NCBI GenBank assembly: GCA_903856085.1
Contig: CAIOAT010000029.1
Location: 3,507-67,506 of the forward strand
Reading direction: 5' to 3'
Length of the DNA: 64,000 nucleotides
Source of the DNA: Candidatus Omnitrophota bacterium
GTDB taxonomy: Bacteria > Omnitrophota > Omnitrophia > Omnitrophales > Aquincolibacteriaceae
Shown here: in pieces, positions 1 through 64,000 of the stretch
Numbering within the stretch: the first letter of the stretch is position 1
Layout: each line of letters begins with the position of its first letter
The notes under the pieces: generated by a model
Told to the model about the DNA's origin: nothing
What the model saw: the letters and a program-made list of their open reading frames with translations, nothing else
Database searches by the model: none
Translations under genes and position numbers: made by a program

Positions 1-1
1 C

Positions 2-418
2 CCGGACAATAAGATCGTAGGCCTCATTCTCGCCCCGCAGGACTCTGTGATCGTTCGTGATGTTTAAGACAGATAATCCCTTCGGATCCACCTCTTCCAG
101 CCTCTTTACTTTAACCGGCTGCCGAGCATTATCTATTTTTAAAAAGATACCCTTTAGATTTATATACTTGCTCCAGGGAACATCGAGCCTTCTTCCAAAA
201 TTATGCCCAGGGCTTAGCATGGGCCGGGAAACCAGAAGGGTCCTGCGCAGAAAGAAGGCCTCCTGGGCGTGCAATCCGAGCGCCCATTTCAAATGGTTCA
301 TCCCGAACATGTTGGTCGCTTTCACATATAAATATTTTTCGCAACCGCTTTCAGGCAACTTTTGCGCGGCTCGAAAATCTTCGGGGGAATATGCGCCGTC
401 TTTTGCATCAGAATTCAT
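2..418 (-). CDS. Hypothetical protein, partial. The start codon is at 418 on the minus strand and the gene runs off the window edge.
   Basis: My own reverse-complement translation gives an uninterrupted frame from ATG at 418-416 to position 2 (MNSDAKDGAYSPEDFRAAQKLPESGCEKYLYVKATNMFGMNHLKWALGLHAQEAFF...). It reads like protein and has the same orientation as the upstream operon. The plus-strand ORF 57..422 in the track is low-complexity and is probably its antisense shadow. Confidence 0.4.
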   Translation of the reverse strand, partial: MNSDAKDGAYSPEDFRAAQKLPESGCEKYLYVKATNMFGMNHLKWALGLHAQEAFFLRRTLLVSRPMLSPGHNFGRRLDVPWSKYINLKGIFLKIDNARQPVKVKRLEEVDPKGLSVLNITNDHRVLRGENEAYDLIVR

Positions 419-640
419 TTAGATTACCCCGCTTCGTCCCAATCACCCCAGCCTCGTTTCTTTCTGGCACGATAAAGAAAGTAATAGCCTCAACGCCTGC
501 TCCATCTGTCTTAATACCGCCTCGCTCAAGATCAGGATAATGATCCAGATGTTGCTGCCGAACATTCCCGGCCAAGACGCAGCGAACAACTCTTCGTAGA
601 AAAACCGTTATAGCGCTACAACCGACAGATATCTTTCGAC
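409..640 (-). pseudogene. Degenerate orphan copy of the 'YPDL...GI.T...HY..G..EGR' C-terminal module, with no start codon.
   Basis: The minus-strand frame translates as ...RQQHLDHYPDLERGGIKTDGAGVEAITFFIVPERNEAGVIGTKRGNLNEF* with no upstream ATG. The DNA at about 500-590 aligns at roughly 75% identity to 1510-1600, which encodes the intact module at the C-terminus of the 693-aa glycosyltransferase. Confidence 0.45.
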
Positions 641-1345
641 ATAATGAAGGCGTTCGGGAAACTCGCTTTTAATATATTCTCTCCAACCCGGAAGAACTTT
701 TGGATCGCATTGGCGCTTGTGAAAGTGGGGATCTTCCCCGCTCACCGAACCTGACCATTCACGCCCGCGGGCCGTTCTGCTTAGTTGAACAAGGCTGTCA
801 TATTGTCGCATAAACAAACCGACTCTTCTCAGCGAGATCCCCAGAAACTTTAAAAGCCTTTCGATCTCGTCTTGGGGAGTCGCCAGCAGGTCTTCGTAAT
901 AAACAAGGTGCTTCTTGCCCCCGTAATCATGAAATTTCTGAACCAATAACATGTAATGGTTAAGATCCTGTTTAAGCACCTTTCCTTTATGCCTGGTGAT
1001 GCATTCGAAGGGATCCCTTAATATCAAGATCAACCGCACCGCCTGCCCCCGGCGCTTTACTTGAGAATCAAAATATTCGCAGTAATGGCCCTTTCTGAGG
1101 ATCGGCATTTTGAAAGCTGCGACATGGCTCAAGGGGTTTTTGGTCGAAGAGAACTGGTTCTTGTGGATCGGCGCATCTCTTAAATTACCCTTAACCCCCA
1201 GCGTGGGTCTCCCCGAAAACCATTCGACAATAAATCGGACCCAATGATTCCCGCTCCTGGGATAGGAAATGAGAAATGTCTCTGTGTGCTCATAAACCCA
1301 TTCGTTAAGAAGGCCCTTCAGTTTTGGCACAATACCGCTTATCAT
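608..1345 (-). CDS. PAPS-dependent sulfotransferase
   Basis: A 5'-phosphosulfate-binding-type loop, SYPRSGNHW, is near the N-terminus. A 3'-phosphate-binding-type region, ILILRDPFECITRH, follows. It is the last complete gene of the cysD-cysNC operon. Confidence 0.72.
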   Translation of the reverse strand: MISGIVPKLKGLLNEWVYEHTETFLISYPRSGNHWVRFIVEWFSGRPTLGVKGNLRDAPIHKNQFSSTKNPLSHVAAFKMPILRKGHYCEYFDSQVKRRGQAVRLILILRDPFECITRHKGKVLKQDLNHYMLLVQKFHDYGGKKHLVYYEDLLATPQDEIERLLKFLGISLRRVGLFMRQYDSLVQLSRTARGREWSGSVSGEDPHFHKRQCDPKVLPGWREYIKSEFPERLHYVERYLSVVAL

Positions 1346-1426
1346 AAACCCCTCTCAGACCTCCCGCTGCTTCCTTTGCCAGCGAAAAGGCCTTCCGACG
1401 AATAAAAGTCGCCCTTGCGCCAGAGC

Positions 1427-3508
1427 TCATCCGGATGACCGCTCTCCGTCCAAACTCCCCCAGACCCGTCCCTCTCGGGCGCCAGAAAAAAAATAATGCC
1501 TAAACGCCTGGTTCTGTGTCTGAATACCGCCGCGCACAAGATCGGGATAACGATCGATATACTGCTGCCAGGCATTTTCATCCAAGGCCCGGGGCATAAC
1601 AATCTGTGGGTAGGCCTCACTGAATTTTTCTTTGAGGTCCAGGATCAAAGCGCGTCGTTTTTTATCATCTTCGGCTCCCATTTCCCGGGAGGCAAATTCG
1701 ACGAGATGATAAAACGCTAGATTTAGTTTTGCTTTTTGGTTTGGATGTTGATTTATGCTTAAGGAAACCCCCCAAAAGAACAACTCCCGTAGTTCTGGAT
1801 ATTTCTTCAAGAAGGGACGCATTTGACGAAATATGTTCTTCACGGGATTCGTAACCAGAAGCATGCTTTTCTCCGTTTTACGGTAATAGACCAATTCCTT
1901 GGGGACCAGCTCGACCCTGTATCCTTGCAAAAGAAACGTATTGAAAAGTTCAATGTCCTCATGCCCAAGACCATGATCCTCCGTGAACCCTCCGGCTTTA
2001 AGAAGCGACGATTTTTTCACGAGACAATTCGCATCCCCGACAAAATTATGTAAAACTCCAAGGCTGACAGGACCTCCCAGGGGGGAGTGCATGTTCCCGA
2101 CAAATCGAATAACGTTCCTCGTGATGTCCTGGAAAAACTTTAGTTGACAGACGTAGGCATCCGCCTGCGTTCTCGCGGCCGCCTGCTGAAAATCCGCGAT
2201 GCAGGTATCGGCCATGACGTTGTCATCGTCCAAAAACAAAAGGTATGGATTTTGGCTGCGCCGGCTTTCATAGTTGCGGGCAGCACCGAGATAGCCGTGG
2301 GTTTTATAGAATATTTTCCACCGTCTTTTCTTGAACTCCGGCTCCAGAGATTTCAGATAAGCCAGCGAATCGGGTTCACAACTTCCATCGTCGCAGAGAA
2401 TGACCTCGAAGTTTTTTGGGGCCTGGCGGTATAAAGACTCCACGGCATCTTTTAACATGAGACCGCGATTATAGTGCGTCAGACAGACCGAAACGGCTGG
2501 CAATGACTTAACCTTCACTGAGGTCCGGACTGGCGTGTCGCGCAAAAGGTCCGCCCAGGAACTCCCCGACCCAATATCATGCTTGGTGTGCTGGAAAGCG
2601 ATCGTGTTGCGGGTCAGAATTTCTTTCAGAGCCATCTCCAATATCACGGGATTGTTCAGCGCCGTGAGACGCTTCCACCGATTCTTCCCCAAATGTTCCC
2701 AGTCGCTAAAGTGGGGTATTTTTTTTCGAACCAAGACCGCTTGCTCAAACGGAAATTCTGATGAGCGGTTGAGGCAAATGAGCACCCCCCCCTTTACGGA
2801 CGCCTGGCGTTTCGCGCAGGCTAAAAAGGTCGTTTGCTCCTTGACCAGGATCTCGCGAAACTTCTTCTTTTCTCTCAGAATTCTCACCATTCTTTGCAGC
2901 GACCGCGGTAGCGGGGCCGGTGCGCCAAACATCAGCCTTAACGAGAGGTTGTGCGTTAAATCGTCGTCCATCTGCCCAAGCACGGCCAGAATGGAAGAAA
3001 CGCCGTACGAATTATCATAATGCCCCCACACGCCAAGCTCAGACAGCTTCTCAGGGTTATTTTTATTTGACGGCAGAACCGGGCACTGCCCGGAGGGGTC
3101 GATAATGACGGGACGGCTCTTGCGTAAACCGACAGCCCCTGCAAACATGGGCGTTACAAGAAAATCGGCTTGCGCTCTTGAGCGTTCCTCCATAAACAAT
3201 GATGCGGCCTCATGAACCGAGGTTAAAAGGGTGCCCTCACCTTGAAATTCATCAATGCGATCGACCAGCCCCAACACGATGATCTGTGTATCCTGAAAAT
3301 GCAGCCCGACCCGTTTGGCCTGAATGGCGATATCCCCCAGTCCGGTCAGATCCGCAAAAATAAGATGCGAGTATTTGCGGGTTTTGAGAAACTCGAAAAC
3401 TGCATAACTTTTATCCTGGGCAAACGCAGAGTGAGGGGCCGGCGACACAAAGACTTGCTTAAGCTTGTCCCCGAACAGGCCCGGAGGGACTTCCCCGAAG
3501 GTGACCAA
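1427..3508 (-). CDS. Large two-domain glycosyltransferase with a family-2 GT domain in the C-terminal half, a possible GT-B-like N-terminal half, and a C-terminal ~40-aa YPDL/HY..G..EGR module.
   Basis: The GT2 signature is SVCLTHYNRGLMLKDAVESLYRQAPKNFEVILCDDGS followed by a DxD-type LFLDDDN. The N-terminal ~330 aa are unassigned. The C-terminus, NAWQQYIDRYPDLVRGGIQTQNQAFRHYFFSGAREGRVWG, matches the C-terminus of the 3746..4735 protein. Confidence 0.7.
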   Translation of the reverse strand: MVTFGEVPPGLFGDKLKQVFVSPAPHSAFAQDKSYAVFEFLKTRKYSHLIFADLTGLGDIAIQAKRVGLHFQDTQIIVLGLVDRIDEFQGEGTLLTSVHEAASLFMEERSRAQADFLVTPMFAGAVGLRKSRPVIIDPSGQCPVLPSNKNNPEKLSELGVWGHYDNSYGVSSILAVLGQMDDDLTHNLSLRLMFGAPAPLPRSLQRMVRILREKKKFREILVKEQTTFLACAKRQASVKGGVLICLNRSSEFPFEQAVLVRKKIPHFSDWEHLGKNRWKRLTALNNPVILEMALKEILTRNTIAFQHTKHDIGSGSSWADLLRDTPVRTSVKVKSLPAVSVCLTHYNRGLMLKDAVESLYRQAPKNFEVILCDDGSCEPDSLAYLKSLEPEFKKRRWKIFYKTHGYLGAARNYESRRSQNPYLLFLDDDNVMADTCIADFQQAAARTQADAYVCQLKFFQDITRNVIRFVGNMHSPLGGPVSLGVLHNFVGDANCLVKKSSLLKAGGFTEDHGLGHEDIELFNTFLLQGYRVELVPKELVYYRKTEKSMLLVTNPVKNIFRQMRPFLKKYPELRELFFWGVSLSINQHPNQKAKLNLAFYHLVEFASREMGAEDDKKRRALILDLKEKFSEAYPQIVMPRALDENAWQQYIDRYPDLVRGGIQTQNQAFRHYFFSGAREGRVWGSLDGERSSG

Positions 3509-3745
3509 ATCTATCTCATGCCCAAGGGATTGCAGGGAATTCGCGTACGCACAAAAAAGAAGACCCCTGCGGTGGCTCTCCCAACCCGTACCTTCAAAAG
3601 GACAAATGACCGCCAGCTTCAGAAATGCTCCTTCGTTCTTTTATGCCCGATCAGTGTATGAGGGAAAATCTCATGGCGCCCGATTCTAAAACTGTTCTTT
3701 CCCCGCCGAAGCACCTCCTGGGCGCCTCTTGCTAGAAGCGGCTGA

Positions 3746-4735
3746 TCAATAATTTATTCTCCGCCCTTCCTTTTTACCATGTGTTAAGTAATGCTTCCAG
3801 GCTTTTTCTCTCGTATTGATCCCTGCTTTTATCAGATCAGGATATTCCCTGACATAAAATTCCCAATCAAAATCCACCGTCGCCGAAGGTCTCTCTCCCT
3901 CCGCATTGCCTCCCTTTTTCATCCGAGGCGAAAAGAAAAAATTAATCCCCGGAAGACTCTTGAAGCAATGCCGCGCCCTTTGCCAAATCTGGTAACAGGG
4001 GTTTTCATGCCGAGAACAGTAAAGGCAAAAAAGCCAATAGGCAACGCGGTTCCGCTCAAGCCGGATGTATTCCCGAACCAAGGCTTCCTTTTGTTCATCG
4101 GACTGTTTTTGCAAAGCGGTCGTCATCCTGACCAAGCCATCCCTGGGGACAGAAAGAAAATCGAGCACGCGCCCTACCTCCCGCTCCCGGTCAGAAACAA
4201 GATCCTCAAAATAGACTTCGAGATAGTTCCGCCCGTCAGCTTTGAGAATTTTTTTCCAGTTGGCTTCCTCGCGCCTCAGCATGGTAATATCCCGAAAAAT
4301 ATCCTCTTTCTTGATAGAAGATGCCTTTTTCTTCGGAGCCCTGCCGCTGGTGTTCAGCCACTCTGTGGTTTCTTTGGCTCTTGCAAAAGAGACCGCCTGT
4401 CGAACTTTGTCCCGCCTCAGAACCAATATGATCCCCGCATTTTCGGAAAAAAAACGGAACGCCTCCTGGACTGACGTCAGACGACTGTCTGCACGTTTTG
4501 ACTGAACAAGTTCTTTGAGATGTCCATAGTGGACCTTGAAACCTAACGGTTTTTCTCTTGGAGATTGCAATGCCGCGAGCAGGGGGGCGGGCGAACGATT
4601 GTTCTGCAAAGGCTCGTAATGGCCAAGATCCGTTTGAAAAAGGGTGACGGCGCCAGTGCTCTCAAGCAGGCTGCATAATAGCGTGCTCCCCGTCCTGCCG
4701 GATGAGCAAACAATAAAACGATCGTATTTCTTCAT
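3746..4735 (-). CDS. Sulfotransferase (Stf0-like P-loop type) carrying the C-terminal YPDL/HY..G..EGR module.
   Basis: The N-terminus has IVCSSGRTGSTLLCSLLESTG, a PAPS 5'-PSB loop. ILVLRRDKVRQAVS looks like a 3'-phosphate-binding motif. The C-terminus is FDWEFYVREYPDLIKAGINTREKAWKHYLTHGKKEGRRINY. Confidence 0.68.
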   Translation of the reverse strand: MKKYDRFIVCSSGRTGSTLLCSLLESTGAVTLFQTDLGHYEPLQNNRSPAPLLAALQSPREKPLGFKVHYGHLKELVQSKRADSRLTSVQEAFRFFSENAGIILVLRRDKVRQAVSFARAKETTEWLNTSGRAPKKKASSIKKEDIFRDITMLRREEANWKKILKADGRNYLEVYFEDLVSDREREVGRVLDFLSVPRDGLVRMTTALQKQSDEQKEALVREYIRLERNRVAYWLFCLYCSRHENPCYQIWQRARHCFKSLPGINFFFSPRMKKGGNAEGERPSATVDFDWEFYVREYPDLIKAGINTREKAWKHYLTHGKKEGRRINY

Positions 4736-4871
4736 ATCATCTATCCGGAATTCCTTTGAAATAAAAACATCGAATCGCTAATACAGCCCACTCCAAGATT
4801 CGTTGGCTCACAGGGATCTTCGGCAGCCCTTCCTTCGCCAGAATACTTCCAGGCGCCGTTTTGCTGCCGCC

Positions 4872-6800
4872 TCATCCCCGAATTAAAAAACCCTGCTCCC
4901 TCAAATGCCGGAGGATCCTCTCCGCTAAAAGATCCACGCTTTCTTCGCCCGTCTTGAGATGGATCGCAGGGACTTCGGGTGCCTCATAAGGAGCATTCAC
5001 GCCGGTAAACTCCGGGATCAATCCGGCCCTGGCCTTTTCGTAAAGTCCCTTGGGATCCCGTTTCTCACAGATCTCAATCGGCGCGTCGGTATAGATCTCA
5101 AGGAAACTGTCTTTTCCGATGATATTCCTCGCTTGCTCCCGGTCTTCCCGGTAGGGCGAAATAAAAGCCGTGATCACGAACACGCCCGCTTCGTTGAAAA
5201 GATGGGCAACCTCGGCAACGCGCCGGATATTCTCACTCCGGTCCCCAGGAGAAAACCCGAGGTCCCGGTTCAGGCCGTGACGGACATTGTCTCCGTCGAG
5301 GACATAACACAAATGACCTTCTGCCATGAGTCTTTTTTCGAGTTCAAACGCGATCGAAGATTTTCCCGAACCGCTCAGGCCCGTCAGCCATAGAGTGGCT
5401 GGCTTTTGCCGCAAGAGCTTTTCTCGGTCCTTGCTTGAGACCGTCCCCTCTTGCCGGTGGATGAAGGAACTTTTCACTTCTCCTTTTTCGTCCGGTTTTA
5501 CCATGGCCGGCAAACGTCCCCGCTCGATGATCATGCCTGCCGCCACCGTCCCATGCGTCATGGGATCGATCATAATAAAGCTCCCGGTTTGCCGGTTCTT
5601 CGTGTACTCGTCGCAGAAAATCTCCCGGTAAAGCTGCATGGTCACGCGTCCGATCTCATTGAGCTTTAATTTCGAAGTTTTTTCGCGACTCAAACTTTCC
5701 GGATTGATCCGGAAATGAAGGCGGGTAACCGTCCCTTTCACAAGCTGGGTCGTGTGCTTGATAAGGTAGAGTTTTCCGGGCTTCATGACTTCGTGATCCA
5801 TCCAGACAAGAATGGCATCGATCTCTCGGCGAATCCCGGGAAGATTGGCCGGATGAACGAGCATATCTCCGCGGGTGATATCGATCTCATCTTCCAGCGT
5901 CACCGTGACCGCCTGCGACGAAAACGCATAAGAAGTCTCGCCTTCTTCCGTCAGGATGGTTTTGACCTTGGTCTTCCGCTGCGAAGGAAGCACGAGGATG
6001 GGATCTCCCCTCCGAATGATGCCCGAGACCACACAACCGCAATAGCCGCGGAATTCCCTGTCGGGACGGAGCGCGTACTGGACCGGAAGCCTAAGATCGA
6101 TCAGATTTCGGTCGCTCAATATTCTGACGTTCTCAAGAAAATTCAAAAGCGAGGGGCCTTCGTACCACGGCATGCGCCCGCTTCGCTGAACCACATTGTC
6201 CCCCATAAGCGCACTGATCGGAATATAGGTCAGATCCGGCACACTGAGCTTTTCCACAAAGCTTTCTAGATCATCCTGAATCTTCCGGAAAACCTCTTCG
6301 GAATAATTCACAAGGTCCATTTTATTGATCGCGAAAACCATGTGACGGATGCCCAGGAGCGACGAAATAAATGTGTGCCGCCTGGACTGGACTAGGACCC
6401 CTTGCCGGGCGTCGATCAAAATAATGGCCAGATCGGCCGTTGAAGCTCCCGTCGCCATATTCCGCGTGTATTGCTCATGCCCCGGTGTGTCCGCAATAAT
6501 AAAATGCCTTTTGGGAGTTGAGAGATGGCGGTAGGCCACGTCGATCGTGATCCCCTGCTCTCGTTCGGCCTTCAGGCCGTCCATCACAAGCGACAGATCC
6601 AGTTCCTCGCGCTTGAATTTTTGGGAGTCTTTGCGAACCGCAGCAAGCTGGTCCTCATAAAGACCGTTCGCTTCATAGAGCAATCGTCCGATCAGGGTGG
6701 ATTTTCCGTCATCGACGCTGCCAGCGGTCGTAAATCGGAGAAGGTCCGCTTCCTGGTTCTGCTTGAGAAAGGTTTCGATGGCAGGCCGGTTCGCGTCCAT
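4872..6800 (-). CDS. cysNC: Bifunctional sulfate adenylyltransferase subunit 1 / adenylylsulfate kinase (CysN-CysC fusion, NodQ-like).
   Basis: The N-terminal GTPase G1 motif is GSVDDGKSTLIGRLL. The C-terminal APS-kinase P-loop is WLTGLSGSGKSSIA. The gene is 642 aa, and its ATG overlaps the cysD stop in an ATGA arrangement at 6800. Confidence 0.93.
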   Translation of the reverse strand: MDANRPAIETFLKQNQEADLLRFTTAGSVDDGKSTLIGRLLYEANGLYEDQLAAVRKDSQKFKREELDLSLVMDGLKAEREQGITIDVAYRHLSTPKRHFIIADTPGHEQYTRNMATGASTADLAIILIDARQGVLVQSRRHTFISSLLGIRHMVFAINKMDLVNYSEEVFRKIQDDLESFVEKLSVPDLTYIPISALMGDNVVQRSGRMPWYEGPSLLNFLENVRILSDRNLIDLRLPVQYALRPDREFRGYCGCVVSGIIRRGDPILVLPSQRKTKVKTILTEEGETSYAFSSQAVTVTLEDEIDITRGDMLVHPANLPGIRREIDAILVWMDHEVMKPGKLYLIKHTTQLVKGTVTRLHFRINPESLSREKTSKLKLNEIGRVTMQLYREIFCDEYTKNRQTGSFIMIDPMTHGTVAAGMIIERGRLPAMVKPDEKGEVKSSFIHRQEGTVSSKDREKLLRQKPATLWLTGLSGSGKSSIAFELEKRLMAEGHLCYVLDGDNVRHGLNRDLGFSPGDRSENIRRVAEVAHLFNEAGVFVITAFISPYREDREQARNIIGKDSFLEIYTDAPIEICEKRDPKGLYEKARAGLIPEFTGVNAPYEAPEVPAIHLKTGEESVDLLAERILRHLREQGFLIRG

Positions 6801-7705
6801 CAGAAATATCCCTCCCTTTTTTTCTTTTCCATGGAGGAGTCCTGGTCATGGTCGATCAAGCGCGTGATGCGTTCCGAATTCGTGACGGTCATAACCTCTT
6901 CAATGATCTCGGGAACGGTGGCCGCCTTGGAAAGCACGGCGCCGGTACAGGGATAACAGCCGAGCGTCCGGAACCGGCACATGATTTTTTGAGGCTTCTC
7001 ATCTTCTTTAAGGGGAATCGGGCCTTCGAGCGGAATAAGGCATCCCCCACGGACGATCATCTCGCGCTCCTTGGCGAAATACATAGGAACGACTGGTATT
7101 TTTTCAAGATGGATATAGTGCCAAACGTCGAGCTCGGACCAATTGGAAAGCGGAAACACGCGGATGCTTTCGTTTGGATTGATCAGGGTGTTGTAAAGAT
7201 TCCAAATCTCGGGGCGCTGGTTCTTGGGATCCCATTGACCGAATTCGTCGCGAAAAGAAAAGATGCGCTCCTTAGCTCTGGATTTTTCTTCGTCGCGCCG
7301 CGCCCCGCCGAATGCCGCATCATAACCGCCTTCTTTCAGGGCTCGCAGTAACGCCTGCGTCTTCAGAAGCGCGCAACATTTGACCGTGCCAAGCTCCCAA
7401 GGATTTGTCCCCCGGGACAGGGCTTCCCGAAACGAGTAAACCTTGAGCTCCGCGCCGATCTCTTTTGCGTAGCGGTCGCGAAATTCATACATTTCACGGA
7501 ATTTCATTCCGGTATCAACATGGAGGAGCGGGAACGGTATCTTGCCGGGATAAAAGGCTTTCTGCGCCAGGCGGACCATCACCGAGGAATCTTTGCCGAC
7601 AGAATAAAGCATCACAGGCTTTTCAAACGCGGCCATGACCTCGCGAATGATGTAAATGCTTTCGGCTTCGAGAAGTTTCAGCTTGCTAAGTCTATAGCTT
7701 TCCAC
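6800..7705 (-). CDS. cysD: Sulfate adenylyltransferase subunit 2
   Basis: It carries the PP-loop motif [11 protein letters not shown] of the PAPS-reductase-like fold. It is 301 aa and translationally coupled to cysNC. Confidence 0.93.
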
Positions 7706-7842
7706 GATTCTTTTTTGTCCGCTTTCACTCCCGCCGACACAGCGACGAAGAGCTGGGGTCCATTAAAAGTTTTTCCGCGTTTGGGGGAAGGTGGTCAGAA
7801 CCGTCACGCTTTCTGCATTGTTTTTTTTCGAGATGCAAATTA

Positions 7843-7936
7843 TGGCGGAGGGGGGGGGATTTGAACCCCCGGTGACGCTTTCGCGCCACATCGGTTTAGC
7901 AAACCGACGCACTAAGCCGGGCTATGCGACCCCTCC
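7843..7936 (-). tRNA. tRNA-Ser (anticodon GCU), class II with a long variable arm and encoded CCA.
   Basis: The minus strand reads GGAGGGGTCGCATAGCCCGGCTTAGTGCGTCGGTTTGCTAAACCGATGTGGCGCGAAAGCGTCACCGGGGGTTCAAATCCCCCCCCCTCCGCCA. The acceptor pairs GGAGGGG with CCCCTCC. The anticodon arm is TCGGT / loop TTGCTAA / ACCGA, giving anticodon GCT. The T-loop is GGGGG TTCAAAT CCCCC, followed by discriminator G and CCA. Confidence 0.85.
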
Positions 7937-8323
7937 GCGAATCAACCCATAGACAGCAAACTACGGGCTTAAAACAGTAGACAAAAAATCGAAACTCTTG
8001 CGGCGGGACTACGCGCCGCTAAAAAAATCTCTGCCCTTTCATCGCCAAACCGAGACATAATATAACATGATAACGAGAAAGCAGAGATAAAATGGTTCGA
8101 ATTTTTGACCTTTTTGCCTGCCTTTTAGCCTCGCAACTTGTCGCAGTCCGTCCAAATTAAGCTATGGGCCTGGCCCGTGCGGTTCTCGTTTCATTTTCCG
8201 CGCCTGCTCATTACACGCAAAGATTCCGCTTTTTCCCGCTCCCGAAACAACACCTCTTTCGTCAAAATAGCCTCGCGAGGATAAAGACCTCCAGGACATT
8301 TCTTCTAAGCCGGTATCCCGCGC

Positions 8324-9130
8324 CTAAAGACTAAGCCGTTTAGTTAATAGCGGTACGAATCGCTGGATGGTCACATCGACCTCATCATTCCGATCGAGAT
8401 TTTTAAAGAACTGCTTCGGCCTGAGGGCTTTAACGGTTGCCCTTCCACGCAAACGCTTCCTTTCGCTTTCCTGAAGAGATTTCACAATATAGTGATTGAT
8501 GCGCAACTTCGCCGCCTTGGGCGACACCACGGCCCCGAATAAATTTTTCCGTGTCGGCGAAATAAAATTCTTGTCCTCATCGACAGGGCAGGCCTCCCCC
8601 TGATAGAAAAAAGCATGCGCATTGGCACATCCCAGAGCTGAGGATGTGTGAAGGATTGTTTTAATGTGGGAGTTAATCATGAATTCCAGCGGAGCTCGGC
8701 GGGTAAAGTTCTTGATCACAAGACCCCCGGGGTTCCTCGCATGGCCAGAGCTGCCGAAGATCAGCCAGTTGACAACGACGCCACAGAACGCCTCGTAGTC
8801 TCGCAAGACGTGGCAAAGACTATCCTGTTCGGTTCCAAAAAGAAATTCGTCTAAATCGATGAAAGCGATCCAGTGCGCTGCCGCGGAAAAATGTTTGAGA
8901 CAGTGGTTATAGGCCTGCACTTGGCCGGGGTGGATCGGCCAATCCACGAGCACCACTTCCCCCTTCTTCAGATAAGGACCCAATACTTCGCGGGTGTTGT
9001 CACGACTACCATTGTCATAAAGGTAAAAACGCCCAACACCGACGATCTTGTGAAACTCGATCCATTCCCGAAGATACGGCCCTTCATCCTTTATGGTGGC
9101 ACAAATTGCCAAGTAGTCGCGCTTTTCCAT
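8324..9130 (-). CDS. Glycosyltransferase, GT92/DUF23-like
   Basis: The N-terminus LAICATIKDEGPYLREWIEFHKIVGVGRFYLYDNGSRDNT fits the GT92 / Glyco_transf_92 pattern. The rest shows GT-A-fold features. Confidence 0.58.
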   Translation of the reverse strand: MEKRDYLAICATIKDEGPYLREWIEFHKIVGVGRFYLYDNGSRDNTREVLGPYLKKGEVVLVDWPIHPGQVQAYNHCLKHFSAAAHWIAFIDLDEFLFGTEQDSLCHVLRDYEAFCGVVVNWLIFGSSGHARNPGGLVIKNFTRRAPLEFMINSHIKTILHTSSALGCANAHAFFYQGEACPVDEDKNFISPTRKNLFGAVVSPKAAKLRINHYIVKSLQESERKRLRGRATVKALRPKQFFKNLDRNDEVDVTIQRFVPLLTKRLSL

Positions 9131-9150
9131 TCTCTTGTGCCCTTAGTCGG

Positions 9151-9369
9151 CTAAATTTTCGCCTCATGTAAGATTCTTTGCTTGGGATAACGCGCGATCG
9201 TTCTTTGCAAGCGCTGAAAGATCTCCGCAAGGGGTTCAATCAAGAGAACATTGAGATCATGACGCGCGTAGATATCAGCCTCTTGCCCGCGTTTGGCGCC
9301 ACCATGAATAGCGCCTCGGATGTCTGATAGAAAATTGTCCAGCCTTCCCCAAAAAAATCTCACCCCCAT
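9151..9369 (-). CDS. Small hypothetical ORF of 72 aa between two GT genes, possibly a gene fragment.
   Basis: The frame is open with no recognisable motif. It is tightly spaced, 20-24 nt, from both neighbours. Confidence 0.25.
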   Translation of the reverse strand: MGVRFFWGRLDNFLSDIRGAIHGGAKRGQEADIYARHDLNVLLIEPLAEIFQRLQRTIARYPKQRILHEAKI

Positions 9370-9393
9370 GAACCCATCACTCCTCGGTCAGCC

Positions 9394-10128
9394 TCACTGC
9401 CATTTTTTGAATTTTATTTTCCATGTGGCTATCGCCACCATTCTCATCAGTCGCAGGGAATGCCGCCATCGCTTGATCTGAGGAGCCCCATACGTCCTGC
9501 TTTTATACCGGACAGGGATCTCGGCGATTTTCAAACCCAACTTTGACGCGCCCATAAGAAGATCGAAATCACCCCATGGATCGGAATACCCGAAATACCC
9601 GCGCGATTGATGGATGCTTTGATAGTCAGAGCGGAACATGACTTTAACACCGCAAAGAACATCCGTAAAACGCTGGCCGAGCAACCAAGAAAGGAACAAC
9701 GCCGACAATTTGTTGCCGAAGAGATTCAAGAGCGGCATGGCGCCTTTTTCCATCGGCAGAACCAATCTGCTGCCGTTAATAAAATCCCCTTTGCCATCGC
9801 GCAAGGCTCTATAAAAAAGCTCTAGATCTTCGGGCATGACGGTCAGATCCGCGTCGAGAATCATCAGAATATCCCCGCTGGATTTGTCAAAACCCAGCCG
9901 CACAGCATCGTTTTTCCCCTCTCCGGTTTGGCGGAAAAGCTTGATGTCTTTGCCCGAATTCCCCCTGATCACGCGGGAACATTCCTCGTAGGTGCCATCG
10001 ACAGAATGCCCTTCCACAAATATCAGTTCCTGTCGCGTTCCGAACGAAGGAATATTTTTTACCGTTGTTTCGATGTTGCCTTTTTCATTCCGGCAGGGAA
10101 CAATAATCGAAACTGAACATTCCTCCAT
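9394..10128 (-). CDS. Family-2 glycosyltransferase (polyprenyl-phosphate glycosyltransferase / DPM1-like)
   Basis: The GT2 N-terminal signature is SIIVPCRNEKGNIETTV. ILDADL is a DxD-type motif. The 244-aa size is typical. Confidence 0.8.
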   Translation of the reverse strand: MEECSVSIIVPCRNEKGNIETTVKNIPSFGTRQELIFVEGHSVDGTYEECSRVIRGNSGKDIKLFRQTGEGKNDAVRLGFDKSSGDILMILDADLTVMPEDLELFYRALRDGKGDFINGSRLVLPMEKGAMPLLNLFGNKLSALFLSWLLGQRFTDVLCGVKVMFRSDYQSIHQSRGYFGYSDPWGDFDLLMGASKLGLKIAEIPVRYKSRTYGAPQIKRWRHSLRLMRMVAIATWKIKFKKWQ

Positions 10129-10171
10129 AAATAATGCGGTCGCCTTTATTTTAATTTGGCGGAAAAGATGG

Positions 10172-10262
10172 CGGAGAGGGCGAGATTCGAACTCGCGAGA
10201 CCTTGTGAGTCTACCCGCTTTCCAGGCGAGCGCACTAGACCAGGCTATGCGACCTCTCCATA
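10172..10262 (-). tRNA. tRNA-Ser (anticodon GGA), class II with encoded CCA.
   Basis: The minus strand reads GGAGAGGTCGCATAGCCTGGTCTAGTGCGCTCGCCTGGAAAGCGGGTAGACTCACAAGGTCTCGCGAGTTCGAATCTCGCCCTCTCCGCCA. The anticodon arm is CTCGC / loop CTGGAAA / GCGGG, giving anticodon GGA. The T-loop is GCGAG TTCGAAT CTCGC. The 5' half is near-identical to the tRNA at 7843..7936. Confidence 0.85.
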
Positions 10263-10433
10263 AATGAGCGCCTGACTTACGGCGCCAAAAGCGACGTCAA
10301 GTCAGCCGTGCGAATTTCTGCCGCGACCCCGCGGCCTGGCGGGCGAAACGGAGATTTTTGTGTTCCCCGCGCATAAAGCACGCTAGAGTTTATTTATTTC
10401 AGATAAAACAATCAAGGAATGAAAACGCCTCGC

Positions 10434-11705
10434 TTACGCCAGGTAAGGCTGCAGAGCTTTCGGAAAAAGAATCTGTCCGTTCGCATCCTGGAAATTTTCG
10501 AGGAGACAAAGAACGATCCTGGCGAGCGCTAACCCAGAGCCGTTGAGCGTATGAACGAATTCGAGTTTCTTGGTTTGGGCATTCCGGTAGCGGATATTCA
10601 TCCTCCGCGCCTGAAAATCCGTAAACAGGCTGCAGCTTGAAACCTCAAACCATTTCTGCGTCGCGGGCGCCCAGACCTCGAGATCAAAACACTTCGCAGC
10701 CGCGAAGCTCATGTCTCCGCTCCCGAGGAGTAAGACGCGATACGGAAGTTCCAGCGCTTGAAGGACTTCTTCGGCATCGTTCACGAGAGATTCGAGTTCC
10801 TTCTCCGAATTTTCCGGCTTTACAAACTTCACCATCTCGACTTTGTCGAATTGATGAACGCGCGAAAGCCCACGGGTGTCTTTCCCGTAAGAGCCTGCTT
10901 CCTTGCGAAAACACGGTGTGTATCCCGTGTATTTAACCGGGAGATCTTTTTCTTCGATCGTTTCGTCGCGCATCAAATTAGTGATCGGAACTTCCGCTGT
11001 CGGAATAAGAAAATAAGAACCCTTTTCTTCACCTTCCCCCGCCGCCAGGGCGTACATGTCCTCTTCCATTTTAGGGATCTGCCCAGTACCCCTCATGGAA
11101 GCGCGATTGACAATGGCTGGGGCCCAGACCTCCGTGTAGCCGTGTTTTTTAATATGCAGGTCGATCATGAAGTTGATCAAGGCCCGTTCAAGCTTGGCGC
11201 CTGCTCCAAAGTAGACTGGAAAGCCCGCCCCAGTGATCTTGCTTCCCTTTTCCATAGAGAACAGGCCTAGCTTGGAGGCTAGATCGAGGTGGTCTTTCGC
11301 CTTAAATTCATGCTTCCGGGGCTCGCCCCATGTCCGGACTACTTTATTGCCCTCTGCGCCCTTGCAAACAGGGACATCTTTCATTGGCAAATTAGGGATT
11401 GAAAGCATTATTTTATCTATTTTTTCTGATAATTCACCCACTTTTGAATCAAAATCTGCTATTTTTTGGGCTGCCGCCTTCATTTCTAATATAATGGAGT
11501 CTGCGGGGTGTCCCTGTTTCTTGAGGCGGGCAATCTCATCGCTGGCGGAATTCCTCTTTGCCTTAAGCTCCTCGCTTTGTTTCAGGAGGGTTCTCTTGTC
11601 CAAGTCAAGATCAAGGAGGGTTTGGATGCCGGCTGAAACCCCTTTGGCGTCAAGGCCTTGGGCGACTTGTTCGGGATTTTCACGGATGAACTTTAGGTCG
11701 AGCAT
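10434..11705 (-). CDS. serS: Seryl-tRNA synthetase
   Basis: It is 423 aa with an N-terminal coiled-coil arm followed by a class II aaRS core. It sits immediately upstream of tRNA-Ser(GGA). Confidence 0.95.
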   Translation of the reverse strand: MLDLKFIRENPEQVAQGLDAKGVSAGIQTLLDLDLDKRTLLKQSEELKAKRNSASDEIARLKKQGHPADSIILEMKAAAQKIADFDSKVGELSEKIDKIMLSIPNLPMKDVPVCKGAEGNKVVRTWGEPRKHEFKAKDHLDLASKLGLFSMEKGSKITGAGFPVYFGAGAKLERALINFMIDLHIKKHGYTEVWAPAIVNRASMRGTGQIPKMEEDMYALAAGEGEEKGSYFLIPTAEVPITNLMRDETIEEKDLPVKYTGYTPCFRKEAGSYGKDTRGLSRVHQFDKVEMVKFVKPENSEKELESLVNDAEEVLQALELPYRVLLLGSGDMSFAAAKCFDLEVWAPATQKWFEVSSCSLFTDFQARRMNIRYRNAQTKKLEFVHTLNGSGLALARIVLCLLENFQDANGQILFPKALQPYLA

Positions 11706-11718
11706 GACGCGTGGATTC

Positions 11719-14235
11719 CTATTTAGAACTTTTCTTCGCTTCCGCTTTGTCTTCCAACAGCTCCAGCTGACCTGAGTCAGCCTCTTCTTCTTTGGCGACT
11801 ACTCGCGTCGCGGAGGCGATCTTATCCTTTTCTTTGAGGCGCATGACATGAACGCCTACGGCATTACGCCCCGAGGTGCGGATCTGGCTAACGGGGCAAC
11901 GCACGACCATCCCGCTCGTCGTCACAATGATGATCTCGTCTTCTTCGGCAACGGTCAGAACGTTCACGACCTTACCGTTTTTCTCGGAAACCTTGATGTT
12001 AATGATGCCTTTGCCGCCACGGGATTGAATGCGATATTGGGCAAAAAGTGTTTTTTTGCCAAAACCGTTCTGTGTAACCGTGAGAGCCGTGGATTTTGGA
12101 TTCACGATCTCAGCCGCGATCACTTCATCCCCTTTGGCCAGATTCATGCCGCGGACCCCGGTCGCGTTGCGGCCCATTTCGCGCACGTTGTCTTCCTTGA
12201 ATCGGATCGCCTTGCCGTCACGCGTCGCGATGAAGATCTCGTCTTTGCCGGAGGTGATCTTGCAGGCCACAAGCTCATCTTTGTCGCGCAGCGTAATGGC
12301 GTTGATGCCGTTGGAGCGTGGCCGCGAATATTCGATGAGGTTGGTCTTTTTGATCACGCCCTTGGCCGTCACCATGAGCACGAACCGCTTGTCGTCAAAT
12401 TCTTTGACCTGTAAAAATCCTGAGACTTGCTCGTTCTGCGCGAGGGAAAGAAAGTTCACGATTGCTTTCCCCTTGGCTTGACGAGAAGCTTGGGGGATGT
12501 CATAGGCTTTGCGCCAGTACACGCGCCCCTGATTGGTGAAAAACATGATAAAGTCATGCGTCGAAGCGAGGAACAGATGCTCGATGAAATCCTCGTCGTC
12601 GCGAACGCCTGCGCCTGACACGCCGCTGCCGCCGCGATTTTGCCTGCGGTACATGCTGACCGGAATGCGCTTGATGTATCCTGCGTGCGAAATCGTGATG
12701 AGCACGTCTTCCTGCGCGATCAGATCTTCGATGTCGATATCCCCTTCCGCAGCAACGATCTGGGTCCTGCGTTCATCCCCGTATTTTTTAAGGATCTCCA
12801 TCGTTTCTTCTTTGATGATGTCGAGGACCTTCCGCCGGCTCTTCAGGACGGATCTGTAATATTCGATCTTTTTGATGAGCTCAAGATATTCCTCGTCAAT
12901 TTTGACGCGCTCTAGTTGGGTCAGACGTTGGAGCTGCAGCTCGAGAATCGCCTTAGCCTGGATCTCCGAGAGCTTGAGCTCTTTCATCAAACGTTCTTTG
13001 GCAAGCTCCGGACTCTTGGAGGTGCGGATGATCCGGATGACCTTGTCGATGTTCGCGATGGCTTTTTTCAAACCCTCAAGGATGTGTGCCCGCTTTTCCG
13101 CCTTATCGAGTTCGAACCTCGTCCGCCGCATGATGACCTCGACTCGAAAATCGATGAACCGCTCCAACATCTGCTTGAGCGTGAGGACGCGCGGTTGGCC
13201 GTCGACTAAAGCAAGCATGATGATTCCAAAGGTCGACCTCATCTGCGTGTGCTTGTAAAGATTGTTTAAAATAACCTGGGGGATGGTGTCTTTTTTGAGC
13301 TCGATCACAATGCGCATTCCGTCCCGATCCGATTCGTCGCGAAGATCCGAAACGCCTTCGATCTTTTTGTCTTCAACAAGCCGCACGATTGATTCGATCA
13401 GATTCGTTTTGTTCACCTGATAAGGGATCTCGGTGATGATGATAGCGTCTTTTTTGCTGCGTCCTGTCTCGATCGAGGCTTTCGCGCGCATGACCACCTG
13501 CCCTCGTCCGGTCTCATAGGCCCGCTTAATCCCTTCGCGGCCAACGATCAGCCCTGCGGTTGGAAAATCCGGTCCTGTGACGATCTTGGAAAGTTCTTTC
13601 ACGGTCACGTCGGGATTATCGATCGTCGCGAGGAGCGCCTTTGCGACCTCTGTCAAATTGTGTGGCGGTATATTGGTCGCCATGCCCACCGCAATCCCGC
13701 TCGACCCATTGATCAGAAGATTAGGAAGCTTGGAAGGAAGAATCGCGGGTTCGACAAGGGATTCATCGAAGTTCGGAACGAAATCTACCGTGTTTTTGTC
13801 GATGTCTGTCAGGAGTTCATTGCTCGCGCTTGAAAGCCGGGCCTCGGTATAACGCATGGCCGCGGCATTGTCTCCATCGATGGAGCCAAAGTTCCCCTGT
13901 CCTTCCACGAGCGGATAACGAAGCGAGAAATCCTGCGCCATGCGAACCATGGACTCATAAACCGCGGTGTCCCCATGCGGATGGTATTTGCCGAGCACTT
14001 CTCCGACGATACGGGCGGATTTTTTATAAGCCTTGCTGTGCGTGAGCCCGAGCTCGTTCATGGCGAACAAAATGCGGCGATGGACAGGCTTCAACCCGTC
14101 GCGAACGTCCGGAAGCGCGCGCCCGACAATGACCGACATTGCATAATCGATGTAGGAGTCTTTCATCTCCTCTTCGATGGGTCGAAGGATGATCTTTTCA
14201 TTCATTGCGTATAAATTTTTTTGTTCTTCCGCCAT
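11719..14235 (-). CDS. gyrA: DNA gyrase subunit A
   Basis: It is 838 aa. The QRDR region reads [24 protein letters not shown] is present, and there are C-terminal beta-pinwheel repeats. Confidence 0.97.
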
Positions 14236-14283
14236 GATAGCTTTCCTTTAATGAGCCCCGCCGCTTTGCGAAAACGGGACGAA

Positions 14284-17122
<2,839 letters not shown>

Positions 17123-17155
17123 GAAGAACCGTTCTATTATCGTCCTTTTTCCCGG

Positions 17156-18256
17156 CTAGTTAAGCTGCATCGGCATGATCACGTAAAGATATCCTTCGCG
17201 CCCCTTGATCAGCCCCGGCTTGTCTGGGCTTGTTAAAGAAATACTAATATTTTCATCGGAAAGGTTTTTCAAGACATCTAAAAAATATCCCGGGTTGAAA
17301 CCGATGGTTATTTCCTCTCCCTTAAAATCGGCCGAAAGCTCTTCTTTCGCCTCTCCCATGTTTGGGGTTTTGGCGGAAATAATGATTTTGTTTTTTATAA
17401 AATCAAATTTGAGCGCGGGAGCTTCTGGGGAGGTTAAAAGCGCCGCTCGCCGAACTGCTTGCAAAAATTCTTCCCGGTTCGCGTGAACCAGAGTTTTTTC
17501 TTCTTTAGGGATCACCTGATCGTAGTTTGGAAAATTTCCTTCAATAAGACTGGAGGTGAGAAAGGTGTCCTCGAGAGAAAAAATGACTTTGTTTTGCGTG
17601 TGAATGATTTTTACCACCCCCTCCCATCCTAAAAGCTTTAAAAGCTCGTGGATGGTTTTCGCGGGAATAATCATCTCCATACTTTTACTGTTTTTTTGTT
17701 TCGTCTCTTTTTTATAAAAAGCCAGCCTTCTCCCATCTGTTGCCACAAAACGTATATTGTTCCCCTGTATAGAGAGAAGCACTCCGTTTAAAACATACCT
17801 CGTTTCGTCATGGGAAATTGCAAAAGAGGTTAGCAAAAGACTTTCCTTTATAACCGCTTGCTCTATCTCGATCGCGTCCTCGAGAGAAAAATCGGGTAGT
17901 TTAGGGTATTCCTCTTTATCCAAACCCATGATTTTAAAATTAGATTTTCCTGCTTTAATATTAACAGTGTTGTTTTTGGTAACGTTTATTTCCACAAGTC
18001 CTTCGGGAAGCTCTTTTATAATATCAAAAAACTTTCTCGCGGGAACGGTGATGCTTCCGCTCTGTAGAATCTCCACTGGTAATAGTGTGGAGATCCCCAC
18101 TTCCATATCAGTAGCAATAATTTTAAGCTTTCCGTCTTTTTGAGTTTCCAGGAGAAGATTGTTTAATATGGGGAGGGTGCTTGGTTTTGATGCGGCAATA
18201 TTTACTCCCAAAGTGATTTTTTTTAACAATTCGCTCTTTTGCACTTTAATTTCCAT
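17156..18256 (-). CDS. dnaN: DNA polymerase III beta sliding clamp
   Basis: It is 366 aa with three-domain beta-clamp architecture, directly downstream of dnaA. Confidence 0.95.
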   Translation of the reverse strand: MEIKVQKSELLKKITLGVNIAASKPSTLPILNNLLLETQKDGKLKIIATDMEVGISTLLPVEILQSGSITVPARKFFDIIKELPEGLVEINVTKNNTVNIKAGKSNFKIMGLDKEEYPKLPDFSLEDAIEIEQAVIKESLLLTSFAISHDETRYVLNGVLLSIQGNNIRFVATDGRRLAFYKKETKQKNSKSMEMIIPAKTIHELLKLLGWEGVVKIIHTQNKVIFSLEDTFLTSSLIEGNFPNYDQVIPKEEKTLVHANREEFLQAVRRAALLTSPEAPALKFDFIKNKIIISAKTPNMGEAKEELSADFKGEEITIGFNPGYFLDVLKNLSDENISISLTSPDKPGLIKGREGYLYVIMPMQLN

Positions 18257-18320
18257 AAAAGCTCCTTCTTCTTTTATTCTATATTAAAAACAGAAGTCTT
18301 AGTAATAAGACCTGTGAATT

Positions 18321-18383
18321 TGTGGATATCCTACACAACTATTTTAAAAAGAACGAGATATAAAAAAGTTTTTTTGTGGAAAA
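18321..18383. promoter_or_regulatory. DnaA-box cluster in the dnaA-dnaN intergenic region (candidate oriC half).
   Basis: TGTGGATAT at 18321-18329 and TGTGGAAAA at 18375-18383 each differ from the TGTGGATAA consensus by one base. They lie in an AT-rich spacer. Confidence 0.5.
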
Positions 18384-18388
18384 CGCCA

Positions 18389-19747
18389 CTACTTTTTTAA
18401 CAGCCCCGTTAACTTATCCAACAAGCTTCGCACCCCAACATCTTTATCTCTTTCTCCCGCGATTTTATTACAAGAGTGAAGAACAGTGGTGTGGTCTTTC
18501 CCTCCAAAAAATTCTCCAATCTCAGGAAAAGAGTGCGTTGTTAGTTCCCGGACCAGATACATCGCTATCTGTCGTGGACGCACAATAGAAACAGTCCTTT
18601 TTTTTGCCCGGAGATCTGAAACCTTTAAATTAAAATAGTCCGCCACCACCTTTTGAATGCCTTCTATGGTAAATTTTTGAGCTTCTTCTTTGAAAGAATC
18701 TTTCAATATCTCTTGAGCGAGGCGAACATCTACTTTGGAGTCGGTAAGAGTGCAATAAGCCACAACGCGGATAAGAGCGCCCTCCAATTCCCGGATATTC
18801 GACTTGATTTTTCCCGCAATAAAATACGACACATCATCAGGCACCACAACGGTTTCCAGCTCCATCTTCTTCTTTAAAATCGCGACGCGAGTTTCAAAAT
18901 CCGGCGGCTGGATGTCTGTGACAAGACCCCAGCCAAAACGAGAAACAAGCCGCTCTTCCAATCCCGGGATCTCACGGGGAGGCCGGTCGCTTGTGACAAC
19001 GATCTGCTTGTGAGCGTCGTAAAGAGTATTGAAGGTATTAAAGAACTCTTCCTGGGTAGAATTTTTTTCTGCTATAAAATGAACATCGTCGATTAGCAAA
19101 AGATCAAGGGTGCGATATTTTGCTCGGAACTGAGGGGTTGATTTTGTTTGAATGGCCGTGATCAGCTGATTGGTGAACTTTTCACTGGAAATGTACAGGA
19201 TCTTAAACTCCGGATGGCGCCTTTTCATCTCGTGGGCGATGGATTGTAAGAGATGGGTTTTTCCAAGACCCGTTGGGCCGTAAATAAAGAGAGGGTTGTA
19301 CTGTTTGGCCGGAGATTCGCTGACGGCGACGGAAGCCGCATGGGCAAAGCGGTTCCCTGGGCCGATCACAAAAGCATCAAAGGTGTATTTTTGATTCAAT
19401 CCCACGAGGACCTCATCCCTTTCTTTTGTCGGGGAAGAAATAGGCAGTGAGGGCGCAGCCTTGGGGAGCTCGACTACTTGATAGAGAATTTTCAAGGGGC
19501 GCCCGAGAACTTCTTCAGCAGAAGCAAGAATAAGGTTCTGATAGTGGTCTTCAAGCCATTTCCCATAGTATTGATCAGGGACGCTCAAGGTGAGAGCTTC
19601 AGCAGAAACGTCCAGGAGAGAAATGGGCTCAAACCAAGTTTTAAAAGACCGCTCGCTTAATTCCCGCGAGAGAAGAGAGCAAATTTTTTTCCAAAGGTCC
19701 GCCGGGGAGGTACCAGGGAGCGAAGAAAGGGGCTGATTTACTGACAT
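18389..19747 (-). CDS. dnaA: Chromosomal replication initiator protein DnaA
   Basis: It is 452 aa. The AAA+ Walker A is GPTGLGKTHLL. The C-terminal DNA-binding domain carries FGGKDHTTVLHSCNKI. Confidence 0.97.
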   Translation of the reverse strand: MSVNQPLSSLPGTSPADLWKKICSLLSRELSERSFKTWFEPISLLDVSAEALTLSVPDQYYGKWLEDHYQNLILASAEEVLGRPLKILYQVVELPKAAPSLPISSPTKERDEVLVGLNQKYTFDAFVIGPGNRFAHAASVAVSESPAKQYNPLFIYGPTGLGKTHLLQSIAHEMKRRHPEFKILYISSEKFTNQLITAIQTKSTPQFRAKYRTLDLLLIDDVHFIAEKNSTQEEFFNTFNTLYDAHKQIVVTSDRPPREIPGLEERLVSRFGWGLVTDIQPPDFETRVAILKKKMELETVVVPDDVSYFIAGKIKSNIRELEGALIRVVAYCTLTDSKVDVRLAQEILKDSFKEEAQKFTIEGIQKVVADYFNLKVSDLRAKKRTVSIVRPRQIAMYLVRELTTHSFPEIGEFFGGKDHTTVLHSCNKIAGERDKDVGVRSLLDKLTGLLKK

Positions 19748-20084
19748 AAGGACTCTTTTATAGTTATAAACAGGTTATTAATAAGAAAAAATTTATTATT
19801 TCCAATAATGTATTCTAATGAGATAAAATTACTTAAAATCAATAAATAGCTTATAAACATGTTTTCAACAGCGAAAAACAGGCCAAAATAAACGTTCGCT
19901 CCCAGACAAGGGGCGAACGCAACTCACAAGAGAGGTCATTCTACAGCAAAAAAATATTTTGTCCACGGGCAAAAAAAATTTTAACAAAAGAAAAGGTGAG
20001 AAAAGAAAAAGGGGAAAAGTTTTTTTGCCAGATCAAAATAAAACGCTGGATATTACCAGCGAACTTCACTATAATTCACGCCTC
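19748..20084. promoter_or_regulatory. Candidate oriC / DNA-unwinding element between divergent dnaA and rpmH.
   Basis: A very AT-rich tract runs about 19760-19860. The DnaA-box-like 9-mer TTATAAACA occurs twice, at 19764-19772 and 19851-19859, and TTGTCCACG occurs near 19958. Gene orientation switches here: everything from 608 to 19747 is on the minus strand, and everything from 20085 to 60646 is on the plus strand. Confidence 0.55.
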
Positions 20085-20222
20085 ATGAAAAGAACATACC
20101 AGCCTTCCAAAAGAAAACGTCGTAACAAGCACGGCTTTCTTGCCCGCACGCGGACTGCCGGAGGACGGAAAGTCCTCGCGCGCCGCCGGAAAAAGGGCCG
20201 GAAAAAGCTGACCCAAGTCTAA
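20085..20222 (+). CDS. rpmH: 50S ribosomal protein L34
   Basis: The product is [45 protein letters not shown], 45 aa. It uses the internal start of track ORF 19959..20222. TATAAT at 20070-20075 lies 10 nt upstream. Confidence 0.9.
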
Positions 20223-20225
20223 GCG

Positions 20226-20603
20226 TTGGAGCCAAAGAAGCGGCTCGGCGCGGAGCAGCGGATCCGCCGGCAAACGACCTTCAAATATCTCGTCGAGAGA
20301 GGACAATTCGCTCGAGGAGAGTTTTTTTATTTGTGGGTCGGCAAGCATGACGACAAAGAACGCACGGCTCTGAAACAAAAGCCCATGATCGGGATCGTGG
20401 TGAGCCGCAAAACGGATCCGACCGCAGTGGGACGGAACCTTTGGAAGCGCCGTGTCCGGGAGATTTTCCGGGAGAAGCAAGCGCAACTTCACCCAAAAGC
20501 GGTTTGTCTGGTGAAAGTTCGCCACACACAAAAGAAACCTTCTTTTTCGGCCGCGGAAGAAGACCTCGTCAAGCTTTTCAAAAAGGCAGGAGCCTGGGCG
20601 TGA
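20226..20603 (+). CDS. rnpA: Ribonuclease P protein component
   Basis: It is small and basic, in the conserved rpmH-rnpA-yidD-yidC order. RNR(L/I)RR-like IRRQ is near the N-terminus. Confidence 0.85.
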   Translation: MEPKKRLGAEQRIRRQTTFKYLVERGQFARGEFFYLWVGKHDDKERTALKQKPMIGIVVSRKTDPTAVGRNLWKRRVREIFREKQAQLHPKAVCLVKVRHTQKKPSFSAAEEDLVKLFKKAGAWA

Positions 20604-20809
20604 AATATTTCCTGATCCTCGCAATCCGTTTTTATCGCGCTTGCGTTGCGCCGCTTTGGGGTCCCTGTTGTCGCTTTACTCCGAGCTGTTCCGCTTATGC
20701 GGAAGAAGCGATGAGAAAAAAAGGCGCCCTTTCCGGCATGCGCCTTGCGTTCCTGAGGCTTTGCAAATGTCACCCCTTTCACCCCGGCGGATTCGACCCC
20801 GTTCAATAA
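20600..20809 (+). CDS. yidD: Membrane protein insertion efficiency factor YidD
   Basis: A GTG start overlaps the rnpA stop. The product is MKYFLILAIRFYRACVAPLWGPCCRFTPSCSAYAEEAMRKKGALSGMRLAFLRLCKCHPFHPGGFDP, which carries the YidD cysteine pattern. Confidence 0.85.
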   Translation: MKYFLILAIRFYRACVAPLWGPCCRFTPSCSAYAEEAMRKKGALSGMRLAFLRLCKCHPFHPGGFDPVQ

Positions 20810-20817
20810 GGAAAAAT

Positions 20818-22443
20818 ATGGATAAAAACACCGTTAAAGCAATCGTTCTCGCCATGATGGTCATGTTGCTTTACCCCATGCTTCTTAAGAAATTCTATCC
20901 CGCAGCATACCAGAAACAGCCCGCGAAGACGGCGGTCTCTCAGAGCGCGCCCGCCCCCCTGAAGGCAGAAACAGCTCTTGCGGCGTCCGAAGGGACGGCG
21001 CTGGAAAAGGCGGGAGCCCCGGCGGTCGTGTTTTTCGAGAACTCGTTTTACAAAGTGGAATTCTCCACGCTGGGCGGCACGATCACAGAGCTTTCTTTTC
21101 TGGGAGAGAAAGACCGCCAAGCTTTTACAAAAACAGACTTTTTTTTAGGCGATCCCCGCGAGTCCGGAATTTTTGGGGTGAGCTTTCTTCATGAGAACGC
21201 AGACCTTGCGGAAACAATCTTTAAAATGGTTCGCAAAGGTGAGAGCGTGGAGTTTTCCTATGAGATGCCCGGGGAATATCAACTGAGCAAAACCTATGTG
21301 TTTCGCGAAAACAGACCCGCGATCGATCTCATTGTCCGGATCAAGAATCTTTCCGGCCGCGAAAAACATTTTCCGGTTACGCTGAATTATGGAATGAGTT
21401 ACGAAGAGGGCTACCAGAAAAAATATGGATATTACGACGCGGTGGTCTCTTCCGACAAACTTCAGACCAAAGGGTTAGCCGGGATCAAGAGAAAAGGCTT
21501 TTTCTTCCCCGAACCAACCGCGTGGGCTGGTTTTATTAAAAAGTATTTCGCGCTGCTCGTGAAACCGGACGGAAAGATCATTGAGGGAAGCGCCAGGGTT
21601 GATAAGAAAAATCTTTGGGGGCAAATGACGCTGGAGCCTTTGACGGTGCCCGCGGGAGGAGAAGGCGAGCGAAGCTTTTTGATTTATGCCGGGCCGCAGC
21701 GCTCCGGGGTGCTTAAAAGTTTTGGGGCGGGTTTTGAAGAAGTTTTATCCCGAGGCTTCTTCGGGCTTTTTAAGACGGGGATTCTGACGGCGCTGAAATT
21801 TTTTAACCGATACACACATAATTTCGGATGGGCGCTTGTGCTCCTGACCTTTCTCATCAAACTGCTTTTTGCGCCGCTCACACATTTGAGCTATGCGAGC
21901 ATGAAAAAAATGCAAACCTTGGCGCCGAAGATGAAGTCAATCCAGGAACATCACAAAAAAGATCCCGCGAAATCCCAGCAAGAGATCATGGCGCTTTACC
22001 GGCGCAACAAAGTGAATCCGATGATGGGATGTCTTCCCATGCTGATCCAGATACCGGTTTTTATGGCCATGTTTAAACTTCTGCCCGAGGCGATCGAGCT
22101 TCATGGGGCTCCGTTCATCGGCTGGATCAAGGACCTTTCCGCTCCGGACCATTTTATGACACTCCCCTTCACCGTTCCTTTTCTGGGCTGGACCTCGCTT
22201 AACATTCTGCCGATCCTGATGGCCGGATCGCAGGTTTGGTATCAGAGGCTCATGCCGGCGCAACCGGGCTCGAGCCCTGAACAGAAGAGCATCATGAATA
22301 TTATGCCCATCTTTTTCGGGTTCATTTGTTACAACATGCCCGCAGGGCTCACGCTTTATTGGACCCTGCAGAACGTCTTTTCGATCATCCAGCAGACGTT
22401 CATTAATCGTATCGTGATCGTTCTGCACCACGAAGATCAATAA
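20818..22443 (+). CDS. yidC: Membrane protein insertase YidC
   Basis: The start is MDKNTVKAIVLAMMV, preceded by AAGGAAAAAT. It has a periplasmic domain plus the 5-TM core, with GCLPMLIQIPVFMAMF and LYWTLQNVFSIIQQ. Confidence 0.9.
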   Translation: MDKNTVKAIVLAMMVMLLYPMLLKKFYPAAYQKQPAKTAVSQSAPAPLKAETALAASEGTALEKAGAPAVVFFENSFYKVEFSTLGGTITELSFLGEKDRQAFTKTDFFLGDPRESGIFGVSFLHENADLAETIFKMVRKGESVEFSYEMPGEYQLSKTYVFRENRPAIDLIVRIKNLSGREKHFPVTLNYGMSYEEGYQKKYGYYDAVVSSDKLQTKGLAGIKRKGFFFPEPTAWAGFIKKYFALLVKPDGKIIEGSARVDKKNLWGQMTLEPLTVPAGGEGERSFLIYAGPQRSGVLKSFGAGFEEVLSRGFFGLFKTGILTALKFFNRYTHNFGWALVLLTFLIKLLFAPLTHLSYASMKKMQTLAPKMKSIQEHHKKDPAKSQQEIMALYRRNKVNPMMGCLPMLIQIPVFMAMFKLLPEAIELHGAPFIGWIKDLSAPDHFMTLPFTVPFLGWTSLNILPILMAGSQVWYQRLMPAQPGSSPEQKSIMNIMPIFFGFICYNMPAGLTLYWTLQNVFSIIQQTFINRIVIVLHHEDQ

Positions 22444-22520
22444 ATAACTCGGGGAACGTTCATCGGGGAACGGCAAACGGTAAGCGTTCTCCGTTCTACG
22501 TTTCCCGTTTCCCGGGAAAA

Positions 22521-24347
22521 ATGACTTCCACACAAAAATTCGCCGCAATCATTGTCGGTGCCGGGCACGCAGGCGTCGAAGCCTCCCTGGCCATCGCACG
22601 GTCCGGGCTCCCTGTTCTCGTGATTACCATGGATACGAACGCCATCGCGCGCATGTCCTGCAACCCCGCGATCGGCGGCCTTGCCAAAGGACATATTGTT
22701 CGCGAGATCGATGCGCTTGGCGGAGAAATGGGACTTGCGACCGACGCGACGGGCATTCAATTTCGCATGCTCAACAAGTCCAAGGGCCCGGCCGTGTGGG
22801 CGCCGCGCGCGCAGGCGGATAAGAAACAATACGAGCTTTATATGAAGGGCGTTCTCGAGGCGGAAAAAAATCTCACGCTTCGGCAAGGACAGGTCGTGGA
22901 GCTTCTTGTAAAAGACGGAGCGTGTTACGGCGTTCGTACAAAAGAAGGCGACACGTTTTTAGGCGAGCATGTGATCTTGACCACAGGCACTTTTTTGCAG
23001 GGATTGATCCATGTGGGCGAAGAAAAATTTCCGGGTGGGCGGCGCGATGAACCACCCGCGGTCGGTCTTTCTGATTCACTCCGCAGGCATGGCATCGAGC
23101 TTGTTCGTTTTAAGACAGGGACCCCCCCGCGGCTTCATCAAAAGAGCATCCGTTGGGAAATTCTGGAAGAACAAAAAGGCGATGAGCCGCCGCATCCTTT
23201 TTCCTATCAGACAACAAATTTTAAAGTTGAGCAACTCCCCTGCTTCTTGACGCATACCAATGAAAAAGTTCATGAGATCATTCGGGAAAACCTAAGCCGG
23301 TCCCCGCTTTATGCCGGCCGCATTCTGGGGGTCGGCCCCAGGTATTGTCCTTCGGTGGAAGATAAGGTGGTGAAGTTCCCGGACAAAAAAAGCCACCAGA
23401 TCTATTTGGAGCCCGAAGGACGTGAAACGCACGAGATCTACATGAATGGTTTTTCGACCTCACTTCCAAAAGATGTTCAAGAAAAGGCGCTGCGGCAGAT
23501 CCGCGGGCTTGAGGATGCCGAGATTCTGAAGTTTGGCTACGCGATTGAATACGACGCCGCGCCTCCTACCCAACTGAAACACTCGCTGGAAACCAAAAAG
23601 ATAAGGAATTTGTTTTTTGCGGGGCAGATTAACTGTACTTCCGGCTATGAAGAAGCTGCGGCCCAAGGCCTGATGGCCGGGCTTAATGTTCTCCGCAAGA
23701 TTTTTGGCGGAGGCGAATTTATTCTCGACCGGACCGAGGCGTATATCGCAGTGATGATCGACGATCTTGTGACCTGCGGTACGAATGAGCCCTACCGGAT
23801 GTTTACGTCGCGCGCGGAATTCCGGCTTCTGCTCCGGCAGGACAACGCGGACGAGAGGCTCATGTTTTACGGCCATCAGTTCGGGCTCATTTCCGAACAA
23901 ACATTTTCAGAATTCAACGAACGGATGGACCGAATGCGAAACGACATGCTGGAACTTAAAACAAAAAAAATAGGCGGCGACACGCTTTATCAATATTTGA
24001 AACGACCCGAAGCAAGCTATAACAAGCTTGTATTAAGTGGGTTACACTCATGCAATATGTCATCTGATGAAATTCATTGCGTCGAGACCGAAATAAAATA
24101 CGAAGGATATATTGCCCAACAGAGGCGAGAAGTTAATAAATTTTCGAAACTCGAAAAAAGAAAAATACCCGTCGATTTAAACTACGCGGAAGTTCCTGGG
24201 ATCGGCCGGGAAGCAAAAGAAAAGCTAAAAAAAATCCTACCCGAGTCTATAGGCCATGCGGCACGCATTCCAGGCATTTCTTCCTGCGACCTTTCCCTCC
24301 TCGCCGTCTTTATTGAAAAAAGAACAAGAGACGCGCTCAAGAAGTAA
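22521..24347 (+). CDS. mnmG: tRNA uridine 5-carboxymethylaminomethyl modification enzyme MnmG (GidA)
   Basis: The FAD motif is IVGAGHAGVEAS. It is 608 aa with a conserved C-terminal helical domain. Confidence 0.95.
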   Translation: MTSTQKFAAIIVGAGHAGVEASLAIARSGLPVLVITMDTNAIARMSCNPAIGGLAKGHIVREIDALGGEMGLATDATGIQFRMLNKSKGPAVWAPRAQADKKQYELYMKGVLEAEKNLTLRQGQVVELLVKDGACYGVRTKEGDTFLGEHVILTTGTFLQGLIHVGEEKFPGGRRDEPPAVGLSDSLRRHGIELVRFKTGTPPRLHQKSIRWEILEEQKGDEPPHPFSYQTTNFKVEQLPCFLTHTNEKVHEIIRENLSRSPLYAGRILGVGPRYCPSVEDKVVKFPDKKSHQIYLEPEGRETHEIYMNGFSTSLPKDVQEKALRQIRGLEDAEILKFGYAIEYDAAPPTQLKHSLETKKIRNLFFAGQINCTSGYEEAAAQGLMAGLNVLRKIFGGGEFILDRTEAYIAVMIDDLVTCGTNEPYRMFTSRAEFRLLLRQDNADERLMFYGHQFGLISEQTFSEFNERMDRMRNDMLELKTKKIGGDTLYQYLKRPEASYNKLVLSGLHSCNMSSDEIHCVETEIKYEGYIAQQRREVNKFSKLEKRKIPVDLNYAEVPGIGREAKEKLKKILPESIGHAARIPGISSCDLSLLAVFIEKRTRDALKK

Positions 24348-24683
24348 AAGAGTCTTTGAAAGCGATTCTAAGAACCTGCGGCTTTCAATCATGAGCCGGC
24401 AGCTCGTCTAGCGCCAGGCAGTGCAGCGCAAGCCTCGATAGCATAATGAAATATGCGCAGACATTTTAACGCCACAGTCAAAGATGGTTCGCTAATAAGC
24501 CCCACTATTTAAAACGGCCGCCGCTTTCTTTAACTTTCGAATAAATTTCTAAAGGTACGGTTTATATCGCGAAAAGGCATGGATAGTCGTGATGTATTGC
24601 AGGAGGATACTCATGACTGTGTTTTATAAGAATCAATACGACATGGCTATAAAGCGTTTATCTGTATGAGAAAAATAGAATAA

Positions 24684-24699
24684 TGTTTCACGTGAAACA
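24684..24699. promoter_or_regulatory. parS: parS centromere site (perfect 16-bp palindrome)
   Basis: TGTTTCACGTGAAACA is the canonical parS consensus. Confidence 0.85.
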
Positions 24700-24994
24700 A
24701 TCCACAAAAGACGGATAATAAAATATGCTCAGCGGTAAGAGTTGCTCGTGGAATATGGCTATGTTTTTTGAGGAAAACGGTCTATCGCGGAATGTTAGTA
24801 AAAGAGTTCTTAGCGGGACGCTTTGATAAAAACATCTCTTGAGACCAAAAAGCGAATGTTTATTATGGGCGTTCAAATAAAACAGCACAAATTTAGTTTG
24901 CCACAAAAGCAAATGTGTGTAAAATATCCAAAGAAAAGGACGATATGATCGCGTAGACGAATAATAGTAATTTTAAAAGCTCTGCCAATAGGAA

Positions 24995-25010
24995 CGTTTC
25001 ACGTGAAACA
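24995..25010. promoter_or_regulatory. parS: parS centromere site (15/16 match), 13 bp upstream of the parA start.
   Basis: The site reads CGTTTCACGTGAAACA. Confidence 0.8.
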
Positions 25011-25022
25011 TTCGGAGGATAT

Positions 25023-25916
25023 ATGGGGAAAACATTCTCATTCTTTAATCAAAAAGGAGGCGTCGGAAAAACGACCTCTGTCATCAACATAGCTACTGTT
25101 GTCGCCGGATTTGGGAAGAAAGTTTTACTAATAGATCTTGATTCGCAAGGCAATGCTACAAGCGGAGTTGGGATAGAAAAGAACGAAAATGAATCAACAG
25201 CTTATCAACTTCTTGTGGAAAACTCGGATCCTGCCGCGAGTATCAAGAAAACAACCATAGAGAGCCTTTGGATTATACCGTCAAATGCCCATCTGGCTGG
25301 CGCCGAGATGCATTTGATTAGCCAAGAAAAAAGAGAGTTTATTCTTAAAGAACAACTGAAAAAGATCTCAAACGATTACGATTTTATATTTCTTGATTGC
25401 CCGCCATCGCTTGGGCTAATAAGCATAAACGCTTTAACAGCAAGTAGTTATATAATCATACCACTTCAATGTGAATATTATGCACTTGAGGGTCTTGGAC
25501 AACTCCTTAACACCTATCAGCTTGTCAAAAAAAATCTAAGTGCGGAGCTTGAGCTTGGGGGCGTCATTCTGACCATGGCGGATTTTCGGACCAACCTCAC
25601 ACAGCAAGTTATAGAAGAGGTCCGTAATTATTTTAAAGAAAAAGCTTTTCAGAGCGTAATTCCAAGATCGGTAAAACTTTCCGAGGCGCCAAGCTTTGGA
25701 AAGCCAGCTGTTATTTATGACCCGCACAACCGTGGGTCTTTGGCCTATACAGAACTCGGGAAGGAATTTTTGATGCGCTTTGGCTCAGACGACGACCGGA
25801 AAGATTTTGCTCGAGTTGTGCAGGAGACCGTTGTTTCCACGACTCCAGAAGAGATGCAAAACACGGAAGCCGCGCCAGAATCCGAACAACCCCAGGCAGC
25901 CCAAACGAATCCGTAA
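25023..25916 (+). CDS. parA: Chromosome partitioning ATPase ParA/Soj, with an acidic C-terminal extension.
   Basis: The deviant Walker A is NQKGGVGKTTSVINIA. It is 297 aa. Confidence 0.95.
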   Translation: MGKTFSFFNQKGGVGKTTSVINIATVVAGFGKKVLLIDLDSQGNATSGVGIEKNENESTAYQLLVENSDPAASIKKTTIESLWIIPSNAHLAGAEMHLISQEKREFILKEQLKKISNDYDFIFLDCPPSLGLISINALTASSYIIIPLQCEYYALEGLGQLLNTYQLVKKNLSAELELGGVILTMADFRTNLTQQVIEEVRNYFKEKAFQSVIPRSVKLSEAPSFGKPAVIYDPHNRGSLAYTELGKEFLMRFGSDDDRKDFARVVQETVVSTTPEEMQNTEAAPESEQPQAAQTNP

Positions 25917-25952
25917 AACATATAACTTGTTTATAGAGAAGGAGTTAAAAAA

Positions 25953-26900
25953 ATGAAAAAAGCTCTTGGTAAAGGATTAAGCGCGCTGATTCCTGACAGC
26001 TATAAGGAACATATGGCCGCGACAGAAAAAGAAAATCTCACAACAGCGGCCACCATTACCTCGGAGCCAGAGGCTATTGTGAGCGCAGCGGTTCTTCCGG
26101 CGAAGGACTCGGCATTTCAGCTGATACCAACATCATTGATTGCGCCAAATGCAGACCAACCGCGCAAAAATTTTAACGTAGAAACGATAGAAGAACTTGC
26201 GAGCTCTATTCGCGAAAAAGGTATCTTGCAGCCGATCATCGTGAAGAAGAAAGGCGAGGGAGCTTTTGAGATAGTGTGCGGCGAGCGACGCTTTCGCGCC
26301 GCGACGCTTTGCGGCTTGGCGGAAGTGCCAGCCATCATTAAAGATATCGCGGACGAAGATTTCCTGGAATGGGCGCTGATCGAGAACATTCAGCGCGAAG
26401 ACTTGAATCCTATCGAGGAAGCGGAAGCGTATCAGCGCCTCGTGGAAGAGCGAATGATCTCCCAAGAAGAGGTCGCGAAGCGGGTGGGGAAGAACCGCGT
26501 AACGGTTACGAACACGCTCAGACTTTTACGCCTGCCCCCGGAAGTGAAACAATATTTGGCGGACGGCAGACTATCCGCGGGACACGCGCGCGCGCTCCTC
26601 GGACTTCTGTCCCCGGAACATCAAAGGCAAATGGCCAAAAGAATCGTCGATGAGAATTTGTCGGTGCGCCAGGTCGAAGCCATCGTCAATCGAAGCAATG
26701 CGCATAAGCGAAAGGCGAAGTCCGCCCGGCATCTCAGCGCCGAAATCGTGGATCTTGAAACGCGCCTCACACATTTTCTCGGAACCCAGGCAAAGATCTA
26801 TCCGCGAAAGAACCAGAAAGAAGGTCGCCTTGAGATCCAGTATTTTTCTTTAGACGATCTCGATCGCGTTCTCCAGAAGATTGGTCTGCCGAAAGGTTGA
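25953..26900 (+). CDS. parB: Chromosome partitioning protein ParB/Spo0J
   Basis: The ParB box reads GERRFRAA. HTH and ParB N-terminal domains are present. Confidence 0.95.
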   Translation: MKKALGKGLSALIPDSYKEHMAATEKENLTTAATITSEPEAIVSAAVLPAKDSAFQLIPTSLIAPNADQPRKNFNVETIEELASSIREKGILQPIIVKKKGEGAFEIVCGERRFRAATLCGLAEVPAIIKDIADEDFLEWALIENIQREDLNPIEEAEAYQRLVEERMISQEEVAKRVGKNRVTVTNTLRLLRLPPEVKQYLADGRLSAGHARALLGLLSPEHQRQMAKRIVDENLSVRQVEAIVNRSNAHKRKAKSARHLSAEIVDLETRLTHFLGTQAKIYPRKNQKEGRLEIQYFSLDDLDRVLQKIGLPKG

Positions 26901-26998
26901 CCTAGACGAATTCCATTTCCACTCCCGCAGAAAGTGATAAATAGGGGACGGATTTTTCGGAAGGCGTCCTCCATTTAACAAGCGAGAGCGAAAAGAGC

Positions 26999-27030
26999 CT
27001 TTACAGAAGTCCTAGCCCCTGTGCTATAAT
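26999..27030 (+). promoter_or_regulatory. Candidate sigma70-type promoter upstream of the SBP gene.
   Basis: TTACAG, an 18-nt spacer, then TATAAT at about 27025-27030. Confidence 0.3.
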
Positions 27031-27203
27031 TCCCGCACTTTATCGCTTTTGTATGCGGTTCTTATCACTAGGATCGCGTCAGTTTAATTTCGATGGATGC
27101 ACAGCGCGGCACGGCGAACCTGAAAATTAATATCAAAGCAGTGCTCAGAGAAAGCAATTCCTCGCGAAGCCGATAGACGCCTTTCAAGCGAAGGGGATTC
27201 CGG

Positions 27204-28499
27204 ATGTCAAAAAGTTTTTGGGCGGTGAGTTTTCCCATTCTTTTAACAATCTTTGTTTTGGCCGGCTGCGGTTCTCCGGTTGAGACGGGGAGCCAAGGCG
27301 CCACGGAAGTTAAGGTGAGCTTCTGGGGAACGCCCGAAGAGATCGGTATTATTACCGACGCTCTTACGCCGTGGCAGGCAGAACATCCTGAGATCAAGAT
27401 CGTTTTTGAACACACGCCCTACACAGGCTACATTAGCAAAATCCTCACACGGATCGCCGGAGGCGCGGCACCGGACATCATCGCTACCGAGGTCGATTAT
27501 TTCGTGACCTTCGCGACCAAAGGCGTTCTGGAAGACCTGACGCCGTATGAGGTTGCCGACCCGAAAGATTTTAATAAGAGCGATTTCTTTCCGCAGATCA
27601 TCGATCGCTTCACTTATCAGGGAAAACTTCTGGCTATCCCGCGCGACATTGCTCCGTTTGCTTGTGTGTTCTACAATAAAAAAGTTTTTGACGAAGCGAA
27701 GATCCCTTATCCGACAGATGACTGGAACTGGAGCGACATGCTACGCCTCGCGCGCGAACTCACCAAAAAAGACAGCGCCGGGCGCGTAACACAGTACGGT
27801 TTTTACACCTGGGCTTGGCAGAATTTCATTTATGGGAATGGCGGGGGACTCGTGGATAATGTTAAAAATCCTACGAAGACACGGCTGGACGACGATCGCT
27901 CCATCATGGGGATTCAGTTTTATGCCGATCTGAGCAATTTATATGAAGCCATGCCGACGCCCACAGCCTTCATGAATTTTGGAATGGGTGCGGACCGGAT
28001 GTTTGCCAACGGACGCATCGCGATGTTCCTTTCCGGCATTTGGGAAGCCCCGCAATTTCGAAATTACAACTTCGAATGGGATGTAGTGATGTTTCCCAAG
28101 AACGATAAAGGAGTTCGCGCGTTCGGGACCGGAGGCACGGGCTATGCGATCCTTAAGTCCTCTAAACATAAAAAGGCGGCCTGGGAAGTGATTAAGGCCC
28201 TGACGGGTCCCGAAGGGCAACGGCAATTCGCCAAGCGAGGTCTCGCTCAGCCCGCCCGAATCTCTGTGGCAAATAGCGATGCATTCGCCGGAGACGTGTC
28301 CGCTCCCGCCAACAAGAAGATGCTTAATGAAGCGGTTCAGTACGCGGTCTTCAGCCCCTTCCACCCCAAATGGCGCGAGATCGAAGAAAAATATATCCGC
28401 CCGAAACTCGATCTTATTTTTAGCGGGAAGAAAACCGCCGCGGAAGCCGCTAAGGAGCTGGCGCCCGAAGTTAACGCCCAGCTGCAGGAATCCGAATAA
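27204..28499 (+). CDS. Extracellular solute-binding lipoprotein (ABC sugar-binding, family 1)
   Basis: The signal peptide has a lipobox, LAGC|GS. It is 431 aa with an SBP_bac_1-like fold. No permease or ATPase genes follow. Confidence 0.85.
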   Translation: MSKSFWAVSFPILLTIFVLAGCGSPVETGSQGATEVKVSFWGTPEEIGIITDALTPWQAEHPEIKIVFEHTPYTGYISKILTRIAGGAAPDIIATEVDYFVTFATKGVLEDLTPYEVADPKDFNKSDFFPQIIDRFTYQGKLLAIPRDIAPFACVFYNKKVFDEAKIPYPTDDWNWSDMLRLARELTKKDSAGRVTQYGFYTWAWQNFIYGNGGGLVDNVKNPTKTRLDDDRSIMGIQFYADLSNLYEAMPTPTAFMNFGMGADRMFANGRIAMFLSGIWEAPQFRNYNFEWDVVMFPKNDKGVRAFGTGGTGYAILKSSKHKKAAWEVIKALTGPEGQRQFAKRGLAQPARISVANSDAFAGDVSAPANKKMLNEAVQYAVFSPFHPKWREIEEKYIRPKLDLIFSGKKTAAEAAKELAPEVNAQLQESE

Positions 28500-28543
28500 A
28501 CAAACTCATTTTAAAGTAAAAAAGCCAAGGAGTTTTTGCCGTC

Positions 28544-31000
28544 ATGCCCAGAAAATCCAAAGAAAGAAAAAAAGCGGAAGCAAAAATGCTTTTGAAGGAA
28601 GACGGGGTCGAAAAGAAATTCGCTTCAAAATACGGTTACTTCACGGCCGATGGGCGCGAGTTTGTCATCACGCGTCCGGATACGCCGCGCCCGTGGGTGA
28701 ACGTGATCTCCAACGGGGATTATGGCGTGATCGAAACGCAAACCGGTTCCGGATTTTCATGGCGCGACAACTCGAACCTGTCACGCGTCACGCGCTGGGA
28801 TCAGGATTTGATCCGTGACAACTGGGGCAAATATATTTATGTGCGCGACCGGGATAACGGAGACTATTGGTCCGGGACCTGGAAGCCGTGCATGCCGAAG
28901 TATGATTTTTTTGAAGTAAGACACGGGCAGGGATATTCGATCCTGACGAGCAAACTTCACGGGATAAGGCTTGAGAAAACGATCTTTGTCGACGTGGAAG
29001 ATCCGGTCGAGGTTTGGAAGGTCGTTTTGACGAATCAATCCGGGAAAAAACGCCGCTTGAGCCTTTTTACCTATTTTGACTGGTGTCTCGGAAATTGGTC
29101 GGACACGCATCGTGAATTTCATAAAACGTTCATCGAGACCTGGATCGATAAAAAGAACGGTTGTGTCCATGGCGTCAAGCGCGCGCCGCTCGTGCCTGGA
29201 TTTATTTCAACCGGGATGACCGAAAAACCGCTTCAAGGGTTCCACGCGGCGAACCCCAAACCTGTGGCCTATGACGGCGACAAGGAATCTTTTCTGGGAC
29301 GCTATGGTGAGATCCACGCGCCGGCCGCGGTGGTGGAAGGAAAATGCCGGAACTCGGAAGGGAAGTGGGGCGATGCGTCGGCGAGCCTCCAAGTCGACGT
29401 CGAGCTCGATCCTAAGGAGTCCAAAACCGTGATCTTCACGCTGGGTTCGACGCGCAACCGGGAAGAAGCCGAACGGATCATCCAAAAATATTCTCACCCC
29501 AGGGTCGTGGAACAGGAGCTTCACAAGGTCAAGGCGCTTTGGGATTCTTTTATCCATGCCTCCGAGATTGAAACGCCGGACGAAGCAATGAATTTCATGA
29601 CGAACACCTGGATGAAGTATCAGGCGATCTCCGCGCGCATCTGGGCCAAGTGCGCTTATTACCAGTCAAGCGGCGGCTACGGGTTCCGGGACCAATTGCA
29701 AGATTGCCAGATCTTTTTCGCGACAAGGCCCGAACTCGCAAAAAAACAGATCCTTCTTCACGCGGAGCAACAATTTCCGGACGGGACGGTCTATCACTGG
29801 TGGCATCACGGCACGAATATCGGCGCCATTACGCATTGTTCCGACGACTTGCTGTGGCTTGATTTCATCACGCTGAACTATCTTGATGAAACCGCCGACG
29901 ATGCGATCCTGAATGCGGTGGTGAAATTCCTGCCTGATCCGAAAACCAAAGAGGTCGCCTCGGGGACACTTTACGATCACATGCTTCGTGCGATCGACAA
30001 GGCGCTTACGAGGTTCTCGCCGCGCGGGCTGCCCTTGATCGGCGAATGTGATTGGAACGACGGGCTAAGCCATGTGGGCACGAAGTGGAAAGGCGAGTCA
30101 ATCTGGCTCGGGCATTTTCTCTACGGCATTTTGAACCGGATTGCTCCGATCATGGAAAAGCGTGGCGATAAAACAAAAGCTGCGGAATATCTCCGTCGCG
30201 CGGAGGCGATGAAAAAAGCGCTCAACACCGAAGGATGGGACGGGGAATGGTATTTGGGGGCGACTCGCGACGACGGAAGACCGCTCGGCAGCAAAAAATG
30301 TGAGACCGGAAAAATCTTCCTTAATTGTCAAACCTGGGCCGTCATTACGGGCGTGGCGGACGCAAAGCGCGCTCGAATTGCAATGGATTCAGCCGCGAAG
30401 TGGCTTTACAAAAAATACGGGCCGCTTCTTTTGACGCCTGGCTATAACACGACCGACGCGACGATCGGTTACATCACCCGTTACGCTCCCTCCGTCCGTG
30501 AGAACGGCGGGCTTTACACGCATGCCGGCACCTGGGCGATTCAGGCGGAAGCGATAATGCGCGACGGAGAAAAGGCGCATCAAGTTTACAAGAGTTTTAA
30601 CCCCGCGACGCGCGGTCTGGAACCGGATATTTATTACAGCGAGCCTTATGTGACGCCTGGAAATGTAGACGGGCCGGACTCACCCAACAATGGCCGCGGC
30701 GGCTGGACTTGGTATACGGGTTCCGCGGCGTGGTATGAGGTGGTGGCCATGAACTGGATCTTGGGCATTCGTCCTACCGCCAAGGGATTGATCGTAGATC
30801 CCGTGATCCCTAAGAAATGGCCAGGATTCAAGATGAAACGCCTTTTCCGAGGCAGCACCTACTTGATCGAGGTAAAAAACCCCCAACAAACCGGGCAGGG
30901 GGTCCAGTCTGTCGTGGTGGATGGGAAAAAGCAGAAGGAAAATCTTATCCCGGACCTGCGGGACGGCAGAACTCACCGGGTTGAAGTTACGCTCGGATAA
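28544..31000 (+). CDS. GH94-family glycoside phosphorylase (cellobiose / beta-1,2-oligoglucan phosphorylase-like)
   Basis: The N-terminal sugar-binding domain reads ITRPDTPRPWVNVISNGDYGVIETQTGSGFSWRDNSNLSRVTRWDQD...GKYIYVRDRDNGDYWSGTWKP, which matches the cellobiose-phosphorylase N-terminus. The catalytic-barrel motif is YYQSSGGYGFRDQLQD. It is 818 aa. Confidence 0.8.
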   Translation: MPRKSKERKKAEAKMLLKEDGVEKKFASKYGYFTADGREFVITRPDTPRPWVNVISNGDYGVIETQTGSGFSWRDNSNLSRVTRWDQDLIRDNWGKYIYVRDRDNGDYWSGTWKPCMPKYDFFEVRHGQGYSILTSKLHGIRLEKTIFVDVEDPVEVWKVVLTNQSGKKRRLSLFTYFDWCLGNWSDTHREFHKTFIETWIDKKNGCVHGVKRAPLVPGFISTGMTEKPLQGFHAANPKPVAYDGDKESFLGRYGEIHAPAAVVEGKCRNSEGKWGDASASLQVDVELDPKESKTVIFTLGSTRNREEAERIIQKYSHPRVVEQELHKVKALWDSFIHASEIETPDEAMNFMTNTWMKYQAISARIWAKCAYYQSSGGYGFRDQLQDCQIFFATRPELAKKQILLHAEQQFPDGTVYHWWHHGTNIGAITHCSDDLLWLDFITLNYLDETADDAILNAVVKFLPDPKTKEVASGTLYDHMLRAIDKALTRFSPRGLPLIGECDWNDGLSHVGTKWKGESIWLGHFLYGILNRIAPIMEKRGDKTKAAEYLRRAEAMKKALNTEGWDGEWYLGATRDDGRPLGSKKCETGKIFLNCQTWAVITGVADAKRARIAMDSAAKWLYKKYGPLLLTPGYNTTDATIGYITRYAPSVRENGGLYTHAGTWAIQAEAIMRDGEKAHQVYKSFNPATRGLEPDIYYSEPYVTPGNVDGPDSPNNGRGGWTWYTGSAAWYEVVAMNWILGIRPTAKGLIVDPVIPKKWPGFKMKRLFRGSTYLIEVKNPQQTGQGVQSVVVDGKKQKENLIPDLRDGRTHRVEVTLG

Positions 31001-31008
31001 ATTAAAAA

Positions 31009-33105
31009 ATGACCCTTCAAAAGAAGCATTTCCTGGGCGTGAGGCAACTCCCGGGAAATGCTTTTTTGTTTTTTGTCGCCGCGTGTTTTCTTGGAGCGTT
31101 CCTTCCGACGAGTCTCGCTGTCCCCAAAACCCAGAAACAAAAACCCAAGGAGACCTATGTTCAACAAATTGGTCCCGCAAGCGGAGAAGCGCCGCTTGAT
31201 ATTGGGAAAGTCTACAACATCGTTCCTGCCGGCAAACCCCTTCGGGTCTCGACTCAATTTAAGGTCGTGGATGATTTTAACGCCGGAGAGCTCAAGAACA
31301 GTCTTGGGGGGGCCTGGATTGTAGACAAAGGGGAGGAAAAAAAGGTTCGGCTAGATCTGAAAAAAGAAGACGCGCGCAACACGAAAGCCGGAGGCTCTTT
31401 ATGGGCGAGAGTCAATCTCAAGAGAAAAGAAAAAGCGACTTTCAAAACCTCTCTTGAAAGGCTGGATATGAGCGCGGCCCACTACCTTGCGCTTAAGTGC
31501 AAAACCGATTCTTCAGCGCCTTTTAAAGGACGCCTGCGCATTGCCCTGACGGATTGGGCGGGGAAGACCGTGGAGAAGGACATCACAGACGCTTGCCTAG
31601 AAAAAGAAGGGTGGAATGAAGCGGTTCTGCCGATGCAGGTTTTTATGGGCGTCGATCTTGATCAGCTGAAGTTTCTTTCTTTCAGTGCGTTTGCGCGGGA
31701 CCGGAACCTGGCGGGAAAACTGGGACTGGACGAAATTACTTTCGTGGGACATTCAGAGGTTGGATTTGAAAGCGTGGAGGATAATTTTGTCGGGTTCCCA
31801 CACTCCGTTTTGGACGAGCACCGGCGCGAAGAGCTTTTGGCGACCCGAAGCGACAAAGAACTGCTTTTGAAGATCGCCAAAGATACCTGGCAGTATTTTG
31901 AAAATGCTACCGACAAAAGGAACCATCTTATCTCGGACCATTTTAAGGTCGGGGATTTCCCGCTCGCGGCCGCCTACACTTCCCCCACGAATATCGCCCT
32001 GGATCTTATGGGGACCGTCGCCGCAAGAGAGCTGAAGATCATTACTCCGGAAGCAGCGGCCAAGCGCGTTCAGAACAATTTGAAAACACTTAAAAAGCTG
32101 GATGCGTGGAAAGGCTTTTTTTTCAACTTTTATGAAACGACCCAGCTAGGGGTGTCCAACCAGTTCGTTTCAAGCGTGGACAACGGATGGCTTGCCATTG
32201 CGCTTGTGGTCGTTCGCCAGGCTTTTCCGGGGGAGATCGCGCAGGAAGCTACGGCCATTCTGGACCGATTTCATTTCCAAGAGTTCCTGGATCCAGAAAC
32301 CAATCACCTCGCTCTTGGGTACGACGTGACCCGGCAAAGTCCCACTCCGTATCATTATGGAATGCTTGTGACCGAAGCGCGCGCGATGAGTCTTTACGCG
32401 ATCGGCAAGGGAGATCTCCCGAAAGAGCATTGGTGGTATCTTTATCGCACGGCGCCGGACGCGTGGGAATGGCAAACGCAAAAACCAAAGGGCAAAATGA
32501 TCGAGCGGGACAAGGTCAATTATTTCCAGGGTTATTATGAGGAGGGAAAGACAAAATTTGTGCCAAGCTGGGGAGGCTCCCTTTTTGAATTTTTGATGCC
32601 GACGATGGTGATTAACGAACAAAAATTCGCTTCCAAAGGGCTCGGACTCAACGACACGATCGTAACCGAACTTCACCGAGACTACGCCTTGAAGGAAAAA
32701 AAATATCCCGCTTGGGGGATCTCGCCCTCTGCGACCGCTGATGGACGACGCTGGATGTATGGCGAGTACGGTATAAAGAAACTAGGGACGAAAGGGTATC
32801 CCGATCGCGGCGTGATCACTCCCCATGCGAGCTTCCTAGCACTGGACTCTTTGCCCAAGGACGCGATCAAGAATATTCGCAAACTTCTCACGTTTGACCT
32901 TTATGGGGAATATGGCTTTTATGATTCGATCACTTTCCCAGGTCAAAAAGTGAACACTCAATATCTGGCTCTGGACCAAGGGATGGTCCTTATCCCGATC
33001 GCGAACTATCTGAAAAAAGGCGTGATTCAGGACTATTTTCACAGAGACCCCGTCGGTAAAAAAGCGAAAGAGTTATTAGAACAGGAAAATTTTTTCAAGA
33101 ACTGA
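31009..33105 (+). CDS. Secreted protein, putative (alpha/alpha)6-barrel glycoside hydrolase (DUF3131/GH144-like?).
   Basis: It has an N-terminal signal/TM segment and is 698 aa. Its position next to the GH94 phosphorylase and SBP is suggestive. The family assignment is a guess from composition only. Confidence 0.35.
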   Translation: MTLQKKHFLGVRQLPGNAFLFFVAACFLGAFLPTSLAVPKTQKQKPKETYVQQIGPASGEAPLDIGKVYNIVPAGKPLRVSTQFKVVDDFNAGELKNSLGGAWIVDKGEEKKVRLDLKKEDARNTKAGGSLWARVNLKRKEKATFKTSLERLDMSAAHYLALKCKTDSSAPFKGRLRIALTDWAGKTVEKDITDACLEKEGWNEAVLPMQVFMGVDLDQLKFLSFSAFARDRNLAGKLGLDEITFVGHSEVGFESVEDNFVGFPHSVLDEHRREELLATRSDKELLLKIAKDTWQYFENATDKRNHLISDHFKVGDFPLAAAYTSPTNIALDLMGTVAARELKIITPEAAAKRVQNNLKTLKKLDAWKGFFFNFYETTQLGVSNQFVSSVDNGWLAIALVVVRQAFPGEIAQEATAILDRFHFQEFLDPETNHLALGYDVTRQSPTPYHYGMLVTEARAMSLYAIGKGDLPKEHWWYLYRTAPDAWEWQTQKPKGKMIERDKVNYFQGYYEEGKTKFVPSWGGSLFEFLMPTMVINEQKFASKGLGLNDTIVTELHRDYALKEKKYPAWGISPSATADGRRWMYGEYGIKKLGTKGYPDRGVITPHASFLALDSLPKDAIKNIRKLLTFDLYGEYGFYDSITFPGQKVNTQYLALDQGMVLIPIANYLKKGVIQDYFHRDPVGKKAKELLEQENFFKN

Positions 33106-33192
33106 GGAGCGCTAATCCCTTTTCTGGTCGGGGGTTGCGCCTTCTTATAAAAAAGTTTTAATATCCACGACAAGTGGCGCTCAATTAATGCT

Positions 33193-33220
33193 TTGAAAAA
33201 GCATATTGTGGAGTTAAAAT
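33193..33220 (+). promoter_or_regulatory. Candidate promoter upstream of the ROK regulator, with flanking repeated TTGTGG motifs.
   Basis: TTGAAA at 33193-33198, a 16-nt spacer, then TAAAAT at 33215-33220. ATTGTGGAG and ATTGTGGCAC repeats lie nearby. Confidence 0.3.
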
Positions 33221-33263
33221 GAGTGACAATTGTGGCACTTATATAGTTACAAGATAACAAGTT

Positions 33264-34517
33264 ATGAAAACAGCGAATTTTGAAAGGAGCAACCCTTCAA
33301 TGATCATCAAGCAAATGCTCAAAGACCGCACTCTCACCGACAAGGAAAGAAAGAATCTTGGCATTCTCGAGGTTGTCCGCAAGAATGGCCCCATTTCCAG
33401 GACCGATATTTCCAAGCTCACGGAGCTGAACATTGTTACGGTTTCTAACTACGTGAGTCATTACATCAAAAAAGGTCTTGTGATCGAAGGTGAGCTTGAT
33501 GAGTCTACGGGCGGACGAAAACCTGTGCTTGTGGAACTCAACCCCAAGGCTGGCTACATTGTGGGAGTCGGGCTTAACATGATGAGTATGGTTGCTGTGC
33601 TTGTGGATCTTGAGATCAATGTGATCAGCGAGATCAAGCGCGAAAGAGACCCAGAAAATTCTGAGAAGATCATTCATCAGATGGTAGAACTCGCGGCGGA
33701 GATCATTGAAAAGGCCGAGGTCGACAAATCCAAGATCGTCGGACTCGGGGTCGGTATCCCCGGGATTATTGACGAACGGGGGCGCACGATCCGATGGCCC
33801 CAAAGCCTTGGAGACAAAGACATTTCAGTTTGCTCTTCGATCAAGGAAACTTTCGAAAAGCGGCTCAACATTCCGACGATCGTGGAGAATGATGCGAACG
33901 CGGCAGTGCTCGGAGAAAAATGGCTGGGGCTGGATCGCGATGTCCGGAACATGGTCTATATGTTTTCGGGCGTGGGGTGCGGCATTCTCATTAATGAAGA
34001 AATTTATCGGGGAGCGAATGGCGCCGCAGGAGAGCTCGGCATCACGAGCGCGCACGCGACCAAGGACTATTCATTCAAGATCGCGACCCAGCTCGGCCGG
34101 TGGGAAATGGATATTGGCATGGTCCGCCACGCCCGCGAACGGATCGAAAAAGGCGAGCCCTCGATCCTAAAAGATCTGGTCAAGGGAGATCTTTCAAAGC
34201 TGACTTTTAAGGAAATCGTTAAGGCCATCCGGGAAAAAGACGCTTTGGCGATCAAGGTGGCAGAGCAAGCCGGGCAAGACCTTGGCAAGAAGATAGCATT
34301 CATCGTGAATCTTCTCAATCCTGAGGTTGTAGTGATCGGCGGAGGCATTGAGGATTGCGGCGCATCGCTTCTCGACGCGATCAAGAGCACGGTCAAAGAG
34401 TGGTCTGTCGAAGAGGCCGCGACGCAAGTCAAGATCATCCCGTCCGCTTTCGGGGAGAACGCTGTGGCGCTTGGCGTGGTGGGTATTGTGGCTCGCGAAG
34501 TCTTCGCTCAGGCTTAA
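33264..34517 (+). CDS. ROK-family transcriptional regulator (NagC/XylR type)
   Basis: It has an N-terminal wHTH followed by a ROK sugar-kinase-like domain, with GVGIPGIID and ENDANAAVLGE. It is 417 aa. Confidence 0.85.
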   Translation: MKTANFERSNPSMIIKQMLKDRTLTDKERKNLGILEVVRKNGPISRTDISKLTELNIVTVSNYVSHYIKKGLVIEGELDESTGGRKPVLVELNPKAGYIVGVGLNMMSMVAVLVDLEINVISEIKRERDPENSEKIIHQMVELAAEIIEKAEVDKSKIVGLGVGIPGIIDERGRTIRWPQSLGDKDISVCSSIKETFEKRLNIPTIVENDANAAVLGEKWLGLDRDVRNMVYMFSGVGCGILINEEIYRGANGAAGELGITSAHATKDYSFKIATQLGRWEMDIGMVRHARERIEKGEPSILKDLVKGDLSKLTFKEIVKAIREKDALAIKVAEQAGQDLGKKIAFIVNLLNPEVVVIGGGIEDCGASLLDAIKSTVKEWSVEEAATQVKIIPSAFGENAVALGVVGIVAREVFAQA

Positions 34518-34541
34518 GCGCTCTCAACTTTCGGTTCCAGA

Positions 34542-35570
34542 ATGAAAGCTTTTATACAAGCACTCAAGTCCCGGGTTCTCGCGGGAGGGAACATCACTCC
34601 AGGAGAAGCCCTTTGTCTCAGCTCCATCAAAGACTCTGCAACGCTCGACCTTCTTCTAAGCGCTGCCCACGAGATCACCGCCAAGTTCCGGCCCTCCACG
34701 CCCGATCTCTGCTCGCTTGTAAATGCTAAAAGTTATCTTTGCTCCGAGGATTGCGGTTTTTGTTCCCAATCCTCCCATTACAAAACAGGCGTGAAACGTT
34801 ACCCCCTCATGAGTTCGGAAGAAATTCTGGAAGCAGCCCAAAAAAGCGAAGCCAACGGCGTCCAAAGCTTTTGCGTGGTCACAAGTGGCGAAACTTTAAA
34901 CGATGTCGAATTTGAACAAGTGCTAGCGACTTTTCGCTTGTTAAGCGAGAAGACCCATCTCCAGCTTGATGGGTCCCTGGGGAATCTGACGGCTGAACAG
35001 ATCCGCAAGCTTCGGGAGGCCGGGATGCGGCGTTTCAATCACAATCTTCAATGTTCCCGCGAGTTTTATCCCGAGATTGTTTCCACGCATACCTATGACG
35101 AGCGAATGGAAACTTTGAAATTTCTGGAGGCGAACGGCGTCGAGGTGTGTTCAGGCGGTATTTTTGGAATGGGGGAAACGCAGGAAGATCGGATCCGTCT
35201 CGCGTTCGAACTGAAGCCCTACGACCTCCATTGCCTGCCGATCAATATTCTGAATCCGAGACCCGGGACACCGCTTGAGGGACGACAAGCCGTGAATCCC
35301 GAGGAAATCGTGAAGACGGTCGCGATTTTTCGTTTTATTCATCCCCAAGCCAATATCAAACTCGCCGGTGGCCGAGAATTAAATCTGGGCGTTTATTTTC
35401 AGGAAAAGGCCCTTCGCGGCGGGGCGAACGGTTTTGTGGTCGGCGGCTATCTCACGACGGCAGGAAATCCGCTTCAGGAAGATCTCGACATGCTCCGGCG
35501 GTCTGGTTTTTTCTTAGGGGTTGCCCACGAACACGATTGTTGCTCGTCCGGCTGCGAGCAGAAAACGTAG
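34542..35570 (+). CDS. bioB: Biotin synthase (radical SAM)
   Basis: The radical-SAM cysteines are CSEDCGFC (CxxxCxxC). Its length and BioB-like C-terminus fit. Confidence 0.9.
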   Translation: MKAFIQALKSRVLAGGNITPGEALCLSSIKDSATLDLLLSAAHEITAKFRPSTPDLCSLVNAKSYLCSEDCGFCSQSSHYKTGVKRYPLMSSEEILEAAQKSEANGVQSFCVVTSGETLNDVEFEQVLATFRLLSEKTHLQLDGSLGNLTAEQIRKLREAGMRRFNHNLQCSREFYPEIVSTHTYDERMETLKFLEANGVEVCSGGIFGMGETQEDRIRLAFELKPYDLHCLPINILNPRPGTPLEGRQAVNPEEIVKTVAIFRFIHPQANIKLAGGRELNLGVYFQEKALRGGANGFVVGGYLTTAGNPLQEDLDMLRRSGFFLGVAHEHDCCSSGCEQKT

Positions 35571-35573
35571 CCC

Positions 35574-36302
35574 TTGGAACTCCCTCTTCAAGGCAAGACC
35601 CTTCTTATCACGGGCGGTACTAGCCGGCTCGGACAGGCTGTGGTACAGAAAGCCAGCCAGCAGGGCGCACGCGTCTTCTTTACCTACTTCCATTCTACGG
35701 CGCTCGCTCAAGGGCTCGAACAGACCGGCGCCCAGGGATTTGCCGTGGATCTCGCCGACGTCAAGGCCATTGATGCGTTCGCTCAGGTGTTCAGAGAAAA
35801 GGTGGAGTTCCTGGATGTCCTCATTCATAATGCCGCCGCGACCGCGGATGCGCTCATCGAAAAAATGTCCGAAAAAGAGTGGGATGACGTCATGCGGGTC
35901 AATCTTAAGGCGCCTTTTTATCTGACCCAAAAGCTCCTGCCGCTCCTTTTAAGAAAAACGCCAAGCAAGGTCTTTACCCTCGTGAGCCGCGCGGGTTTAA
36001 GCGGGCTTGCCGGAGCCGCGAACTACGCCGCTTCGAAAGGCGGGCTGATCTCCATGACCAAGACGCTTGCCCGGGAGCTTGGACGTAAAAAAATTCTCGT
36101 GAATGCCGTGAATCCAGGGTTTATGCAATCTTCGATCACCGCAAGCGTTCCCCAAGAAATTCTGCAAGAAAATCTCGAAGAGAGTCCGCTCAAAACATTT
36201 TCGGATCCCGGAGAAGTCGCGGATTTTCTTCTTTTTCTCTCCTCAGACCGGATGCGCCAGGTGACGGGGCAAGTGTTTCATTTTGAATCCCGACCTTTCT
36301 AA
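35574..36302 (+). CDS. SDR-family 3-oxoacyl-ACP reductase-like protein embedded in the bio operon.
   Basis: The Rossmann motif is ITGGTSRLG. The catalytic triad is S...YAASKGG. It resembles FabG. Confidence 0.85.
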   Translation: MELPLQGKTLLITGGTSRLGQAVVQKASQQGARVFFTYFHSTALAQGLEQTGAQGFAVDLADVKAIDAFAQVFREKVEFLDVLIHNAAATADALIEKMSEKEWDDVMRVNLKAPFYLTQKLLPLLLRKTPSKVFTLVSRAGLSGLAGAANYAASKGGLISMTKTLARELGRKKILVNAVNPGFMQSSITASVPQEILQENLEESPLKTFSDPGEVADFLLFLSSDRMRQVTGQVFHFESRPF

Positions 36303-36418
36303 GGTAGAATTTTCAGCCAACGGTTGACGCGCCAGCGCTTTTGCGCCGAAGGATGCATCTGTCCGACGAATTGAGGCAGGGTGTTGGGCGAACAAGACCT
36401 GAAGGGATCATCAAGAAC

Positions 36419-37624
36419 ATGAAACGACGCGTGGTAGTCACGGGCATGGGGGTTCTTTCGCCGATCGGGAACACGCTTGCCAAATTTCGAGAGAACCTCA
36501 AAGCCGGTGTTTCAGGAAAAGACTCCGGCGATCACTACGAGGTCGACGGGTATAAATTTCCGCCAGTTTTTCCCCTCAGAAATTTCAACCCGCGGCCATA
36601 TGGAACACATATTCTGGATCCTTTCATTCAATATGCCGTGGCGGCTGCAGATCAAGCCGTTCTTGACGCTCAGTTCGACGTTGCGGCCGTAGATCCTTAC
36701 GCGATCGCTCTTTCCGTTAGTTCGAGCAAGGGCGGCGTCCACAGCCTCGGTCGTTTTAAAGAGCGATTCTTACGAAATCCAAGCGCGATCCTGGGCGCAA
36801 GAATGTTCACGAGCGCGGTTCCGAACTTCGCGGACCAATGGATCGCCCGGCGCATGAAAATTCAAGGTCCGGCCAAATGCTATGTTGCTGCGTGTGCGAC
36901 CGGAACCGTGGCTATTGTTCAGGGCTTTCGCATGGTCTCCGAAGGGCAGGCGGAATATTGCCTTGCCGGAGCCACAGACGCTTCGATTACGCCGCTCATG
37001 CTGGGCGGTTACAAAAATATGAAAGCGCTTGCGACTAAAGACATACGTCCGTTCGACAAAAGGCGCAATGGATTTTTGGTGGGCGAAGGCGCGGGGGTGG
37101 TTTTTCTCGAGACGCTTGAAAGCGCGAAGGCGCGTGGCGTAAAAATCTACGGCGAGATCGTCGAGGCTGCCTACGGCCAGGATAGCAAGCAGCCAATTCT
37201 TTTTGATTTGAACGAACACGCCTTATCGCACACCTTGAAGGTTCTTCTCAAGAGAGCCGGCATCGCTTCCCGGGATATTGATTATATGAATCTACACGGC
37301 ACGGGTACGAGGCACGGAGATCTTTATGAGACGCTAGAACTTAAAGAAGCTCTTGGTGAAGAAGCTTACAAAATTCCGATGAGTTCGACTAAGGGGGCGA
37401 CCGGGCATATGCTCGGAGCGACGGGTGCTGTTGAGATCATTGCGACATTTCTCGGAATCCACGAGGAATTTATCCCGCCGACCGTGGGCCTTGAAGAAAA
37501 GGATCCTGCCTGCGATCTGGATTATACCCCCGGGAAAATGCGACAGCGCAAGATCACAAACGCCGTCAAAGTTTCTATGGGTTTTGGCGGCCAAGTTGCA
37601 GCTGTGCTGCTGCGTAAAATATGA
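36419..37624 (+). CDS. Beta-ketoacyl-ACP synthase (elongating KAS I/II type) embedded in the bio operon.
   Basis: The start is MKRRVVVTGMGVLSPIGN. The active-site cysteine is in ACATG, and the histidines are in HGTGT and GHMLGATG, giving a Cys-His-His triad rather than the KAS III type. Confidence 0.85.
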   Translation: MKRRVVVTGMGVLSPIGNTLAKFRENLKAGVSGKDSGDHYEVDGYKFPPVFPLRNFNPRPYGTHILDPFIQYAVAAADQAVLDAQFDVAAVDPYAIALSVSSSKGGVHSLGRFKERFLRNPSAILGARMFTSAVPNFADQWIARRMKIQGPAKCYVAACATGTVAIVQGFRMVSEGQAEYCLAGATDASITPLMLGGYKNMKALATKDIRPFDKRRNGFLVGEGAGVVFLETLESAKARGVKIYGEIVEAAYGQDSKQPILFDLNEHALSHTLKVLLKRAGIASRDIDYMNLHGTGTRHGDLYETLELKEALGEEAYKIPMSSTKGATGHMLGATGAVEIIATFLGIHEEFIPPTVGLEEKDPACDLDYTPGKMRQRKITNAVKVSMGFGGQVAAVLLRKI

Positions 37625-38790
37625 AACAAGGTTATTTGCAGGGAATAGAACAACTGAAACATGACAATCTCTATCGCAAACTCCGCGTCCTGGAAAGGCA
37701 TGAAGGCGTGCGGGCTTTTTTTAAAGGCCGCAAATTGCTGCTTTTTTGTAGTAATGATTATCTAGGGCTAAGCCGGCATCCCCGCGTGGTTCATGCGGCC
37801 CAAAAGGCGCTGAAAAAATATGGCGTGGGAGCAGGCGCCGCGCGGCTTATCTCGGGAACCACGGACGCTCACACTGCCCTCGAAAAAAAGATCGCGCAAT
37901 TTAAAAGAAAAGAAAGCGCGCTTGTGTTTGCCGCTGGGTTTCTCGCGAATCTCGGCATTTTGACGACCTTTGCTGGCGAGCAAGACGTTATTATCATGGA
38001 CAAACTTTGTCACGCGTCGCTCGTGGAGGGTGCCCGTCTTTCAAAAGCCGAATTTCGCGTCTTTCCGCATAAAAACTATAAAAAATGTGAAGATCTTCTT
38101 CGGGGCGCACAAGGCGCGCGACGGCGGATCCTCGTGACCGAAACGGTCTTTAGCATGGATGGAGACCTTGCGGATCTCAAGGAGCTTGTCCGGTTGAAAG
38201 AAAAATACAATGCATTGCTTGTAGTCGACGACGCGCACGGAACGGGCGTTCTCGGAGCGCACGGACGCGGAGCAACGGAAAATGGCGGTCTGGCCCAAAA
38301 GATAGATATCATTATGGGGACGCTTTCCAAAGCCATAGGCGGGCTTGGTGGGTTTGTGGCCGCGGATAAAATCTTGATCGATTACCTCGTCAATTTTGCA
38401 AGGCCGTTCATTTTTGCCACGGCGCTTCCGCCGGCGCTCTGTGAAGCTGCGCGTGAAGCGTTGTGTGTGATCGACGAAGAGCCGACGGCGAGGGAAAAAC
38501 TTTGGCGAAATATCAGCGCGGTTCATCAAGGATTGACCCGGAGCGGATTCTCGATCGCAAAACCTGAGTCCGCGATCCTGCCCGTCATGGTGGGCGATGA
38601 AGGAAAAGCGATGGAGATTTTTGATAAACTTCTCGCGCGAGGAATTTTTATTCCGGCGGTGCGTTACCCGACTGTTCCCAAAGGCAAAGCCCGGCTCCGG
38701 GTGACCGTTAGCGCCGCGCATTCGGAGAAAGATATTTGCAAGCTCCTGGGGGCATTTCAAGCGCTGAGCCGAGAAGAATTCACCCGATGA
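37621..38790 (+). CDS. bioF: 8-amino-7-oxononanoate synthase
   Basis: The PLP lysine region is GTLSKAIGGLGGFV. The protein is alpha-oxoamine-synthase-like. Its ATG overlaps the KAS stop in an ATGA arrangement. Confidence 0.9.
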   Translation: MKQGYLQGIEQLKHDNLYRKLRVLERHEGVRAFFKGRKLLLFCSNDYLGLSRHPRVVHAAQKALKKYGVGAGAARLISGTTDAHTALEKKIAQFKRKESALVFAAGFLANLGILTTFAGEQDVIIMDKLCHASLVEGARLSKAEFRVFPHKNYKKCEDLLRGAQGARRRILVTETVFSMDGDLADLKELVRLKEKYNALLVVDDAHGTGVLGAHGRGATENGGLAQKIDIIMGTLSKAIGGLGGFVAADKILIDYLVNFARPFIFATALPPALCEAAREALCVIDEEPTAREKLWRNISAVHQGLTRSGFSIAKPESAILPVMVGDEGKAMEIFDKLLARGIFIPAVRYPTVPKGKARLRVTVSAAHSEKDICKLLGAFQALSREEFTR

Positions 38791-39230
38791 AAAAGATTAT
38801 TTCCACGATGGCGGTCATGATGTTTTTGACGTCGTCGAGTTCTTATGCGGAGTTTAAGTCAGCGCAACAGATTGTCCCGACGCCAATGCTCATGCTCATT
38901 CTCAAATCCGATAAACAAACATATATTGCGGATGAGAGAGTCAGTCTTTTGTTAACTGTGAAAAACTTGGGCTCTCAAGGGGCGCAGCTCTTTGATGGAC
39001 CTTATTTGCGGACAAGGGTGGTGTTCGATAACAAGGAATATAAAAACACAGGCGGTATCGCTTGGGGCGGGCCCGATGCTGTTCCGCCGGGGAGTGAAAT
39101 GAACATCGCCGTTGAACTGTCAGCTTATGGCATTACCAAAGATATGTTGAATTCGGGCGAACACTCTGTTGTTGTAAAGCTAAACGGAGCTATTTCTAAC
39201 GCTCTCAGTTTCAAAATCAAAGAGAAATGA
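38787..39230 (+). CDS. Small secreted protein of unknown function inside the bio operon.
   Basis: The start, MKKIISTMAVMMFLTSSSSYA, overlaps the bioF stop in an ATGA arrangement. The signal peptide is followed by a beta-rich, about 125-aa mature part. Confidence 0.5.
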   Translation: MKKIISTMAVMMFLTSSSSYAEFKSAQQIVPTPMLMLILKSDKQTYIADERVSLLLTVKNLGSQGAQLFDGPYLRTRVVFDNKEYKNTGGIAWGGPDAVPPGSEMNIAVELSAYGITKDMLNSGEHSVVVKLNGAISNALSFKIKEK

Positions 39231-39339
39231 AAAGGCTTGGTGCCGAGCCACAAACTCTAAAGCGGGCGGACGTAATGCTTTCATCCCCGGCGATAAAAAA
39301 TCAGACAAGGTTATCAAGAGAACTTAGGACCGTTATAAA

Positions 39340-40692
39340 ATGAAAACAAAAACTTTGATAGCAAAAGACAGAAAATATCTTTGGCATCCATTCACCCAGA
39401 TGCAGGACTGGCAGACGGAGGAGTTTCCAGTCATTGAAAAAGGGGACGGGTGTTATCTGATCGACACGGAAGGTCGTCGTTATCTGGACGGAGTGTCGTC
39501 GCTTTGGTGCAATGTGCATGGGCACAAGGTCAAAGAACTCGATCGCGCGATCAAAAAGCAGCTTCAAAAAATCTCACACACCACGTTTCTGGGTCTGACG
39601 CATCCCACGGCTATCGAACTTGCCGAAAAGCTCGCCGCCATTGCTCCCAAAGGTTTGACCCGTGTTTTTTATTCAGATTCCGGATCTGAGGCTGTGGAAA
39701 TCGCGCTCAAAATGGCATTTCAGTATTGGGCGCAAAAAGGCCACCCCGAGAAGAAAAAGTTCGCAAGACTCGAAAATGCTTATCATGGCGATACACTCGG
39801 AGCTGTAAGTGTCGGCGGGATCGATCTATTCCACCAGATTTACAAACCGCTTTTATTCAATACTTTTGCGATCCCGTCGCCTTACCGCTATCGCTGGGAA
39901 ACAGGCAGCGATCCGGAAAAAGTTAAAAACGAGTCGCTCAATAGCATGGAGGAAATTCTTAGGGAGCATCACCAGGAGATCGCCGCGTTCGTGATGGAGC
40001 CATTGATGCAAGGAGCTGCGGGGATGATCGACCAGCCCACGGGATACATTTCCCGTGCCAGGGAGTTGACGCGAAAGTATAATACTCTCCTGATCTTTGA
40101 CGAGGTTGCAACAGGGTTCGGGCGAACCGGGGAAATGTTCGCCGCGGATCATGAAAGCGTGACGCCGGACATTATGGCAGTTGCCAAAGGCATCACGGGC
40201 GGTTACCTGCCTCTTGCGGCGACGCTTGCAACCGAAGAAGTTTATGACGCGTTCCTGGGCCGGTACGAAGAATTCAAGGCCTTCTTTCATGGCCATACAT
40301 ACACAGCGAATCCGTTAGCTTGCGCGGCGGCGATCGCGAATCTTGAGATTTTTGAAAAACAAAAAACGCTCGAAAAGTTACAGCCCAAGATCCGGCTCAT
40401 AAAAAAACGGCTCGAGGGATTTTACAAACTCAAATGTGTGGGTGATATCAGGCAATGCGGCATCATGGTCGGGATCGAGCTTGTCAGGGACAAGGCGACC
40501 AAGGAACCGTTTGACGCAAAAGAAAAAGTGGGTGTTCGCGTGATCGAACGGGCGCGAAAAAAAGGCGCGATCCTCCGGCCGCTGGGTTCGGTGATTGTAC
40601 TTATGCCGCCCTTGGCGATGACAGAAAGAGAATTGGACCGGCTGCTTGATATTACTTATGATTCAATCGAAGAAACTACCAATAAGCGATAG
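39340..40692 (+). CDS. bioA: Adenosylmethionine-8-amino-7-oxononanoate aminotransferase
   Basis: It is a class III aminotransferase of 450 aa, with DEVATGFGRTG and the PLP lysine in VAKGITGGYLP. Confidence 0.92.
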   Translation: MKTKTLIAKDRKYLWHPFTQMQDWQTEEFPVIEKGDGCYLIDTEGRRYLDGVSSLWCNVHGHKVKELDRAIKKQLQKISHTTFLGLTHPTAIELAEKLAAIAPKGLTRVFYSDSGSEAVEIALKMAFQYWAQKGHPEKKKFARLENAYHGDTLGAVSVGGIDLFHQIYKPLLFNTFAIPSPYRYRWETGSDPEKVKNESLNSMEEILREHHQEIAAFVMEPLMQGAAGMIDQPTGYISRARELTRKYNTLLIFDEVATGFGRTGEMFAADHESVTPDIMAVAKGITGGYLPLAATLATEEVYDAFLGRYEEFKAFFHGHTYTANPLACAAAIANLEIFEKQKTLEKLQPKIRLIKKRLEGFYKLKCVGDIRQCGIMVGIELVRDKATKEPFDAKEKVGVRVIERARKKGAILRPLGSVIVLMPPLAMTERELDRLLDITYDSIEETTNKR

Positions 40693-40767
40693 CGGTTCAC
40701 GGGCCATGTACCATGAGCCGGATACTGCCTTTGCATGGACCGTAGGGTGTGGACTGTGGAGCGCGTT

Positions 40768-41505
40768 ATGAAACCAGGTATTTTTATTACAGGAACAGAT
40801 ACCGACGTCGGGAAAACAGTGGTTTCCGCCGGGCTCGCGCTTGTCCTCCGGGGCCGCGGGATGAAGGTTGGCGTGATGAAACCCGTGGCGACCGGCTGCT
40901 ATGGTAGCGATGAAAAGCTTATCTCCCAAGATGCGGCCTTCTTGATGGAAGCTGCCCAAAACGAATACCCGCCGCTCACGAGTCCGTCACGATTCCGCAA
41001 TCCTCTTTCGCCGAACGTTGCGGCCATGCTCGAAAAAAAAGAAGTAGACGTTCCCAACATCCTTAAAAGTTATCGCGAACTTCAGAAACACTATGATTTC
41101 ATAATTGTGGAGGGCGTGGGCGGGCTTATGGTCCCGCTCAAGAAAGATTATTACGTCGCCAACCTTATCCGCGACATGGGATTGCCGATCGTGATCGTGT
41201 CGTACGCGGGGCTTGGTGCGATCAATCACACGCTGCTTACCGTGGATGCAGCCACGATCCGGGGGCTGGAAGTGCGCGGCATTATCTTTAACCGTGTCGC
41301 CGTGGCGAATTATTCGCTGGCCGAACTTACGAACCCGAAGGTCATTCATGACCTTTCCGGCGTTCCGATCCTTGGCAGCTTGCCCAACATTGAGGGTCTG
41401 AACATGGACAACTGTCAGTTCGGGAAGCTTAAGGAGATTTTCCAGGAGCGCATTCGAGTCGACAAGATCGCGGGAAATCTTGTCGGTGCCATCCCCCAAA
41501 AATAA
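40768..41505 (+). CDS. bioD: Dethiobiotin synthetase
   Basis: The start is MKPGIFITGTDTDVGKT, which includes the P-loop. Confidence 0.9.
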   Translation: MKPGIFITGTDTDVGKTVVSAGLALVLRGRGMKVGVMKPVATGCYGSDEKLISQDAAFLMEAAQNEYPPLTSPSRFRNPLSPNVAAMLEKKEVDVPNILKSYRELQKHYDFIIVEGVGGLMVPLKKDYYVANLIRDMGLPIVIVSYAGLGAINHTLLTVDAATIRGLEVRGIIFNRVAVANYSLAELTNPKVIHDLSGVPILGSLPNIEGLNMDNCQFGKLKEIFQERIRVDKIAGNLVGAIPQK

Positions 41506-41587
41506 CCCGAAAGGAAGAATCCTTGTCCAAACGGTCCCAACGCTTATCCCTTTCACTGAAGTGGAAAGTGGGGTCTTCCAAGTCGCC

Positions 41588-43027
41588 ATGATTCTCTCTA
41601 ATAAAAATCACCGGGTAACCATGACAGCCCAAGGCGCCATTCCTGAAAAGAAGAAAAGACCAGGACGGAAAGCGATCGGCATTCGGCTTGAAAGAAAAAA
41701 AGATGCGAGCCTGCTTAACTGGAATCTTAAGCGTCCTTATCCTCCCGAAAAGATACACATTCCCATCCCCGTAGCTGCAGAGCCGTGTGTTCGGGTCGGA
41801 GACATTGTTCAGACGGGACAAAAGATCGCAGAGCCGAAGGGGCCGGGAGGTGTAAGCCTTCACGCCAGCATGCCAGGAGTCGTGGAAAGGATCGAGAATT
41901 TTCCCGATGCGGTGGGACGGAAAAGTTTGATGATTGAAATCCGCAAGCACGGGGAACCCAAGCCTATTCCGGCTGCGGAAGCTCGCAAAGGATGGACCGA
42001 GATTCCGGCAGAAGAGCTCTTGAGGATTTTTCAATATTCCGGGCTTGTGACCACGGACCCACGCATGGAACCCGTTCACGTCAAGCTTGGACGACATGCC
42101 GGAGCGCGAACGATCATCATCAACGGTTGTGAACCAGAGCCTTACATCACCGGCGAACAAGTGCTCACCCTTTCGCATCCCGTGGAAATATTAAAAGGCG
42201 CTGAATTACTCAAAAAAGCCCTCGGCGCGGTTCCCACACCGATCAATTTCAGAGGGTCTGAAATGGGGGCCGTCCCGGCTACCGTCGATCCACAGAAAAT
42301 AAAAATTGGGGCGGAAAAAATCATTTTTGCACTTGAGAACTCAAACCTGGAGATGATGGAGCTCATTAAGAGCAAGATCTACTTTCTGAAGTGGGAGCAC
42401 GCCGAAGTGCGGAGCGTGCCTGCGCTTTACCCGCAGGGTTTGGAAAGCACCCTGCTTCAGGCATGGTTTCCGGGGGAGGAGGAGAAGGCTGTTGTGTTCC
42501 CGGCATCTACGGCATTCGCAGCCTATGAAGCCGTCGCACTAGGGAAATCTTTTTATGAAAAAGTCGTGACCGTGGGAGGCGAATGTGTGGTTGAACCACG
42601 CAGTCTTTGGCTGCCGATCGGAATCTCATTCCACGATGCGATCCAAGCCTGCAAAGGAGTCATGCGCGAGCCGCAAAAGATCCTGATGGGTGGGCCGATG
42701 GCCGGGACAGTGCAGGCGACATCGGAAGTTCCCGTGATGGTCGGTACGACTGCCATCCTCGCGCTTCCCAAAGAGGTTGTAAAAGATGCGATAGCGGAAC
42801 CCTGCATTCGATGCAATCTTTGCGTGGACCATTGTCCCGTCTCGCTTTCACCGGCGATGATCACGTTGGCTGCGGACCAAAAAGAATTCGCGACTGCGGA
42901 GGAATGGGGTGTTTCGGAATGCATCGAATGCGGGAATTGCGCCTATGTATGTCCGTCCAAGCGGCCGATGCTGGAGCTGATCCGTTTGGCGCGCTCACGG
43001 GGAGAAGCGGCGGTGGGTCATGGCTGA
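41588..43027 (+). CDS. rnfC: RnfC-like subunit with two 4Fe-4S ferredoxin motifs and a degenerate flavin/NADH loop.
   Basis: It aligns by eye to RsxC/RnfC: IINGCEPEPYITGEQ, ILMGGPMAGT, and two CxxCxxCxxxCP motifs (CIRCNLCVDHCP, CIECGNCAYVCP). Where RnfC has GLGGAGFPTG, this protein has SGLVTTDPRMEP. Confidence 0.72.
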   Translation: MILSNKNHRVTMTAQGAIPEKKKRPGRKAIGIRLERKKDASLLNWNLKRPYPPEKIHIPIPVAAEPCVRVGDIVQTGQKIAEPKGPGGVSLHASMPGVVERIENFPDAVGRKSLMIEIRKHGEPKPIPAAEARKGWTEIPAEELLRIFQYSGLVTTDPRMEPVHVKLGRHAGARTIIINGCEPEPYITGEQVLTLSHPVEILKGAELLKKALGAVPTPINFRGSEMGAVPATVDPQKIKIGAEKIIFALENSNLEMMELIKSKIYFLKWEHAEVRSVPALYPQGLESTLLQAWFPGEEEKAVVFPASTAFAAYEAVALGKSFYEKVVTVGGECVVEPRSLWLPIGISFHDAIQACKGVMREPQKILMGGPMAGTVQATSEVPVMVGTTAILALPKEVVKDAIAEPCIRCNLCVDHCPVSLSPAMITLAADQKEFATAEEWGVSECIECGNCAYVCPSKRPMLELIRLARSRGEAAVGHG

Positions 43028-43877
43028 AGCAACGCTTTCCTATAAAAGAGTTTTGCCGCCACACATCCATTCCACGGCTTCTTTGGCGAAGCGTAATTGG
43101 GGGCAGCTGATCGCACTCGCGCCCCTCTTTGTGACAGCCTGTCTTACCGGGCACGCGGAAATTCTGCGCGTTCTTTTGATTTGCCTGGTGAGCGCAGTCG
43201 CGTTCGAATTTCTGGCGGGGAAGCTTTTTCATAAAAAAGAGAGTCTGCGGAACGGCGAAGCCGTGCTTGCCGCAGCCCTCTTCTCGCTCCTTATGCCTTC
43301 AAGATGTCCCTCCGAGGTTGTGATCCTCGGTGTTTTTAGCGCGGTTTTTGCCGCCAAAGAGCTTTTCGGCGGGACAGGCAACTATCTTTTGCATCCGCTT
43401 CTTCTGGCGCGCGTATTTTTACAGCTTTGTTTCCCCAAAGTCATGTCGGAGCCCATGCTTTTAGCAGGCGACGGTAATATTTGGGTGCTTGCTGCAATCG
43501 GTCTCGGTGGGATCATTTTTTTAAAACAAAAACAAGGCTATTGGAAAACACCGATTCTTTTTATGGCGACCTGTTTTATCTGCGAGGCTTTGTTAGGAGG
43601 GCAGGCGATGCCGTTAACGTTTTTTAGCGCCGTTCTTTTCACAGCCTTCTTTCTTTTGGCCGACCCTGTGACCCTGCCGTTGACGCGGAGAGGTACGATG
43701 CTTTTCGTTCTCTGCGCGGCGCTTTTAAGCTCGCGGCTCAGCTCGGAGGGATTTTCGATCCAAGGAGTCGGTTATGCGATTCTTCTGATGAACCTCCTGA
43801 CGCCTTGGCTAGAGGTCTGGCTCAAGCCCACTCCGTACAAGACAAAAAACCAATTCAAAGCGACTTATTTGTCATGA
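43020..43877 (+). CDS. rnfD: RnfD-like membrane subunit, shortened.
   Basis: [27 protein letters not shown] aligns with RnfD's [44 protein letters not shown] aligns with LTDPVTASTTNRGRLIF. It is about 285 aa against a typical ~350, and the periplasmic loop that carries the FMN-attachment Thr appears to be missing. Confidence 0.72.
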   Translation: [285 protein letters not shown]

Positions 43878-44003
43878 ATATAAAAAAAGTAGCAATGGTG
43901 GCAGCGCAATATCTATTCCTGGTGTTTTTTTTGGCATTGCTCGCGGCGATCCTTTACGCGGCACAACTTTTAAGAGGATGAACATGACAGAAGGCCCGGT
44001 TCT

Positions 44004-44582
44004 ATGAAATTACCCGAAAGCCTTTTCTCGAGGATGTTTCTGGCTTACCTTCCCTTTATGGTCTATCCGTACGGTTTTTTCAAGGCCGGCGTTGCAGCGC
44101 TGTGGATCGTCGGCTTTCTCTGGGGCACGGTTACTTTTTTCTGGTTCACGCGTCGCCTTTTCCCTGGCCGTTCTCTAAAACACGCCTTCTTCCTCTGGCT
44201 TATTGTATGGGCACAAGCCGTATGGACGCTCACGAAATTGCCGCCCTACTGGATCGTGAGCGTTTTCTTCCTAACGCCTGTTTCTTTTCTTGACGACGCG
44301 GCGAACCCAAGCCATGTTCGTGTGTTTTCCAAAGAAGTGCCCCGGTATTTTTTTGAACGCGCGCTAGCCGGGGTCGGCTTTGCGGGTTTCGTGATACTGT
44401 TGGCGCTCGTTCGAGAGATCGGTGAAAAACGTCTTGGGATACAAGCGTTCGAGCAGCCGGCGGGCTTGTTGCTTGTGATCGCGGTCGTTGCTTTCTTGTG
44501 GAAAAACCAACCGTACCATATGCGGTCCCAGCGTCCACCCGTTCCAGAAAACTTAAAACTGGGACGGTCCAAGTTCCCATAA
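44004..44582 (+). CDS. RnfA/RnfE-like polytopic membrane protein (divergent)
   Basis: The C-terminal region ALAGVGFAGFVILLALVREIGEKRLG resembles RnfA's [26 protein letters not shown]. It has multiple TM segments. Confidence 0.48.
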   Translation: MKLPESLFSRMFLAYLPFMVYPYGFFKAGVAALWIVGFLWGTVTFFWFTRRLFPGRSLKHAFFLWLIVWAQAVWTLTKLPPYWIVSVFFLTPVSFLDDAANPSHVRVFSKEVPRYFFERALAGVGFAGFVILLALVREIGEKRLGIQAFEQPAGLLLVIAVVAFLWKNQPYHMRSQRPPVPENLKLGRSKFP

Positions 44583-44610
44583 ATGGAAACAAAGACTTTG
44601 CGGAGATAAA

Positions 44611-45117
44611 ATGTATTTTTTGATCATCACCTTTGGCTTTTTGTTGGCAATGCGCGGCGCGAGGCCTGCGCCTCTACAAAGACCCGGCGAAGGACTCGGG
44701 CGCATTTGGAGCGAAGCCACAGATTTTTTTCTTACCACGAGTTTGATCCTTGCTCTTTGGGCGCTTGCCATGGCTTTTGGAAAAACCCAAGCGGGGGCTC
44801 GGGAATATGCGGTCGCGGGGCTTGGAATAGCGGCCTATCTGTTTTCACGGTATCAGAAAAAAACCGATACCTTCTTCCTTTCCGTGTTAGCGAGTGTTTT
44901 TATGATTCTCTCAAGAGAGCCCGATCTTTTGTGGGGGATTTTTCTTGCCTGGATTGTGAGTTCGGGGATCGCGCTTTTTCAGACCTGTTTTCTAGGTTTA
45001 AGATACAAACTTCTTTTTTCGCACGTTCCGACCGCCATGAAGGGATGGCCCATCCTGTGTCTTTTGGCTGGATTGATCTCTGTTGTTTTGCGGAATCTCG
45101 GGAGCTTGGTTTTCTAA
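44611..45117 (+). CDS. RnfA/RnfE-like membrane protein (divergent)
   Basis: LRYKLLFSHVPTAMKGWPILCLLAGLISVV resembles RnfA's [30 protein letters not shown]. It is hydrophobic and 168 aa. Confidence 0.42.
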   Translation: MYFLIITFGFLLAMRGARPAPLQRPGEGLGRIWSEATDFFLTTSLILALWALAMAFGKTQAGAREYAVAGLGIAAYLFSRYQKKTDTFFLSVLASVFMILSREPDLLWGIFLAWIVSSGIALFQTCFLGLRYKLLFSHVPTAMKGWPILCLLAGLISVVLRNLGSLVF

Positions 45118-45193
45118 GGTTTTGGTTTAGAAAGTCGACAATAACGAGAAGAAGCGTTTTACCTCAACGAATTCATTTTAAAGGAGCTTTCTC

Positions 45194-46279
45194 ATGGCCA
45201 TTGAAGACATTCTGTTAGGAGCGGTTGAAAAAGAAGCTTCGGACATACATCTTACTGTGGGCCGTCCCGTGACCTACCGCATGGTCGGATCCCTGGTCTC
45301 AGTGGGCGAGAAGATATTGACCCAGCAGGATACCGAGGCCTTTGCCAAAGAAGTTACGACCGAAGTTCAGCGCAAAAAGATCGAAGAGGTCGGCGGCATC
45401 GATTTTGGGTTTTCGTTCAGAGACAGGGCGCGCTTTCGTGTCTCCTGCTTCAAACAGCAAGGCCATTACTCGCTTGTGTTACGCCTTCTCCCGGCCAAGT
45501 TTTACAGCTTTCAGGATATTGGATTGCCGATGCAATTGATCGAGACGTTAAGCCTGCCGCGTGGACTGGTTCTTGTGACGGGTCCCACGGGGTGCGGTAA
45601 AACGACCACCCTCGCGACGATGCTCAATTACATCAATGAAAATTTCCCAAAACACATTATCACAGCGGAAGATCCGGTCGAATTTATGCACCATCACAAG
45701 AAGTGTGTGGTGACGCAGCGCGAGGTTGGGGACGACGTCCCGAGTTTTTCAGAAGCGATCGTGAAATCTTTGCGCCAAGACCCGGATGTCATTCTTATCG
45801 GAGAGATGAGGGATCTGGCGACCATGGAATCCGCCATTCGCGCTGCCGAAACCGGCCATCTAGTATTCTCCACACTTCACACCACAGGTGCTGCCCGAAC
45901 GGTCGACCGCATTATCGACGTCTTTCCGGCCTATCAACAGCCGCTGGTCCGCGTTCAGCTTTCTTCCACCATTGTTGCGGTAATCTCGCAGGTGCTTGTG
46001 CCGCGTCTGGATGGCAATGGGCGCGTGGCGGCGTTCGAGATCATGTTCGCGACTCCGGCCATCCGTAACCTCATTCGCGAAGGTAAGACCTACCAGATTC
46101 TTTCCGAGCTTCAGACCGGTTCGCGCTATGGCATGATCATGCTGGACGATTACCTCAAACAGCTTTACGCGCAGGGCATTATCGGTTATGAAGCTGCACT
46201 CGAATTCGCCGTGGATCCTCGCGAGCTTGGCCTCCAGCTTTCCAGGGTTCAGCCCGTAAACAGGGGCAGAGGCAGGTAA
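45194..46279 (+). CDS. pilT: Type IV pilus retraction ATPase PilT
   Basis: The Walker A is VLVTGPTGCGKTTT. Asp/His boxes and GEMRD are present, along with a PilT-type C-terminus. Confidence 0.9.
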   Translation: MAIEDILLGAVEKEASDIHLTVGRPVTYRMVGSLVSVGEKILTQQDTEAFAKEVTTEVQRKKIEEVGGIDFGFSFRDRARFRVSCFKQQGHYSLVLRLLPAKFYSFQDIGLPMQLIETLSLPRGLVLVTGPTGCGKTTTLATMLNYINENFPKHIITAEDPVEFMHHHKKCVVTQREVGDDVPSFSEAIVKSLRQDPDVILIGEMRDLATMESAIRAAETGHLVFSTLHTTGAARTVDRIIDVFPAYQQPLVRVQLSSTIVAVISQVLVPRLDGNGRVAAFEIMFATPAIRNLIREGKTYQILSELQTGSRYGMIMLDDYLKQLYAQGIIGYEAALEFAVDPRELGLQLSRVQPVNRGRGR

Positions 46280-46292
46280 AGATAAATAAAAC

Positions 46293-46321
46293 TTGACCGG
46301 GCTAGGGGGCTTGGGTATCCT
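46293..46321 (+). promoter_or_regulatory. Candidate sigma70 promoter in the pilT-polA intergenic region.
   Basis: TTGACC, a 17-nt spacer, then TATCCT. Confidence 0.3.
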
Positions 46322-46535
46322 ATGTCGCCTTCGTGCCGTTTTTCATTCGTTTTAACGGTGCAGTCCGGGTCTTTCATTTCCAGAGCGGTTGACTTGGGTG
46401 AGCAGGGAAGGCGATTTGAAGTCCACGAAAAGAGACAAAATTCCAATTTAATCCCAGCGAGCAAGCGCCCCTTTTAGCTCTTTCCGCGTATTTTTCCTAA
46501 GAATCTAGAGAAAACCCGAAGATCCAATCATTAAA

Positions 46536-49292
46536 ATGATAACGAAGACCCCGAAGGCCTCTCAAAGCCGCCCTGAGAAGCAGGGTGAGCCGCGCCTTGC
46601 CTTACAGGCCAGGGAAAAACTGTTCCTGGTGGACGGCCACTCGCTCTGCTACCGGGCCTTTTACGCGATCCCGAATCTGACGAATTCAAAGGGAGAGCCC
46701 ACGAACGCCCTTTACGGGTTCGTGACCATGATGCGCAGGCTTATGGAGGAGCAGAAGCCGGGACATGTTGCCATGTGTTTTGACCGGAAAGAGCCGACCT
46801 TTCGGCATGAACAATATAAGGAATACAAGGCGCATCGCAAACCCATGCCTGAAGAGCTCGTGAAACAGATCGAGCCTATCAAGGAATTTTGCCGGATCTC
46901 CAAATGGGCGATCTTTGAAAAGGCGGGGTACGAGGCGGATGATGTGATCGGGACCTTGGCAAGGCGAGGAGAAAAAGAAGGCTATCAGATCTTCATTATC
47001 ACGGGGGACAAAGACGCTTTTCAATTAGTCGACGATCGGATCAAGATCCTTCAGCCGCACAAAGAGAACCTGGTCTATGACGCCGAAAAGGTCCGGGAAC
47101 GTTTTAGCGGGCTCGGGCCGGACAAGATCGTGGATATTCTCGCGCTCATGGGAGATGCCTCGGACAATATCCCAGGCGTGCCGGGGATCGGCGAAAAAAC
47201 GGCCATGAAACTCATCCAGCAATTTGGTTCCGTGAACGGCCTTCTCGAGCGACTGGGAGAAGTTTCATCAGAAAAACAAAGACAGAAGATCCAAGAGAAC
47301 ATGGAAGACCTGAAGTTATCCCAAATGCTCGCGACGATCGACACAGACGTGCCGCTTGAGATCGATTGGAATGCTTTGCGCGTGGTTGAACCCGACAACG
47401 CGCCCATGATGGAATTTTTTAAACGGTATGAATTCCGCGGGCTTCTCAAGAGTGTCGCGACGGAGGGATCTCCGGAAGCGAAGGATCGGGATTACAAAGC
47501 GATCCAAACGGTCGAGGAGCTTTCGGCTTTTGCCGAAGCGCTCCGGAAGGTGAAAGCTTTCAGTTTTGATACCGAAACGACCTCGATAGATCCGATGAAG
47601 GCCGCTTTGGTCGGGATGAGTTTTTGCTGGGAGCCTTTCAGGGCTTACTATCTCCCGGTATCCGCCTCTGCGCATCAAGGCCCGGGACTCGCGCTCGAGG
47701 AGATATTACAGGTCGTGAAGCCGGTGCTTGAGGATGAAAAAAGCGCAAAATATGGACAAAATATCAAATACGATGAGATCGTCATGGCGCGTCACGGAGT
47801 ACGGCTTTCGGGCGTCGCGTTCGATACCATGATCGCAAGCTATTTGATCGATCCCGTTAAACGGAATCATAATCTCGATGATATCTCGCTCGAATATTTG
47901 AGCGTGCAAAAGATCACCACCGAGAGCCTCATTGGAAAAGGCGCGAAGCAGATCACGATGGACGCGGTCCCTCTCGATCAGATCACCGCTTATGCCTGCG
48001 AAGATGCGGATTGCGTGACGCGGCTTGTGCCGATCCTTAAAGCCAAGCTTGAGGAACTCGGACTGACGGAACTTTATGAAAAAGTCGAGATGCCTTTATC
48101 GGGTGTTTTGGCCCGGATCGAAATGAACGGTGTGGCGCTGGATTTGAAATTTCTAAAAGAACTTTCAGAAAAAGCCGGCGGGGAAATCGACGCTCTCGTG
48201 AAGGATATTCACGCGGATGCCGGGACGGAATTTAATCTGGATTCCCCGAAACAACTTGCAGACGTGCTTTTTGTTCAAAAAAAATTGCCGGCCTTGAAAA
48301 AGATCAAAACAGGCTATTCAACCGACGCGAGCGTACTTGAAAAACTTGCGGTTTCCCATGAACTGCCGCGGAAGATCCTGGAATACCGGGAGCGCGCGAA
48401 GTTGAGATCCACGTACCTGGACGCTTTGCCGGAGATGGTGAACGCCGAGACGCATTGCGTTCATACGTCATTTAATCAGACGACCACGGACACAGGACGG
48501 CTTTCGAGCTCAGATCCGAATCTTCAGAATATCCCGATCAAGACTGAGATGGGCCGGCTGGTCCGGAAAGCCTTTGTAGCGCGGCCGCGTCCAAAAGGAA
48601 AAGGGAAGATCCTTTCCGCGGACTACTCTCAGATCGAGTTGAGAGTGCTCGCGCATTTTTCCGGAGATCCAAATCTGACAAAAGCGTTCGCGGAGGACAG
48701 GGACATTCATACGTTCACAGCGACACTTCTTTATGGCGTGAATGAAAAGGATGTTACGCGCGAAATGCGGAATGCCGCGAAGACCATCAATTTCAGCATT
48801 GTGTACGGCAAGACAAGCTACGGGCTTTCGCAGGATCTGAATATGTCGATCCCGGAAGCAGATCAGTTTATCAAAAATTACTTCGTGCGCTACGCCAAGG
48901 TAAAAGAATTCCTGGACGCGCAAAAGGAAAAAGCTAAAAAAGATGGATTTCTGACCACGCTTCTCGGGAGGCGCTCTTATTTTCCGAATATTAACGCCTC
49001 CAACATGCAATTGCGTCAGTACGCCGAACGCTCGGCGATTAACGCGCCGATCCAAGGATCGGCGGCGGACCTGATCAAGATCGCGATGATCGCGATCCAG
49101 GGGCGGCTTGAAAAGGAACAAAGTGAAAGCCTGATGATCATGCAGGTGCATGACGAGTTGGTGTTCGATGCGCCCTCAGGCGAGATCGATGCGCTCACCG
49201 CGCTAGTGAAGGAAGAGATGGAAGGGGCCTATAAGCTCAAAGTGCCACTTAAGGCGGATATGACCGTGGGGGAAACATGGTACAAAAAATAG
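46536..49292 (+). CDS. polA: DNA polymerase I
   Basis: It has a 5'-3' exonuclease N-terminus (LVDGHSLCYRAFYA), a 3'-5' exonuclease domain, and a polymerase domain with RRSAKTINFSIVYG and QVHDELVF. Confidence 0.95.
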   Translation: MITKTPKASQSRPEKQGEPRLALQAREKLFLVDGHSLCYRAFYAIPNLTNSKGEPTNALYGFVTMMRRLMEEQKPGHVAMCFDRKEPTFRHEQYKEYKAHRKPMPEELVKQIEPIKEFCRISKWAIFEKAGYEADDVIGTLARRGEKEGYQIFIITGDKDAFQLVDDRIKILQPHKENLVYDAEKVRERFSGLGPDKIVDILALMGDASDNIPGVPGIGEKTAMKLIQQFGSVNGLLERLGEVSSEKQRQKIQENMEDLKLSQMLATIDTDVPLEIDWNALRVVEPDNAPMMEFFKRYEFRGLLKSVATEGSPEAKDRDYKAIQTVEELSAFAEALRKVKAFSFDTETTSIDPMKAALVGMSFCWEPFRAYYLPVSASAHQGPGLALEEILQVVKPVLEDEKSAKYGQNIKYDEIVMARHGVRLSGVAFDTMIASYLIDPVKRNHNLDDISLEYLSVQKITTESLIGKGAKQITMDAVPLDQITAYACEDADCVTRLVPILKAKLEELGLTELYEKVEMPLSGVLARIEMNGVALDLKFLKELSEKAGGEIDALVKDIHADAGTEFNLDSPKQLADVLFVQKKLPALKKIKTGYSTDASVLEKLAVSHELPRKILEYRERAKLRSTYLDALPEMVNAETHCVHTSFNQTTTDTGRLSSSDPNLQNIPIKTEMGRLVRKAFVARPRPKGKGKILSADYSQIELRVLAHFSGDPNLTKAFAEDRDIHTFTATLLYGVNEKDVTREMRNAAKTINFSIVYGKTSYGLSQDLNMSIPEADQFIKNYFVRYAKVKEFLDAQKEKAKKDGFLTTLLGRRSYFPNINASNMQLRQYAERSAINAPIQGSAADLIKIAMIAIQGRLEKEQSESLMIMQVHDELVFDAPSGEIDALTALVKEEMEGAYKLKVPLKADMTVGETWYKK

Positions 49293-49891
49293 TCGTGGGC
49301 CTCACCGGCGGGTTCGGGGTCGGGAAGAGCTCAGTCGCGCAGCGTTTCAAGAATTTTGGCGCGGAGGTGATTGATGCCGACGATATTGCACATGCCGCCA
49401 TGAAAAAAGGCAGTCCTGTTTTTGATGCGGTGATCGAACTTTTCCAAGAGGCGCTTCATCCGGGAGGAAAAAAAATGGACCGGGAACAACTCGCGGAGAT
49501 CGTCTTCGCGGATCCCAAGAGGCGTAAAGAGCTTGAAGCGGTCATTCATCCCTACGTGTATCAAAAGATCAAGGAAAAGATCGAAGCCTCCGAACACCGC
49601 GTGATTATTGTGGAAGTGCCGCTTCTCTTTGAGGCTGGTTTTGAAACGCTTTGCGATAAGGTCCTGGTCGTGACCTGCAACTCGACTGTCAAAATGAAAC
49701 GTCTTAAACGTAAGAGATTCCCAGAGCAGGAAGTGCGGGCGCGCGAGCGGGCCCAGATGCCTGAGGCGCTGAAAGCGCAGAAGGCAGATTTTTTAATCGA
49801 TAATTCGAAGTCTATTTATCAAACACAAAGGGAGATCGAACGGTTTTGGTATAAGTTCTTCTCTCTTTCTAAAGGAGCCAACAAACCATGA
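49277..49891 (+). CDS. coaE: Dephospho-CoA kinase
   Basis: The P-loop is [12 protein letters not shown]. Its start overlaps the end of polA by 16 nt. Confidence 0.9.
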
Positions 49892-51321
49892 CAAGAGAAA
49901 CAAGAGACATTCGGGAACCCAGAGAAAGATCCCACTCCCATCATCGCCGGGCTGAGGAAGGCAACGCGAAACCACGTCCGCCGCGCATGATGCAAGAAGA
50001 CGCGGCCGCCAACGGCGAAGCCCTGGAAAAGGCGCTGCAGCAGCAAAAATCTGGCGAAAAACCGCTCGATGTGGTCAGCCTGAAGCAGATGAAGATCAGC
50101 GAGCTTCAGAAAATGGCGCATAAATTCAACGTCGAGAACGTTGCCGGGCTCAAGCGTCAGGACCTGATCTTTAAGATCCTTCAAGGGCAGGCCCAGCAGT
50201 CGGGGCTCATGTTCGGGGAAGGCGTTCTGGAGATCCTGGAAGACGGCTTCGGATTCCTGCGTTCTCCCAATTACAATTATCTCCCCTCGCCGGATGACAT
50301 CTATGTCAGTCCGAGTCAGATCCGTCGGTTCAATTTGAGGACCGGAGACGTGGTGGGAGGACTGATCCGTCCGCCGAAAGAGGGCGAGCGTTATTTTGCC
50401 CTGCTCAAGGTCGAGCTCATCAATTTTGAGGCACCGGACAGCGCGAAGGACAAGATCGCGTTCGACAATCTCACGCCGCTTTATCCGGACCAACGGATCA
50501 AGCTTGAAACTACGCAAGAAGAAGTCTCAATGCGCGTGATGGATCTTCTGACGCCGATCGGCTTTGGCCAGAGAGGACTTATCGTGGCGCCGCCTTACAG
50601 TGGTAAAACGATTCTGCTCCAGAAGCTCGCCAACAGCATCACGACGAATCATCCGGATTCGTATCTGATCGTTCTTCTGATCGACGAACGTCCGGAGGAA
50701 GTGACGGACATGCAGCGCTCCGTGAAAGGTGAGGTCATTGCCTCGACCTTTGACGAGCCTGCCGACCGGCATGTTCAGGTTGCGGAGATCGTGTTGGAAA
50801 AAGCGAAGCGTCTTGTGGAGCACAAACGCGACGTCGTGATCCTTCTCGACAGTATCACCCGTCTTGCGCGTGCTTACAATACCGTAGCGCCGCATTCGGG
50901 AAAGATCCTTTCCGGCGGCGTGGATTCGAACGCGCTCCATAAGCCCAAACGATTCTTTGGTTCGGCCCGGAACGTGGAAGAAGGCGGCAGCATCACGATC
51001 ATCGCTACCGCGCTCGTGGATACGGGATCCCGCATGGACGAAGTCATCTTCGAAGAGTTCAAGGGTACGGGCAATATGGAGCTCCAGCTGGACCGCAATC
51101 TCTTCCAGCGCAGGATCTATCCGGCCATTGATGTGAAGAAATCCAATACGCGCAAAGAGGATCTCCTGATTCCCGCCGAGGAGCTCAACCGGGTGTGGAT
51201 CCTTCGCAAGGTCTTGAACGAGCTGAACCCGTCGGAAGCGATGGAGCTTCTGGTGGACCGTCTTAAAAAAACCAAATCCAACGCTGATTTTCTTATCAGC
51301 ATGAATAAAGCAAAGGAGTAA
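49888..51321 (+). CDS. rho: Transcription termination factor Rho, with an Arg/Ser-rich N-terminal extension.
   Basis: The Rho N-terminal OB domain reads [17 protein letters not shown]. The RecA-like ATPase carries [15 protein letters not shown]. The ~60-aa N-terminal extension reads [19 protein letters not shown]. Confidence 0.95.
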
Positions 51322-51325
51322 CAAA

Positions 51326-51649
51326 ATGAAAAAAGAAATTCATCCGAAATACGGTCCTTCCACCATTCAGTGCGCGTGCGGCAACACGATCGAGACCCGC
51401 AGCGTGATGCCTCAGATGCGAGTGGACATCTGTTCAAGCTGTCATCCGTTCTTTACGGGCAAGCAGAAGATCCTGGATACCGCCGGGCGCATTGACCGGT
51501 TCAAAAAGAAGTTTCAGGACCGCGTGGCCGTCAACAAAAAAACGACCAAAGTCATGCCTAAGATGCCGGTGAAGCTCAAGTTCTCTGAGGATACCCGGAA
51601 AGAAAAACTCCAGGCGTTGAAAGACAAGGTCAAAGCCCAGGGCAAGTAA
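51326..51649 (+). CDS. rpmE: 50S ribosomal protein L31 (Zn-ribbon type A) with a lysine-rich C-terminal extension.
   Basis: It starts MKKEIHPKY, and the zinc-ribbon cysteines are CACGN...CSSCHPF. It is 107 aa against a typical ~70. Confidence 0.9.
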
Positions 51650-51723
51650 AGGCCCTGAAAGCCGCTTCATGTACCACGGGCCACATAAAGGTGGTGCGTG
51701 GGTTGTGAAATGGGCCCTTTCTT

Positions 51724-52794
51724 ATGAGAATTCGTGAGCGTTTAGAAAAAACAGAAGCGCGATTCCGGGAGCTTGAAGTTTTGCTCGCTAGCCCGGATAC
51801 TGCCCGGAGCAAGTTTCAGGCCCTGAGCAAGGAAATGTCTTTGCTCAGGCCGATCATGGAGCTTTTCGAAAAATACAAAAAGACCGAGCACGAAGTTTCA
51901 GGGTTGAAGCACAGCCTTGGCGACAGCCACGGTGACGAGGCCATGAAAAGTCTTATCACCGAAGAATTGAAGACCCTCGAAGAAAACCAGAAGGAACGGG
52001 AAGGCCAGCTCGAGGAGCTTTTCTTGCGGGATATGCAGCCGGACGCGGCAAGGGATGTGATCGTGGAGGTCCGCGCCGGGACGGGCGGGGAAGAAGCGGC
52101 GCTTTTTGTGGCGGATCTTTTTCGTATGTACAATATGTACGCCGGGAATCATGGCTTGCGTGTTGAGGTGATCGATACGAATCCTACCGGAATCGGCGGT
52201 TTTAAAGAGATTGTTTTCGGCGTTACGGGAGATCACGTTTTCAGCTACTTCAAATATGAAAGCGGGATTCATCGCGTCCAGCGCGTGCCGAAGACCGAGG
52301 CGAGCGGGCGCATCCATACTTCGGCAGTCACGGTAGCAGTGCTGCCTGAGGTTGAAGAAGAAGAGATCGAGATCAAGTCGGACGATCTTCGGATCGATGT
52401 TTACCGGGCCTCCGGAGCCGGAGGGCAACACGTGAACAAGACAGAGTCCGCAGTGCGCATTACCCACATGCCGACAGGATTTGTGGTCGCATGTCAGGAC
52501 GAGAGGTCTCAGCAGAAGAACAAAGCCAAGGCCATGCGTATTTTACGCGCGAAGATCTTTGATTTTCGCCGCGCTCTTGCAGAAGCCGAGGTAGCTAAGA
52601 ATCGCAAAGCACAAATTGGCTCAGGCGATCGTTCAGGGAAGATCCGGACTTATAATTATCCGGATAATCGCCTGACCGACCACCGGATCGGTCTTACGCT
52701 CCACAGCTTGAACCAGATATTGGACGGAAAGCTTGATCCCGTCGTAGCGGCGCTTGCTGAAGATGAGAAGACCCGCCTTCTAACGACACTATGA
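51724..52794 (+). CDS. prfA: Peptide chain release factor 1
   Basis: The GGQ motif is in SGAGGQHVNKTESAVRITH. The PxT-type recognition region is RVQRVPKTE. Confidence 0.95.
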   Translation: MRIRERLEKTEARFRELEVLLASPDTARSKFQALSKEMSLLRPIMELFEKYKKTEHEVSGLKHSLGDSHGDEAMKSLITEELKTLEENQKEREGQLEELFLRDMQPDAARDVIVEVRAGTGGEEAALFVADLFRMYNMYAGNHGLRVEVIDTNPTGIGGFKEIVFGVTGDHVFSYFKYESGIHRVQRVPKTEASGRIHTSAVTVAVLPEVEEEEIEIKSDDLRIDVYRASGAGGQHVNKTESAVRITHMPTGFVVACQDERSQQKNKAKAMRILRAKIFDFRRALAEAEVAKNRKAQIGSGDRSGKIRTYNYPDNRLTDHRIGLTLHSLNQILDGKLDPVVAALAEDEKTRLLTTL

Positions 52795-53672
52795 GCTGTT
52801 CGGACAAAGTGAAGCATCGCGAACTCCTCGAATTGATCGCTTGGGGCCGCGGAGAGCTTTCGCGCGCTGGCATCGAGGAAGCGCAAGAAGAGTGCGAGCG
52901 AATTTTGATGAAGCTTTTTGGTTGCCCGCGTTCTGCGCTCTATTTAGAAGAACACGAACTGGCCTCTTCGGGAGTCCGGGAACGGTTCTTGAAGCTCCTT
53001 GAAAAGAGGCTTCAAAGGATCCCGCTGGCTTATCTTCTAAAAGAAGCGGATTTTTGGAAGGAAACTTTGTTTGTAGATGAGCGATGCCTTATCCCGCGAC
53101 CTGAAACCGAGATTTTAGTCGAACAGGTATTGAAAGTATTTGGAAAAAATACCGAAAAAAAGTTTTCATTTTTAGATATAGGGACAGGTTCTGGCGCTAT
53201 CGCCATCGCGATCTTACAAGCCTGTGGAAAAGCCGTCGGTACGCTTCTGGATGTTTCCAGGGACGCTCTGGAGGTTGCACGGGAAAATTTGAATCGCTAC
53301 GCGTTGGAAGATCGAGCGAGGCTGGTTCAAGGCGATTTGTTTGAGGTGTTCAAGAAAGATGAAAAATGGGAGTTGATCGTTTCGAACCCGCCTTATTTGT
53401 CAGCAGAGGATTGGAAAGAGGTCCAGGAAGAGCTTAAATTTGAGCCCAGGGAGGCTTTGGACGGCGGGGAAGACGGCTTGGACTTATATCGAAAGATCAT
53501 CGCCGGAGCCAAAGAGCATTTGATCCCCAGGGGAGTGCTAGCCTTGGAAGTGGGGCAGGGTCAAGCGGACAAGGTTTCAAAGTGGCTTCAGACCGCGGGT
53601 TATGATAATATCCAGCGTTTCAATGACCATTTGCAGGTTCAACGGGTCGTAACGGCCCAGAGGCATTCTTAA
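52791..53672 (+). CDS. prmC: Release factor glutamine N5-methyltransferase (HemK/PrmC)
   Basis: The NPPY motif is in LIVSNPPYL. SAM-binding DIGTGSGAIAI is present. It is translationally coupled to prfA. Confidence 0.9.
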   Translation: MSCSDKVKHRELLELIAWGRGELSRAGIEEAQEECERILMKLFGCPRSALYLEEHELASSGVRERFLKLLEKRLQRIPLAYLLKEADFWKETLFVDERCLIPRPETEILVEQVLKVFGKNTEKKFSFLDIGTGSGAIAIAILQACGKAVGTLLDVSRDALEVARENLNRYALEDRARLVQGDLFEVFKKDEKWELIVSNPPYLSAEDWKEVQEELKFEPREALDGGEDGLDLYRKIIAGAKEHLIPRGVLALEVGQGQADKVSKWLQTAGYDNIQRFNDHLQVQRVVTAQRHS

Positions 53673-53678
53673 TTCTGT

Positions 53679-54944
53679 ATGGATAAAATCATTATTCAAG
53701 GTGGGAACCGGCTCAAGGGAGAGGTCGACGTGTCCGGGTCTAAGAACGCGGTGCTGCCGATCATGGCGGCGGCGCTTCTTACCGAAGAAGAGTCCGTTAT
53801 TACGAATGTTCCGTCGCTTTGGGACGTGCATACGATGGTGAAGCTCCTTCGTTCGCTCGGAGCAAAGGCGATCCTTGAGAACGGCTGTTTGAAAGTGAAG
53901 CCGGGTAAGAACCTGAAACCGCTCGCGCCTTACAAGCTTGTGAAGACCATGCGCGCATCGGTGTGCGTGCTGGGGCCGCTTTTAGCGCGGCTCGGAGAAG
54001 CCGAAGTATCGCTTCCCGGGGGATGCGCGATCGGGCCAAGGCCGATCGATCTTCATTTGAAAGGTCTTGAAGCTCTGAATGCCGAAATTAATATCGCGCA
54101 CGGGTATGTGAAGGTCAAAGCCAAAACGAAATTGCGTGGGGCGGAGATCTATCTCGGGGGCGGTTACGGATCGTCGGTGCTGGCCACGGACAATGTCATG
54201 ATGGCAGCGACTCTGGCGTATGGAAAAACCGTGATCGAGAATGCGGCGTGCGAACCCGAAGTTGTGGACCTTGCGAGATTCTTAAGAAAGATGGGCGCGA
54301 AGATCGCGGGAGAAGGTTCGCCACGGATCGAGATCGAAGGCGTTAGGAAGCTCCATGGCGCGGAGCATCAAGTGATTCCGGACCGGATCGAAGCGGGAAC
54401 ATTCCTTTATGCTGCGGCGATCACAGGAGGGGATATCCTGGTTCGAAAAATGGAACCCAGCCATCTTAACGCAGTGATCGACAAGCTTCAACAAGCCGGC
54501 GTGCGCGTCGAAAAGTTCAAGAATTCTGCGCGCGTGAGGAAGTGCGGGAGGTTGAAGCCCGTTGATATTACGACGCTGCCGTATCCGGCGTTCCCCACGG
54601 ATCTGCAGGCGCAGGCCATGGCGCTTGCGACAGTGACGCCAGGGATCAGCGTAATCACGGAAAAGATCTACCCGAATCGTTTTATGCATGTGCCCGAACT
54701 CGGCCGCATGGGTGCAAAGGTGTTTTTGGAAGGGCCGAGCTCCATTGTGCATGGCGTCAAAAAATTGAGCGGAGCGCCGGTCATGGCCTCCGACCTCAGG
54801 GCAAGCGCAGCACTTGTGCTCGCAGGTCTGATCGCGGAAGGCGCGACCGAAGTCCAGCGCGTGTACCATCTGGACCGGGGTTATGAGAACCTCGAAGAGA
54901 AACTCACGGCCCTCGGAGCTTCGATCCGCAGGGAAAAAGAATAA
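53679..54944 (+). CDS. murA: UDP-N-acetylglucosamine 1-carboxyvinyltransferase
   Basis: The start is MDKIIIQGGNRLKGEVDVSGSKNAVLPIMAAALL. It is 421 aa with the EPSP-synthase fold. Confidence 0.95.
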   Translation: MDKIIIQGGNRLKGEVDVSGSKNAVLPIMAAALLTEEESVITNVPSLWDVHTMVKLLRSLGAKAILENGCLKVKPGKNLKPLAPYKLVKTMRASVCVLGPLLARLGEAEVSLPGGCAIGPRPIDLHLKGLEALNAEINIAHGYVKVKAKTKLRGAEIYLGGGYGSSVLATDNVMMAATLAYGKTVIENAACEPEVVDLARFLRKMGAKIAGEGSPRIEIEGVRKLHGAEHQVIPDRIEAGTFLYAAAITGGDILVRKMEPSHLNAVIDKLQQAGVRVEKFKNSARVRKCGRLKPVDITTLPYPAFPTDLQAQAMALATVTPGISVITEKIYPNRFMHVPELGRMGAKVFLEGPSSIVHGVKKLSGAPVMASDLRASAALVLAGLIAEGATEVQRVYHLDRGYENLEEKLTALGASIRREKE

Positions 54945-55068
54945 TAAAAACTCGAAAATCAAAGAGTGAAATTAGGAAGTTGCTTACGCGACTGCTTCAA
55001 GCGTCTGAAAGAGTTCCGAAATTTTGATCTTTGAAGTTTAATTTTTAAAATGAATACAAGGAGGTCTT

Positions 55069-55326
55069 GTGGCAGTCAAAATCAGAATGAAACGTTTCGG
55101 CAGTAAGAATCGTCCTCAGTGGCGCATCGTGGTCAGTGATGCGAAGATGCCGCGTGATGGGCGCTTCATCGAGGAGATCGGCTATTACGACGCTCTTCCC
55201 AAAGAAGATATTTTCGTCGTGAAGCAAGATCGTCTCGACTATTGGGTGAAGCAGGGCGCGCAGATGAGTGTGGCCTTGAAGAGCCTTGTGCGGCGCGAGA
55301 AGAGAAAGATCAAGAAGAGCGCCTAG
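55069..55326 (+). CDS. rpsP: 30S ribosomal protein S16
   Basis: The start is MAVKIRMKRFGSKNRPQWRIVV. Confidence 0.95.
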   Translation: MAVKIRMKRFGSKNRPQWRIVVSDAKMPRDGRFIEEIGYYDALPKEDIFVVKQDRLDYWVKQGAQMSVALKSLVRREKRKIKKSA

Positions 55327-55419
55327 CGTTCTCTGTTTTTTTCGGTGAACGACAGAGCTGCGAATCTTTTTAGTTAAGAGTTGCGCAGTGCTAGGGCCCT
55401 TGGGTCAGGAAGGCGTTTC

Positions 55420-56088
55420 ATGCTTACGATCGATATCGTGACGCTTTTTCCGGATTTTTTCAAAAGCCCTCTCGATGAGTCGCTTTTAGAAAAGGCTCAG
55501 GCAAAAGGGCTAGTGAAGATCCGGGCGCATGATCTTCGCGAATGGACGCACGATCGCCATAAAACAGCGGATGACAAGCCGTTTGGCGGTGGGGCGGGGA
55601 TGGTGATGAAGCCCGAGCCGATCTTTGAATGCGTGGAAGCGATCGGCGAGGAAGCCTGGGTGGTGCTTCTCGACCCTCAAGGCGAGCCCATGAGCCAGAC
55701 GCTGGCTGCAAAGCTTGCGAAGAAAAAACATCTCGTTCTGATCGCCGGGCATTATGAAGGAGTGGATCAGCGCGTCAAAGACCACTTGATCGACCAGGAA
55801 ATATCGGTGGGCGATTTTATTACGATGGGCGGGGAAGCACCGGCCCTTTGCTTGATCGAGGCGGTGACAAGGCTTGTGCCGGGCGTTTTGGGGAACGCGG
55901 AATCAATCAAGCATGAGAGTTTTCAGGACGGGGTGCTAGAACACCCTCATTACACACGGCCCCGGGAATACCGGGGATGGAAAGTGCCCGATGTACTGGT
56001 ATCGGGGGATCACAAAGAGCTGGGGGCTTGGCGAAAAAAATCAGCCGAGCAGGTGACAAGGCGAAAAAGGCCTGATCTTTTAAAATAA
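55420..56088 (+). CDS. trmD: tRNA (guanine37-N1)-methyltransferase
   Basis: The start is [14 protein letters not shown], preceded by the SD sequence GGAAGG. The SPOUT fold is present. No rimM lies between rpsP and trmD. Confidence 0.93.
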
Positions 56089-56113
56089 TTTACACAAACG
56101 GGAGAAAAACCAA

Positions 56114-56422
56114 ATGAATAAAATGGATATCGTTGAAAAAGAAGCCGCAGCCAAAAAAACGCCGGAATTTCGCGTGGGCGACACCCTCAAGGTGCACGTT
56201 CGCGTCAAAGAGGGCGATAAAACACGCACCCAGCTTTTCGAGGGTGTCTGCATCCGCAAAAAAGGAAAAGGCGTTCGCGCCAGTTTTACCGTTCTCAAAG
56301 AAAGCTACGGGGACAAGGTCGAAAAGATCTTTCCGCTTCATTCGCCGAATGTGGAAAAGGTTACGGTGAGCGTGAAAGGAAAAGTCCGTCGCGCGAAGTT
56401 GTATTACCTGAAAAATCAATAG
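56114..56422 (+). CDS. rplS: 50S ribosomal protein L19
   Basis: The protein reads [29 protein letters not shown]. Confidence 0.95.
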
Positions 56423-56444
56423 CACCTACTCGGGCGCCGTCGCG

Positions 56445-57179
56445 ATGGAGGTTGCTGAAAAGGTATCCCGCAAGGCGCTTCTCCTTGAGAAACTCCTGGC
56501 TTTTGACCGACAGGAAGCCCCTGCCGACGGCAAGGGATGGCTGGCGGGCGTGGATGAAGCCGGGCGCGGCCCTTTAGCCGGCCCCGTAGTTGCAGCGGCT
56601 GTAATCCTTGTGAGGCCCGAGACTCTCGCCGGCATTAATGATTCCAAAAAATTGAGCGCTGAACGTCGCGAAGAACTTTATGTTCGGATCGCACGCACCT
56701 CGATCGTCGGCATCGGTTTTGCGGACGAAAAGCAGATCGACGAACTCAATATCTACGAAGCCACACGCCTGGCCATGAAAAAGGCCGTCCTGAGCCTTTC
56801 GCACACGCCCGCAAGTCTTCTGATCGACGGACCCATGCGCTTGGATCTCGCGCTTGAGCAAAAAGGCATTATTCATGGCGACGGAAAATCAGCGAGTATT
56901 GCCGCAGCCTCGATTGTGGCTAAAGTCTTTCGTGACCACTGGATGCGAAAACTCCACGAGGTCTATCCCGCCTATGGCTTCCAGAGCCACAAAGGGTACG
57001 GGACCGTCGCGCATATGCAAGCGCTCAAGGAAAAAGGCCCCTCTCTTGTTCATCGCTACAGCTTTGCACCGGTTCGGGAGGCGGCATTGATTTTTCATCC
57101 GGCGAAGAAACTTCCGAAAGCGGGCGTCGCCCCGACGACTCTCATTCAAAAGAAAATCAAAGGCGGGGCGGTTTCATGA
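56445..57179 (+). CDS. rnhB: Ribonuclease HII
   Basis: The motif AGVDEAGRGPLAGPVV is present. Confidence 0.93.
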   Translation: MEVAEKVSRKALLLEKLLAFDRQEAPADGKGWLAGVDEAGRGPLAGPVVAAAVILVRPETLAGINDSKKLSAERREELYVRIARTSIVGIGFADEKQIDELNIYEATRLAMKKAVLSLSHTPASLLIDGPMRLDLALEQKGIIHGDGKSASIAAASIVAKVFRDHWMRKLHEVYPAYGFQSHKGYGTVAHMQALKEKGPSLVHRYSFAPVREAALIFHPAKKLPKAGVAPTTLIQKKIKGGAVS

Positions 57180-57574
57180 AACTGACGCCCCACCCCGGAC
57201 CCTTTCAAGCGCCTTTGGGTGAGCGAGGCGAAAGGGCGGCTTGCGGATTCCTGAAAGAACGCGGATACGAGATCCTCGAAAAGAATTATAAGTGCAAGAT
57301 CGGCGAGATCGATGTGATCGCCCGGCGGCAGGGAAGGCTTGCCTTCATTGAGATCAAGACGCGGACGAGCACTCAATTCGGGACACCGCAGGAAGCCGTT
57401 AACCTTCCCAAGCAAGAAAAGATCTTCAAGGTTGCCCAGTGGTACATGAAGGAAAAGAAGCTTGTGAAAATTCCGGTCGCATTTGACGTTGTCGCGGTCC
57501 TTTGGAGAGAAGGCGAGGCGCCCGAAATGCGCCTGATCGTCGACGCTTTTGAAAAAGAAGACAAACCCTATTGA
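57176..57574 (+). CDS. yraN: YraN-family (UPF0102) putative endonuclease
   Basis: The motif GEIDVIARRQGRLAFIEIKTR is present. It overlaps the rnhB stop. Confidence 0.8.
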   Translation: MKLTPHPGPFQAPLGERGERAACGFLKERGYEILEKNYKCKIGEIDVIARRQGRLAFIEIKTRTSTQFGTPQEAVNLPKQEKIFKVAQWYMKEKKLVKIPVAFDVVAVLWREGEAPEMRLIVDAFEKEDKPY

Positions 57575-57657
57575 TTCTCTGACGCAAAGAGTGCAAAATA
57601 CTGGCCGTTCATCTTTTTAAGCTTCGGAAGACCCTGGGACCAAGAATATTTTGAGCC

Positions 57658-58983
57658 ATGACCGCAAAAGCTAGAAAATTATTTAGTTTTCTCTGTCTCG
57701 GTTTATTCGCCTTCGCTTTGATCGGATATGGCGAAGAGCAAAAAGCCGATCTTTATGCGCCTGTTTACAACAAGCCTCTTTCCGCCCAACCCCTCAAAGA
57801 CGTCCTTTCAAGGATCATCGAATTTCCCTTCAAGCTGATCAAGTGGCCGACGGACAAAGGGATTATTTATACCGAACAACATCGACTGGATAAGAAAACA
57901 AAATGGATTTACGAACAATCCCTCAAGCAAGGGGTTAAGCCCCTCTTCGGGTTCACGGACTTGAGCGCGCTTCCTTTTTTTGGTGCGGAATTTAATCTTT
58001 TAACGCTTGCCAGGCAGAAAGAAAAATACCCGGATTTGTTTGCTACCACGACACTGCTTTATTGTCCCAGCGTTTTTTTCTCGATCGGTTCTGAGATCGG
58101 CGCGCAGAAGATCGGCGGGACGGGGTTTCACACCAAAGGTCTTTTTAGCTATGATCGCCAGCAAAAAGAACCTTTTTACGGGATTGGGCCGCATACCAGC
58201 ATGGGAGACAGCACCTCCTACCGATTGACGACGACCCGGGTGGGCGCTGCGGCCGGTTATGAGTTTTCGCCCACGATCGATCTTGACGCCGGTTTTGATT
58301 ACAGAAAAGAAAATATTTTAAACCGGGCCCACGACGGCAAAGGGGATATAAGGAGTATTTTTGCGGGACAGAACATCCCGGGCATCGGCGGGGATGATCT
58401 CTTGGACTATTCTCTGGTGCTTGGGCGCGATACGCGCGACAGCAAGGATGAGGCGACCAAAGGAAGTTATCAAAAACTCCTTTTTCAGTTTACGGACAGC
58501 GTCAAGGGTACCTCGGCGCGTTTTTTCAAGTACCAGATCGATATGGCTAAATACTTCCAACTTGCGTCTCCGCGCCGCATTCTGGTGACGCGCTTGTTCG
58601 CTGAACACAACGAGAAGATCGATCACGGGGAAGTTCCTTTTTATGACATGGCCAAATTGGGCGGTGCCGGGGCGAATGCGCGGGACAGCGAAACCGAGCG
58701 GGCATTTGTTTACAACCGGTTCTACGGACAAAGCGCGCTGCTCTTGAATTTGGAATACCGTTACACCGTGATGGAATACAAAGAATTTAAGTTGAAAACA
58801 GCTTTTTTCTCCGACACAGGAGAAGTTTTTGGCAAGATTCACCAATTCCGCGTGGTCGACCTCCAGGAATCGTACGGTATCGGTTTTTATCTTAGCTATG
58901 CGAGGAACACTCTCTTGAATTTTTCGGTAGCCCATGGCAATGAAGGCACGCGGTTCTATGTTAAAAACAAACTCGCGTTTTAG
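57658..58983 (+). CDS. Outer-membrane beta-barrel protein, Omp85/Bac_surface_Ag-like with no POTRA domain.
   Basis: It has a signal peptide and 441 aa. The C-terminal barrel signature ends ...RFYVKNKLAF with a terminal Phe. Alternating beta-strand patterns include LLNLEYRY and GIGFYLSY. Confidence 0.55.
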   Translation: MTAKARKLFSFLCLGLFAFALIGYGEEQKADLYAPVYNKPLSAQPLKDVLSRIIEFPFKLIKWPTDKGIIYTEQHRLDKKTKWIYEQSLKQGVKPLFGFTDLSALPFFGAEFNLLTLARQKEKYPDLFATTTLLYCPSVFFSIGSEIGAQKIGGTGFHTKGLFSYDRQQKEPFYGIGPHTSMGDSTSYRLTTTRVGAAAGYEFSPTIDLDAGFDYRKENILNRAHDGKGDIRSIFAGQNIPGIGGDDLLDYSLVLGRDTRDSKDEATKGSYQKLLFQFTDSVKGTSARFFKYQIDMAKYFQLASPRRILVTRLFAEHNEKIDHGEVPFYDMAKLGGAGANARDSETERAFVYNRFYGQSALLLNLEYRYTVMEYKEFKLKTAFFSDTGEVFGKIHQFRVVDLQESYGIGFYLSYARNTLLNFSVAHGNEGTRFYVKNKLAF

Positions 58984-58993
58984 GATGGTACCC

Positions 58994-60646
58994 ATGAACA
59001 TGAAACTTAAAAAAATAAAACTAGCTCACCAAGCGCTAGCGTTTGTGATCCTCGGGTTTGGGGTATTCGGTCTGACGGGGCTAGCCATGGCCGGAGAAAC
59101 GGTCAAATTCAAAGAGAGCGAGTCCTCGTTTTACAGCGATCTTTTTGATCAAAATGTTTACAGTGAAGGTGTGAACCAACTCGATCTGGGGCGCTGGGGG
59201 AGGAAGCTTTTCGGAAAAGAGCTCTCTTCGAAGGATGTGAATGTTTTTGATGAAGTGCCGGATTCCGGGTTTTTTACGAATCGTCAGGGTCGTGAGAAGC
59301 TCTCCCGCGAAGCTCTTGAAAAGGGATATCAGGAAACCTCCGGGCCGGATCTGAGCAAACCGTTGGAAGTTCTTGCGGCAGAACAGCGGGGGATCTACCC
59401 ACGGTTTTGGGTCAGGGATGCGCGTGGGGACGAATATCTTCTAGAATTCGATCCTCAGGGGAACATGGAGCTTGTAACAGGGGCCGAGATTATCGCCAGC
59501 CGGTTCTATTATGCGCTAGGCTATACTGTCCCGCAGTTCACGATCCTTTCGATCAAGCCAGGCCAGTTTCAAGTGGCTTCCCAAGCCACCACCTGGGAAG
59601 ACACAGGCTTTAAAAAGACGTTGAGCCAAAAACGGTTTGAAGAGTACCTGATGGTTTTGCCTCAGAACGCGGAAGGTCTTTACCGGGCTTCGGCATGCAA
59701 GATCATGAAAGGGGACTATCACGGGACCTTCAGTTTCGAATCCCGCCGGAAAGACGATCCCGCGGATCTAGTGAACCACCGGGATCGTCGGGAGATACGG
59801 ACGCTTGGGATTTTTGCCGCCTGGCTGAACCATTATGATCTTCGTGCAAGCGATACCTTGGACATGTCTGTCGAAAAGAATGGACAGATCGAAATGAAGC
59901 ATTATCTCACTGATTTTAACGGGGCCCTGGGCTCGACGCAGGAAGGTCCCAAGGGTCCGATGCTCGGTTACGAATATGCCATCGATTATGGAGAGACCAT
60001 AAAATCGATCCTGGCATTAGGATTTCGCGAGAAACCCTGGCAAAAAAAATGGCGTCTGGCAGGCGAAAAGAAACAGACGTTCCCGGCGGTGGGTTATTTT
60101 ACAAACGAATTTTTTACCCCAGCGGATTACAAAACAGAATTCCCCTACGAAGCATTCCGCCTTGTGACCCGCGCGGACGGATTTTGGGCCGCGAAGCTTC
60201 TCATGAGTTTTTCGGAGGAGGATATCCGGGCGATGGTCAAGGCCGGGCAATATAGGGAAGCGAAAGACGCGGAAGTTATTGCCAAGATTTTGATCGAGCG
60301 GCGTGACATGATCGTTCGTTATTGGCTTTCTCGCGTTAATCCGCTGGACGGATTCTCGCTTTCTGGCGGAAAGTTATCTTTCAAGGATCTTGCGATCGAT
60401 TACGGAATGGCCTCAAAAGAGGGAAACGTTTACCACGTCGAAGTGATGAACGACGGACGAAAAGGAAAGATCGCGCAATCTGAAGCGAAAACACCGGGCA
60501 TTGATATTCGGCCGGAATGGATTCCCGCAAAAGGCGAAACCAGGATCATTTTTCGCGTCTCACGCGCTTCTACTAAGACAGTAAGCCCCGCCGTTACGGT
60601 TCTTCTGAATGCCGCAGGCGTTCAAGGGATCCGTCACGAAGATTAG
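58994..60646 (+). CDS. Secreted hypothetical protein
   Basis: The start, MNMKLKKIKLAHQALAFVILGFGVFGLTGLAMAGE, is a signal peptide. No recognisable family was found. It is adjacent to the OMP gene. Confidence 0.5.
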   Translation: MNMKLKKIKLAHQALAFVILGFGVFGLTGLAMAGETVKFKESESSFYSDLFDQNVYSEGVNQLDLGRWGRKLFGKELSSKDVNVFDEVPDSGFFTNRQGREKLSREALEKGYQETSGPDLSKPLEVLAAEQRGIYPRFWVRDARGDEYLLEFDPQGNMELVTGAEIIASRFYYALGYTVPQFTILSIKPGQFQVASQATTWEDTGFKKTLSQKRFEEYLMVLPQNAEGLYRASACKIMKGDYHGTFSFESRRKDDPADLVNHRDRREIRTLGIFAAWLNHYDLRASDTLDMSVEKNGQIEMKHYLTDFNGALGSTQEGPKGPMLGYEYAIDYGETIKSILALGFREKPWQKKWRLAGEKKQTFPAVGYFTNEFFTPADYKTEFPYEAFRLVTRADGFWAAKLLMSFSEEDIRAMVKAGQYREAKDAEVIAKILIERRDMIVRYWLSRVNPLDGFSLSGGKLSFKDLAIDYGMASKEGNVYHVEVMNDGRKGKIAQSEAKTPGIDIRPEWIPAKGETRIIFRVSRASTKTVSPAVTVLLNAAGVQGIRHED

Positions 60647-60709
60647 ATTCACATTCTCCCCCCTGCGGGACCGAGACGAAGGGGAAGACTCCCTTTGAGA
60701 CAGCCTTAC

Positions 60710-62998
60710 CTACCGGGAGGCTTTGGGTTGCTCCAGCGGGATCGTGAAGGAAAAGGCGCTGCCTTTTTTGTATTCCGATTCTATTTCGATCTTGCCGTGA
60801 TGCCGTTCCACGATCATCTTGGAGATGGCAAGCCCCAACCCCGTGCCACCTGGCGCAACGAGCTTAGCGGATTCAAGCTGGCCGAATTTTCTGAAAAGCT
60901 TCGGAACATCTTCTTGTTGAATGCCGATCCCCGTGTCTTTGACCGAGACCTTGACCCCCTGGGAGTTCACGGAGGATGTGATCGTGAGTTCACCCTGGAG
61001 TGTGAATTTGATGGCATTCTGTAAAAAATTCGTGAGGACCTGAACGATCTTATCGCGATCAAGTTCGATCTCCGGAAGGTCCTTTTGAAGCGCCAGTTTT
61101 AAGCGAAGATTCTTGTTTTCCACCAAGGGGTGCATGGAGGCACCCACCTCCTCAATGATCCGCGTCAGGTTTTCTTTTCTCATTTGGAATTCGATCACCC
61201 CGGCCTCAAGCCTGTGAAAGGCGAGCACGTCGTTGACGAGACGCACCAGCCGGTCGACGCAACGCTTGGAGATGTTCAGCACTTCTTTCTGCTCGGGAGT
61301 GATCTCTCCCGTAAGACCCTCAAGCACGATGCTCAGACCTTCTTTCACGGAATGGATCGGTGTGCGGAGTTCATGCGACACCATCTGGATCAGCTCGGCT
61401 TTGATCTCGAGGGCTTCCTGATATTTATGTTCCGTCACGTCTTTTGCGAAACAGTAAAAACCGTCAAAGACCTTGTCTTTGTTCACGTTCTTAACCAGGA
61501 CGACATATTGGTGAAAGATCGAACCGTCCTTACGAATGGCCTTGACCTCGGTTTCTGCCTTACCCGTTTTCTTCATTTCTTCAAAAGCAGTTTTGGCCTT
61601 ATCGGCATCTTCGGGACAGATCATTGACATGCGGTTCAGTCCCACCAATTCCTCTGGGGAATAGCCCATCATGGCGGCGTAGGCCTTGTTGGCGCTCAAG
61701 AATTTCTTGTTGAGGTCCAGGCTCGCGATGCCGTCGAGGGCATTTTCCATCGCCATAGAAAATTCCCGCAGGCGTTGTTCAGTTTGGATTCTCTCCGTAA
61801 TATCCTCTGAAATGCCAAGCAGATAGACGGATTTCCCTTGAGGGTCCATGATCGGGATCTTTTTTGTGTGAAGGATTCGCGCTCCCTTTTTGTGAGTGTG
61901 AATGGTTTCTTCTTGGATTTCCAGCAACGTTTGAGAACGGAGTGTTTCCTTGTCTTTTTCGATAAAAAAAGTCGCTTCATTTTTAGGAAAAAAAGAAAAG
62001 TCGTTTTTGCCCAACAGCTCTTCACGTTTGTATCCCAAAAGTTCTTCTCCCGCGCGGTTGAAGCGCACAAAACGCAATTCGGCGGCGTCCTTAATGAAAA
62101 GCATATCCGGGATGTTTTCGATGACAGAGTCTAAAAAGGTGTTGGCTTGCCGGAGCTCCTTTTCGATCCGGATGCGCTCATCGACCTGCGCACGCAGCTC
62201 ATCATTGGAGAGTCCGAGCAGACGTGTTTTCTGTTCGAGCTCTACGGTCCTTTCTTTCACCTTGAGTTCGAGGGCTATATTGAGGTTCTTGAGTTGCCAC
62301 AAGTAAATTCCGAGACGCTTAAGTGTTGGCAGAAATACCAGCGCGCCGATCAGGCCGAGAAACAGGATATTTAAAATCAAAATAATTTGGCCCAATTCTC
62401 TCACTGCGCGGATTTGGGCGTCGGTGTCTTCCTGAAACTTTTTAATCGAAGTACGGAACGAGCTGAGAAGGTGAGAGCTTTTTTTCTGGAAAGCTAGAAG
62501 CTGAGGATTGTCAGCGCTTACCCTGAGGGGAGACCCTAAAAGGAATTTTTTTAAAGCGGAAAAATATTCTTCTAGATCCTGGTTCAACGGAGAGGAAGAA
62601 GAAAGGTAGATCCTCCGGAGGGTGGGGATCAGCGAGAGAGAGAGCTGTGTTTTTTGGGCAACGATATCATTAGAGGTTGTGCCGAAGACGAGGAGAGAAC
62701 GCAAATCGTCGTGAACATTCGCTCGGAGAGTTGTGCGTTCGACAGCATCGGCCGAGCGTGCGTATTCGATGGAAAGAAAAGTCGTTTTCTGTACCAGGCC
62801 GTATTGTTTTTCCATGAAACCAACGCACGCCGCGTCGCGTTCAGCATGACCGACCTGACTGTCCAGAACAAAAAAATTACAAACCGCGAAACAAAAAAGA
62901 AGAATGAAGGAGAACAGAAACTTCAGATTTGTCGAAAAGAGGACCGGGTCCGGCTTTGCTTTGACGGCAGGTGTGTCCAGCGCGGTTTTCTTGGGCAT
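60710..62998 (-). CDS. Sensor histidine kinase with two TM segments, PAS domains, HisKA and HATPase_c, and no receiver domain.
   Basis: The H-box is SHELRTPIHS. The N and G boxes are LQNAIKFT, VKDTGIGI and GGTGLGLAISK. It is 762 aa. Confidence 0.9.
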   Translation of the reverse strand: MPKKTALDTPAVKAKPDPVLFSTNLKFLFSFILLFCFAVCNFFVLDSQVGHAERDAACVGFMEKQYGLVQKTTFLSIEYARSADAVERTTLRANVHDDLRSLLVFGTTSNDIVAQKTQLSLSLIPTLRRIYLSSSSPLNQDLEEYFSALKKFLLGSPLRVSADNPQLLAFQKKSSHLLSSFRTSIKKFQEDTDAQIRAVRELGQIILILNILFLGLIGALVFLPTLKRLGIYLWQLKNLNIALELKVKERTVELEQKTRLLGLSNDELRAQVDERIRIEKELRQANTFLDSVIENIPDMLFIKDAAELRFVRFNRAGEELLGYKREELLGKNDFSFFPKNEATFFIEKDKETLRSQTLLEIQEETIHTHKKGARILHTKKIPIMDPQGKSVYLLGISEDITERIQTEQRLREFSMAMENALDGIASLDLNKKFLSANKAYAAMMGYSPEELVGLNRMSMICPEDADKAKTAFEEMKKTGKAETEVKAIRKDGSIFHQYVVLVKNVNKDKVFDGFYCFAKDVTEHKYQEALEIKAELIQMVSHELRTPIHSVKEGLSIVLEGLTGEITPEQKEVLNISKRCVDRLVRLVNDVLAFHRLEAGVIEFQMRKENLTRIIEEVGASMHPLVENKNLRLKLALQKDLPEIELDRDKIVQVLTNFLQNAIKFTLQGELTITSSVNSQGVKVSVKDTGIGIQQEDVPKLFRKFGQLESAKLVAPGGTGLGLAISKMIVERHHGKIEIESEYKKGSAFSFTIPLEQPKASR

Positions 62999-63001
62999 GA
63001 T

Positions 63002-64000
63002 CTAAGCGGGCTTTCCTAGGTAAAACCCCTGGCCGTATTTGACACCGAGCTCCTTGAGTTTGTCGAGGTCTTCCTGGGTTTCAATGCCTTCCGCGATTAC
63101 TTCAGCGTTCAAATCTTCAGCGACCTTAAGAGTGCGGCGGAGGGAACGCTCCACGTGCAGGTCCTGGGCGATCCCGCGGATATACTTTTTATCAAGCTTG
63201 ATCACATCCGGCTCAAGAAGAATAAGGCTTTCCAAGCAGGTGTTACCGAACCCCACATCATCGACAGCGATCGAAATACCATGGCGTTTGAATTCTTCGA
63301 CGGGGCCGATCAGATGGGAGGGCTCTCCGAGGATCTGTTGCTCGCTGATCTCGAGGCAGTAGCTTTCGGCCGGACAGTTTACGGCCAGTTTTTCGACAAT
63401 CTCTTCTACGGCAAGATCAATCATCGTGGCCGGGAAGAGATTGATGTGGCGATGTATTCTGGAAGGAAGCGCTGCGGCGGCGGAGATGCAGGAACGGAAG
63501 CAATGATGGTCGACCAGGGTGAGCATGTTGTTTTCCATCGCGACGCGGAAAAATTCGTCCGGCATATGGACTCCGCTGTTCTTTAAACGGGAAAGGAATT
63601 CATAACCGACGATCGATTGGTCCGCGAGGCGCATGATCGGTTGTTTGAGCGCGAAGAAGTCGTTGCCATTCCGCATAAGCTCCGTTAAATGTTCTGAGTC
63701 GGAAATCTCCGCATGGCTTTCCGTCCCTTCGGGTAGCTGATAGGAAACCCGGTTCTTACCTTCGTTCTTGCTCTGTCTCAGGAAAGGGTCGGAAATGGCC
63801 AAGAGATCATCGACGGAGGTCGCATGATCCGGAACGGATGTGAGCCCGAAGCTTGCGGTGATCTTCAGCGTTTCTTTTTCTGAAAGGGTGACCGTGGTGT
63901 TCGATACCGCGAAGCGCAATCGTTCCGCAAGGCGGAGCCCCTCCTTGAGCGGGGTTTTGGGAAGTAACAAAAGAAATTCATCGCCGCCGATCCTTGCCAC
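63002..64000 (-). CDS. GGDEF-EAL domain protein. The C-terminal part is in the window, and the N-terminus lies beyond position 64000.
   Basis: The GGDEF motif is RIGGDEF. The EAL domain carries YEFLSRL, CLEISEQ, DDVGFGNT and EGIETQEDL. It is co-directional with and adjacent to the HK gene. Confidence 0.85.
   Translation of the reverse strand: MARIGGDEFLLLLPKTPLKEGLRLAERLRFAVSNTTVTLSEKETLKITASFGLTSVPDHATSVDDLLAISDPFLRQSKNEGKNRVSYQLPEGTESHAEISDSEHLTELMRNGNDFFALKQPIMRLADQSIVGYEFLSRLKNSGVHMPDEFFRVAMENNMLTLVDHHCFRSCISAAAALPSRIHRHINLFPATMIDLAVEEIVEKLAVNCPAESYCLEISEQQILGEPSHLIGPVEEFKRHGISIAVDDVGFGNTCLESLILLEPDVIKLDKKYIRGIAQDLHVERSLRRTLKVAEDLNAEVIAEGIETQEDLDKLKELGVKYGQGFYLGKPA

Follow-up and report, generated by a model that had tools for sequence, protein, structure and literature searches.

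A cluster of seven genes in an Omnitrophota MAG from stratified lakes (anoxic lake water) is, on balance, best read as a self-contained accessory island that produces a sulfated glycoconjugate. This cluster is located some 10 kb away from the origin region, and most of it falls at one end of the 64,000-nucleotide (64-kb) stretch of DNA analyzed here, referred to as the window. Judged from its sequence, the cassette is real and probably functional, and would serve glycan sulfation with a PAPS supply of its own. The original prediction, which had read the locus as a candidate glycan sulfation operon, is thus supported in its overall reading.

Gene content and boundaries of the island

An ORF check of the 64-kb window places every previously predicted ORF at its predicted coordinates on the minus strand. 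The features, in the direction of transcription, are as follows.

10169..10259, minus strand: tRNA-Ser(GGA) (ARAGORN; Rfam RF00005, 50.5 bits), left anchor of an upstream mini-insertion
9394..10128, minus strand: AglJ/DPM1-like GT2 glycosyltransferase, 244 aa, polyprenyl-phosphate hexose transferase-like (Pfam Glycos_transf_2, E 7.8e-21)
9151..9369, minus strand: 72-aa ORF separating the two upstream GT genes, with a gene call in every source contig; no match in a Pfam search
8324..9130, minus strand: GT92-like (GT-A) glycosyltransferase, 268 aa (Pfam Glyco_transf_92, E 4e-22, 79.5 bits against a cut-off of 23; also Glyco_tranf_2_4, E 3e-15)
7843..7936, minus strand: tRNA-Ser(GCT) (ARAGORN and Rfam), upstream edge of the sulfation island
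6800..7705, minus strand: cysD, ATP sulfurylase small subunit (NCBIfam CysD, 461 bits against a cut-off of 195; Pfam PAPS_reduct, E 6.6e-52)
4872..6800, minus strand: cysN/cysC fusion, ATP sulfurylase GTPase subunit and APS kinase (NCBIfam PRK05506, bifunctional CysN/APS kinase, 916 against 715 bits; Pfam GTP_EFTU, E 1e-42, and APS_kinase, E 5e-66)
3746..4735, minus strand: ST1, Stf0/NodH-family PAPS sulfotransferase (Pfam PF09037, the Stf0 "Sulphotransf" family, E 2.5e-18, 66.9 bits against 22)
1427..3508, minus strand: 693-aa glycosyltransferase, GT693 (Pfam Glycos_transf_2, E 1.8e-21, residues 340-465)
608..1345, minus strand: ST2, member of a rare family of SULT-fold PAPS sulfotransferases (Pfam PF00685, Sulfotransfer_1, 30.4 bits against 22)
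424..560, minus strand: frameshifted, out-of-frame remnant of a tail module, located in the spacer that follows ST2 (six-frame motif scan)
1..418, minus strand: fucosyltransferase-fold (GT-B) enzyme, first 139 of 307 codons, the remainder lying off the window (source contig L001)

Window coordinates equal 11346 minus the L001 coordinate. The source contigs supply what lies 0.5-2.1 kb beyond the window start: the rest of the 307-aa gene, followed by a DUF707/GT-A-like gene (Pfam DUF707, E 1e-5), the remnant of a SIMPL gene, and tRNA-Arg(ACG).

The seven genes form a 9.6-kb insertion that runs from tRNA-Ser(GCT) to the SIMPL remnant and tRNA-Arg(ACG). In sister species, which show at least 90% GyrA identity and about 80-83% DNA identity, the tRNA-Ser(GCT)-tRNA-Arg interval holds other genes; the tRNA-Ser(GCT) is 97-99% identical to the tRNA in two sister loci (L011 and L014), but the island DNA next to it finds no match in them. 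Consequently, the seven genes constitute an accessory island rather than core sulfur assimilation. The two upstream GT genes are a separate insertion, preceded by tRNA-Ser(GGA) and divided from cysD by tRNA-Ser(GCT). The sister species have only 120-355 nt and no genes between these tRNAs, and the GT2 gene is not found at their corresponding locus. Neither tRNA-Ser gene had been mentioned in the original prediction.

The gene order and intact ORFs recur in at least six assemblies and in one diverged strain, in which the ST2 and GT693 proteins are 95% and 86% identical, respectively. The codon-frequency correlation is 0.917 between island and core genes and 0.933 when one half of the core set is compared with the other, and the GC content also matches. 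These core-like values suggest that the island has been resident for a long time.

Sulfate activation genes

Assignment of cysD and the fused cysN/cysC as a PAPS-forming pair is borne out by the curated NCBIfam cut-offs, which both proteins clear. The ATGA overlap previously reported at 6800, however, is not present; the cysD stop and cysNC start read TTC TGA TGG, so that the junction is TGATG and a single base, at 6800, is shared. The cys genes share their strand with the sulfotransferase and GT genes and are closely packed with them. Inside the insertion they have no adjoining cysH or cysI, and the scanned ORFs of the 64-kb window include no cysH, PAPS/APS reductase, or sulfite reductase (sir, cysI) gene. 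On the evidence of this window, PAPS made by CysDNC would serve sulfation and not cysteine synthesis, but CysDNC may double as the sole sulfate-activation system of the cell.

Among 185,579 species genomes, the nearest CysD (73%) belongs to a Kiritimatiellia MAG (locus L016, JAWOJA010000030.1), where cysD and cysNC are likewise accompanied by two flanking sulfotransferase genes (Sulfotransfer_3 and Sulfotransfer_2) and an extra APS kinase gene. That locus is uncharacterized and differs in that its sulfotransferases are of other families; no homologue of ST1, ST2, GT693, or the fucosyltransferase-like protein was detected in it. No close Omnitrophota sequence appears among the best 80 of at least 597 CysD loci.

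Two sulfotransferases of different families

HMM searches identify both predicted sulfotransferases as such. ST1, which had been described as Stf0-like, consists of a Stf0/NodH domain (residues 1 to about 225) and a C-terminal tail module of about 40 aa (DNA 3761-3856). It matches the solved Stf0 structure (PDB 1TEX) with E 2.8e-7, its loop RTGSTLL aligning with RSGSTLL. Its closest full-domain homologues are just 26-28% identical, and orthology to Stf0 itself is ruled out by a score of 65.6 bits against the NCBIfam equivalog cut-off of 400.

The Pfam match of ST2, although above the gathering score, is restricted to residues 139-173, and only 23 relatives were found among 5.8 billion cluster representatives. 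A family profile built from 20 sequences matches 59 chains in the PDB, almost all of them named as sulfotransferases (best 2e-11), and the top 50 Foldseek matches to its AlphaFold model (pLDDT 87) are without exception PAPS-sulfotransferases. SYPRSGNHW, His87, and Arg110 are invariant in the family. ST2 had been called a second, unrelated sulfotransferase. ST1 and ST2 do belong to different Pfam families, but they share the PAPS-sulfotransferase fold class, and "unrelated" is therefore too strong. All six neighborhoods of ST2 relatives that were read are glycan loci, of three kinds: LPS-core loci with GT25, GT9, Kdo kinase, and LptFG; a GT4/GT61/GT2/Sulfotransfer_3 cluster; and virus-like fucosylation/sulfation cassettes.

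Glycosyltransferases and the shared tail module

The gene that runs off the window, previously listed as having no known function, is seen in the source contigs to encode a fucosyltransferase-fold enzyme of 307 aa; its family is very rare, and the ten members have an invariant HVRRGD. In its predicted structure (AlphaFold pLDDT 87), the fold resembles fucosyltransferases in all 21 top Foldseek matches, among them AtFUT1, FUT8, NodZ, and POFUT1. Its relatives occur in a Wzm/Wzt O-antigen-type cluster and beside a Sulfotransfer_1 gene; like those of ST2, they are nearly always in glycan or LPS loci.

The description of GT693 as a two-domain glycosyltransferase holds for its GT2 domain (GT-A, DDD; residues about 335-575), which is intact, but the GT4-derived N-domain is a degenerate relic, with no match in a Pfam search and no EX7E region. 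GT693 aligns over its full length with GT4+GT2 proteins, and the profile aligns only the GT4 N-half and the GT2 domain. One relative, P0185, is a natural Sulfotransfer_3 + GT4 + GT2 fusion. The first 38 homologous-looking codons of GT693 lack a canonical start codon; from the sequence, translation may begin at a CTG at 3622, which would add these 38 codons and has AAGGAG 5 nt upstream in six assemblies.

GT693 ends in the same C-terminal tail module as ST1 (motif scan; DNA 1466-1561). The remnant after ST2 includes YPDLERGGI at 513-539; read by eye, it gives QQHLDHYPDLERGGIKTDGAG in one frame and then YYFLYRARKKRGWG in another, compared with WQQYIDRYPDLVRGGIQTQNQAFRHYFFSGAREGRVWG in the GT693 tail. 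The degenerate GT4-like domain and the decayed tail remnant indicate some erosion of the cluster.

Pfam upholds the prediction of GT92-like and DPM1-like GT2 genes at 8324-10128. Orthology of the latter to AglJ is excluded (92 bits against an NCBIfam cut-off of 325). Both enzymes may be part of the same pathway.

Comparison with known systems

In rhizobia, decoration of the Nod factor involves nodP/nodQ (CysD and CysN-CysC), the sulfotransferase NodH, the alpha-1,6-fucosyltransferase NodZ, and the fucose sulfotransferase NoeE. The island resembles these genes in that a CysD + CysN/CysC PAPS generator adjoins a NodH/Stf0-family gene, a NodZ-fold enzyme is present (NodZ structures being among its top fold matches), and the whole is carried on an accessory element. 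Unlike them, it has no nodABC chitin-oligomer backbone machinery, ST1 is just 26-28% identical to proteins annotated NodH/Stf0, the second sulfotransferase comes from a different, SULT-like family, and the phylum and habitat differ. The mycobacterial Stf0 system (trehalose 2-sulfotransferase with CysDNC) likewise shares the PF09037 family, the aligned phosphosulfate-binding loop, and PAPS supply by a CysD + CysN/C-type system; however, ST1 falls below the equivalog threshold and has the extra tail module, and sulfolipid polyketide and acyltransferase genes are missing from the island.

The occurrence of PAPS genes and sulfotransferases inside a polysaccharide cluster has been called a hallmark of sulfated polysaccharide synthesis (PMC11641403). 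In the sulfated capsule cluster of Vibrio sp. KMM 8419, cysN, cysD, and cysC similarly lie among several sulfotransferases and glycosyltransferases, but that locus comprises 80 genes, among them O-antigen and nucleotide-sugar synthesis genes and a Kps-type ABC export system (PMC11641403), whereas the island has 7 (9 to 10 with the neighboring insertion), from rare enzyme families, and no transporter or sugar-nucleotide genes. The saccharomicin sam cluster pairs the fucose 2-O-sulfotransferase Sam10 with a dedicated APS kinase, Sam35 (PMC13291958). Compared by description, it is alike in coupling a sugar sulfotransferase to its own PAPS-supply enzyme, but it is an actinomycete natural-product pathway with CysC only and no CysD/CysN.

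A model for the pathway and its alternatives

In the proposed model, CysD and the CysN domain would adenylate sulfate to APS, which the fused CysC domain would phosphorylate to PAPS, with cysD and cysNC translationally coupled. An oligosaccharide acceptor would be assembled in the cytoplasm by soluble enzymes, namely the GT2 domain of GT693, the fucosyltransferase-fold enzyme, and the DUF707 enzyme, possibly with contributions from the GT92-like and DPM1/AglJ-like enzymes of the neighboring insertion. ST1 and ST2, both soluble and PAPS-dependent, would then place sulfate on sugar hydroxyls. The acceptor is presumed to be a glycan, the product is most likely a sulfated sugar chain, and it would carry two sulfates; this order of steps and the route of export are likewise deduced. 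Transmembrane prediction finds no membrane segment in any of the nine proteins of the island and neighboring insertion, and the island has no gene for a flippase, polymerase, or ABC exporter, which makes a glycolipid or lipid-linked glycan, exported by housekeeping machinery, the most likely acceptor. Candidates include a structure of the LPS/LOS-core type and a polysaccharide with its transporter genes at another locus. Genes for an initiating phosphoglycosyltransferase and for nucleotide-sugar synthesis (e.g., of GDP-fucose) are also absent from the island.

The solubility of all the enzymes and the lack of export and polymerization genes would also fit an island whose product is a sulfated small molecule or simple sulfoglycolipid instead of a LOS glycan or surface polysaccharide. 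In that case a short saccharide, free or attached to a lipid, would be put together by a small number of soluble GTs and then modified by ST1 and ST2 to give, for example, an osmolyte, a sulfated disaccharide or trisaccharide, or the head group of a lipid, as when trehalose-2-sulfate leads to sulfolipid-1. Stf0, in the family of ST1, sulfates free trehalose. The nearest structural neighbors of ST2 are small-molecule enzymes (cytosolic SULTs, StaL, and plant SOTs). Together, a relative acting on a free disaccharide and such neighbors make a non-polymeric acceptor possible. However, ST1 is no Stf0 ortholog, the relatives of ST2 and of the fucosyltransferase-like protein sit in LPS-core, O-antigen-type, or multi-GT loci, and up to five GT-type genes are many for one small metabolite; we consider this explanation unlikely.

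More doubtful still is the idea that cysD and cysNC are ordinary assimilatory genes located beside glycan genes by chance, in which case most of the PAPS would feed PAPS reductase and cysteine synthesis, with the sulfotransferases simply tapping the same pool. The core-like composition of the island is compatible with this idea, but the pair lies in a lineage-specific insertion missing at the sister-species locus, the ORFs scanned across the window include no reductase genes, the nearest CysD is also sulfotransferase-linked with no close Omnitrophota among the best 80 loci, and the packing with sulfotransferase and GT genes is tight. It is very improbable that the island is a decaying relic that has lost its function. 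Such decay would account for the state of the GT4-like domain, the frameshifted remnant, and the start of GT693, but at least six independent assemblies, and a strain with 5-14% protein divergence, carry all nine ORFs intact; the PAPS-binding loops, ST2-family catalytic His, GT2 DDD, and HVRRGD motif are all retained, and CysD and CysNC score well over the curated cut-offs. For the sulfated glycoconjugate island favored here, the type of cluster is already known; what is new is its phylum, the Omnitrophota, and its enzymes include members of very rare families.

Genomic Setting of the Island

In sister species, whose GyrA is at least 90% identical and whose shared DNA is about 80-83% identical, other genes occupy the interval that here runs from cysD through the DUF707 gene. 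The sulfation genes are therefore an accessory island, seven genes long and spanning 9.6 kb. Entries for Candidatus Omnitrophota bacterium are among the members of the 90% cluster to which the window's GyrA belongs. The six minus-strand open reading frames of the original prediction were all recovered in place, and profile searches back their identities; two tRNA-Ser genes upstream of them had been missed.

Features of the island and its tRNA genes (window coordinates)
424-560, minus strand: remnant of the C-terminal tail module
608-1345, minus strand: ST2, a SULT-fold sulfotransferase of 245 aa; Sulfotransfer_1 (PF00685) 30.4 against a gathering score of 22, over a short stretch only
1427-3508, minus strand: 693-aa glycosyltransferase (GT); GT2 domain at residues 340-465, PF00535 77.2 bits against 23.3
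1466-1561, minus strand: tail module of the 693-aa GT
3746-4735, minus strand: ST1, a Stf0-family sulfotransferase; PF09037, E 2.5e-18, 66.9 bits against a gathering score of 22
3761-3856, minus strand: tail module of ST1
4872-6800, minus strand: cysN-cysC fusion; NCBIfam bifunctional model PRK05506, 916 bits against 715, over residues 6-637; Pfam GTP_EFTU and APS_kinase
6800-7705, minus strand: cysD; NCBIfam PRK05253 (CysD) 461 bits against a cut-off of 195, TIGR02039 450 bits against 397
7843-7936: tRNA-Ser(GCT), directly upstream of cysD
10169-10259: tRNA-Ser(GGA), upstream of the two extra GT genes

In the sister assembly GCA_964482725.1, the gene order is serS, tRNA-Ser(GGA), tRNA-Ser(GCT), SIMPL, bestrophin-like, tRNA-Arg(ACG), dCMP deaminase, tRNA-Ser(UGA) and CstA. 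In another sister species, a DUF6088/AbiEii toxin-antitoxin-like pair lies just after the adjacent tRNA-Ser pair. The two tRNA-Ser genes of sister species are only 120-355 nt apart (loci L011, 13965-14266, and L014, 14003-14538); here a GT2 gene, a 72-aa ORF and a GT92 gene have been inserted between them (7937-10168), which constitutes a separate insertion. The genes from cysD through DUF707 fill the space from tRNA-Ser(GCT) to what is left of SIMPL, a 200-bp stretch of its 3' end that immediately precedes tRNA-Arg(ACG). The island is thus tRNA-associated, adjoining a tRNA gene and being absent from close relatives at this locus. No integrase was found among the called genes and no tRNA-derived direct (att-like) repeats were detected, while GC content and codon usage match those of the core genes. 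A classical integrative island, which was considered, is rejected for want of an integrase, att-like repeats and compositional deviation; what remains is a variable locus in which no mobile element can be recognised.

The window also carries the replication origin region (about 16000-21000), as indicated by a cumulative GC-skew minimum near 18-20 kb and by two divergent blocks, one made up of dnaA, dnaN, gyrB and gyrA and the other of yidC, mnmG, parA and parB. Beside this region, the tRNA cluster acts as a hot spot where accessory genes accumulate. A search for DnaA boxes (TTATCCACA, up to one mismatch) gave 15 matches where 8.2 were expected; they do not cluster densely enough to pinpoint oriC, and only two boxes, at 18321 and 18375, lie between dnaA and dnaN. 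Scans for consensus promoters and terminators returned fewer sites than shuffled controls and were uninformative.

Several other features of the surroundings were recorded. Dips in GC content at 16-20 kb and 24-26 kb are due to dnaN (17156-18256; GC 0.40, GC3 0.44) and parA (25023-25916; GC 0.435, GC3 0.41), both much GC-poorer than all neighbouring core genes (GC3 about 0.56-0.67); the alleles may have been replaced. Outside the window, 2.5-4.1 kb past its start, the source contig encodes a Glu/Lys-rich coiled-coil protein of more than 500 aa (L001, 13892-15435), situated between tRNA-Arg(ACG) and the dCMP deaminase gene and absent there in sister locus L014. An assembly gap of Ns lies inside this gene. 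Several assemblies end within it, which suggests repeats. Elsewhere in the window, a sugar-uptake and phosphorolysis block (27204-34517: a solute-binding protein, a GH94 phosphorylase, a glucoamylase-like/DUF3131 protein and a ROK kinase or regulator) lies ahead of genes for biotin synthesis (34542-41505: BioB, KR, KAS, and BioF-, BioA- and BioD-like) and for Rnf complex subunits (41480-43877).

A Possibly Dedicated PAPS Supply

A CysD scoring above the curated cut-offs is paired with a CysN GTPase that shares a single polypeptide with an APS kinase domain (Pfam APS_kinase, residues 467-615), giving a PAPS pair of the NodP/NodQ type. The translational coupling that had been proposed for the two genes stands; the ATGA overlap does not, because the junction reads TGATG, with one shared base at 6800.

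Genes for PAPS/APS reductase or sulfite reductase were not found among the ORFs scanned in the 64-kb window, a scan that covered most ORFs of at least 200 aa. When 185,579 species genomes were scanned for CysD, at least 597 loci were obtained, and Omnitrophota are absent from the best 80 of these. Among the same 80, the closest CysD (73%) belongs to a Kiritimatiellia MAG, where its neighbours are Sulfotransfer_3, Sulfotransfer_2 and APS kinase genes. Taken together with the absence of the island at this locus in sister species, these results favour a sulfation-linked CysD/CysNC lineage that would have been gained together with the island. With the island proteins as seeds, which are too divergent for a true negative, phmmer found only one sulfotransferase around the remaining 79 CysD loci, in Bradyrhizobium jicamae (L086); the Pfam scan at CysD loci covered selected ORFs of three loci.

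The Kiritimatiellia locus (L016) is itself another uncharacterised sulfation cluster (4028-4927, 7285-8013, 8131-8703 and 8700-11538), in which CysD/CysNC are accompanied by an extra APS kinase, Sulfotransfer_3, Sulfotransfer_2 and several ORFs with no Pfam match.

Two Sulfotransferases of Different Families

ST1 aligns with the solved Stf0 structure 1TEX at E 2.8e-7; in this alignment its RTGSTLL loop falls over the RSGSTLL of Stf0, and LRRDKVRQAVSF falls over the matching 3'-phosphate region. With an HMM score above gathering, the 5'-phosphosulfate loop and the RRD...QAVS 3'-phosphate motif, ST1 has the marks of the Stf0/NodH family. It scores only 65.6 bits against the 400 required by the NCBIfam equivalog NF047724, so that trehalose 2-sulfotransferase orthology was rejected. 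Among 5.8 billion cluster representatives, the nearest relatives over the full domain reach just 26-28% identity. Given this distance and the score far under the equivalog cut-off, ST1 is classified, by sequence, as a member of the Stf0 family and not as an Stf0 ortholog.

ST2 has only 23 relatives among the 5.8 billion representatives, the closest being 39-48% identical. An alignment of 20 family sequences shows an SYPRSGNHW loop, His87 and Arg110 with little or no variation; by analogy with SULTs, we take these to be the PSB loop, the catalytic His and the 3'-PB Arg. The family profile matched 59 PDB chains, nearly all of them named sulfotransferases (best 2e-11, over about 170 positions), and the AlphaFold model (pLDDT 87) returned PAPS-sulfotransferases in all of the top 50 Foldseek matches (probability 1.0, TM 0.35-0.56). 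The above-threshold Pfam score, the sulfotransferase fold and the three conserved elements, whose roles are assigned by analogy, make ST2 a SULT-type enzyme. The original prediction was to fall if neither protein hit any sulfotransferase model. Both pass: ST1 through PF09037 and 1TEX, and ST2 through Pfam, its family profile against the PDB and its predicted fold.

The relatives of ST2 whose neighbourhoods were read occur in three kinds of loci. Some sit among genes of LPS-core type, namely Kdo kinase, GT9, three or four GT25 genes and LptFG; one lies within a multi-GT cluster that holds another sulfotransferase; and others are on virus-like contigs, where the surrounding cassette comprises GT2, GT7C, Sulfotransfer_2, GT10 fucosyltransferase, GDP-mannose dehydratase/epimerase and APS kinase. 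The presence of the full cassette on virus-like contigs suggests that sulfated, fucosylated glycans may be virus-encoded.

It is on these virus-like contigs that the proteins most similar to ST2 are encoded, with identities of up to 48%. Contigs of 32-37 kb (L007, L008 and L010, with the ST2-like gene at about 9965-10660) also contain a 3'-5' exonuclease, dUTPase and PhoH; their cassette reads GT2, GT7C, Sulfotransfer_2, GT10 fucosyltransferase, methyltransferase, Sulfotransfer_2, ST2-like, GDP-mannose dehydratase and epimerase, with the APS kinase in L007 only. Further relatives are found in 19 IMG/VR contigs (L098-L116; 42-409 kb, one of them a giant-virus MAG) and in a 484-kb uncultured phage (INPHARED LR756508.1, 317925-318398).

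The Glycosyltransferase and a Shared Tail

The GT2 domain of the 693-aa protein, judged by its sequence, is intact with its DDD motif: LFLDDDN lines up with the FMDDDN of homologues as the DxD element. A search of 1.84 billion representatives returned tens of thousands of GT2 relatives, a few of which (P0080, P0101, P0153 and P0185) align with the 693-aa protein from residue ~31 to residue ~588. These full-length relatives are two-domain GT4+GT2 proteins, and one is a fusion of Sulfotransfer_3, GT4 and GT2. The N-terminal domain of the island protein has no Pfam match to Glyco_transf_4 or Glycos_transf_1, or to any other family, even at E <= 1-10. A profile of 50 GT4+GT2 homologues aligned its GT4 part at positions 92-181 only, the first Rossmann half, and the EX7E segment of P0101 (ENSPYSVME) falls in a deletion. 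An intact GT4 is rejected on this evidence, namely the missing Pfam match, the unaligned second Rossmann half and the deleted EX7E; the same evidence shows the N-domain to be a degenerate relic of a GT4 domain, probably noncatalytic.

The gene itself may begin earlier than annotated. The 38 codons 5' of the annotated TTG start (3509-3622, minus strand) continue in frame back to a CTG at 3622, which is preceded, 5 nt upstream, by AAGGAG, and the sequence is identical in six assemblies. The CTG may be a noncanonical start. This stretch resembles the first beta-alpha-beta of a GT4 domain, a similarity that is not significant: BLASTP gave E 0.31 at the expected position, the family profile left it unaligned, and there was no Pfam match.

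An unannotated C-terminal module of about 35 aa is common to ST1 (YVREYPDLIKAGINTREKAWKHYLTHGKKEGR) and the 693-aa GT (YIDRYPDLVRGGIQTQNQAFRHYFFSGAREGR), with the consensus Y-x3-YPDL-x3-GI-x-T-x3-A-x2-HY-x3-G-x2-EGR. It has no Pfam model. A third, frameshifted copy survives in the spacer between ST2 and the fucosyltransferase-like gene, and the motif occurs nowhere else in the window. The module is present in a single one of 149 representative homologues of the 693-aa GT, and its being a general feature of that family was rejected on this count. It also occurs in tandem in a 538-aa protein (P0050; L117, 8001-9617) on a giant-virus-like contig. A shared docking or localisation role is a reasonable guess. 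The same contig also encodes FtsH, an epimerase/2OG-oxygenase fusion, GT25 and DUF5672.

A Fucosyltransferase-Fold Protein beyond the Window Edge

The gene that runs off the window start encodes a 307-aa protein. The source contigs, recovered by an exact-protein look-up of ST2, come from stratified-lake metagenomes, such as a 379-kb ENA scaffold and JGI 3300022555. The 307-aa protein has no sequence match in Pfam, NCBIfam or the PDB, so that sequence models do not assign it to the fucosyltransferases, and only nine relatives; HVRRG is present in 10 of 10 members and the next Asp in 9 of 10. HxRRxD is the nucleotide-sugar-binding motif of the fucosyltransferase superfamily. Furthermore, Foldseek with the AlphaFold model (pLDDT 87) placed fucosyltransferases at all of PDB ranks 1-21, among them Arabidopsis FUT1, human FUT8, Bradyrhizobium NodZ and POFUT1, with probabilities of 0.92-1.0, yet TM values of just 0.37-0.46. 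The modelled GT-B fold and the HxRRxD motif would thus place the protein in the fucosyltransferase superfamily (GT23 NodZ/FUT8, GT37, GT65 POFUT1, GT11). No GDP-fucose synthesis genes are present among the called genes of the island. Relatives of the 307-aa protein occur in a Wzm/Wzt O-antigen-type cluster and beside a Sulfotransfer_1 gene. Fifteen bases downstream of the 307-aa gene lies a DUF707/GT64-like gene of 354 aa, whose product is probably a GT-A enzyme and has no relative in the PDB or NCBIfam.

Acceptor, Product and Export

The acceptor can be judged from the surroundings of homologues: almost all the neighbourhoods read are glycan loci, in favour of a carbohydrate. In every test that could be run, the sequence data supported the proposed glycan-sulfation gene set with its own PAPS supply. 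What is made, and how it leaves the cell, can be framed in more than one way. In none of the nine proteins is there a hydrophobic stretch that could form a membrane helix, and no initiating transferase, flippase/polymerase or Wzm/Wzt exporter is encoded in the island or its flanks, which consequently do not amount to a complete polysaccharide or O-antigen cluster of either the Wzx/Wzy or the ABC type. In one model, the glycan would be assembled stepwise in the cytoplasm on a lipid-anchored acceptor and exported by housekeeping systems, as in the LOS/LPS core. In another, the enzymes would decorate a polymer whose machinery is encoded elsewhere. Both models fit, because all of the enzymes are soluble and no exporter, polymerase or initiating transferase accompanies them. 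A product that is a sulfated small saccharide or sulfoglycolipid is a serious rival to either.

A more elaborate picture can be drawn, and we regard it as improbable. Here, an ultrasmall and possibly host-associated Omnitrophota lineage would display on its surface a fucose-type glycan bearing two sulfates. A minimal cassette without an exporter would make it, using orphan enzymes whose closest relatives are viral, and the tail module would dock sulfotransferase and GT to a common scaffold or acceptor.

Relation to Known Systems

Combinations of this kind are familiar from rhizobia, with nodPQ and nodH as well as nodZ/noeE, and from mycobacteria, with Stf0 and CysDNC. The island shares its logic with both, and with a locus for sulfated capsule in Vibrio sp. 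KMM 8419, whose authors regard PAPS genes and sulfotransferases within a polysaccharide cluster as a hallmark of sulfated polysaccharide synthesis (PMC11641403). In the saccharomicin cluster, a sugar sulfotransferase is likewise paired with its own APS kinase (PMC13291958). The island differs from those systems in its phylum, in its small size and lack of export genes, in its three rare enzyme families, and in the shared C-terminal tail. Rhizobia, mycobacteria and marine Vibrio had already established the concept of grouping PAPS genes with sulfotransferases and glycosyltransferases; consequently, the island adds to a known theme rather than founding a new one.

Among the papers searched that name both Omnitrophota and sulfotransferase, none is connected to such an island, judged by title and abstract. 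On that basis, it would be an early genomic sign of sulfated glycoconjugates in a widespread, uncultivated phylum of ultrasmall cells. Its compactness means that the whole pathway could easily be synthesised and expressed heterologously. In addition, its three poorly sampled families, one Stf0-like without close relatives, one SULT-fold with 23 relatives among 5.8 billion representatives, and one fucosyltransferase-fold with 10 members, are candidates for new carbohydrate-modifying activities. The main value of the island would lie in the enzymes it offers from an uncultivated phylum, orphan carbohydrate sulfotransferases and a new fucosyltransferase-fold family, in a compact form that can be synthesised.

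What the first reader, a model, noticed from the sequence alone, without database searches (positions are those of the whole stretch)
409..4735. Shared C-terminal module on the sulfotransferase and glycosyltransferase, with a decayed third copy in an intergenic region
The 329-aa sulfotransferase ends ...EFYVREYPDLIKAGINTREKAWKHYLTHGKKEGRRINY. The 693-aa glycosyltransferase ends ...QQYIDRYPDLVRGGIQTQNQAFRHYFFSGAREGRVWG. The shared pattern is Y(V/I)xxYPDL(I/V)xxGIxTxxxAxxHYxxxGxxEGR. A third copy survives only as DNA and as a stop-terminated reading frame with no ATG (...HLDHYPDLERGGIKTDGAGVEAITFFIVPERNEAGVIGT*) in the spacer at 420-620, between the last sulfotransferase and the unknown gene. 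Its nucleotide sequence at about 500-590 aligns at roughly 75% to 1510-1600. The module therefore looks portable: it has been appended to two different catalytic domains and recombined or decayed within the locus. It could be a docking, localisation or substrate-carrier recognition tag that coordinates glycosylation with sulfation.
Basis: seen in the sequence. Interest (0 to 1): 0.7.

Follow-up and report, generated by a model that had tools for sequence, protein, structure and literature searches.

The report
Uncurated 40-residue repeat on glycan enzymes
Two enzymes of a sulfated-sugar gene cluster each end in one copy of a small helical module that belongs to a very large family with no curated database model, found on sugar- and cell-wall-modifying enzymes of bacteria and giant viruses, and the "third copy" is a dead leftover of the glycosyltransferase gene's tail.

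Summary
The sulfotransferase ST1 (3746-4735, minus strand) and the GT2 glycosyltransferase (1427-3508, minus strand) share a C-terminal module of about 40 residues (BLASTP 42% identity over 43 aa, E=5e-14). The spacer 419-607 holds a third copy, whose DNA matches the GT 3' end far above shuffled controls.

The module is not special to this locus. A profile of it finds 8,579 protein clusters, with up to 18 matched stretches per protein. It has no Pfam, NCBIfam or PDB counterpart. AlphaFold predicts an autonomous unit of three short helices, and arrays behave like beads on a string.

Carriers are bacterial peptidoglycan hydrolases, RTX proteins and glycosyltransferases. They also include giant-virus glycosyltransferases, methyltransferases and sugar-nucleotide enzymes.

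The third copy is a pseudogenised duplicate of the GT tail. It has two one-base insertions and a premature stop. Mismatches are spread evenly over codon positions, and family-invariant residues are lost. It ends at the same ATGA stop/start overlap as the GT gene. It never belonged to ST2, because ST2's homologues end where ST2 ends.

Function is inferred. I favour a glycan or polymer targeting module. Enzyme-to-enzyme docking is not excluded. Interest is moderate.

The parts
3746..4735 (-). ST1, a 329-aa Stf0-like sulfotransferase carrying one C-terminal module
   Evidence: ORF. Pfam PF09037 E=2.5e-18 and NCBIfam trehalose 2-sulfotransferase E=4e-18, below the equivalog cut-off. Homologues of the catalytic domain (P0003-P0017, 212-293 aa) cover only about two thirds of the query and lack the tail.
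3749..3877 (-). ST1 module, an intact canonical copy (VDFDWEFYVREYPDLIKAGINTREKAWKHYLTHGKKEGRRINY)
   Evidence: 71.8 bits, E=2.6e-21 against the family HMM built from 709 units. 71% identical to the N-terminal repeats of P0001/P0002.
1427..3508 (-). GT, a 693-aa protein with a GT2 domain at residues 340-465. The N-terminal ~330 aa have no Pfam match. One module lies near the C-terminus.
   Evidence: ORF. PF00535 E=1.8e-21.
1457..1585 (-). GT module, an intact but divergent copy (LDENAWQQYIDRYPDLVRGGIQTQNQAFRHYFFSGAREGRVWG), followed by 9 residues and the stop codon
   Evidence: 41.5 bits, E=7.6e-12 against the family HMM. AlphaFold2 with a 60-sequence alignment gives pLDDT 94.3 and helices 5-12, 14-18 and 24-35.
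405..590 (-). Relic: a pseudogenised duplicate of the last ~58 codons of the GT gene, ending at the ATGA that holds the start codon of the next gene. It fills nearly all of the ST2-to-next-gene spacer (419-607).
   Evidence: Alignment score 108 vs 18.7 +/- 1.9 in shuffles. Two one-base insertions, a premature stop, 8 synonymous vs 30 non-synonymous codon differences, and mismatches of 16/17/17 at codon positions 1/2/3. After frame correction it is 60% identical to the GT module, its nearest relative. Only 9.7 bits against the family HMM.
1417..1600 (-). Parent copy of the direct repeat: the GT 3' end plus the ATGA and a few bases beyond it
   Evidence: start-to-start spacing 1010 nt.
608..1345 (-). 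ST2, a 245-aa sulfotransferase that lies between the two repeat copies. It is complete and has no module.
   Evidence: PF00685 E=3.3e-7. The homologues read end at the same ...YLxRY motif.
1..418 (-). 5' part of a 307-aa gene of unknown family (it contains an HVRRGDK motif). Its ATG overlaps the former stop codon of the relic (ATGA).
   Evidence: No Pfam match.
1383..1426 (-). Possible decayed duplicate of the 5' end of the 307-aa gene, downstream of the GT stop. Uncertain.
   Evidence: The contiguous alignment continues past the ATGA, but this stretch alone is not significant: 163 of 2000 shuffles score at least as high. A related strain carries an 8-bp tandem duplication here, which is consistent with the stretch being non-coding.

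Best explanation
The finding combines two things.

(1) The module. The C-terminal ~40 residues of ST1 and of the GT are single copies of a very widespread repeat that has no curated model. Its consensus is F-D-W-x2-Y-[ILV]-x2-[YN]-x-D-L-x(2-4)-I-x-T-x3-A-x2-H-[WYF]-x3-G-x2-E-G-R. Each unit is predicted to fold on its own into a tiny domain of three short helices. In arrays of up to 18 matched stretches the units are strung together without a fixed mutual orientation.

The unit has been shuffled onto many catalytic domains that make, decorate or cut glycans and cell-envelope polymers. I infer that it is a non-catalytic targeting module that holds the enzyme on its glycan or polymer substrate or product. 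In this locus that would be the nascent glycan that gets glycosylated and sulfated. This step is inferred, not shown.

The two copies here were acquired separately. They are not each other's closest relatives.

(2) The third copy. It is a dead fragment, not a module in use. It is a duplicate of the GT gene's last ~58 codons, ending at the same ATGA stop/start overlap. It lies immediately downstream of ST2, so that ST2 is bracketed by the two repeat copies.

The most likely history is that the GT gene was once followed directly by the 307-aa gene, with translational coupling through ATGA. ST2 was then inserted with duplication of the junction. A less likely alternative is that a GT paralogue was deleted down to its tail.

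The upstream copy stayed coding because it belongs to the GT gene. The downstream copy lost its frame. It probably persists because it still supplies the ribosome-binding region and start context of the 307-aa gene (inferred).
For: Family membership:
- A profile of 5 units finds 8,579 representatives of 50%-identity clusters at E<=1e-3 and 2,698 at E<=1e-10, with up to 18 matched stretches per protein.
- The consensus and invariant positions come from 709 units.
- The window copies score 71.8 and 41.5 bits.

No curated model and no solved relative:
- Pfam and NCBIfam give nothing for the modules or for arrays.
- There are only sub-threshold DUF6123 hits on some arrays.

Fold:
- Single unit: pLDDT 94.3 with three helices.
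- Four-unit array: pLDDT 85.7 but pTM 0.48, with confidence dips at the linkers.

Partner domains:
- Among 79 of the top carriers: GT2, TylF and Methyltransf_24 methyltransferases, DUF5672, GT25, GT15, RgpF, Amidase_3, YkuD, and cadherin plus RTX.
- Among 107 bacterial ORFs: RTX 10, YkuD 7, Amidase_3 6, CAP 5, GDSL 4, glucosaminidase 4, VanW 3, GT2 3, GT1 3, plus GH25 and VanY.
- In giant viruses: glycosyltransferases, DUF5672, an FkbM methyltransferase, a dTDP-sugar reductase, AlgX/AlgJ and an O-fucosyltransferase-family protein. P0002 lies on a giant-virus-like contig.

Taxonomic breadth: Lachnospiraceae, Azospirillum, Rhizobium, cyanobacteria, Collinsella, Desulfuromonas, Colwellia, Lysobacter and Archangiaceae.

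Separate origin of the two intact copies.

Relic:
- Significance of the DNA similarity.
- Frame disruptions and the neutral substitution pattern.
- Nearest relative is the GT module.
- Identical in three other contigs.
- ST2 homologues lack the module and end where ST2 ends.
- A related strain has the same 189-nt spacer with no gene called in it.
Against: Nothing here measures binding. The invariant D, H, E, R and aromatic residues could be purely structural.

The carriers span two compartments. About 77 of 107 bacterial carriers have an N-terminal hydrophobic segment by a crude hydropathy test. The window proteins and the giant-virus enzymes have none. A single common ligand is therefore not obvious.

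Both carrier samples are biased. The top-150 list favours proteins with many repeats.

For the junction-duplication history, the similarity beyond the ATGA is not significant on its own. No relative with a GT-307 adjacency could be found. Insertion with duplication therefore cannot be separated from a deleted paralogue.
Confidence: 0.6

Rival explanations
1. Docking tag. The single modules on the GT and on ST1 pair with each other, or with a common scaffold. This would bring glycosylation and sulfation together in one complex.
For: Both carriers are soluble cytoplasmic enzymes of one pathway, with no predicted signal or transmembrane segment, and each has exactly one copy. Elsewhere units occur side by side in arrays, so unit-to-unit contacts are conceivable.
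Against: In a four-unit array AlphaFold gives no fixed packing between units (pTM 0.48, low confidence at the linkers). ST2 and the other glycosyltransferase-like genes of the locus that lie in the window lack the module. Most bacterial carriers are exported single enzymes such as amidases, YkuD and RTX proteins. A pathway-specific docking role makes little sense for those. The two copies are only 42-46% identical and have separate origins.
Confidence: 0.2
2. The third copy is the real C-terminus of ST2 and only looks broken. The cause would be sequencing error or programmed frameshifting, so that ST2 would also carry the module.
For: The fragment starts only about 17 nt after the ST2 stop codon and lies on the same strand.
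Against: Reaching the end of the module would need read-through of the TAA, a frame change into the module frame, and two further single-base corrections. The sequence is identical in three contigs from other samples. Family-invariant residues are substituted (Y9H, G35R, E38K) and mismatches are spread evenly over codon positions. The ST2 homologues that were read all end at the same ...YLxRY motif without a module.
Confidence: 0.03
3. The module is a structural or regulatory extension of the catalytic domains, for example an oligomerisation element or a lid, and not a targeting domain.
For: Small helical appendages often mediate dimerisation. The invariant charged residues could form salt bridges. 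No ligand has been demonstrated.
Against: The module occurs on more than 40 unrelated Pfam domains, at either terminus, in 1 to 18 copies. It is predicted to fold on its own. A role tied to one catalytic fold is therefore unlikely. Generic self-association is not excluded.
Confidence: 0.15
4. The resemblance is a chance or convergent short motif without common descent.
For: The motif is short, and the two intact copies share no DNA similarity.
Against: BLASTP E=5e-14. Family HMM E=2.6e-21 and 7.6e-12. There are thousands of homologous units with the same spacing of invariant residues.
Confidence: 0.01

Closest known systems
CW_7 (Cpl-7) cell-wall-binding repeats of pneumococcal phage lysozyme. 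From my own knowledge these are ~42-48-aa three-helix units in tandem that bind peptidoglycan.
   Same: The unit size is similar and the fold is all-helical with three helices. The units are autonomous and occur in tandem. They are attached to peptidoglycan hydrolases. The role is non-catalytic targeting, which is what I infer for this module.
PG_binding_1 (PF01471), a three-helix peptidoglycan-binding domain found on YkuD, amidases, VanY and M10 peptidases (from my own knowledge)
   Same: The partner-domain spectrum among bacterial carriers is strikingly similar: YkuD, Amidase_3, VanY and Peptidase_M10. It is also a small helical domain.
   Different: No profile or fold match. The unit here is shorter (~40 aa) and has different conserved positions.
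Pfam DUF6123 (PF19618)
   Same: It is the only Pfam model that touches the repeat itself: 7 of 79 carriers at E<=1e-3, and P0174 residues 521-560 align to profile positions 29-68.
   Different: The one hit inspected individually scores 26.6 bits against a cut-off of 27. The window modules give no hit at E<=10. DUF6123 itself has no known function, and no paper in the library mentions it.
Carbohydrate-binding modules (CBMs) and other accessory repeats of carbohydrate-active enzymes, as a general class
   Same: Portable, non-catalytic, variable in copy number, and fused to enzymes that build or cut glycans.
   Different: Classical CBMs are mostly beta-sandwich domains on secreted hydrolases. This is a 40-residue helical unit that also occurs on cytoplasmic transferases. 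Binding has not been shown.

Membership tests
FDW/YxDL/H[WY]xxxGxxEGR ~40-aa repeat family (no curated model; defined here by profile) | Significant match to a profile built from independent units | tested here: met
   ST1 71.8 bits (E=2.6e-21) and GT 41.5 bits (E=7.6e-12) against an HMM of 709 units. The relic reaches only 9.7 bits (E=0.066).
FDW/YxDL/H[WY]xxxGxxEGR ~40-aa repeat family (no curated model; defined here by profile) | The near-invariant positions Y9, D15, L16, A27, H30, G35, E38 and R40 are present with family spacing | tested here: met
   All are present in both intact copies. The GT copy lacks F4 and D5 (it has N and A there). In the frame-corrected relic, Y9 is H, G35 is R and E38 is K.
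FDW/YxDL/H[WY]xxxGxxEGR ~40-aa repeat family (no curated model; defined here by profile) | Autonomous small helical fold | tested here: met
   Prediction only. The GT module gives pLDDT 94.3 with three helices. A four-unit array gives pLDDT 85.7 and pTM 0.48.
FDW/YxDL/H[WY]xxxGxxEGR ~40-aa repeat family (no curated model; defined here by profile) | Binding to a glycan, polymer or protein ligand | not testable with these tools
   Needs biochemistry. Only the partner-domain spectrum is available.
Pfam DUF6123 (PF19618) | Score at or above the gathering threshold (27 bits) | tested here: not met
   No hit for the window modules at E<=10. The one carrier hit inspected individually scores 26.6 bits.
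Known cell-wall-binding helical repeats (CW_7, PG_binding_1) | Profile match or fold match to solved members | tested here: not met
Gene relic / pseudogene fragment (third copy) | Significant DNA similarity to an intact parent gene | tested here: met
   Score 108 vs 18.7 +/- 1.9 in shuffles. Independent detection by the repeat finder.
Gene relic / pseudogene fragment (third copy) | Disrupted reading frame and loss of coding constraint | tested here: met
   Two one-base insertions and a premature stop. Mismatches of 16/17/17 at codon positions 1/2/3. 8 synonymous vs 30 non-synonymous codon differences. No ATG.
Gene relic / pseudogene fragment (third copy) | The disruptions are real and not assembly error | tested here: met
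   Identical sequence in three contigs from other samples. A variant strain has the same spacer length with no gene called in it.
Gene relic / pseudogene fragment (third copy) | Not transcribed or translated as a product | not testable with these tools
   No expression data. There is no promoter-like or terminator-like site in the spacer, and the RNA fold is no more stable than shuffles (z=+1.96).
Stf0-type sulfotransferase (PF09037), for ST1 | Pfam match above the gathering score | tested here: met
   66.9 bits against a cut-off of 22. It is not the trehalose 2-sulfotransferase equivalog: 65.6 bits against a cut-off of 400.
GT2 glycosyltransferase (PF00535), for the GT | Pfam match above the gathering score | tested here: met
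   77.2 bits against a cut-off of 23.3, at residues 340-465.

The most novel reading that the evidence does not exclude
The ~40-residue FDW...YxDL...H[WY]xxxGxxEGR unit is a previously undescribed family of glycan or cell-envelope-polymer binding modules. It would be a helical, CBM-like domain shared by bacteria and giant viruses. It would tether both exported wall-remodelling enzymes and cytoplasmic glycosyltransferases, methyltransferases and sulfotransferases to their polymer substrates. In this locus it would mark the two enzymes that act processively on the growing sulfated glycan.
Probability: 0.3. Interest if true: 0.6.

Novelty: new variant of a known kind. Interest (0 to 1): 0.45.

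Why it matters
If the module is a targeting or binding domain, it would annotate a region that currently has no curated model in thousands of proteins. These include peptidoglycan hydrolases of gut Lachnospiraceae, RTX proteins of Azospirillum and Rhizobium, and much of the glycosylation machinery of Klosneuvirinae and Mimiviridae. It would also give a handle on how soluble transferases find their polymer substrates.

Its presence on both bacterial and giant-virus glycan enzymes is also a marker of domain exchange between the two.

The relic is a small but clean example of how inserting a gene into an operon leaves a duplicated junction, with each half surviving only where it is still attached to a working gene.

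None of this overturns current views. The value lies in annotation and in generating hypotheses.

Tried and rejected
- The word-indexed protein search with the 2-sequence module alignment failed because the query was too short. The HMMER scan of representatives was used instead.
- Relatives of the GT were sought in GTDB genomes and in JGI metagenomes, and relatives of the 307-aa protein in metagenomes. The aim was to find a locus without ST2. None was found.
- A strain variant was found (P0194, P0200), but its contigs either stop before the spacer or have no DNA on file.
It was replaced by a fixed-spacing degenerate DNA pattern. By my own information-content estimate this pattern should give about one chance hit. 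HMM verification afterwards found 137 ORFs with the repeat in those loci.
- tblastn of the ST1 module against the phage and plasmid collections gave no match.
- Literature searches for the motif (GxxEGR), for DUF6123, for repeats on giant-virus glycosyltransferases, for novel cell-wall-binding repeats and for sulfated-EPS clusters found no description of this module.
- A structured RNA, promoter or terminator in the spacer was rejected.
- The relic as the lost tail of ST2 was rejected.
- A recent exchange of the module between ST1 and the GT within the locus was rejected.
Full report
ANATOMY. All the genes concerned are on the minus strand. Read along that strand the order is:
- cysD (7705-6800)
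- a cysN/cysC fusion (6800-4872)
- ST1, a 329-aa Stf0-like sulfotransferase (4735-3746)
- a 693-aa protein with a GT2 domain at residues 340-465 (3508-1427)
- ST2, a 245-aa sulfotransferase (1345-608)
- a 189-nt spacer (607-419)
- a 307-aa gene of unknown family that starts at 418 and leaves the window

These assignments rest. The locus makes PAPS and encodes two sulfotransferases and several glycosyltransferase-like proteins. It most likely builds a sulfated glycan, which is an inference from the gene content. The window matches a 379-kb metagenome scaffold.

The last 43 residues of ST1 align with a stretch of the GT that ends nine residues before its stop codon. The alignment shows 18/43 identities, E=5e-14.

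The spacer contains a third copy. Its local DNA alignment to the GT 3' end scores 108, against 18.7 +/- 1.9 for 200 shuffles. The repeat finder independently lists 507-590 vs 1517-1600 as the top repeat, at 74% identity without gaps. A more permissive alignment extends the repeat to 1600-1383 vs 590-372.

The ST1 module shares no DNA similarity with the other two. No further copy exists in the 64-kb window.

WHAT THE MODULE IS. Pfam and NCBIfam have no model for it.

The full-length ST1 search gave an unexpected top hit, a 538-aa protein (P0001/P0002). It matches only the last 12% of ST1, at 71% identity, and carries three such units in tandem at its N-terminus. It lies on a contig whose gene content looks like a giant virus.

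A profile of five units was run against 1.84 billion cluster representatives. It found 8,579 proteins at E<=1e-3, 2,698 at E<=1e-10 and 230 at E<=1e-30, with up to 18 matched stretches per protein.

From 709 units the consensus is F-D-W-x2-Y-[ILV]-x2-[YN]-x-D-L-x(2-4)-I-x-T-x3-A-x2-H-[WYF]-x3-G-x2-E-G-R. Positions Y9, H30, G35 and R40 are essentially invariant.

AlphaFold2 with a 60-unit alignment predicts the GT module with pLDDT 94.3, as three short helices. A four-unit array has well-folded units (mean pLDDT 85.7) but pTM 0.48, with confidence dips at the linkers. The units therefore behave as beads on a string and not as a solenoid.

WHO CARRIES IT. Among 79 of the top carriers the Pfam partners include:
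- GT2, Glyco_trans_1_2, GT25, GT15 and RgpF
- TylF and Methyltransf_24 methyltransferases
- DUF5672
- Amidase_3 and YkuD
- cadherin plus RTX

Most carriers have no other Pfam domain.

The organisms include Lachnospiraceae (among them Butyrivibrio), Azospirillum, Rhizobium, cyanobacteria, Collinsella, Faecalibacterium, Desulfuromonas, Colwellia, Lysobacter and Archangiaceae. An HMM check confirmed 137 ORFs with the repeat in those loci.

For 107 complete ORFs the partners are RTX repeats (10), YkuD (7), Amidase_3 (6), CAP (5), GDSL lipases (4), transglutaminase-like (4), glucosaminidase (4), VanW (3), GT2 (3) and GT1 (3), plus GH25, VanY and a subtilase. About 77 of the 107 have a hydrophobic N-terminal segment by a crude hydropathy test. 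The three window proteins have none.

In the viral structure library the array matches proteins of Fadolivirus, Hyperionvirus, Harvfovirus, Indivirus, Klosneuvirus, Bandra megavirus and a cedratvirus. Their annotations are glycosyltransferase, DUF5672, FkbM methyltransferase, dTDP-6-deoxy-L-lyxo-4-hexulose reductase, AlgX/AlgJ-like and O-fucosyltransferase family.

The common thread is enzymes that make, decorate or cut glycans and cell-envelope polymers.

WHAT IT PROBABLY DOES. The module folds on its own, sits at either terminus, varies in copy number and joins many unrelated catalytic folds. It is therefore an accessory module and not part of any active site.

The partner spectrum resembles that of known wall-binding modules. 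From my own knowledge these include PG_binding_1 on YkuD, amidases, VanY and M10 peptidases, and the three-helix CW_7 repeats on lysins.

My best reading is a module that binds a glycan or polymer and targets the enzyme to it. In this locus it would keep ST1 and the GT on the growing glycan. This is an inference, and I give it about 0.35-0.4 on its own.

It is weakened by three points: the lack of predicted unit-to-unit packing, the absence of the module from ST2 and the other glycosyltransferase-like genes of the locus within the window, and the many exported single-enzyme carriers.

The two intact copies are not a local duplication. ST1's module is 56-71% identical to foreign units but only about 46% identical to the GT module.

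WHAT THE THIRD COPY IS. Aligned codon by codon to the GT gene, the fragment shows:
- two single-base insertions
- a premature stop
- 8 synonymous against 30 non-synonymous codon differences
- mismatches spread 16/17/17 over codon positions 1/2/3

This is the neutral pattern expected of a pseudogene. After frame correction it reads ...NVRQQHLDHYPDLERGGIKTEEQALRHYFLYRARKKRGWG..., with Y9H, G35R and E38K. Its closest relative is the GT module, at 60% identity.

The fragment is identical in three contigs from other samples. A related strain has a spacer of the same length with no gene called in it.

It is not a lost tail of ST2. The 11 ST2 homologues that I read end at the same ...YLxRY(E/L) motif and none has the module.

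The fragment ends in the same ATGA as the GT gene. In the GT gene the TGA of that tetranucleotide is the stop codon. In the spacer its ATG is the start of the 307-aa gene. ST2 is thus bracketed by two direct-repeat copies of the GT tail, whose starts are 1010 nt apart.

The simplest history is that the GT gene was once followed directly by the 307-aa gene, with translational coupling. ST2 was then inserted with duplication of the junction. Each copy stayed intact only where it is still attached to a working gene.

The stretch downstream of the GT stop aligns with the 5' end of the 307-aa gene. That part is not significant on its own, since 163 of 2000 shuffles score at least as high. A related strain tolerates an 8-bp tandem duplication there.

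A deleted GT paralogue would leave the same relic and cannot be excluded, because no more distant relative of the locus was found.

The spacer has no promoter-like or terminator-like site and no unusual RNA structure. I infer that its 3' part persists because it supplies the ribosome-binding region of the 307-aa gene.

COMPARISON WITH KNOWN FAMILIES AND NOVELTY. The module works like an accessory targeting repeat, as CBMs, CW_7 and PG_binding_1 do. It is not a member of any of these by the sequence and fold tests run here. The only Pfam model that touches it, DUF6123, stays below threshold in the one hit inspected and is itself uncharacterised.

Five literature searches found no description of the module. 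That library does not cover subscription journals, so an earlier mention cannot be ruled out.

I rate it a new variant of a known kind: a large accessory-domain family with no curated model. The window's two copies are ordinary members of it, and the third copy is a relic.

VERDICT.

Confidence by claim:
- family membership of the two intact modules: about 0.95
- relic status of the third copy: about 0.9
- origin by junction duplication: about 0.55
- role as a glycan or polymer targeting module: about 0.35-0.4

Interest is 0.45.

Noticed in passing
window 1-418 (-); full gene at L001:13091-14014: The 307-aa gene downstream of the relic has no Pfam match. It contains HVRRGDK, which from my own knowledge resembles the nucleotide-sugar-binding motif of the fucosyltransferase superfamily. 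The next gene is DUF707-like, with a faint GT64 hit.
   Followed up: partly
window 7843-7936 (-) and 10169-10259 (-): Two tRNA-Ser genes (anticodons gct and gga). The gct gene lies between a GT92-like gene (8324-9130) and cysD, directly upstream of the block of PAPS-synthesis, sulfotransferase and GT genes. It could mark the boundary of an acquired island.
   Followed up: no
window 2519-3508 (-), GT residues 1-330: The N-terminal ~330 residues of the GT have no Pfam or NCBIfam match. No relative of the whole protein was found in the GTDB or JGI scans.
   Followed up: no
window ~3880-4060 (-), ST1 residues ~225-285: The linker between the sulfotransferase domain and the module is absent from Stf0 homologues. 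It contains a Cys/His-rich stretch, FCLYCSRHENPCYQIWQRARHC (C-x2-C-x6-C-x10-C), which could bind a metal.
   Followed up: no
ST2 (window 608-1345) vs P0200; GT vs P0194: Between two strains ST2 differs at 12 of 245 residues (4.9%). The adjacent GT differs at 5 of 693 residues (0.7%), not counting the start codon, plus a 6-residue insertion (DGISPN). ST2 therefore evolves faster or has been exchanged, which would fit its being the inserted gene.
   Followed up: partly
L005/L006:10001-11617 (P0002) and neighbouring genes: The closest relative of the ST1 module sits on a 54-90-kb contig that also carries GT25, DUF5672, an FtsH-like protease and an epimerase/2OG-Fe(II) oxygenase fusion. The protein itself is rich in K, N and I. 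This looks like a giant-virus glycosylation region.
   Followed up: partly
L127:8120-8135 vs window ~1395-1402: The related strain has an 8-bp tandem duplication (GTCGGAAG twice) in the GT-ST2 intergenic region, inside the listed 41-aa ORF 1305-1430. That ORF is therefore very unlikely to be a gene.
   Followed up: yes

Follow-up and report, generated by a model that had tools for sequence, protein, structure and literature searches.

The sequenced region, from a Candidatus Omnitrophota bacterium, is a locus for biotin biosynthesis in which the ring-assembly genes bioF, bioA, bioD and bioB are accompanied by genes for a KAS II-type condensing enzyme (KAS) and a FabG-type ketoreductase (SDR). 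Judged from their sequences, both enzymes belong to bio-specific clades distinct from the housekeeping FabF and FabG and are predicted to be catalytically intact from their retained catalytic residues, and in many lineages their genes are linked to bioF and bioB. On balance, we favour the interpretation that these two dedicated enzymes would elongate an omega-carboxy acyl-ACP to pimeloyl-ACP, a lysine and a tyrosine of the KAS probably anchoring the free carboxylate.

The genes lie on the plus strand in the order bioB, SDR, KAS, bioF, a 147-aa ORF, bioA and bioD (Table 1), as in the sequence-only reading, and all of them except the 147-aa ORF are placed by profile matches. For the KAS, some gene callers choose an alternative upstream ATG at 36353. 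The same reading described most junctions as overlapping ATGA and deduced one transcription unit from them. ATGA overlaps are found only at KAS/bioF and bioF/147-aa ORF, the other four junctions being gaps of 3 nt (bioB/SDR), 116 nt (SDR/KAS), 109 nt (147-aa ORF/bioA) and 75 nt (bioA/bioD), and because just two of six junctions overlap, the single transcription unit was overstated. Co-orientation is also weak evidence for an operon, since every large gene between 20.6 and 60.6 kb, a region adjoining the dnaA origin, is on the plus strand.

Table 1 Features of the biotin locus and codons of selected KAS residues (positions in the analyzed stretch; Ec, E. coli)
Feature	Position	Strand	Basis
ROK-family protein, weak N-terminal wHTH	33264..34517	+	Pfam ROK 144 bits, HTH_24 21 bits
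bioB, biotin synthase, 342 aa	34542..35570	+	TIGR00433 364 bits, cut-off 225; Radical_SAM and BATS domains
Bio-linked FabG-type ketoreductase (SDR), 242 aa, TTG start	35574..36302	+	TIGR01830 FabG 197 bits, cut-off 298
Bio-linked KAS II-type condensing enzyme, 401 aa	36419..37624	+	TIGR03150 FabF 349 bits, cut-off 494
KAS Lys104 codon	36728..36730	+	Equivalent to EcFabF Ile108 (back gate)
KAS Cys159 (catalytic) codon	36893..36895	+	Aligns with EcFabF C163
KAS Tyr198 codon	37010..37012	+	Equivalent to EcFabF Phe202 (back gate)
KAS His293 codon	37295-37297	+	Aligns with EcFabF H303
KAS His330 codon	37406-37408	+	Aligns with EcFabF H340
bioF, 8-amino-7-oxononanoate synthase, 389 aa	37621..38790	+	TIGR00858 466 bits, cut-off 426
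147-aa ORF, Sec-type signal peptide (by eye)	38787..39230	+	Matches neither Pfam nor NCBIfam
bioA, adenosylmethionine-8-amino-7-oxononanoate transaminase, 450 aa	39340..40692	+	TIGR00508 569 bits, cut-off 405
bioD, dethiobiotin synthase, 245 aa	40768..41505	+	TIGR00347 173 bits, cut-off 83; start codon checked

No bioC, bioH, bioW, bioI, bioZ, BioE-like, ACP or FabZ gene was found within the 64-kb window, i.e. the whole stretch of DNA that was analyzed, and the earlier statement that a known pimelate-synthesis gene is missing (bioC/H/W/I/Z) therefore holds for this window. A nitroreductase gene is likewise absent from the 64-kb window; some relatives do have a nitroreductase-family gene inside the bio cluster, but its product carries a Sec signal peptide.

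The KAS consists of the Pfam domains ketoacyl-synt and Ketoacyl-synt_C, among solved structures it comes closest to B. subtilis FabF (E = 6e-80), and it shares with the E. coli and B. subtilis FabF proteins the fold, the catalytic Cys-His-His, Lys335 and the GFGG loop, at about 37-42% identity. The triad named in the sequence-only reading was confirmed as C159, H293 and H330 and is kept in every member of the KAS clade. The enzyme departs from FabF at the hydrophobic back gate, where Lys and Tyr take the place of Ile108 and Phe202, and alignment to E. coli FabF suggests that Lys104 and Tyr198 lie in the acyl pocket. Lysine occupies the Ile108 position in 230/230 clade members and in 0/77 canonical FabF proteins, which have I, V, L or M there, and tyrosine occupies the Phe202 position in 99% of the clade vs. 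0% of the same 77. Further clade changes are G107S, G144Q, I148R, G189A, E191D, P272F, A302L and F398M (mature EcFabF numbering); the E. coli references used for numbering were checked and are 100% identical to PDB 6okg and 1i01. In FabF, the Ile108-Phe202 back gate sits at C7-C8 of the bound chain, and the I108F substitution limits elongation to C8 (PMC9006962). FabF-type enzymes elongate the glutaryl-ACP methyl ester in the classical BioC-BioH route, and this ester is as long as a C7 acid (PMC9006962).

The SDR is a classical SDR like FabG, with the N-S-Y-K tetrad retained (N110, S138, Y151, K155; the YxxxK form of ketoreductases), and among structures it is matched best by FabG proteins (E = 2e-45). 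It differs from FabG in its profile score (197 bits vs. a cut-off of 298) and in the clade-specific residues A88, R139, L175, N180, S204 and a C-terminal ESR, residue 139, directly after the catalytic Ser, being Arg or Gln in the clade. The SDR gene adjoins bioB or the KAS gene instead of acpP, and it lies no more than 400 nt upstream of the latter in 34 of 48 loci.

Both KAS and SDR score under the NCBIfam equivalog cut-offs for FabF and FabG, no curated NCBIfam family matches this KAS clade, and the neighbour-joining tree separates the Lys-gated KAS from canonical FabF in an exact split. Genomic context was compared in 171 loci retrieved by KAS sequence alone, of which 66 encode a Lys-gated and 105 a hydrophobic-gated enzyme. 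The Lys-gated KAS adjoins bio genes in 64/66 loci, with neither acpP nor fabZ nearby (0/66 each) and outside any fab neighbourhood, whereas the hydrophobic-gated enzymes have bio neighbours in 0/105 and acpP nearby in 76/105. When the KAS clade was reduced to non-redundant lineages (70%-identity clusters), 26 of 28 were bio-linked, compared with none of the control FabF loci. The bioF gene directly follows the KAS gene (≤400 nt) in 47 of 53 loci, and linkage to bioF and bioB holds down to about 41% KAS identity.

In the pathway that we propose, KAS and SDR would act as a two-enzyme module making the pimeloyl moiety. The KAS would condense an omega-carboxy acyl primer (malonyl, then glutaryl; on the housekeeping ACP) with malonyl-ACP, the SDR would reduce the resulting 3-keto-omega-carboxyacyl-ACP, and an ordinary FabZ-type dehydratase and enoyl-ACP reductase would complete each cycle (housekeeping acpP, fabZ and fabI are assumed to be present in the genome), after which BioF would use the pimeloyl-ACP. 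Glutaryl on the active-site Cys would put its terminal carboxylate at the back gate, around C7-C8, where the Lys and Tyr may bind the free carboxylate and also shut the pocket to longer chains. Since these residues would bind the free carboxylate, the methyl-ester disguise provided by BioC would be unnecessary. The malonyl primer would be farther from the gate than glutaryl, and the first round is therefore less well explained. E. coli FabG, FabA and FabI process a free-carboxyl C7 intermediate in vitro (PMC7645780). That the pimeloyl thioester is built by a FAS-like route had been put forward in the sequence-only reading, and the separate clades, the bio linkage (64/66 vs. 0/105) and the Lys/Tyr gate lend it support.

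A different assignment, which we consider unlikely, is that KAS and SDR carry out elongation for a BioC-type pathway, whose methyl ester would be added by a malonyl-ACP O-methyltransferase, removed by an esterase (both encoded elsewhere) and hydrogen-bonded by the Lys and Tyr. The bio gene search covered the 64-kb window alone, so bioC and an esterase gene may lie beyond it, and genes of this kind are commonly located apart from bio operons (PMC5438404). In one distantly related locus, L005, whose KAS is 44% identical, the bioF-bioA interval contains two methyltransferase genes, the first of which (class I) has BioC TIGR02072 as its best match (E = 8e-19), and in L008 the same slot holds an ORF of the PEMT/ICMT family (carboxyl-methyltransferase type). 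However, the L005 match reaches 68 bits (cut-off 185), only just more than the 67 bits of an unrelated methyltransferase family, and the gene sits in a slot that gathers unrelated genes. Moreover, a BioC-like gene occurs in the cluster in only 1 of 28 non-redundant lineages, an esterase was found in none of the clusters, and an invariant buried Lys would suit a neutral ester poorly.

It is also conceivable, though quite unlikely, that the contribution of the KAS is limited to the C5-to-C7 step in the manner of BioZ, joining a catabolic glutaryl thioester (e.g. from lysine or glutaconyl-CoA metabolism) to malonyl-ACP, with the SDR reducing 3-ketopimeloyl-ACP. BioZ, a KAS III of alpha-proteobacteria, is likewise a condensing enzyme encoded with bio genes and dedicated to biotin; it works on a primer whose omega-carboxyl is free and does without BioC/BioH (PMC7645780), as proposed here for the Omnitrophota KAS, and the polar Ser84 and Ser287, at the bottom of the tunnel, hold the glutaryl C5 carboxyl in place (PMC12625853). 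It sets a precedent in which one condensation followed by FAS II reduction suffices (PMC7645780). The Omnitrophota locus encodes just one KAS and one ketoreductase, and a gate at C7-C8 suits glutaryl better than a malonyl chain. BioZ, however, is a FabH-type Cys-His-Asn enzyme using glutaryl-CoA, whereas the enzyme described here is of the Cys-His-His KAS I/II type and is accompanied by a ketoreductase of its own. KAS I/II enzymes normally use acyl-ACP rather than acyl-CoA, a gene for glutaryl-CoA formation or CoA-to-ACP transfer is linked in 0/66 loci, and Omnitrophota are not known to have a glutaryl-CoA supply.

Synthesis of some other short product, such as a lipoate-type C8 precursor or a small polyketide, with the bio link reflecting synteny only, appears very improbable. 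The locus does lie within a long conserved syntenic block (GH94-ROK-bio-rnf), unrelated genes (cysDN, GGDEF) also nest in bio clusters of the phylum, and a single Lys-gated KAS (L093), with Phe instead of Tyr, was found in a non-bio, lipid-type context. Nevertheless, the adjacency of KAS and bioF survives rearrangements that split bioB-SDR from KAS-bioF and change all flanking genes, the pairing spans lineages of differing GC content and neighbours, and the genes linked to these bio clusters include no alternative candidate for supplying pimelate. Least plausible of all is that the two are a housekeeping fabF and fabG that happen to lie among bio genes: their catalytic apparatus is complete and FabF and FabG are their best family matches, but the sub-cut-off scores, the missing acpP neighbour and the persistent bioF and bioB linkage argue against it, and long-chain synthesis is unlikely because the Lys/Tyr gate occupies the site at which the I108F substitution is enough to restrict FabF to C8.

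If the proposed elongation of a free omega-carboxy chain is correct, the locus would represent the Desulfovibrio-type pathway, known from D. vulgaris DVU2558-2565 together with the nitroreductase DVU1220, in a form pared down to two genes. Both systems have a fabF-like KAS and a fabG-like reductase among bioB, bioF, bioA and bioD, and both lack bioC and bioH (within the 64-kb window for Omnitrophota); DVU2563 may be the counterpart of the Omnitrophota KAS. In contrast, the dedicated ACP and two FabZ-like genes of Desulfovibrio are absent from the Omnitrophota locus and from 66/66 related loci, and the phyla differ, with Omnitrophota and a few other candidate phyla here and Desulfobacterota and Chrysiogenetes for the Desulfovibrio type. 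The sequence-only reading regarded the role of the extra genes of sulfate reducers as unresolved; this remains accurate for the biochemistry, which is still lacking (PMC545781; PMC10102598), but genetic support exists, RB-TnSeq having shown that the fab-like bio genes of Desulfovibrio are needed for biotin-free growth (PMC10102598). Less hydrophobic active sites were predicted for these enzymes by the Desulfovibrio authors (PMC10102598; PMC545781), and the altered pocket of the Omnitrophota KAS suggests this route, predicted in sulfate reducers with its biochemistry never worked out.

The 147-aa ORF, for which a single-sequence model gave an all-beta fold at low confidence (pLDDT 52), is probably a passenger gene. 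The slot between bioF and bioA is variable and in relatives holds unrelated genes (GGDEF, TPR, MORN, a secreted nitroreductase-family protein or methyltransferases) or is empty. The ROK-family gene upstream of bioB is regarded as context only. Its stop codon is followed after 24 nt by the bioB ATG (25 bp in the sequence-only reading), the best promoter-like site (33193-33220) lies upstream of the ROK gene, and the synteny GH94-DUF3131-ROK-bioB is kept in 12 loci.

ORF calling recovered seven genes, all on the + strand, where a sequence-only reading had placed bioB, a FabG-like SDR, a KAS, bioF, a small secreted protein, bioA and bioD. The late biotin enzymes all exceed their NCBIfam equivalog cut-offs (BioF 466/426, BioA 569/405, BioD 173/83 and BioB 364/225 bits). 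The same reading described most junctions as overlapping ATGA, but overlap is confined to KAS/bioF and bioF/small ORF; the remaining junctions are gaps of 3, 116, 109 and 75 nt, and the spacing between the ROK gene and bioB, previously given as 25 bp, is read as 24 nt. Since the dnaA-dnaN-gyrBA origin region lies within the window and all large genes from 20.6 to 60.6 kb are on the + strand, co-orientation provides little evidence on operon structure. A promoter and terminator scan of the bio region gave no convincing intergenic terminator, and its best promoter-like match is predicted upstream of the ROK gene. Neither a BirA-type operator nor an inverted repeat was found upstream of bioB or in the gaps by motif and repeat search, and an Rfam scan of 33-42 kb detected no RNA element. 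ROK was dropped as a candidate bio regulator, because it accompanies GH94 and DUF3131 genes as much as bioB. The whole block of sugar-binding protein, GH94 phosphorylase, DUF3131/glycoamylase and ROK (window 27204-34517) is kept directly upstream of bioB in 12 loci, and the conservation of ROK is unusually high (77-95% identity), exceeding that of bioB.

The two fatty acid synthesis-like genes embedded in the bio cluster of the window
Feature	Position	Strand	Remarks
SDR	35574-36302	+	fabG-like reductase inside bio cluster; N-S-Y-K tetrad
KAS	36419-37624	+	between SDR and bioF; fabF-like, inside bio cluster

By Pfam architecture the embedded pair consists of an SDR and a KAS I/II (ketoacyl-synt plus Ketoacyl-synt_C). 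The best NCBIfam match of the SDR is FabG (TIGR01830; 197 bits, under the cut-off of 298), and that of the KAS is FabF (TIGR03150; 349 bits, under the cut-off of 494), the latter also scoring 331 bits against PRK07314, under the cut-off of 387. The SDR keeps the tetrad Asn110, Ser138, Tyr151 and Lys155, and its YxxxK form identifies the predicted protein as a ketoreductase and not as an enzyme of the FabI type. The Cys-His-His triad claimed earlier for the KAS was recovered as Cys159, His293 and His330, and the enzyme also retains Lys325 (FabF Lys335) and the GFGG gating loop (F389), all of which it has in common with FabF/KAS II. BioZ, in contrast, is a FabH-like KAS III with a Cys-His-Asn triad, and no ACP_syn_III domain was matched in the window KAS by Pfam or NCBIfam.

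It is in the back gate of the acyl pocket that the window KAS departs from FabF. The hydrophobic Ile108/Phe202 gate of FabF admits long chains, whereas the window KAS has Lys104 and Tyr198, residues whose place in the pocket was assigned by homology, through alignment to E. coli FabF. Lys occupies the Ile108 position in 230/230 sequences of the clade to which the window KAS belongs (here called Lys-gated), and Tyr the Phe202 position in 99% of them. By comparison, neither residue occurs at these positions in any of 77 canonical FabF proteins (76 from fetched loci, among the matches listed, plus E. coli FabF), in which the first position is I, V, L or M and the second, in 99% of cases, Phe. The references used for numbering, FabF and FabG of E. 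coli, are 100% identical in sequence to PDB 6okg and 1i01. When 1.84 billion representative proteins were searched, every single-domain match above canonical FabF carried S-[ST]-S-K-G in place of the FabF G-S-G-I-G; no solved ketosynthase with the SSSKGG/GGY motif pair was among the matches, and NCBIfam has no model for the Lys-gated clade. The exchange I108F is known to restrict elongation by FabF to C8, and the biotin intermediate glutaryl-ACP methyl ester corresponds in length to a C7 acid (PMC9006962).

The nearest named homologs of the KAS and the SDR (87% and 82% identity, respectively) are both labelled Candidatus Omnitrophota, a phylum in which biotin synthesis is described as "present but not universal" in a published survey (PMC10066038). 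Identical contigs were found in freshwater metagenomes. Three protein searches and the representative search returned only Omnitrophota, TA06 and unlabelled matches, and the plasmid collection yielded only canonical fabF, with at most 38% identity.

Loci of relatives were fetched by KAS sequence alone, using exact-protein look-ups, a genome scan with the full KAS alignment (at least 4 relevant loci and at least 76 canonical FabF, the latter reused as controls) and a metagenome scan that used a 10-residue motif of the KAS and yielded both KAS types. Bio genes are nearby in 64/66 Lys-gated loci versus 0/105 loci with a hydrophobic-gated KAS (canonical FabF), although many loci are related, so that these counts do not equal independent events and a fairer figure is that of the 28 Lys-gated lineages obtained by clustering at 70% identity, of which 26 are bio-linked. 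The two Lys-gated loci without bio genes are contigs of only 1.3-1.5 kb. Aminotransferase matches in three hydrophobic-gated loci were distant (28% identity) and were not accepted as genuine bio genes. The reverse pattern was seen for ordinary fatty acid synthesis genes: with the same AcpP query for both groups, acpP is nearby in 76/105 hydrophobic-gated versus 0/66 Lys-gated loci, and fabZ, likewise searched with a single query, in 12/105 versus 0/66. A neighbour-joining tree of 82 representatives, without bootstrap support, separates the Lys-gated from the hydrophobic-gated sequences exactly. The bio linkage persists down to approximately 41% identity and across differing GC content and flanking genes; bioF lies at most 400 nt downstream of the KAS in 47 of 53 evaluable loci, and the SDR at most 400 nt upstream of it in 34 of 48, elsewhere adjoining bioB.

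Several variants of the cluster were observed among these loci. In the sub-lineage formed by L139-L141, L153, L160 and L166, the genes after bioB-SDR-KAS encode a 147-aa PilZ protein and then CstA or aconitase; bioF, bioA and bioD are all lacking within 7 kb, so the late bio genes of this sub-lineage must lie elsewhere. In a TA06-like lineage (L090), the order is KAS, a 327-aa ORF (10189-11172), bioF and bioD, with no SDR nearby; the 327-aa ORF shows weak N-terminal Rossmann matches and may stand in for the ketoreductase without being homologous to it. The genes cysD-cysNC are located directly upstream of the Lys-gated KAS in L006, L008, L009, L091, L123, L132-L134, L136 and L137, an insertion that separates bioB-SDR from KAS-bioF-bioA-bioD. 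PALP (cysteine-synthase-like) genes occur near the cluster in L007 and L091, the latter also having a ThiS gene. Two related lineages, L138 (10309-11124, -) and L142 (11218-12030, -), have a gene for a FabI-like enoyl-ACP reductase (adh_short_C2, 289 bits) just beyond the bio cluster, on the opposite strand. Finally, in L093:47-2542 an outlying Lys/Phe-gated KAS (protein P0233) has a lipid A-type acyltransferase on one side and an AONS-family ORF on the other, a different, probably lipid-related, use of a related enzyme.

Four pimelate routes have been characterised, BioC-BioH, BioI-BioW, BioZ and BioE (2025), and the number still stood at four in December 2025 (PMC12704756). In order to see whether any is encoded in the 64-kb window, all ORFs of at least 150 aa were compared with Pfam and NCBIfam, and tblastn was run with AcpP, FabZ, BioC and the methyltransferases of L005. 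In agreement with the sequence-only reading, bioC, bioH, bioW, bioI and bioZ were not found there, and neither was a BioE-like gene. Genes for a malonyl-ACP O-methyltransferase and a pimeloyl-ACP methyl ester esterase are likewise missing from the 64 kb, the sole methyltransferase in the window being PrmC, adjoining RF-1. The window also gave no match to an ACP (tblastn with E. coli AcpP; Pfam), none to a FabZ-like protein (tblastn) and none to a nitroreductase.

The closest parallel is found in Desulfovibrio, where fab-like genes of the bio operon (ACP, KAS, ketoreductase and dehydratases) were predicted in 2004 to have a role in forming the pimeloyl thioester (PMC545781). RB-TnSeq in 2023 showed that these genes, together with a nitroreductase, are needed when biotin is absent, and similar clusters were reported from two further Desulfobacterota orders and from Chrysiogenetes (PMC10102598). 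Here as there, a fabF-like KAS and a fabG-like reductase (DVU2563 and DVU2561 in Desulfovibrio) are found inside a bio cluster. However, Desulfovibrio has a dedicated ACP (DVU2562) and FabZ-like genes (DVU2560, DORF42491), neither of which has a counterpart in the window or in the 66 related loci, and no ACP or Desulfobacterota label was encountered among the approximately 230 best KAS matches or the 66 Lys-gated loci. Compared by gene content, the window locus shares the idea of the Desulfovibrio module but not its gene set. Our literature search found no account of the biochemistry of the Desulfovibrio fab-like genes, of Omnitrophota clusters of this kind or of a Lys/Tyr gate.

Judged by comparison of their conserved residues and gene neighbourhoods, the KAS II and the ketoreductase of the window are bio-locus-specific enzymes with intact catalytic residues and a polar back gate. 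According to the mechanism we propose, an omega-carboxy acyl chain would sit on Cys159 of the KAS, which would condense it with malonyl-ACP. Lys104 and Tyr198, approximately seven carbons from the thioester, would bind a glutaryl chain by its terminal carboxylate and would block longer chains. The SDR would then reduce the 3-keto product, a housekeeping dehydratase and enoyl reductase would complete the cycle, and the resulting pimeloyl-ACP would be used by BioF. The invariant charged Lys argues that the chain would end in a free carboxylate rather than a methyl ester. In BioZ, the C5 carboxyl of the glutaryl group is held by Ser84 and Ser287 at the bottom of the tunnel (PMC12625853), and the free-carboxyl product of BioZ is converted to pimeloyl-ACP by E. 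coli FabG, FabA and FabI (PMC7645780). For the bio-cluster enzymes of Desulfovibrio, less hydrophobic active sites have been predicted (PMC10102598).

We tentatively suggest, as a possibility that falls somewhat short of probable, that the locus represents a fifth, methyl-ester-independent route to pimeloyl-ACP, in which a Lys/Tyr-gated KAS II would serve both as carboxylate binder and as chain-length ruler. Only the KAS and the ketoreductase would be specialised, with dehydratase, enoyl reductase and ACP borrowed from ordinary FAS. Such a route would have a wide distribution in Omnitrophota and in a few further candidate phyla. In its gene content, and perhaps in its origin too, it would differ from the five-gene module of Desulfovibrio.

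The slot between bioF and bioA is variable. In the window it holds the 147-aa secreted ORF, which has no family match and a predicted all-beta structure whose low confidence (pLDDT 52) did not suffice for a fold search, and which we have treated as a passenger gene. Other loci have in this place GGDEF, nitroreductase-family, TPR or MORN proteins, a PEMT/ICMT-type methyltransferase, two methyltransferases or nothing. The GGDEF-domain protein, of 256-269 aa, occupies the slot in nine loci (L007:12414-13184, L008:12460-13230 and seven more). The two methyltransferase genes, both class I, are found with an RRM protein in a 40%-GC relative (L005:10370-11689). The best match of the first is BioC, at 68 bits versus a cut-off of 185, an unrelated family scores equally, and among related clusters a BioC-like methyltransferase occurs only here. 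It was therefore not taken as proof of a BioC route and, given its low score, equalled by an unrelated family, and its variable slot, constitutes weak counter-evidence to methyl ester independence.

The nitroreductase-like partner is DVU1220 in Desulfovibrio, whereas in Syntrophobacter/Desulfobacter the partner is clustered. Among relatives of the window locus, a nitroreductase-family protein (PF00881, 90 bits) is present in the bioF-bioA slot of L104 (11505-12155), L107 and L108 (both 9858-10508) and L116 (approximately 10095-10712), with a remnant in L100, and recalls the nitroreductase required for biotin synthesis in D. vulgaris. These slot proteins, from 4-5 loci that are close relatives, bear a Sec-type signal peptide; for this reason, and because the window lacks the gene, they are noted here but not adopted as the missing enoyl reductase.

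In bacterial biotin synthesis, the part that varies and is still incomplete is how the pimelate moiety is made. The Desulfovibrio prediction has stood since 2004 with genetic support only, and the window locus shows a simpler, two-gene form of the same idea in a phylum that is large and uncultured. A testable structural rationale comes with it, namely that replacement of Ile108/Phe202 by Lys/Tyr may let a FabF-type enzyme take a charged dicarboxylic chain and end elongation at C7. If so, annotation would gain better biotin-prototrophy calls for MAGs that now seem incomplete, engineering a compact module for biotin or pimelate production, and enzymology an indication of which FAS II steps truly require the methyl-ester disguise.

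Elsewhere in the window, the origin neighbourhood (11719-26900) has gyrA, gyrB, dnaN and dnaA encoded on the - strand, followed on the + strand by yidC, mnmG, parA and parB; the GC skew changes sign near 18-20 kb, and GC content drops to approximately 0.42 at 18-20 kb and 24-26 kb. The region 608-10128 (-) encodes cysD (6800-7705), a cysN/cysC fusion (4872-6800), two sulfotransferases and several GT2/GT92 glycosyltransferases, and looks like a sulfated-glycan locus. Next to the bio cluster, at 41621-45117, a 35-aa ORF and two ORFs without Pfam match (44004-44582 and 44611-45117) come after rnfC and rnfD, with no recognisable rnfG, rnfE, rnfA or rnfB after rnfD in this region. The bioD-rnfC-rnfD block is syntenic in relatives.

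Follow-up and report, generated by a model that had tools for sequence, protein, structure and literature searches.

The locus at positions 41588 to 45117 of the window, the 64,000-nucleotide stretch of Omnitrophota DNA analyzed here, raises the question of whether its rnf-like genes still encode an Rnf complex, a Na+/H+-translocating ferredoxin:NAD+ oxidoreductase. A first-pass annotation had instead proposed a reduced or repurposed Rnf-like complex, and all the sequence features that it quoted were found where it had placed them, well beyond chance. The proposal was supported by formal alignments, in which RnfC has lost its glycine loop and RnfD its FMN-threonine loop. We conclude that the operon is very probably a descendant of rnfCDGEA that is conserved within the Omnitrophota and has lost nearly all Rnf redox cofactor sites. 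Its genes, all on the forward strand, follow the order rnfC-D-G-E-A and encode RnfC', RnfD', a 35-aa peptide, RnfE' (ORF3), and RnfA' (ORF4). The five genes are translationally coupled: the start of rnfD' overlaps the stop of rnfC' by 8 nt, the ATG of rnfG' overlaps the stop of rnfD' by 4 nt (ATGA), and gaps of 22 and 28 nt precede rnfE' and rnfA', respectively.

RnfC' (positions 41588 to 43027) consists of RnfC N-terminal, NuoF-like, SLBB, and two [4Fe-4S] ferredoxin domains, detected by Pfam as RnfC_N, Complex1_51K, SLBB, and Fer4. It passed the cutoff of the TIGR01945 rnfC model (E = 1.1e-77; 261 bits against a cutoff of 246) and matched the RnfC chains 9eri_C, 7zc6_C, and 8ahx_C of the PDB at E = 1e-50 to 1e-54. 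Its start is ambiguous, with independent gene callers split between the ATG at 41588 (479 aa) and that at 41621 (468 aa). Alignments to these three chains and to RsxC agreed that the NuoF-type FMN/NADH glycine loop (GLGGAGFP) is replaced by SGLVTTDPRMEP (positions 42038 to 42073); in the alignment with A. woodii RnfC (9eri_C), GLVTTDPRMEPVHVKL of RnfC' stands opposite GIVGLGGATFPTHVKL. The replacement varies among nine divergent loci and is not conserved between lineages, indicating that no new conserved site evolved there. Both ferredoxin motifs, CIRCNLCVDHCP and CIECGNCAYVCP (positions 42803 to 42955; Fer4 family Pfam matches), were kept as first described. All eight cysteines of the two CxxCxxCxxxCP motifs are present (C406/409/412/416 and C445/448/451/455), and they are invariant in 9/9 divergent loci spanning the family.

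RnfC' also carries an in-frame 28-aa insert, VPTPINFRGSEMGAVPATVDPQKIKIGA, which together with its flanking codons makes up a stretch at positions 42221 to 42328 that carries a hairpin. In the RnfC' alignment the insert is absent from the other loci and specific to this lineage, and it stands outside the conserved RnfC' protein. The stretch occurs once within the window, partial copies were found by blastn in loci L001 and L002, and it resembles a palindromic repeat element of small size.

RnfD' (positions 43020 to 43877; 285 aa) was recognized by PF03116 (E = 1e-48), but the match is split in two and skips profile positions ~136 to 210; PDB RnfD chains likewise matched in two stretches with a gap between them. 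Alignment with RsxD, P0119, and P0120 placed the deletion junction, SEPM (positions 43446 to 43457), at the site of the canonical periplasmic loop that bears the flavinylated threonine. RnfD' has no counterpart of the loop that reads ...GISQAT187PLD in E. coli RsxD, and Glu144 of MSEPML falls in the column of the threonine, verified as T187 of RsxD. Between the FP and GG anchors, 24 residues are found in RnfD' versus 94 in RsxD. The loss of the covalent-FMN loop reported by the first-pass annotation was thus borne out, while its estimate that RnfD' is about 65 aa shorter holds against RsxD (67 aa) but shrinks to just 25 to 33 aa against clostridial RnfDs. The core blocks FGGxG..F[H]PA and TDPVTTPxTRxG were retained in 80 short RnfD representatives, including the aspartate equivalent to D248 of C. 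tetanomorphum RnfD (PMC9588780), the aspartate of the riboflavin/Na+ site. The riboflavin-flanking asparagine (N124 in C. tetanomorphum) is replaced by a histidine in RnfD'.

The gene set had been described as lacking both RnfG and RnfB. For RnfB this was confirmed by the Pfam scan: the genes scanned across the 64 kb of the window included no rnfB, FMN_bind, or ApbE gene. In the related loci fetched, with at most 10 kb on either side of the relatives' clusters, no rnfB, rnfG FMN domain, or apbE was detected. For RnfG the claim did not stand. The rnfG position (43874 to 43981) holds a 35-aa single-helix peptide, MNIKKVAMVAAQYLFLVFFLALLAAILYAAQLLRG, which tblastn also recovered from 8 related loci (E = 1e-11 to 6e-6) and whose ORF was called independently by gene callers. 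A motif of this peptide recurs in a 211-aa RnfG-like protein in locus L017, within the N-terminal helix, and in a 109-aa stub in locus L016. Because this ORF is conserved in the rnfG position, RnfG is vestigial here rather than missing outright, its N-terminal membrane helix being all that is left.

The two downstream polytopic membrane proteins had been likened to RnfA and RnfE, and both assignments held, that of ORF4 more firmly. RnfA' (ORF4; positions 44611 to 45117) matched TIGR01943 (E = 2.5e-5) and the PDB RnfA chain 8ahx_A (E = 8e-5); hhalign paired it with the RnfA/NqrE alignment at 95.5% probability (E = 1.5e-8) and gave no match to RnfE, and its top three Foldseek hits were RnfA chains (probability 0.97 to 1.0). 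Recognizable conservation is confined to its C-terminal two helices. For RnfE' (ORF3; positions 44004 to 44582), each line of evidence is modest alone. A broad ORF3 profile (A7) run against 177,635 PDB sequences matched only A. woodii RnfE (E = 0.0033), PF02508 was matched by 9/20 family members (best E = 5.8e-5), Foldseek ranked NqrD and RnfE at the top (E about 0.6 to 0.9), and hhalign aligned 129 collinear columns with RnfE (E = 0.0078; probability 5%). Beyond residue ~175, RnfE' is a lineage-specific tail. RnfE' and RnfA' are the fastest-evolving and weakly recognizable members of the cluster.

The cluster cysteines are C26 and C114 in RsxA and C26 and C109 in RsxE. A cysteine census found no conserved cysteine in the ORF3 family and just two in the ORF4 family, C126 and C150, which both lie in the C-terminal part; in alignment, LAYLP stands opposite LGxCP. 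All four [2Fe-2S] cysteines are missing from RnfE' and RnfA'. The erosion of flavin sites noted at first is real, yet its extent was understated: apart from the two [4Fe-4S] motifs of RnfC', no cofactor site can still be seen in the sequence.

Purifying selection acts on the cluster. Median dN/dS values were 0.15 for C', 0.17 for D', 0.25 for G', 0.13 for E', and 0.28 for A', with 0.06 and 0.05 for the neighbors pilT and bioD. The arrangement bioD / C'D'G'E'A' / pilT, polA is fixed in Omnitrophota lineages and recurs in L009 to L019, where RnfD identity falls as low as 28%. These ratios and the fixed synteny indicate that the cluster is not decaying. Close relatives formed about 118 (RnfD'), 114 (ORF3), and 118 (ORF4) clusters at 90% identity. 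The short loop occurs in 80/138 of the nearest RnfD representatives (50% identity clusters), giving at least 80 short RnfD clusters, and all five clusters with an organism name (5/5) were from Omnitrophota.

Two related loci preserve intermediates. In L017, the full-length RnfG homolog (E = 7e-7 to 8ahx_G) has GNF in place of GAT (Thr→Phe), and its RnfD loop reads MTAALPPL (Thr→Leu); in L016, the stub occupies the position of that RnfG homolog, and the loop reads LTNHPL (Thr→His). These suggest that the flavinylation threonines would have been substituted first and the loops and domains bearing them deleted afterwards. With the loss of the [2Fe-2S] cysteines, the purifying selection, the synteny, and the intermediates, the case for a reduced or repurposed complex is firmer than it was at first reading.

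In canonical Rnf, electrons pass from ferredoxin to RnfB, [2Fe-2S], the FMN on RnfG, the FMN on RnfD, riboflavin, the RnfC clusters, the FMN on RnfC, and NAD+. This path is broken at five points here, so that the motif evidence rules out both ferredoxin:NAD+ oxidoreductase activity and redox-driven ion pumping by the complex. Rnf (RnfCDGEAB; 7ZC6, 8AHX, 9ERI) is nevertheless the closest known system. Five of its six subunits have homologs in the same C-D-G-E-A order, with shared RnfC domains, RnfD core blocks, RnfE fold, and C-terminal RnfA helices, but RnfB, the FMN/NADH loop, the flavinylated loop, the bulk of RnfG, and the [2Fe-2S] cysteines are missing, which makes the defining Rnf electron path impossible. 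The cofactors of the RnfAEDG core have been described as strictly conserved (PMC12174285). Na+-NQR shares the membrane core and offers a precedent in NqrA, a cofactor-less RnfC homolog (PMC12174285) that is still an essential subunit; however, NqrA lost its Fe-S clusters too, whereas RnfC' keeps them, and NQR retains both covalent FMNs, riboflavin, [2Fe-2S], NqrF, and the quinone-binding helices of NqrB, none of which is found here. The NQR/RNF-like systems of Meheust et al. (2021; PMC8238504) are likewise partial Rnf/Nqr derivatives of uncultured lineages, but they are RnfD-NqrF fusions recognized by their link to ApbE and FMN-binding flavinylation, unlike this cluster, which has no flavinylation site or machinery. 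Ammonium and urea transporters resemble RnfD' in being polytopic membrane proteins of related fold, and they lack flavins, as RnfD' would; RnfD', however, is clearly an RnfD by its PF03116 match, and its coupled partners are an Fe-S subunit and RnfE/A-like proteins.

Could the cluster be a nonfunctional relic on its way to loss? It evolves 2 to 5 times faster than its neighbors, rnfA' is frameshifted in one relative (L005), and in-frame repeat insertions are tolerated. Such a relic is nonetheless very improbable given the dN/dS of all five ORFs, the invariant Fe-S cysteines, and intact ORFs whose order and synteny are kept across 18 related loci, at identities as low as 28%, as well as across over 100 protein clusters. 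A standard Rnf completed by rnfB and rnfG from elsewhere in the genome is scarcely credible. Our view covered 64 kb of the genome and the flanks of the relatives' clusters, and canonical rnfBCDGEA clusters occur in other Omnitrophota (PMC8542988 supplement), but even with RnfB and RnfG supplied, the sites in RnfC', RnfD', RnfE', and RnfA' would be missing, and motif analysis of these four proteins contradicts this reading. The rnfG position is also taken up by a conserved remnant, and the intermediates show in situ decay.

A throughput oxidoreductase confined to the cytoplasmic face is unlikely but deserves more weight. Electrons would pass from a soluble donor (e.g., ferredoxin) through the RnfC' [4Fe-4S] clusters and RnfD' riboflavin to a membrane acceptor (e.g., ubiquinone) without a transmembrane loop, akin to the last steps of Na+-NQR, where riboflavin reduces ubiquinone directly and the RnfC homolog NqrA is FMN-less (PMC12174285). 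The eight invariant cysteines and the retained aspartate agree with this, and a route from ferredoxin to quinone would be of use to Aquincolibacterium, given its predicted complex I, ubiquinone, cytochrome bd, and electron-bifurcating [FeFe] hydrogenase. However, the N-terminal amphipathic helices from which the NqrB quinone site is built are missing from RnfD', which is only 285 aa long, no donor docking site was identified, selection on RnfE', RnfA', and the RnfG helix is left without a reason, and very divergent Omnitrophota, which may or may not possess quinones, carry the cluster too. A role as membrane partner of DsbA-like oxidoreductases in periplasmic thiol-disulfide chemistry is improbable. 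In three lineages (L015, L016, and L019), a gene for a membrane-anchored protein with two to three DsbA/Thioredoxin_4 domains (active sites CPYS and CPFC in L016) lies between rnfC' and rnfD', but neither the window nor most loci have this gene, L016 and L019 are flanked by the same genes and may reflect one insertion event, and no conserved cysteine pair or periplasm-facing redox center is left in D', G', E', or A'.

The explanation that we favor, Rnf descent followed by repurposing, is reasonably probable as a whole; its more tentative part is a membrane conduit under the control of the RnfC' Fe-S clusters. The five proteins would still assemble in the manner of the Rnf core, with RnfC' docked onto RnfD' from the cytoplasmic side and RnfG', RnfE', and RnfA' acting as scaffold. 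A dead-end electron path would terminate with the two RnfC' clusters at the central RnfD' pocket. This pocket corresponds to the riboflavin/Na+ site of Rnf and keeps its aspartate. The most likely working mode, put forward tentatively, is that a soluble low-potential carrier, e.g., ferredoxin, would set the redox state of the clusters, and that this state would gate or modulate how ions or solutes cross RnfD', a relative by fold of the Amt/urea transporters (PMC12174285). The clusters could also have a purely structural role, and the intraoperon DsbA-like gene hints at a possible periplasmic thiol-redox link outside this gating model. Overall, the actual role of these genes in the Omnitrophota almost certainly differs from their database labels.

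Five ORFs on the + strand are tightly packed between bioD (40735-41505) and a pilT-like ATPase gene (45194-46279), and both the homology of the subunits and the gene order, rnfC-D-G-E-A, are those of an rnf operon. rnfC' (41588-43027) has an alternative start at ATG 41621, both starts being used by independent gene callers. The start of rnfD' (43020-43877) overlaps the rnfC' stop by 8 nt, and an ATGA overlap joins rnfD' to a 35-aa ORF, rnfG' (43874-43981). Gaps of 22 and 28 nt then precede rnfE' (ORF3; 44004-44582) and rnfA' (ORF4; 44611-45117), respectively. No FMN_bind (RnfG), RnfB, or ApbE was found among the Pfam-scanned genes across the 64-kb window, nor was RnfB present in the inspected flanks of related loci. 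A scan for promoters and terminators around the operon gave no signal over background, and Rfam and tRNA scans returned two tRNA-Ser genes only, both distant from the operon.

RnfC' matched TIGR01945 above the curated cutoff (E = 1.1e-77) and contains the RnfC_N, Complex1_51K, SLBB, and Fer4 domains. As the first-pass annotation had claimed, its glycine loop has been replaced. Indeed, the FMN-binding loop 'GLGGATFP' of solved RnfC chains aligned with 'LVTTDPRMEP', and the NuoF-type FMN/NADH motif GxGGAGFP is missing from RnfC'. Across nine loci, the same segment varies between lineages (TTDPRME, VTDGTNE, SMDRLME, TDFKREN, and others), indicating that no new site evolved there. The two CxxCxxCxxxCP motifs of the ferredoxin domain, also noticed in the first pass, are intact, and all eight Fe-S cysteines are invariant across nine divergent loci.

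Close relatives differ greatly in the N-terminal extension of RnfC', and in the related locus L001 (48-1648) the 5' end of rnfC' carries three tandem copies (48-128, 130-210, and from 212) of a segment encoding the first ~27 residues. The RnfC' of the window additionally harbors a private in-frame insert of 28 aa (stretch 42221-42328, insert at about 42233-42316) consisting of a hairpin, ATTTCAGA-GGG-TCTGAAAT, followed by GGGGCCGTCCC. This element is present in a single copy in the window and has no exact copy in the related loci; partial copies were seen at the ORF3 tail in L001 (3245-3278) and L002 (5217-5256). Similar-looking in-frame inserts occur at other positions in RnfC' of L001, L002, and L004 and in the ORF3 homologs P0172, P0188, and P0192. 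The insert has the appearance of a small, mobile palindromic repeat accommodated in coding sequence and brings to mind the palindromic repeat elements of Rickettsia.

RnfD' matched PF03116 in two pieces (E = 1e-48). Alignment with E. coli RsxD, two canonical metagenomic RnfDs, and PDB chains located a deletion of the periplasmic loop that carries the ApbE-flavinylated threonine, verified as T187 in RsxD and reported as T153 in Clostridium tetanomorphum RnfD (PMC9588780). The threonine column is occupied by Glu144 of 'MSEPML', in line with the earlier claim that the covalent-FMN loop is lacking. Short RnfDs of this kind keep the core blocks FGGxG..F[H]PA and TDPVTTPxTRxG. They also retain the aspartate equivalent to D248 of the C. 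tetanomorphum riboflavin/Na+ pocket and have a histidine at the neighboring Asn124 position (C. tetanomorphum numbering).

The two small polytopic proteins had been described as RnfA/RnfE-like, and both assignments hold, ORF4 by matches to RnfA and ORF3 by weaker but consistent signals toward RnfE. The ORF4 family as a whole matches the last two helices of RnfA. It scored against TIGR01943 (E = 2.5e-5) and Azotobacter vinelandii RnfA (E = 8e-5), aligned with an RnfA/NqrE alignment in hhalign (95.5% probability, E = 1.5e-8), and did not match RnfE. Furthermore, the top three PDB matches of its AlphaFold model (pLDDT 80) were RnfA chains. For ORF3, neither a Pfam and NCBIfam search with the protein alone, nor a search of the PDB with the narrow ORF3 profile (A1), nor hhalign of A1 against the single E. 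coli RsxE or RsxA sequence returned anything. Homology became visible only when divergent relatives (loci L011-L017) were added and small RnfE/RnfA alignments built from PDB chains were used. With this broader profile, A. woodii RnfE was the sole match among 177,635 PDB sequences (E = 0.0033, 134 positions), and the hhalign alignment to RnfE was collinear over 129 columns. Pfam Rnf-Nqr was matched by 9 of the 20 ORF3 family members, with no other family recurring comparably, and NqrD and RnfE were the best structural matches of the ORF3 model (pLDDT 79). Taken together, these modest but concordant signals support ORF3 as an RnfE homolog. ORF3 and ORF4 did not match each other in hhalign and are too diverged to recognize each other as paralogs.

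In Rnf, four cysteines coordinate the intramembrane [2Fe-2S] cluster of RnfA/E, each subunit contributing one from an 'LGxCP' and one from a 'TNC' motif (PMC12174285); the E. coli ligands are C26 and C114 of RsxA and C26 and C109 of RsxE. None of the four is present in the RnfA'/RnfE' pair, where leucine and other residues occupy the ligand positions. 'LGMCP' is matched by 'LAYLP' in the profile alignments, and the RnfE 'NC' by 'FL'. Not a single cysteine is conserved in the ORF3 family. In the ORF4 family, the first 125 residues likewise lack conserved cysteines, and the only two that are mostly conserved, C126 and C150, lie in the C-terminal segment away from the ligand positions.

The first-pass annotation had reported that RnfG is not encoded. 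This is correct for the periplasmic FMN domain and its flavinylated threonine, but the G position is not empty, since the 35-aa ORF found there encodes a remaining helix. The ORF is a real gene: it is predicted by independent gene callers, was detected by tblastn in eight related loci, and was found in L011 by direct translation and as an uncalled copy in L013. Intermediates in divergent loci illustrate how it may have arisen. L017 encodes a 310-aa RnfD whose loop is still present but reads 'MTAALPPL' (Thr→Leu), and an adjoining 211-aa RnfG homolog that matched A. vinelandii RnfG over residues 5-188 (E = 7e-7), gave no match to Pfam FMN_bind, and has 'GNF' in place of the flavinylation motif 'GAT' (Thr→Phe). 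L016 encodes a 302-aa RnfD with 'LTNHPL' and a 109-aa stub at the G position, which in other loci is held by peptides of 35-49 aa. The N-terminal helix motif [KR][YW]xF[FL]VxFL...L...A[RQ] is common to the series from the full-length RnfG homolog through the 35-aa peptide. The RnfA/E cysteines are already absent in all intermediates and the RnfC glycine loop in L015 and L016. We infer that the acceptor threonines were substituted first and that the useless loops and domains were deleted afterwards.

According to published work, electrons in Rnf pass from ferredoxin through RnfB, the RnfAE [2Fe-2S] cluster, and the FMN on RnfG to the RnfD FMN and riboflavin, and then through the two RnfC [4Fe-4S] clusters and the RnfC FMN to NAD+ (PMC12174285, PMC9588780). 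Five of these stations are absent at the locus, which excludes ferredoxin:NAD+ oxidoreduction and redox-driven pumping on sequence grounds; ferredoxin:NAD+ oxidoreductase activity with ion translocation is thus predicted to be impossible for this complex. Supply of the missing subunits from elsewhere in the genome does not help, because the motif losses break the path regardless. Since five defining features of Rnf are lacking, the complex is an Rnf descendant by homology and lies outside the functional family.

It also differs from the other known relatives. Na+-NQR is defined by NqrF (FAD/[2Fe-2S]/NADH), by NqrB with its quinone-site helices and FMN-Thr, and by NqrC with FMN. The NCBIfam nqrA/nqrB models reached 34-63 bits against cutoffs of 321-450, and neither NqrF nor NqrC was found among the Pfam-scanned genes of the window. 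The NQR/RNF-like systems of Meheust 2021 are flavinylation-dependent RnfD-NqrF(PF00175) fusions encoded beside an ApbE or FMN-binding gene, whereas the 285-aa RnfD' is not fused to another protein, and the window has no PF00175, ApbE, or FMN_bind. PrdC-type proteins are stand-alone RnfC-like electron-transfer proteins with an intact FMN site, uncoupled from RnfD. A soluble RnfC of this type was rejected, as rnfC' overlaps and always co-occurs with rnfD' and scored 81 bits with PrdC TIGR04481, far under the cutoff of 490. NqrA offers a precedent for cofactor loss by one subunit; in the literature, we found no report of cofactor loss by an entire Rnf/Nqr core that is still under selection.

The operon is nevertheless maintained. 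By simple pairwise Nei-Gojobori estimates, in which synonymous sites are near saturation for distant pairs, the median dN/dS was 0.15 (C'), 0.17 (D'), 0.25 (G'), 0.13 (E'), and 0.28 (A'), compared to 0.06 for pilT and 0.05 for bioD in the flanks. The genes are therefore under purifying selection, yet evolve 2-5 times faster than their neighbors. These values and the conservation of the genes argue against pseudogene decay. Together with the confirmed motif losses and the preserved synteny, they agree with the initial suggestion of a minimal or repurposed membrane complex. In one related MAG (L005, 6220-6724), tblastn recovered rnfA' as two segments lying in different frames, which reflects either misassembly or a true frameshift in one lineage.

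A word-indexed search recovered about 118 RnfD', 114 ORF3, and 118 ORF4 close-relative clusters at 90% identity, almost all of which carry the label hypothetical or 'RnfD'. When RnfD' was searched exhaustively with HMMER, the short loop was seen in 80 of the 138 nearest RnfD representatives (50% clusters), and all five short-RnfD clusters with a named organism were Omnitrophota. The window itself is from a genome of Candidatus Omnitrophota. The loci nearest to it (69-79% RnfD identity) are from Omnitrophota MAGs, two of which belong to Omnitrophia, Aquincolibacteriaceae, genus XYB12-FULL-50-7 (Aquincolibacterium) (PMC10066038 supplement). The arrangement recurs at 28-49% RnfD identity (L009-L019) in the order bioB-fabG-KAS-bioF-bioA-bioD, RnfC'-RnfD'-(small ORF)-~173 aa-~171 aa, and pilT-polA-coaE-rho-rpmE-prfA. 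A specific functional link to pilT was rejected, as the whole bioB-to-prmC region is syntenic and pilT does not adjoin the cluster in L015. Within the biotin operon, a 164-aa ORF (38736-39230), hydrophobic near its N terminus and unmatched in Pfam, lies between bioF and bioA, a position taken in L012 by a 50-aa ORF and a nitroreductase gene.

Apart from the replication-origin neighborhood, the other genes of the window are otherwise housekeeping. That neighborhood (11719-26900) has gyrA, gyrB, dnaN, and dnaA on the - strand, followed on the + strand by yidC, mnmG, parA, and parB. The cumulative GC skew has its minimum near 16-18 kb, and the GC content drops to 0.42 at 18-20 kb and 24-26 kb; dnaA lies ~22 kb from the Rnf-remnant operon. 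A - strand cluster at 600-10130 encodes a CysN/APS kinase fusion, a PAPS-reductase-like CysD, two sulfotransferases, and several family-2 and family-92 glycosyltransferases, a gene set suggestive of sulfated glycan or glycolipid synthesis. The tRNA-Ser genes (7843-7936 and 10169-10259) fall within this cluster.

The locus still encodes an Fe-S subunit on the cytoplasmic side, an RnfD' whose central pocket is conserved, and three membrane proteins that would act as scaffold. On balance, we lean toward an Rnf pump turned into a 'pseudo-enzyme', which would have lost the covalent flavins, the RnfC FMN site, the [2Fe-2S] cluster, and RnfB and kept the scaffold and two [4Fe-4S] clusters for a non-pumping role such as a redox-gated ion or solute conduit or electron entry at the cytoplasmic face. 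Among such roles, we tentatively prefer one in which the RnfC' clusters would act as a dead-end redox input whose redox state would control passage through RnfD', a protein whose fold is related to that of ammonium and urea transporters. In the leading alternative, which we regard as rather unlikely, electrons would flow through at the cytoplasmic face and reach a membrane acceptor, much as riboflavin passes them to quinone at the end of the NQR route. Against this reading, the quinone-site helices of NqrB are missing from RnfD', and the retention of E', A', and G' is left unexplained.

In three divergent relatives, the gene for a membrane-anchored DsbA-like protein with two to three DsbA/Thioredoxin_4 domains lies between rnfC' and rnfD' (L015 2542-4914, L016 5600-6895, and L019 5766-7034), the active sites in L016 being CPYS and CPFC. 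The operon may thus have a functional link to periplasmic thiol-disulfide chemistry; however, a periplasm-facing redox center is no longer present in the complex.

Across the divergent Omnitrophota loci examined, the cluster holds a fixed position near the replication origin, with biotin genes on one side and pilT/polA on the other, which points to a housekeeping role. Canonical six-gene rnf clusters do occur in anaerobic Omnitrophota (PMC8542988 supplement), and two papers refer to a conserved Rnf complex in Omnitrophota; in the literature searched, we found no mention of Omnitrophota together with RnfD. Short RnfDs (P0003, P0010, P0012, and others) are publicly annotated by NCBI and JGI as 'RnfABCDGE type electron transport complex subunit D' or 'Na+-translocating ferredoxin:NAD+ oxidoreductase subunit D', and ORF3 and ORF4 mostly as 'hypothetical protein'. 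Pipelines that rely on counts of RnfC and RnfD may therefore over-call energy-conserving Rnf in Omnitrophota genomes, an activity beyond the reach of this locus, and this would include the predicted aerobic Aquincolibacteriaceae. The cofactors of the RnfAEDG/NqrEDBC core have been reviewed as strictly conserved (PMC12174285). The survival of the membrane core without those cofactors, with stepwise intermediates in living lineages of an uncultured and poorly understood phylum, is a natural experiment. This family permits us to ask which functions the scaffold has by itself, such as ion conduction by RnfD or alternating access by RnfA/E, and in which order cofactor sites can disappear.
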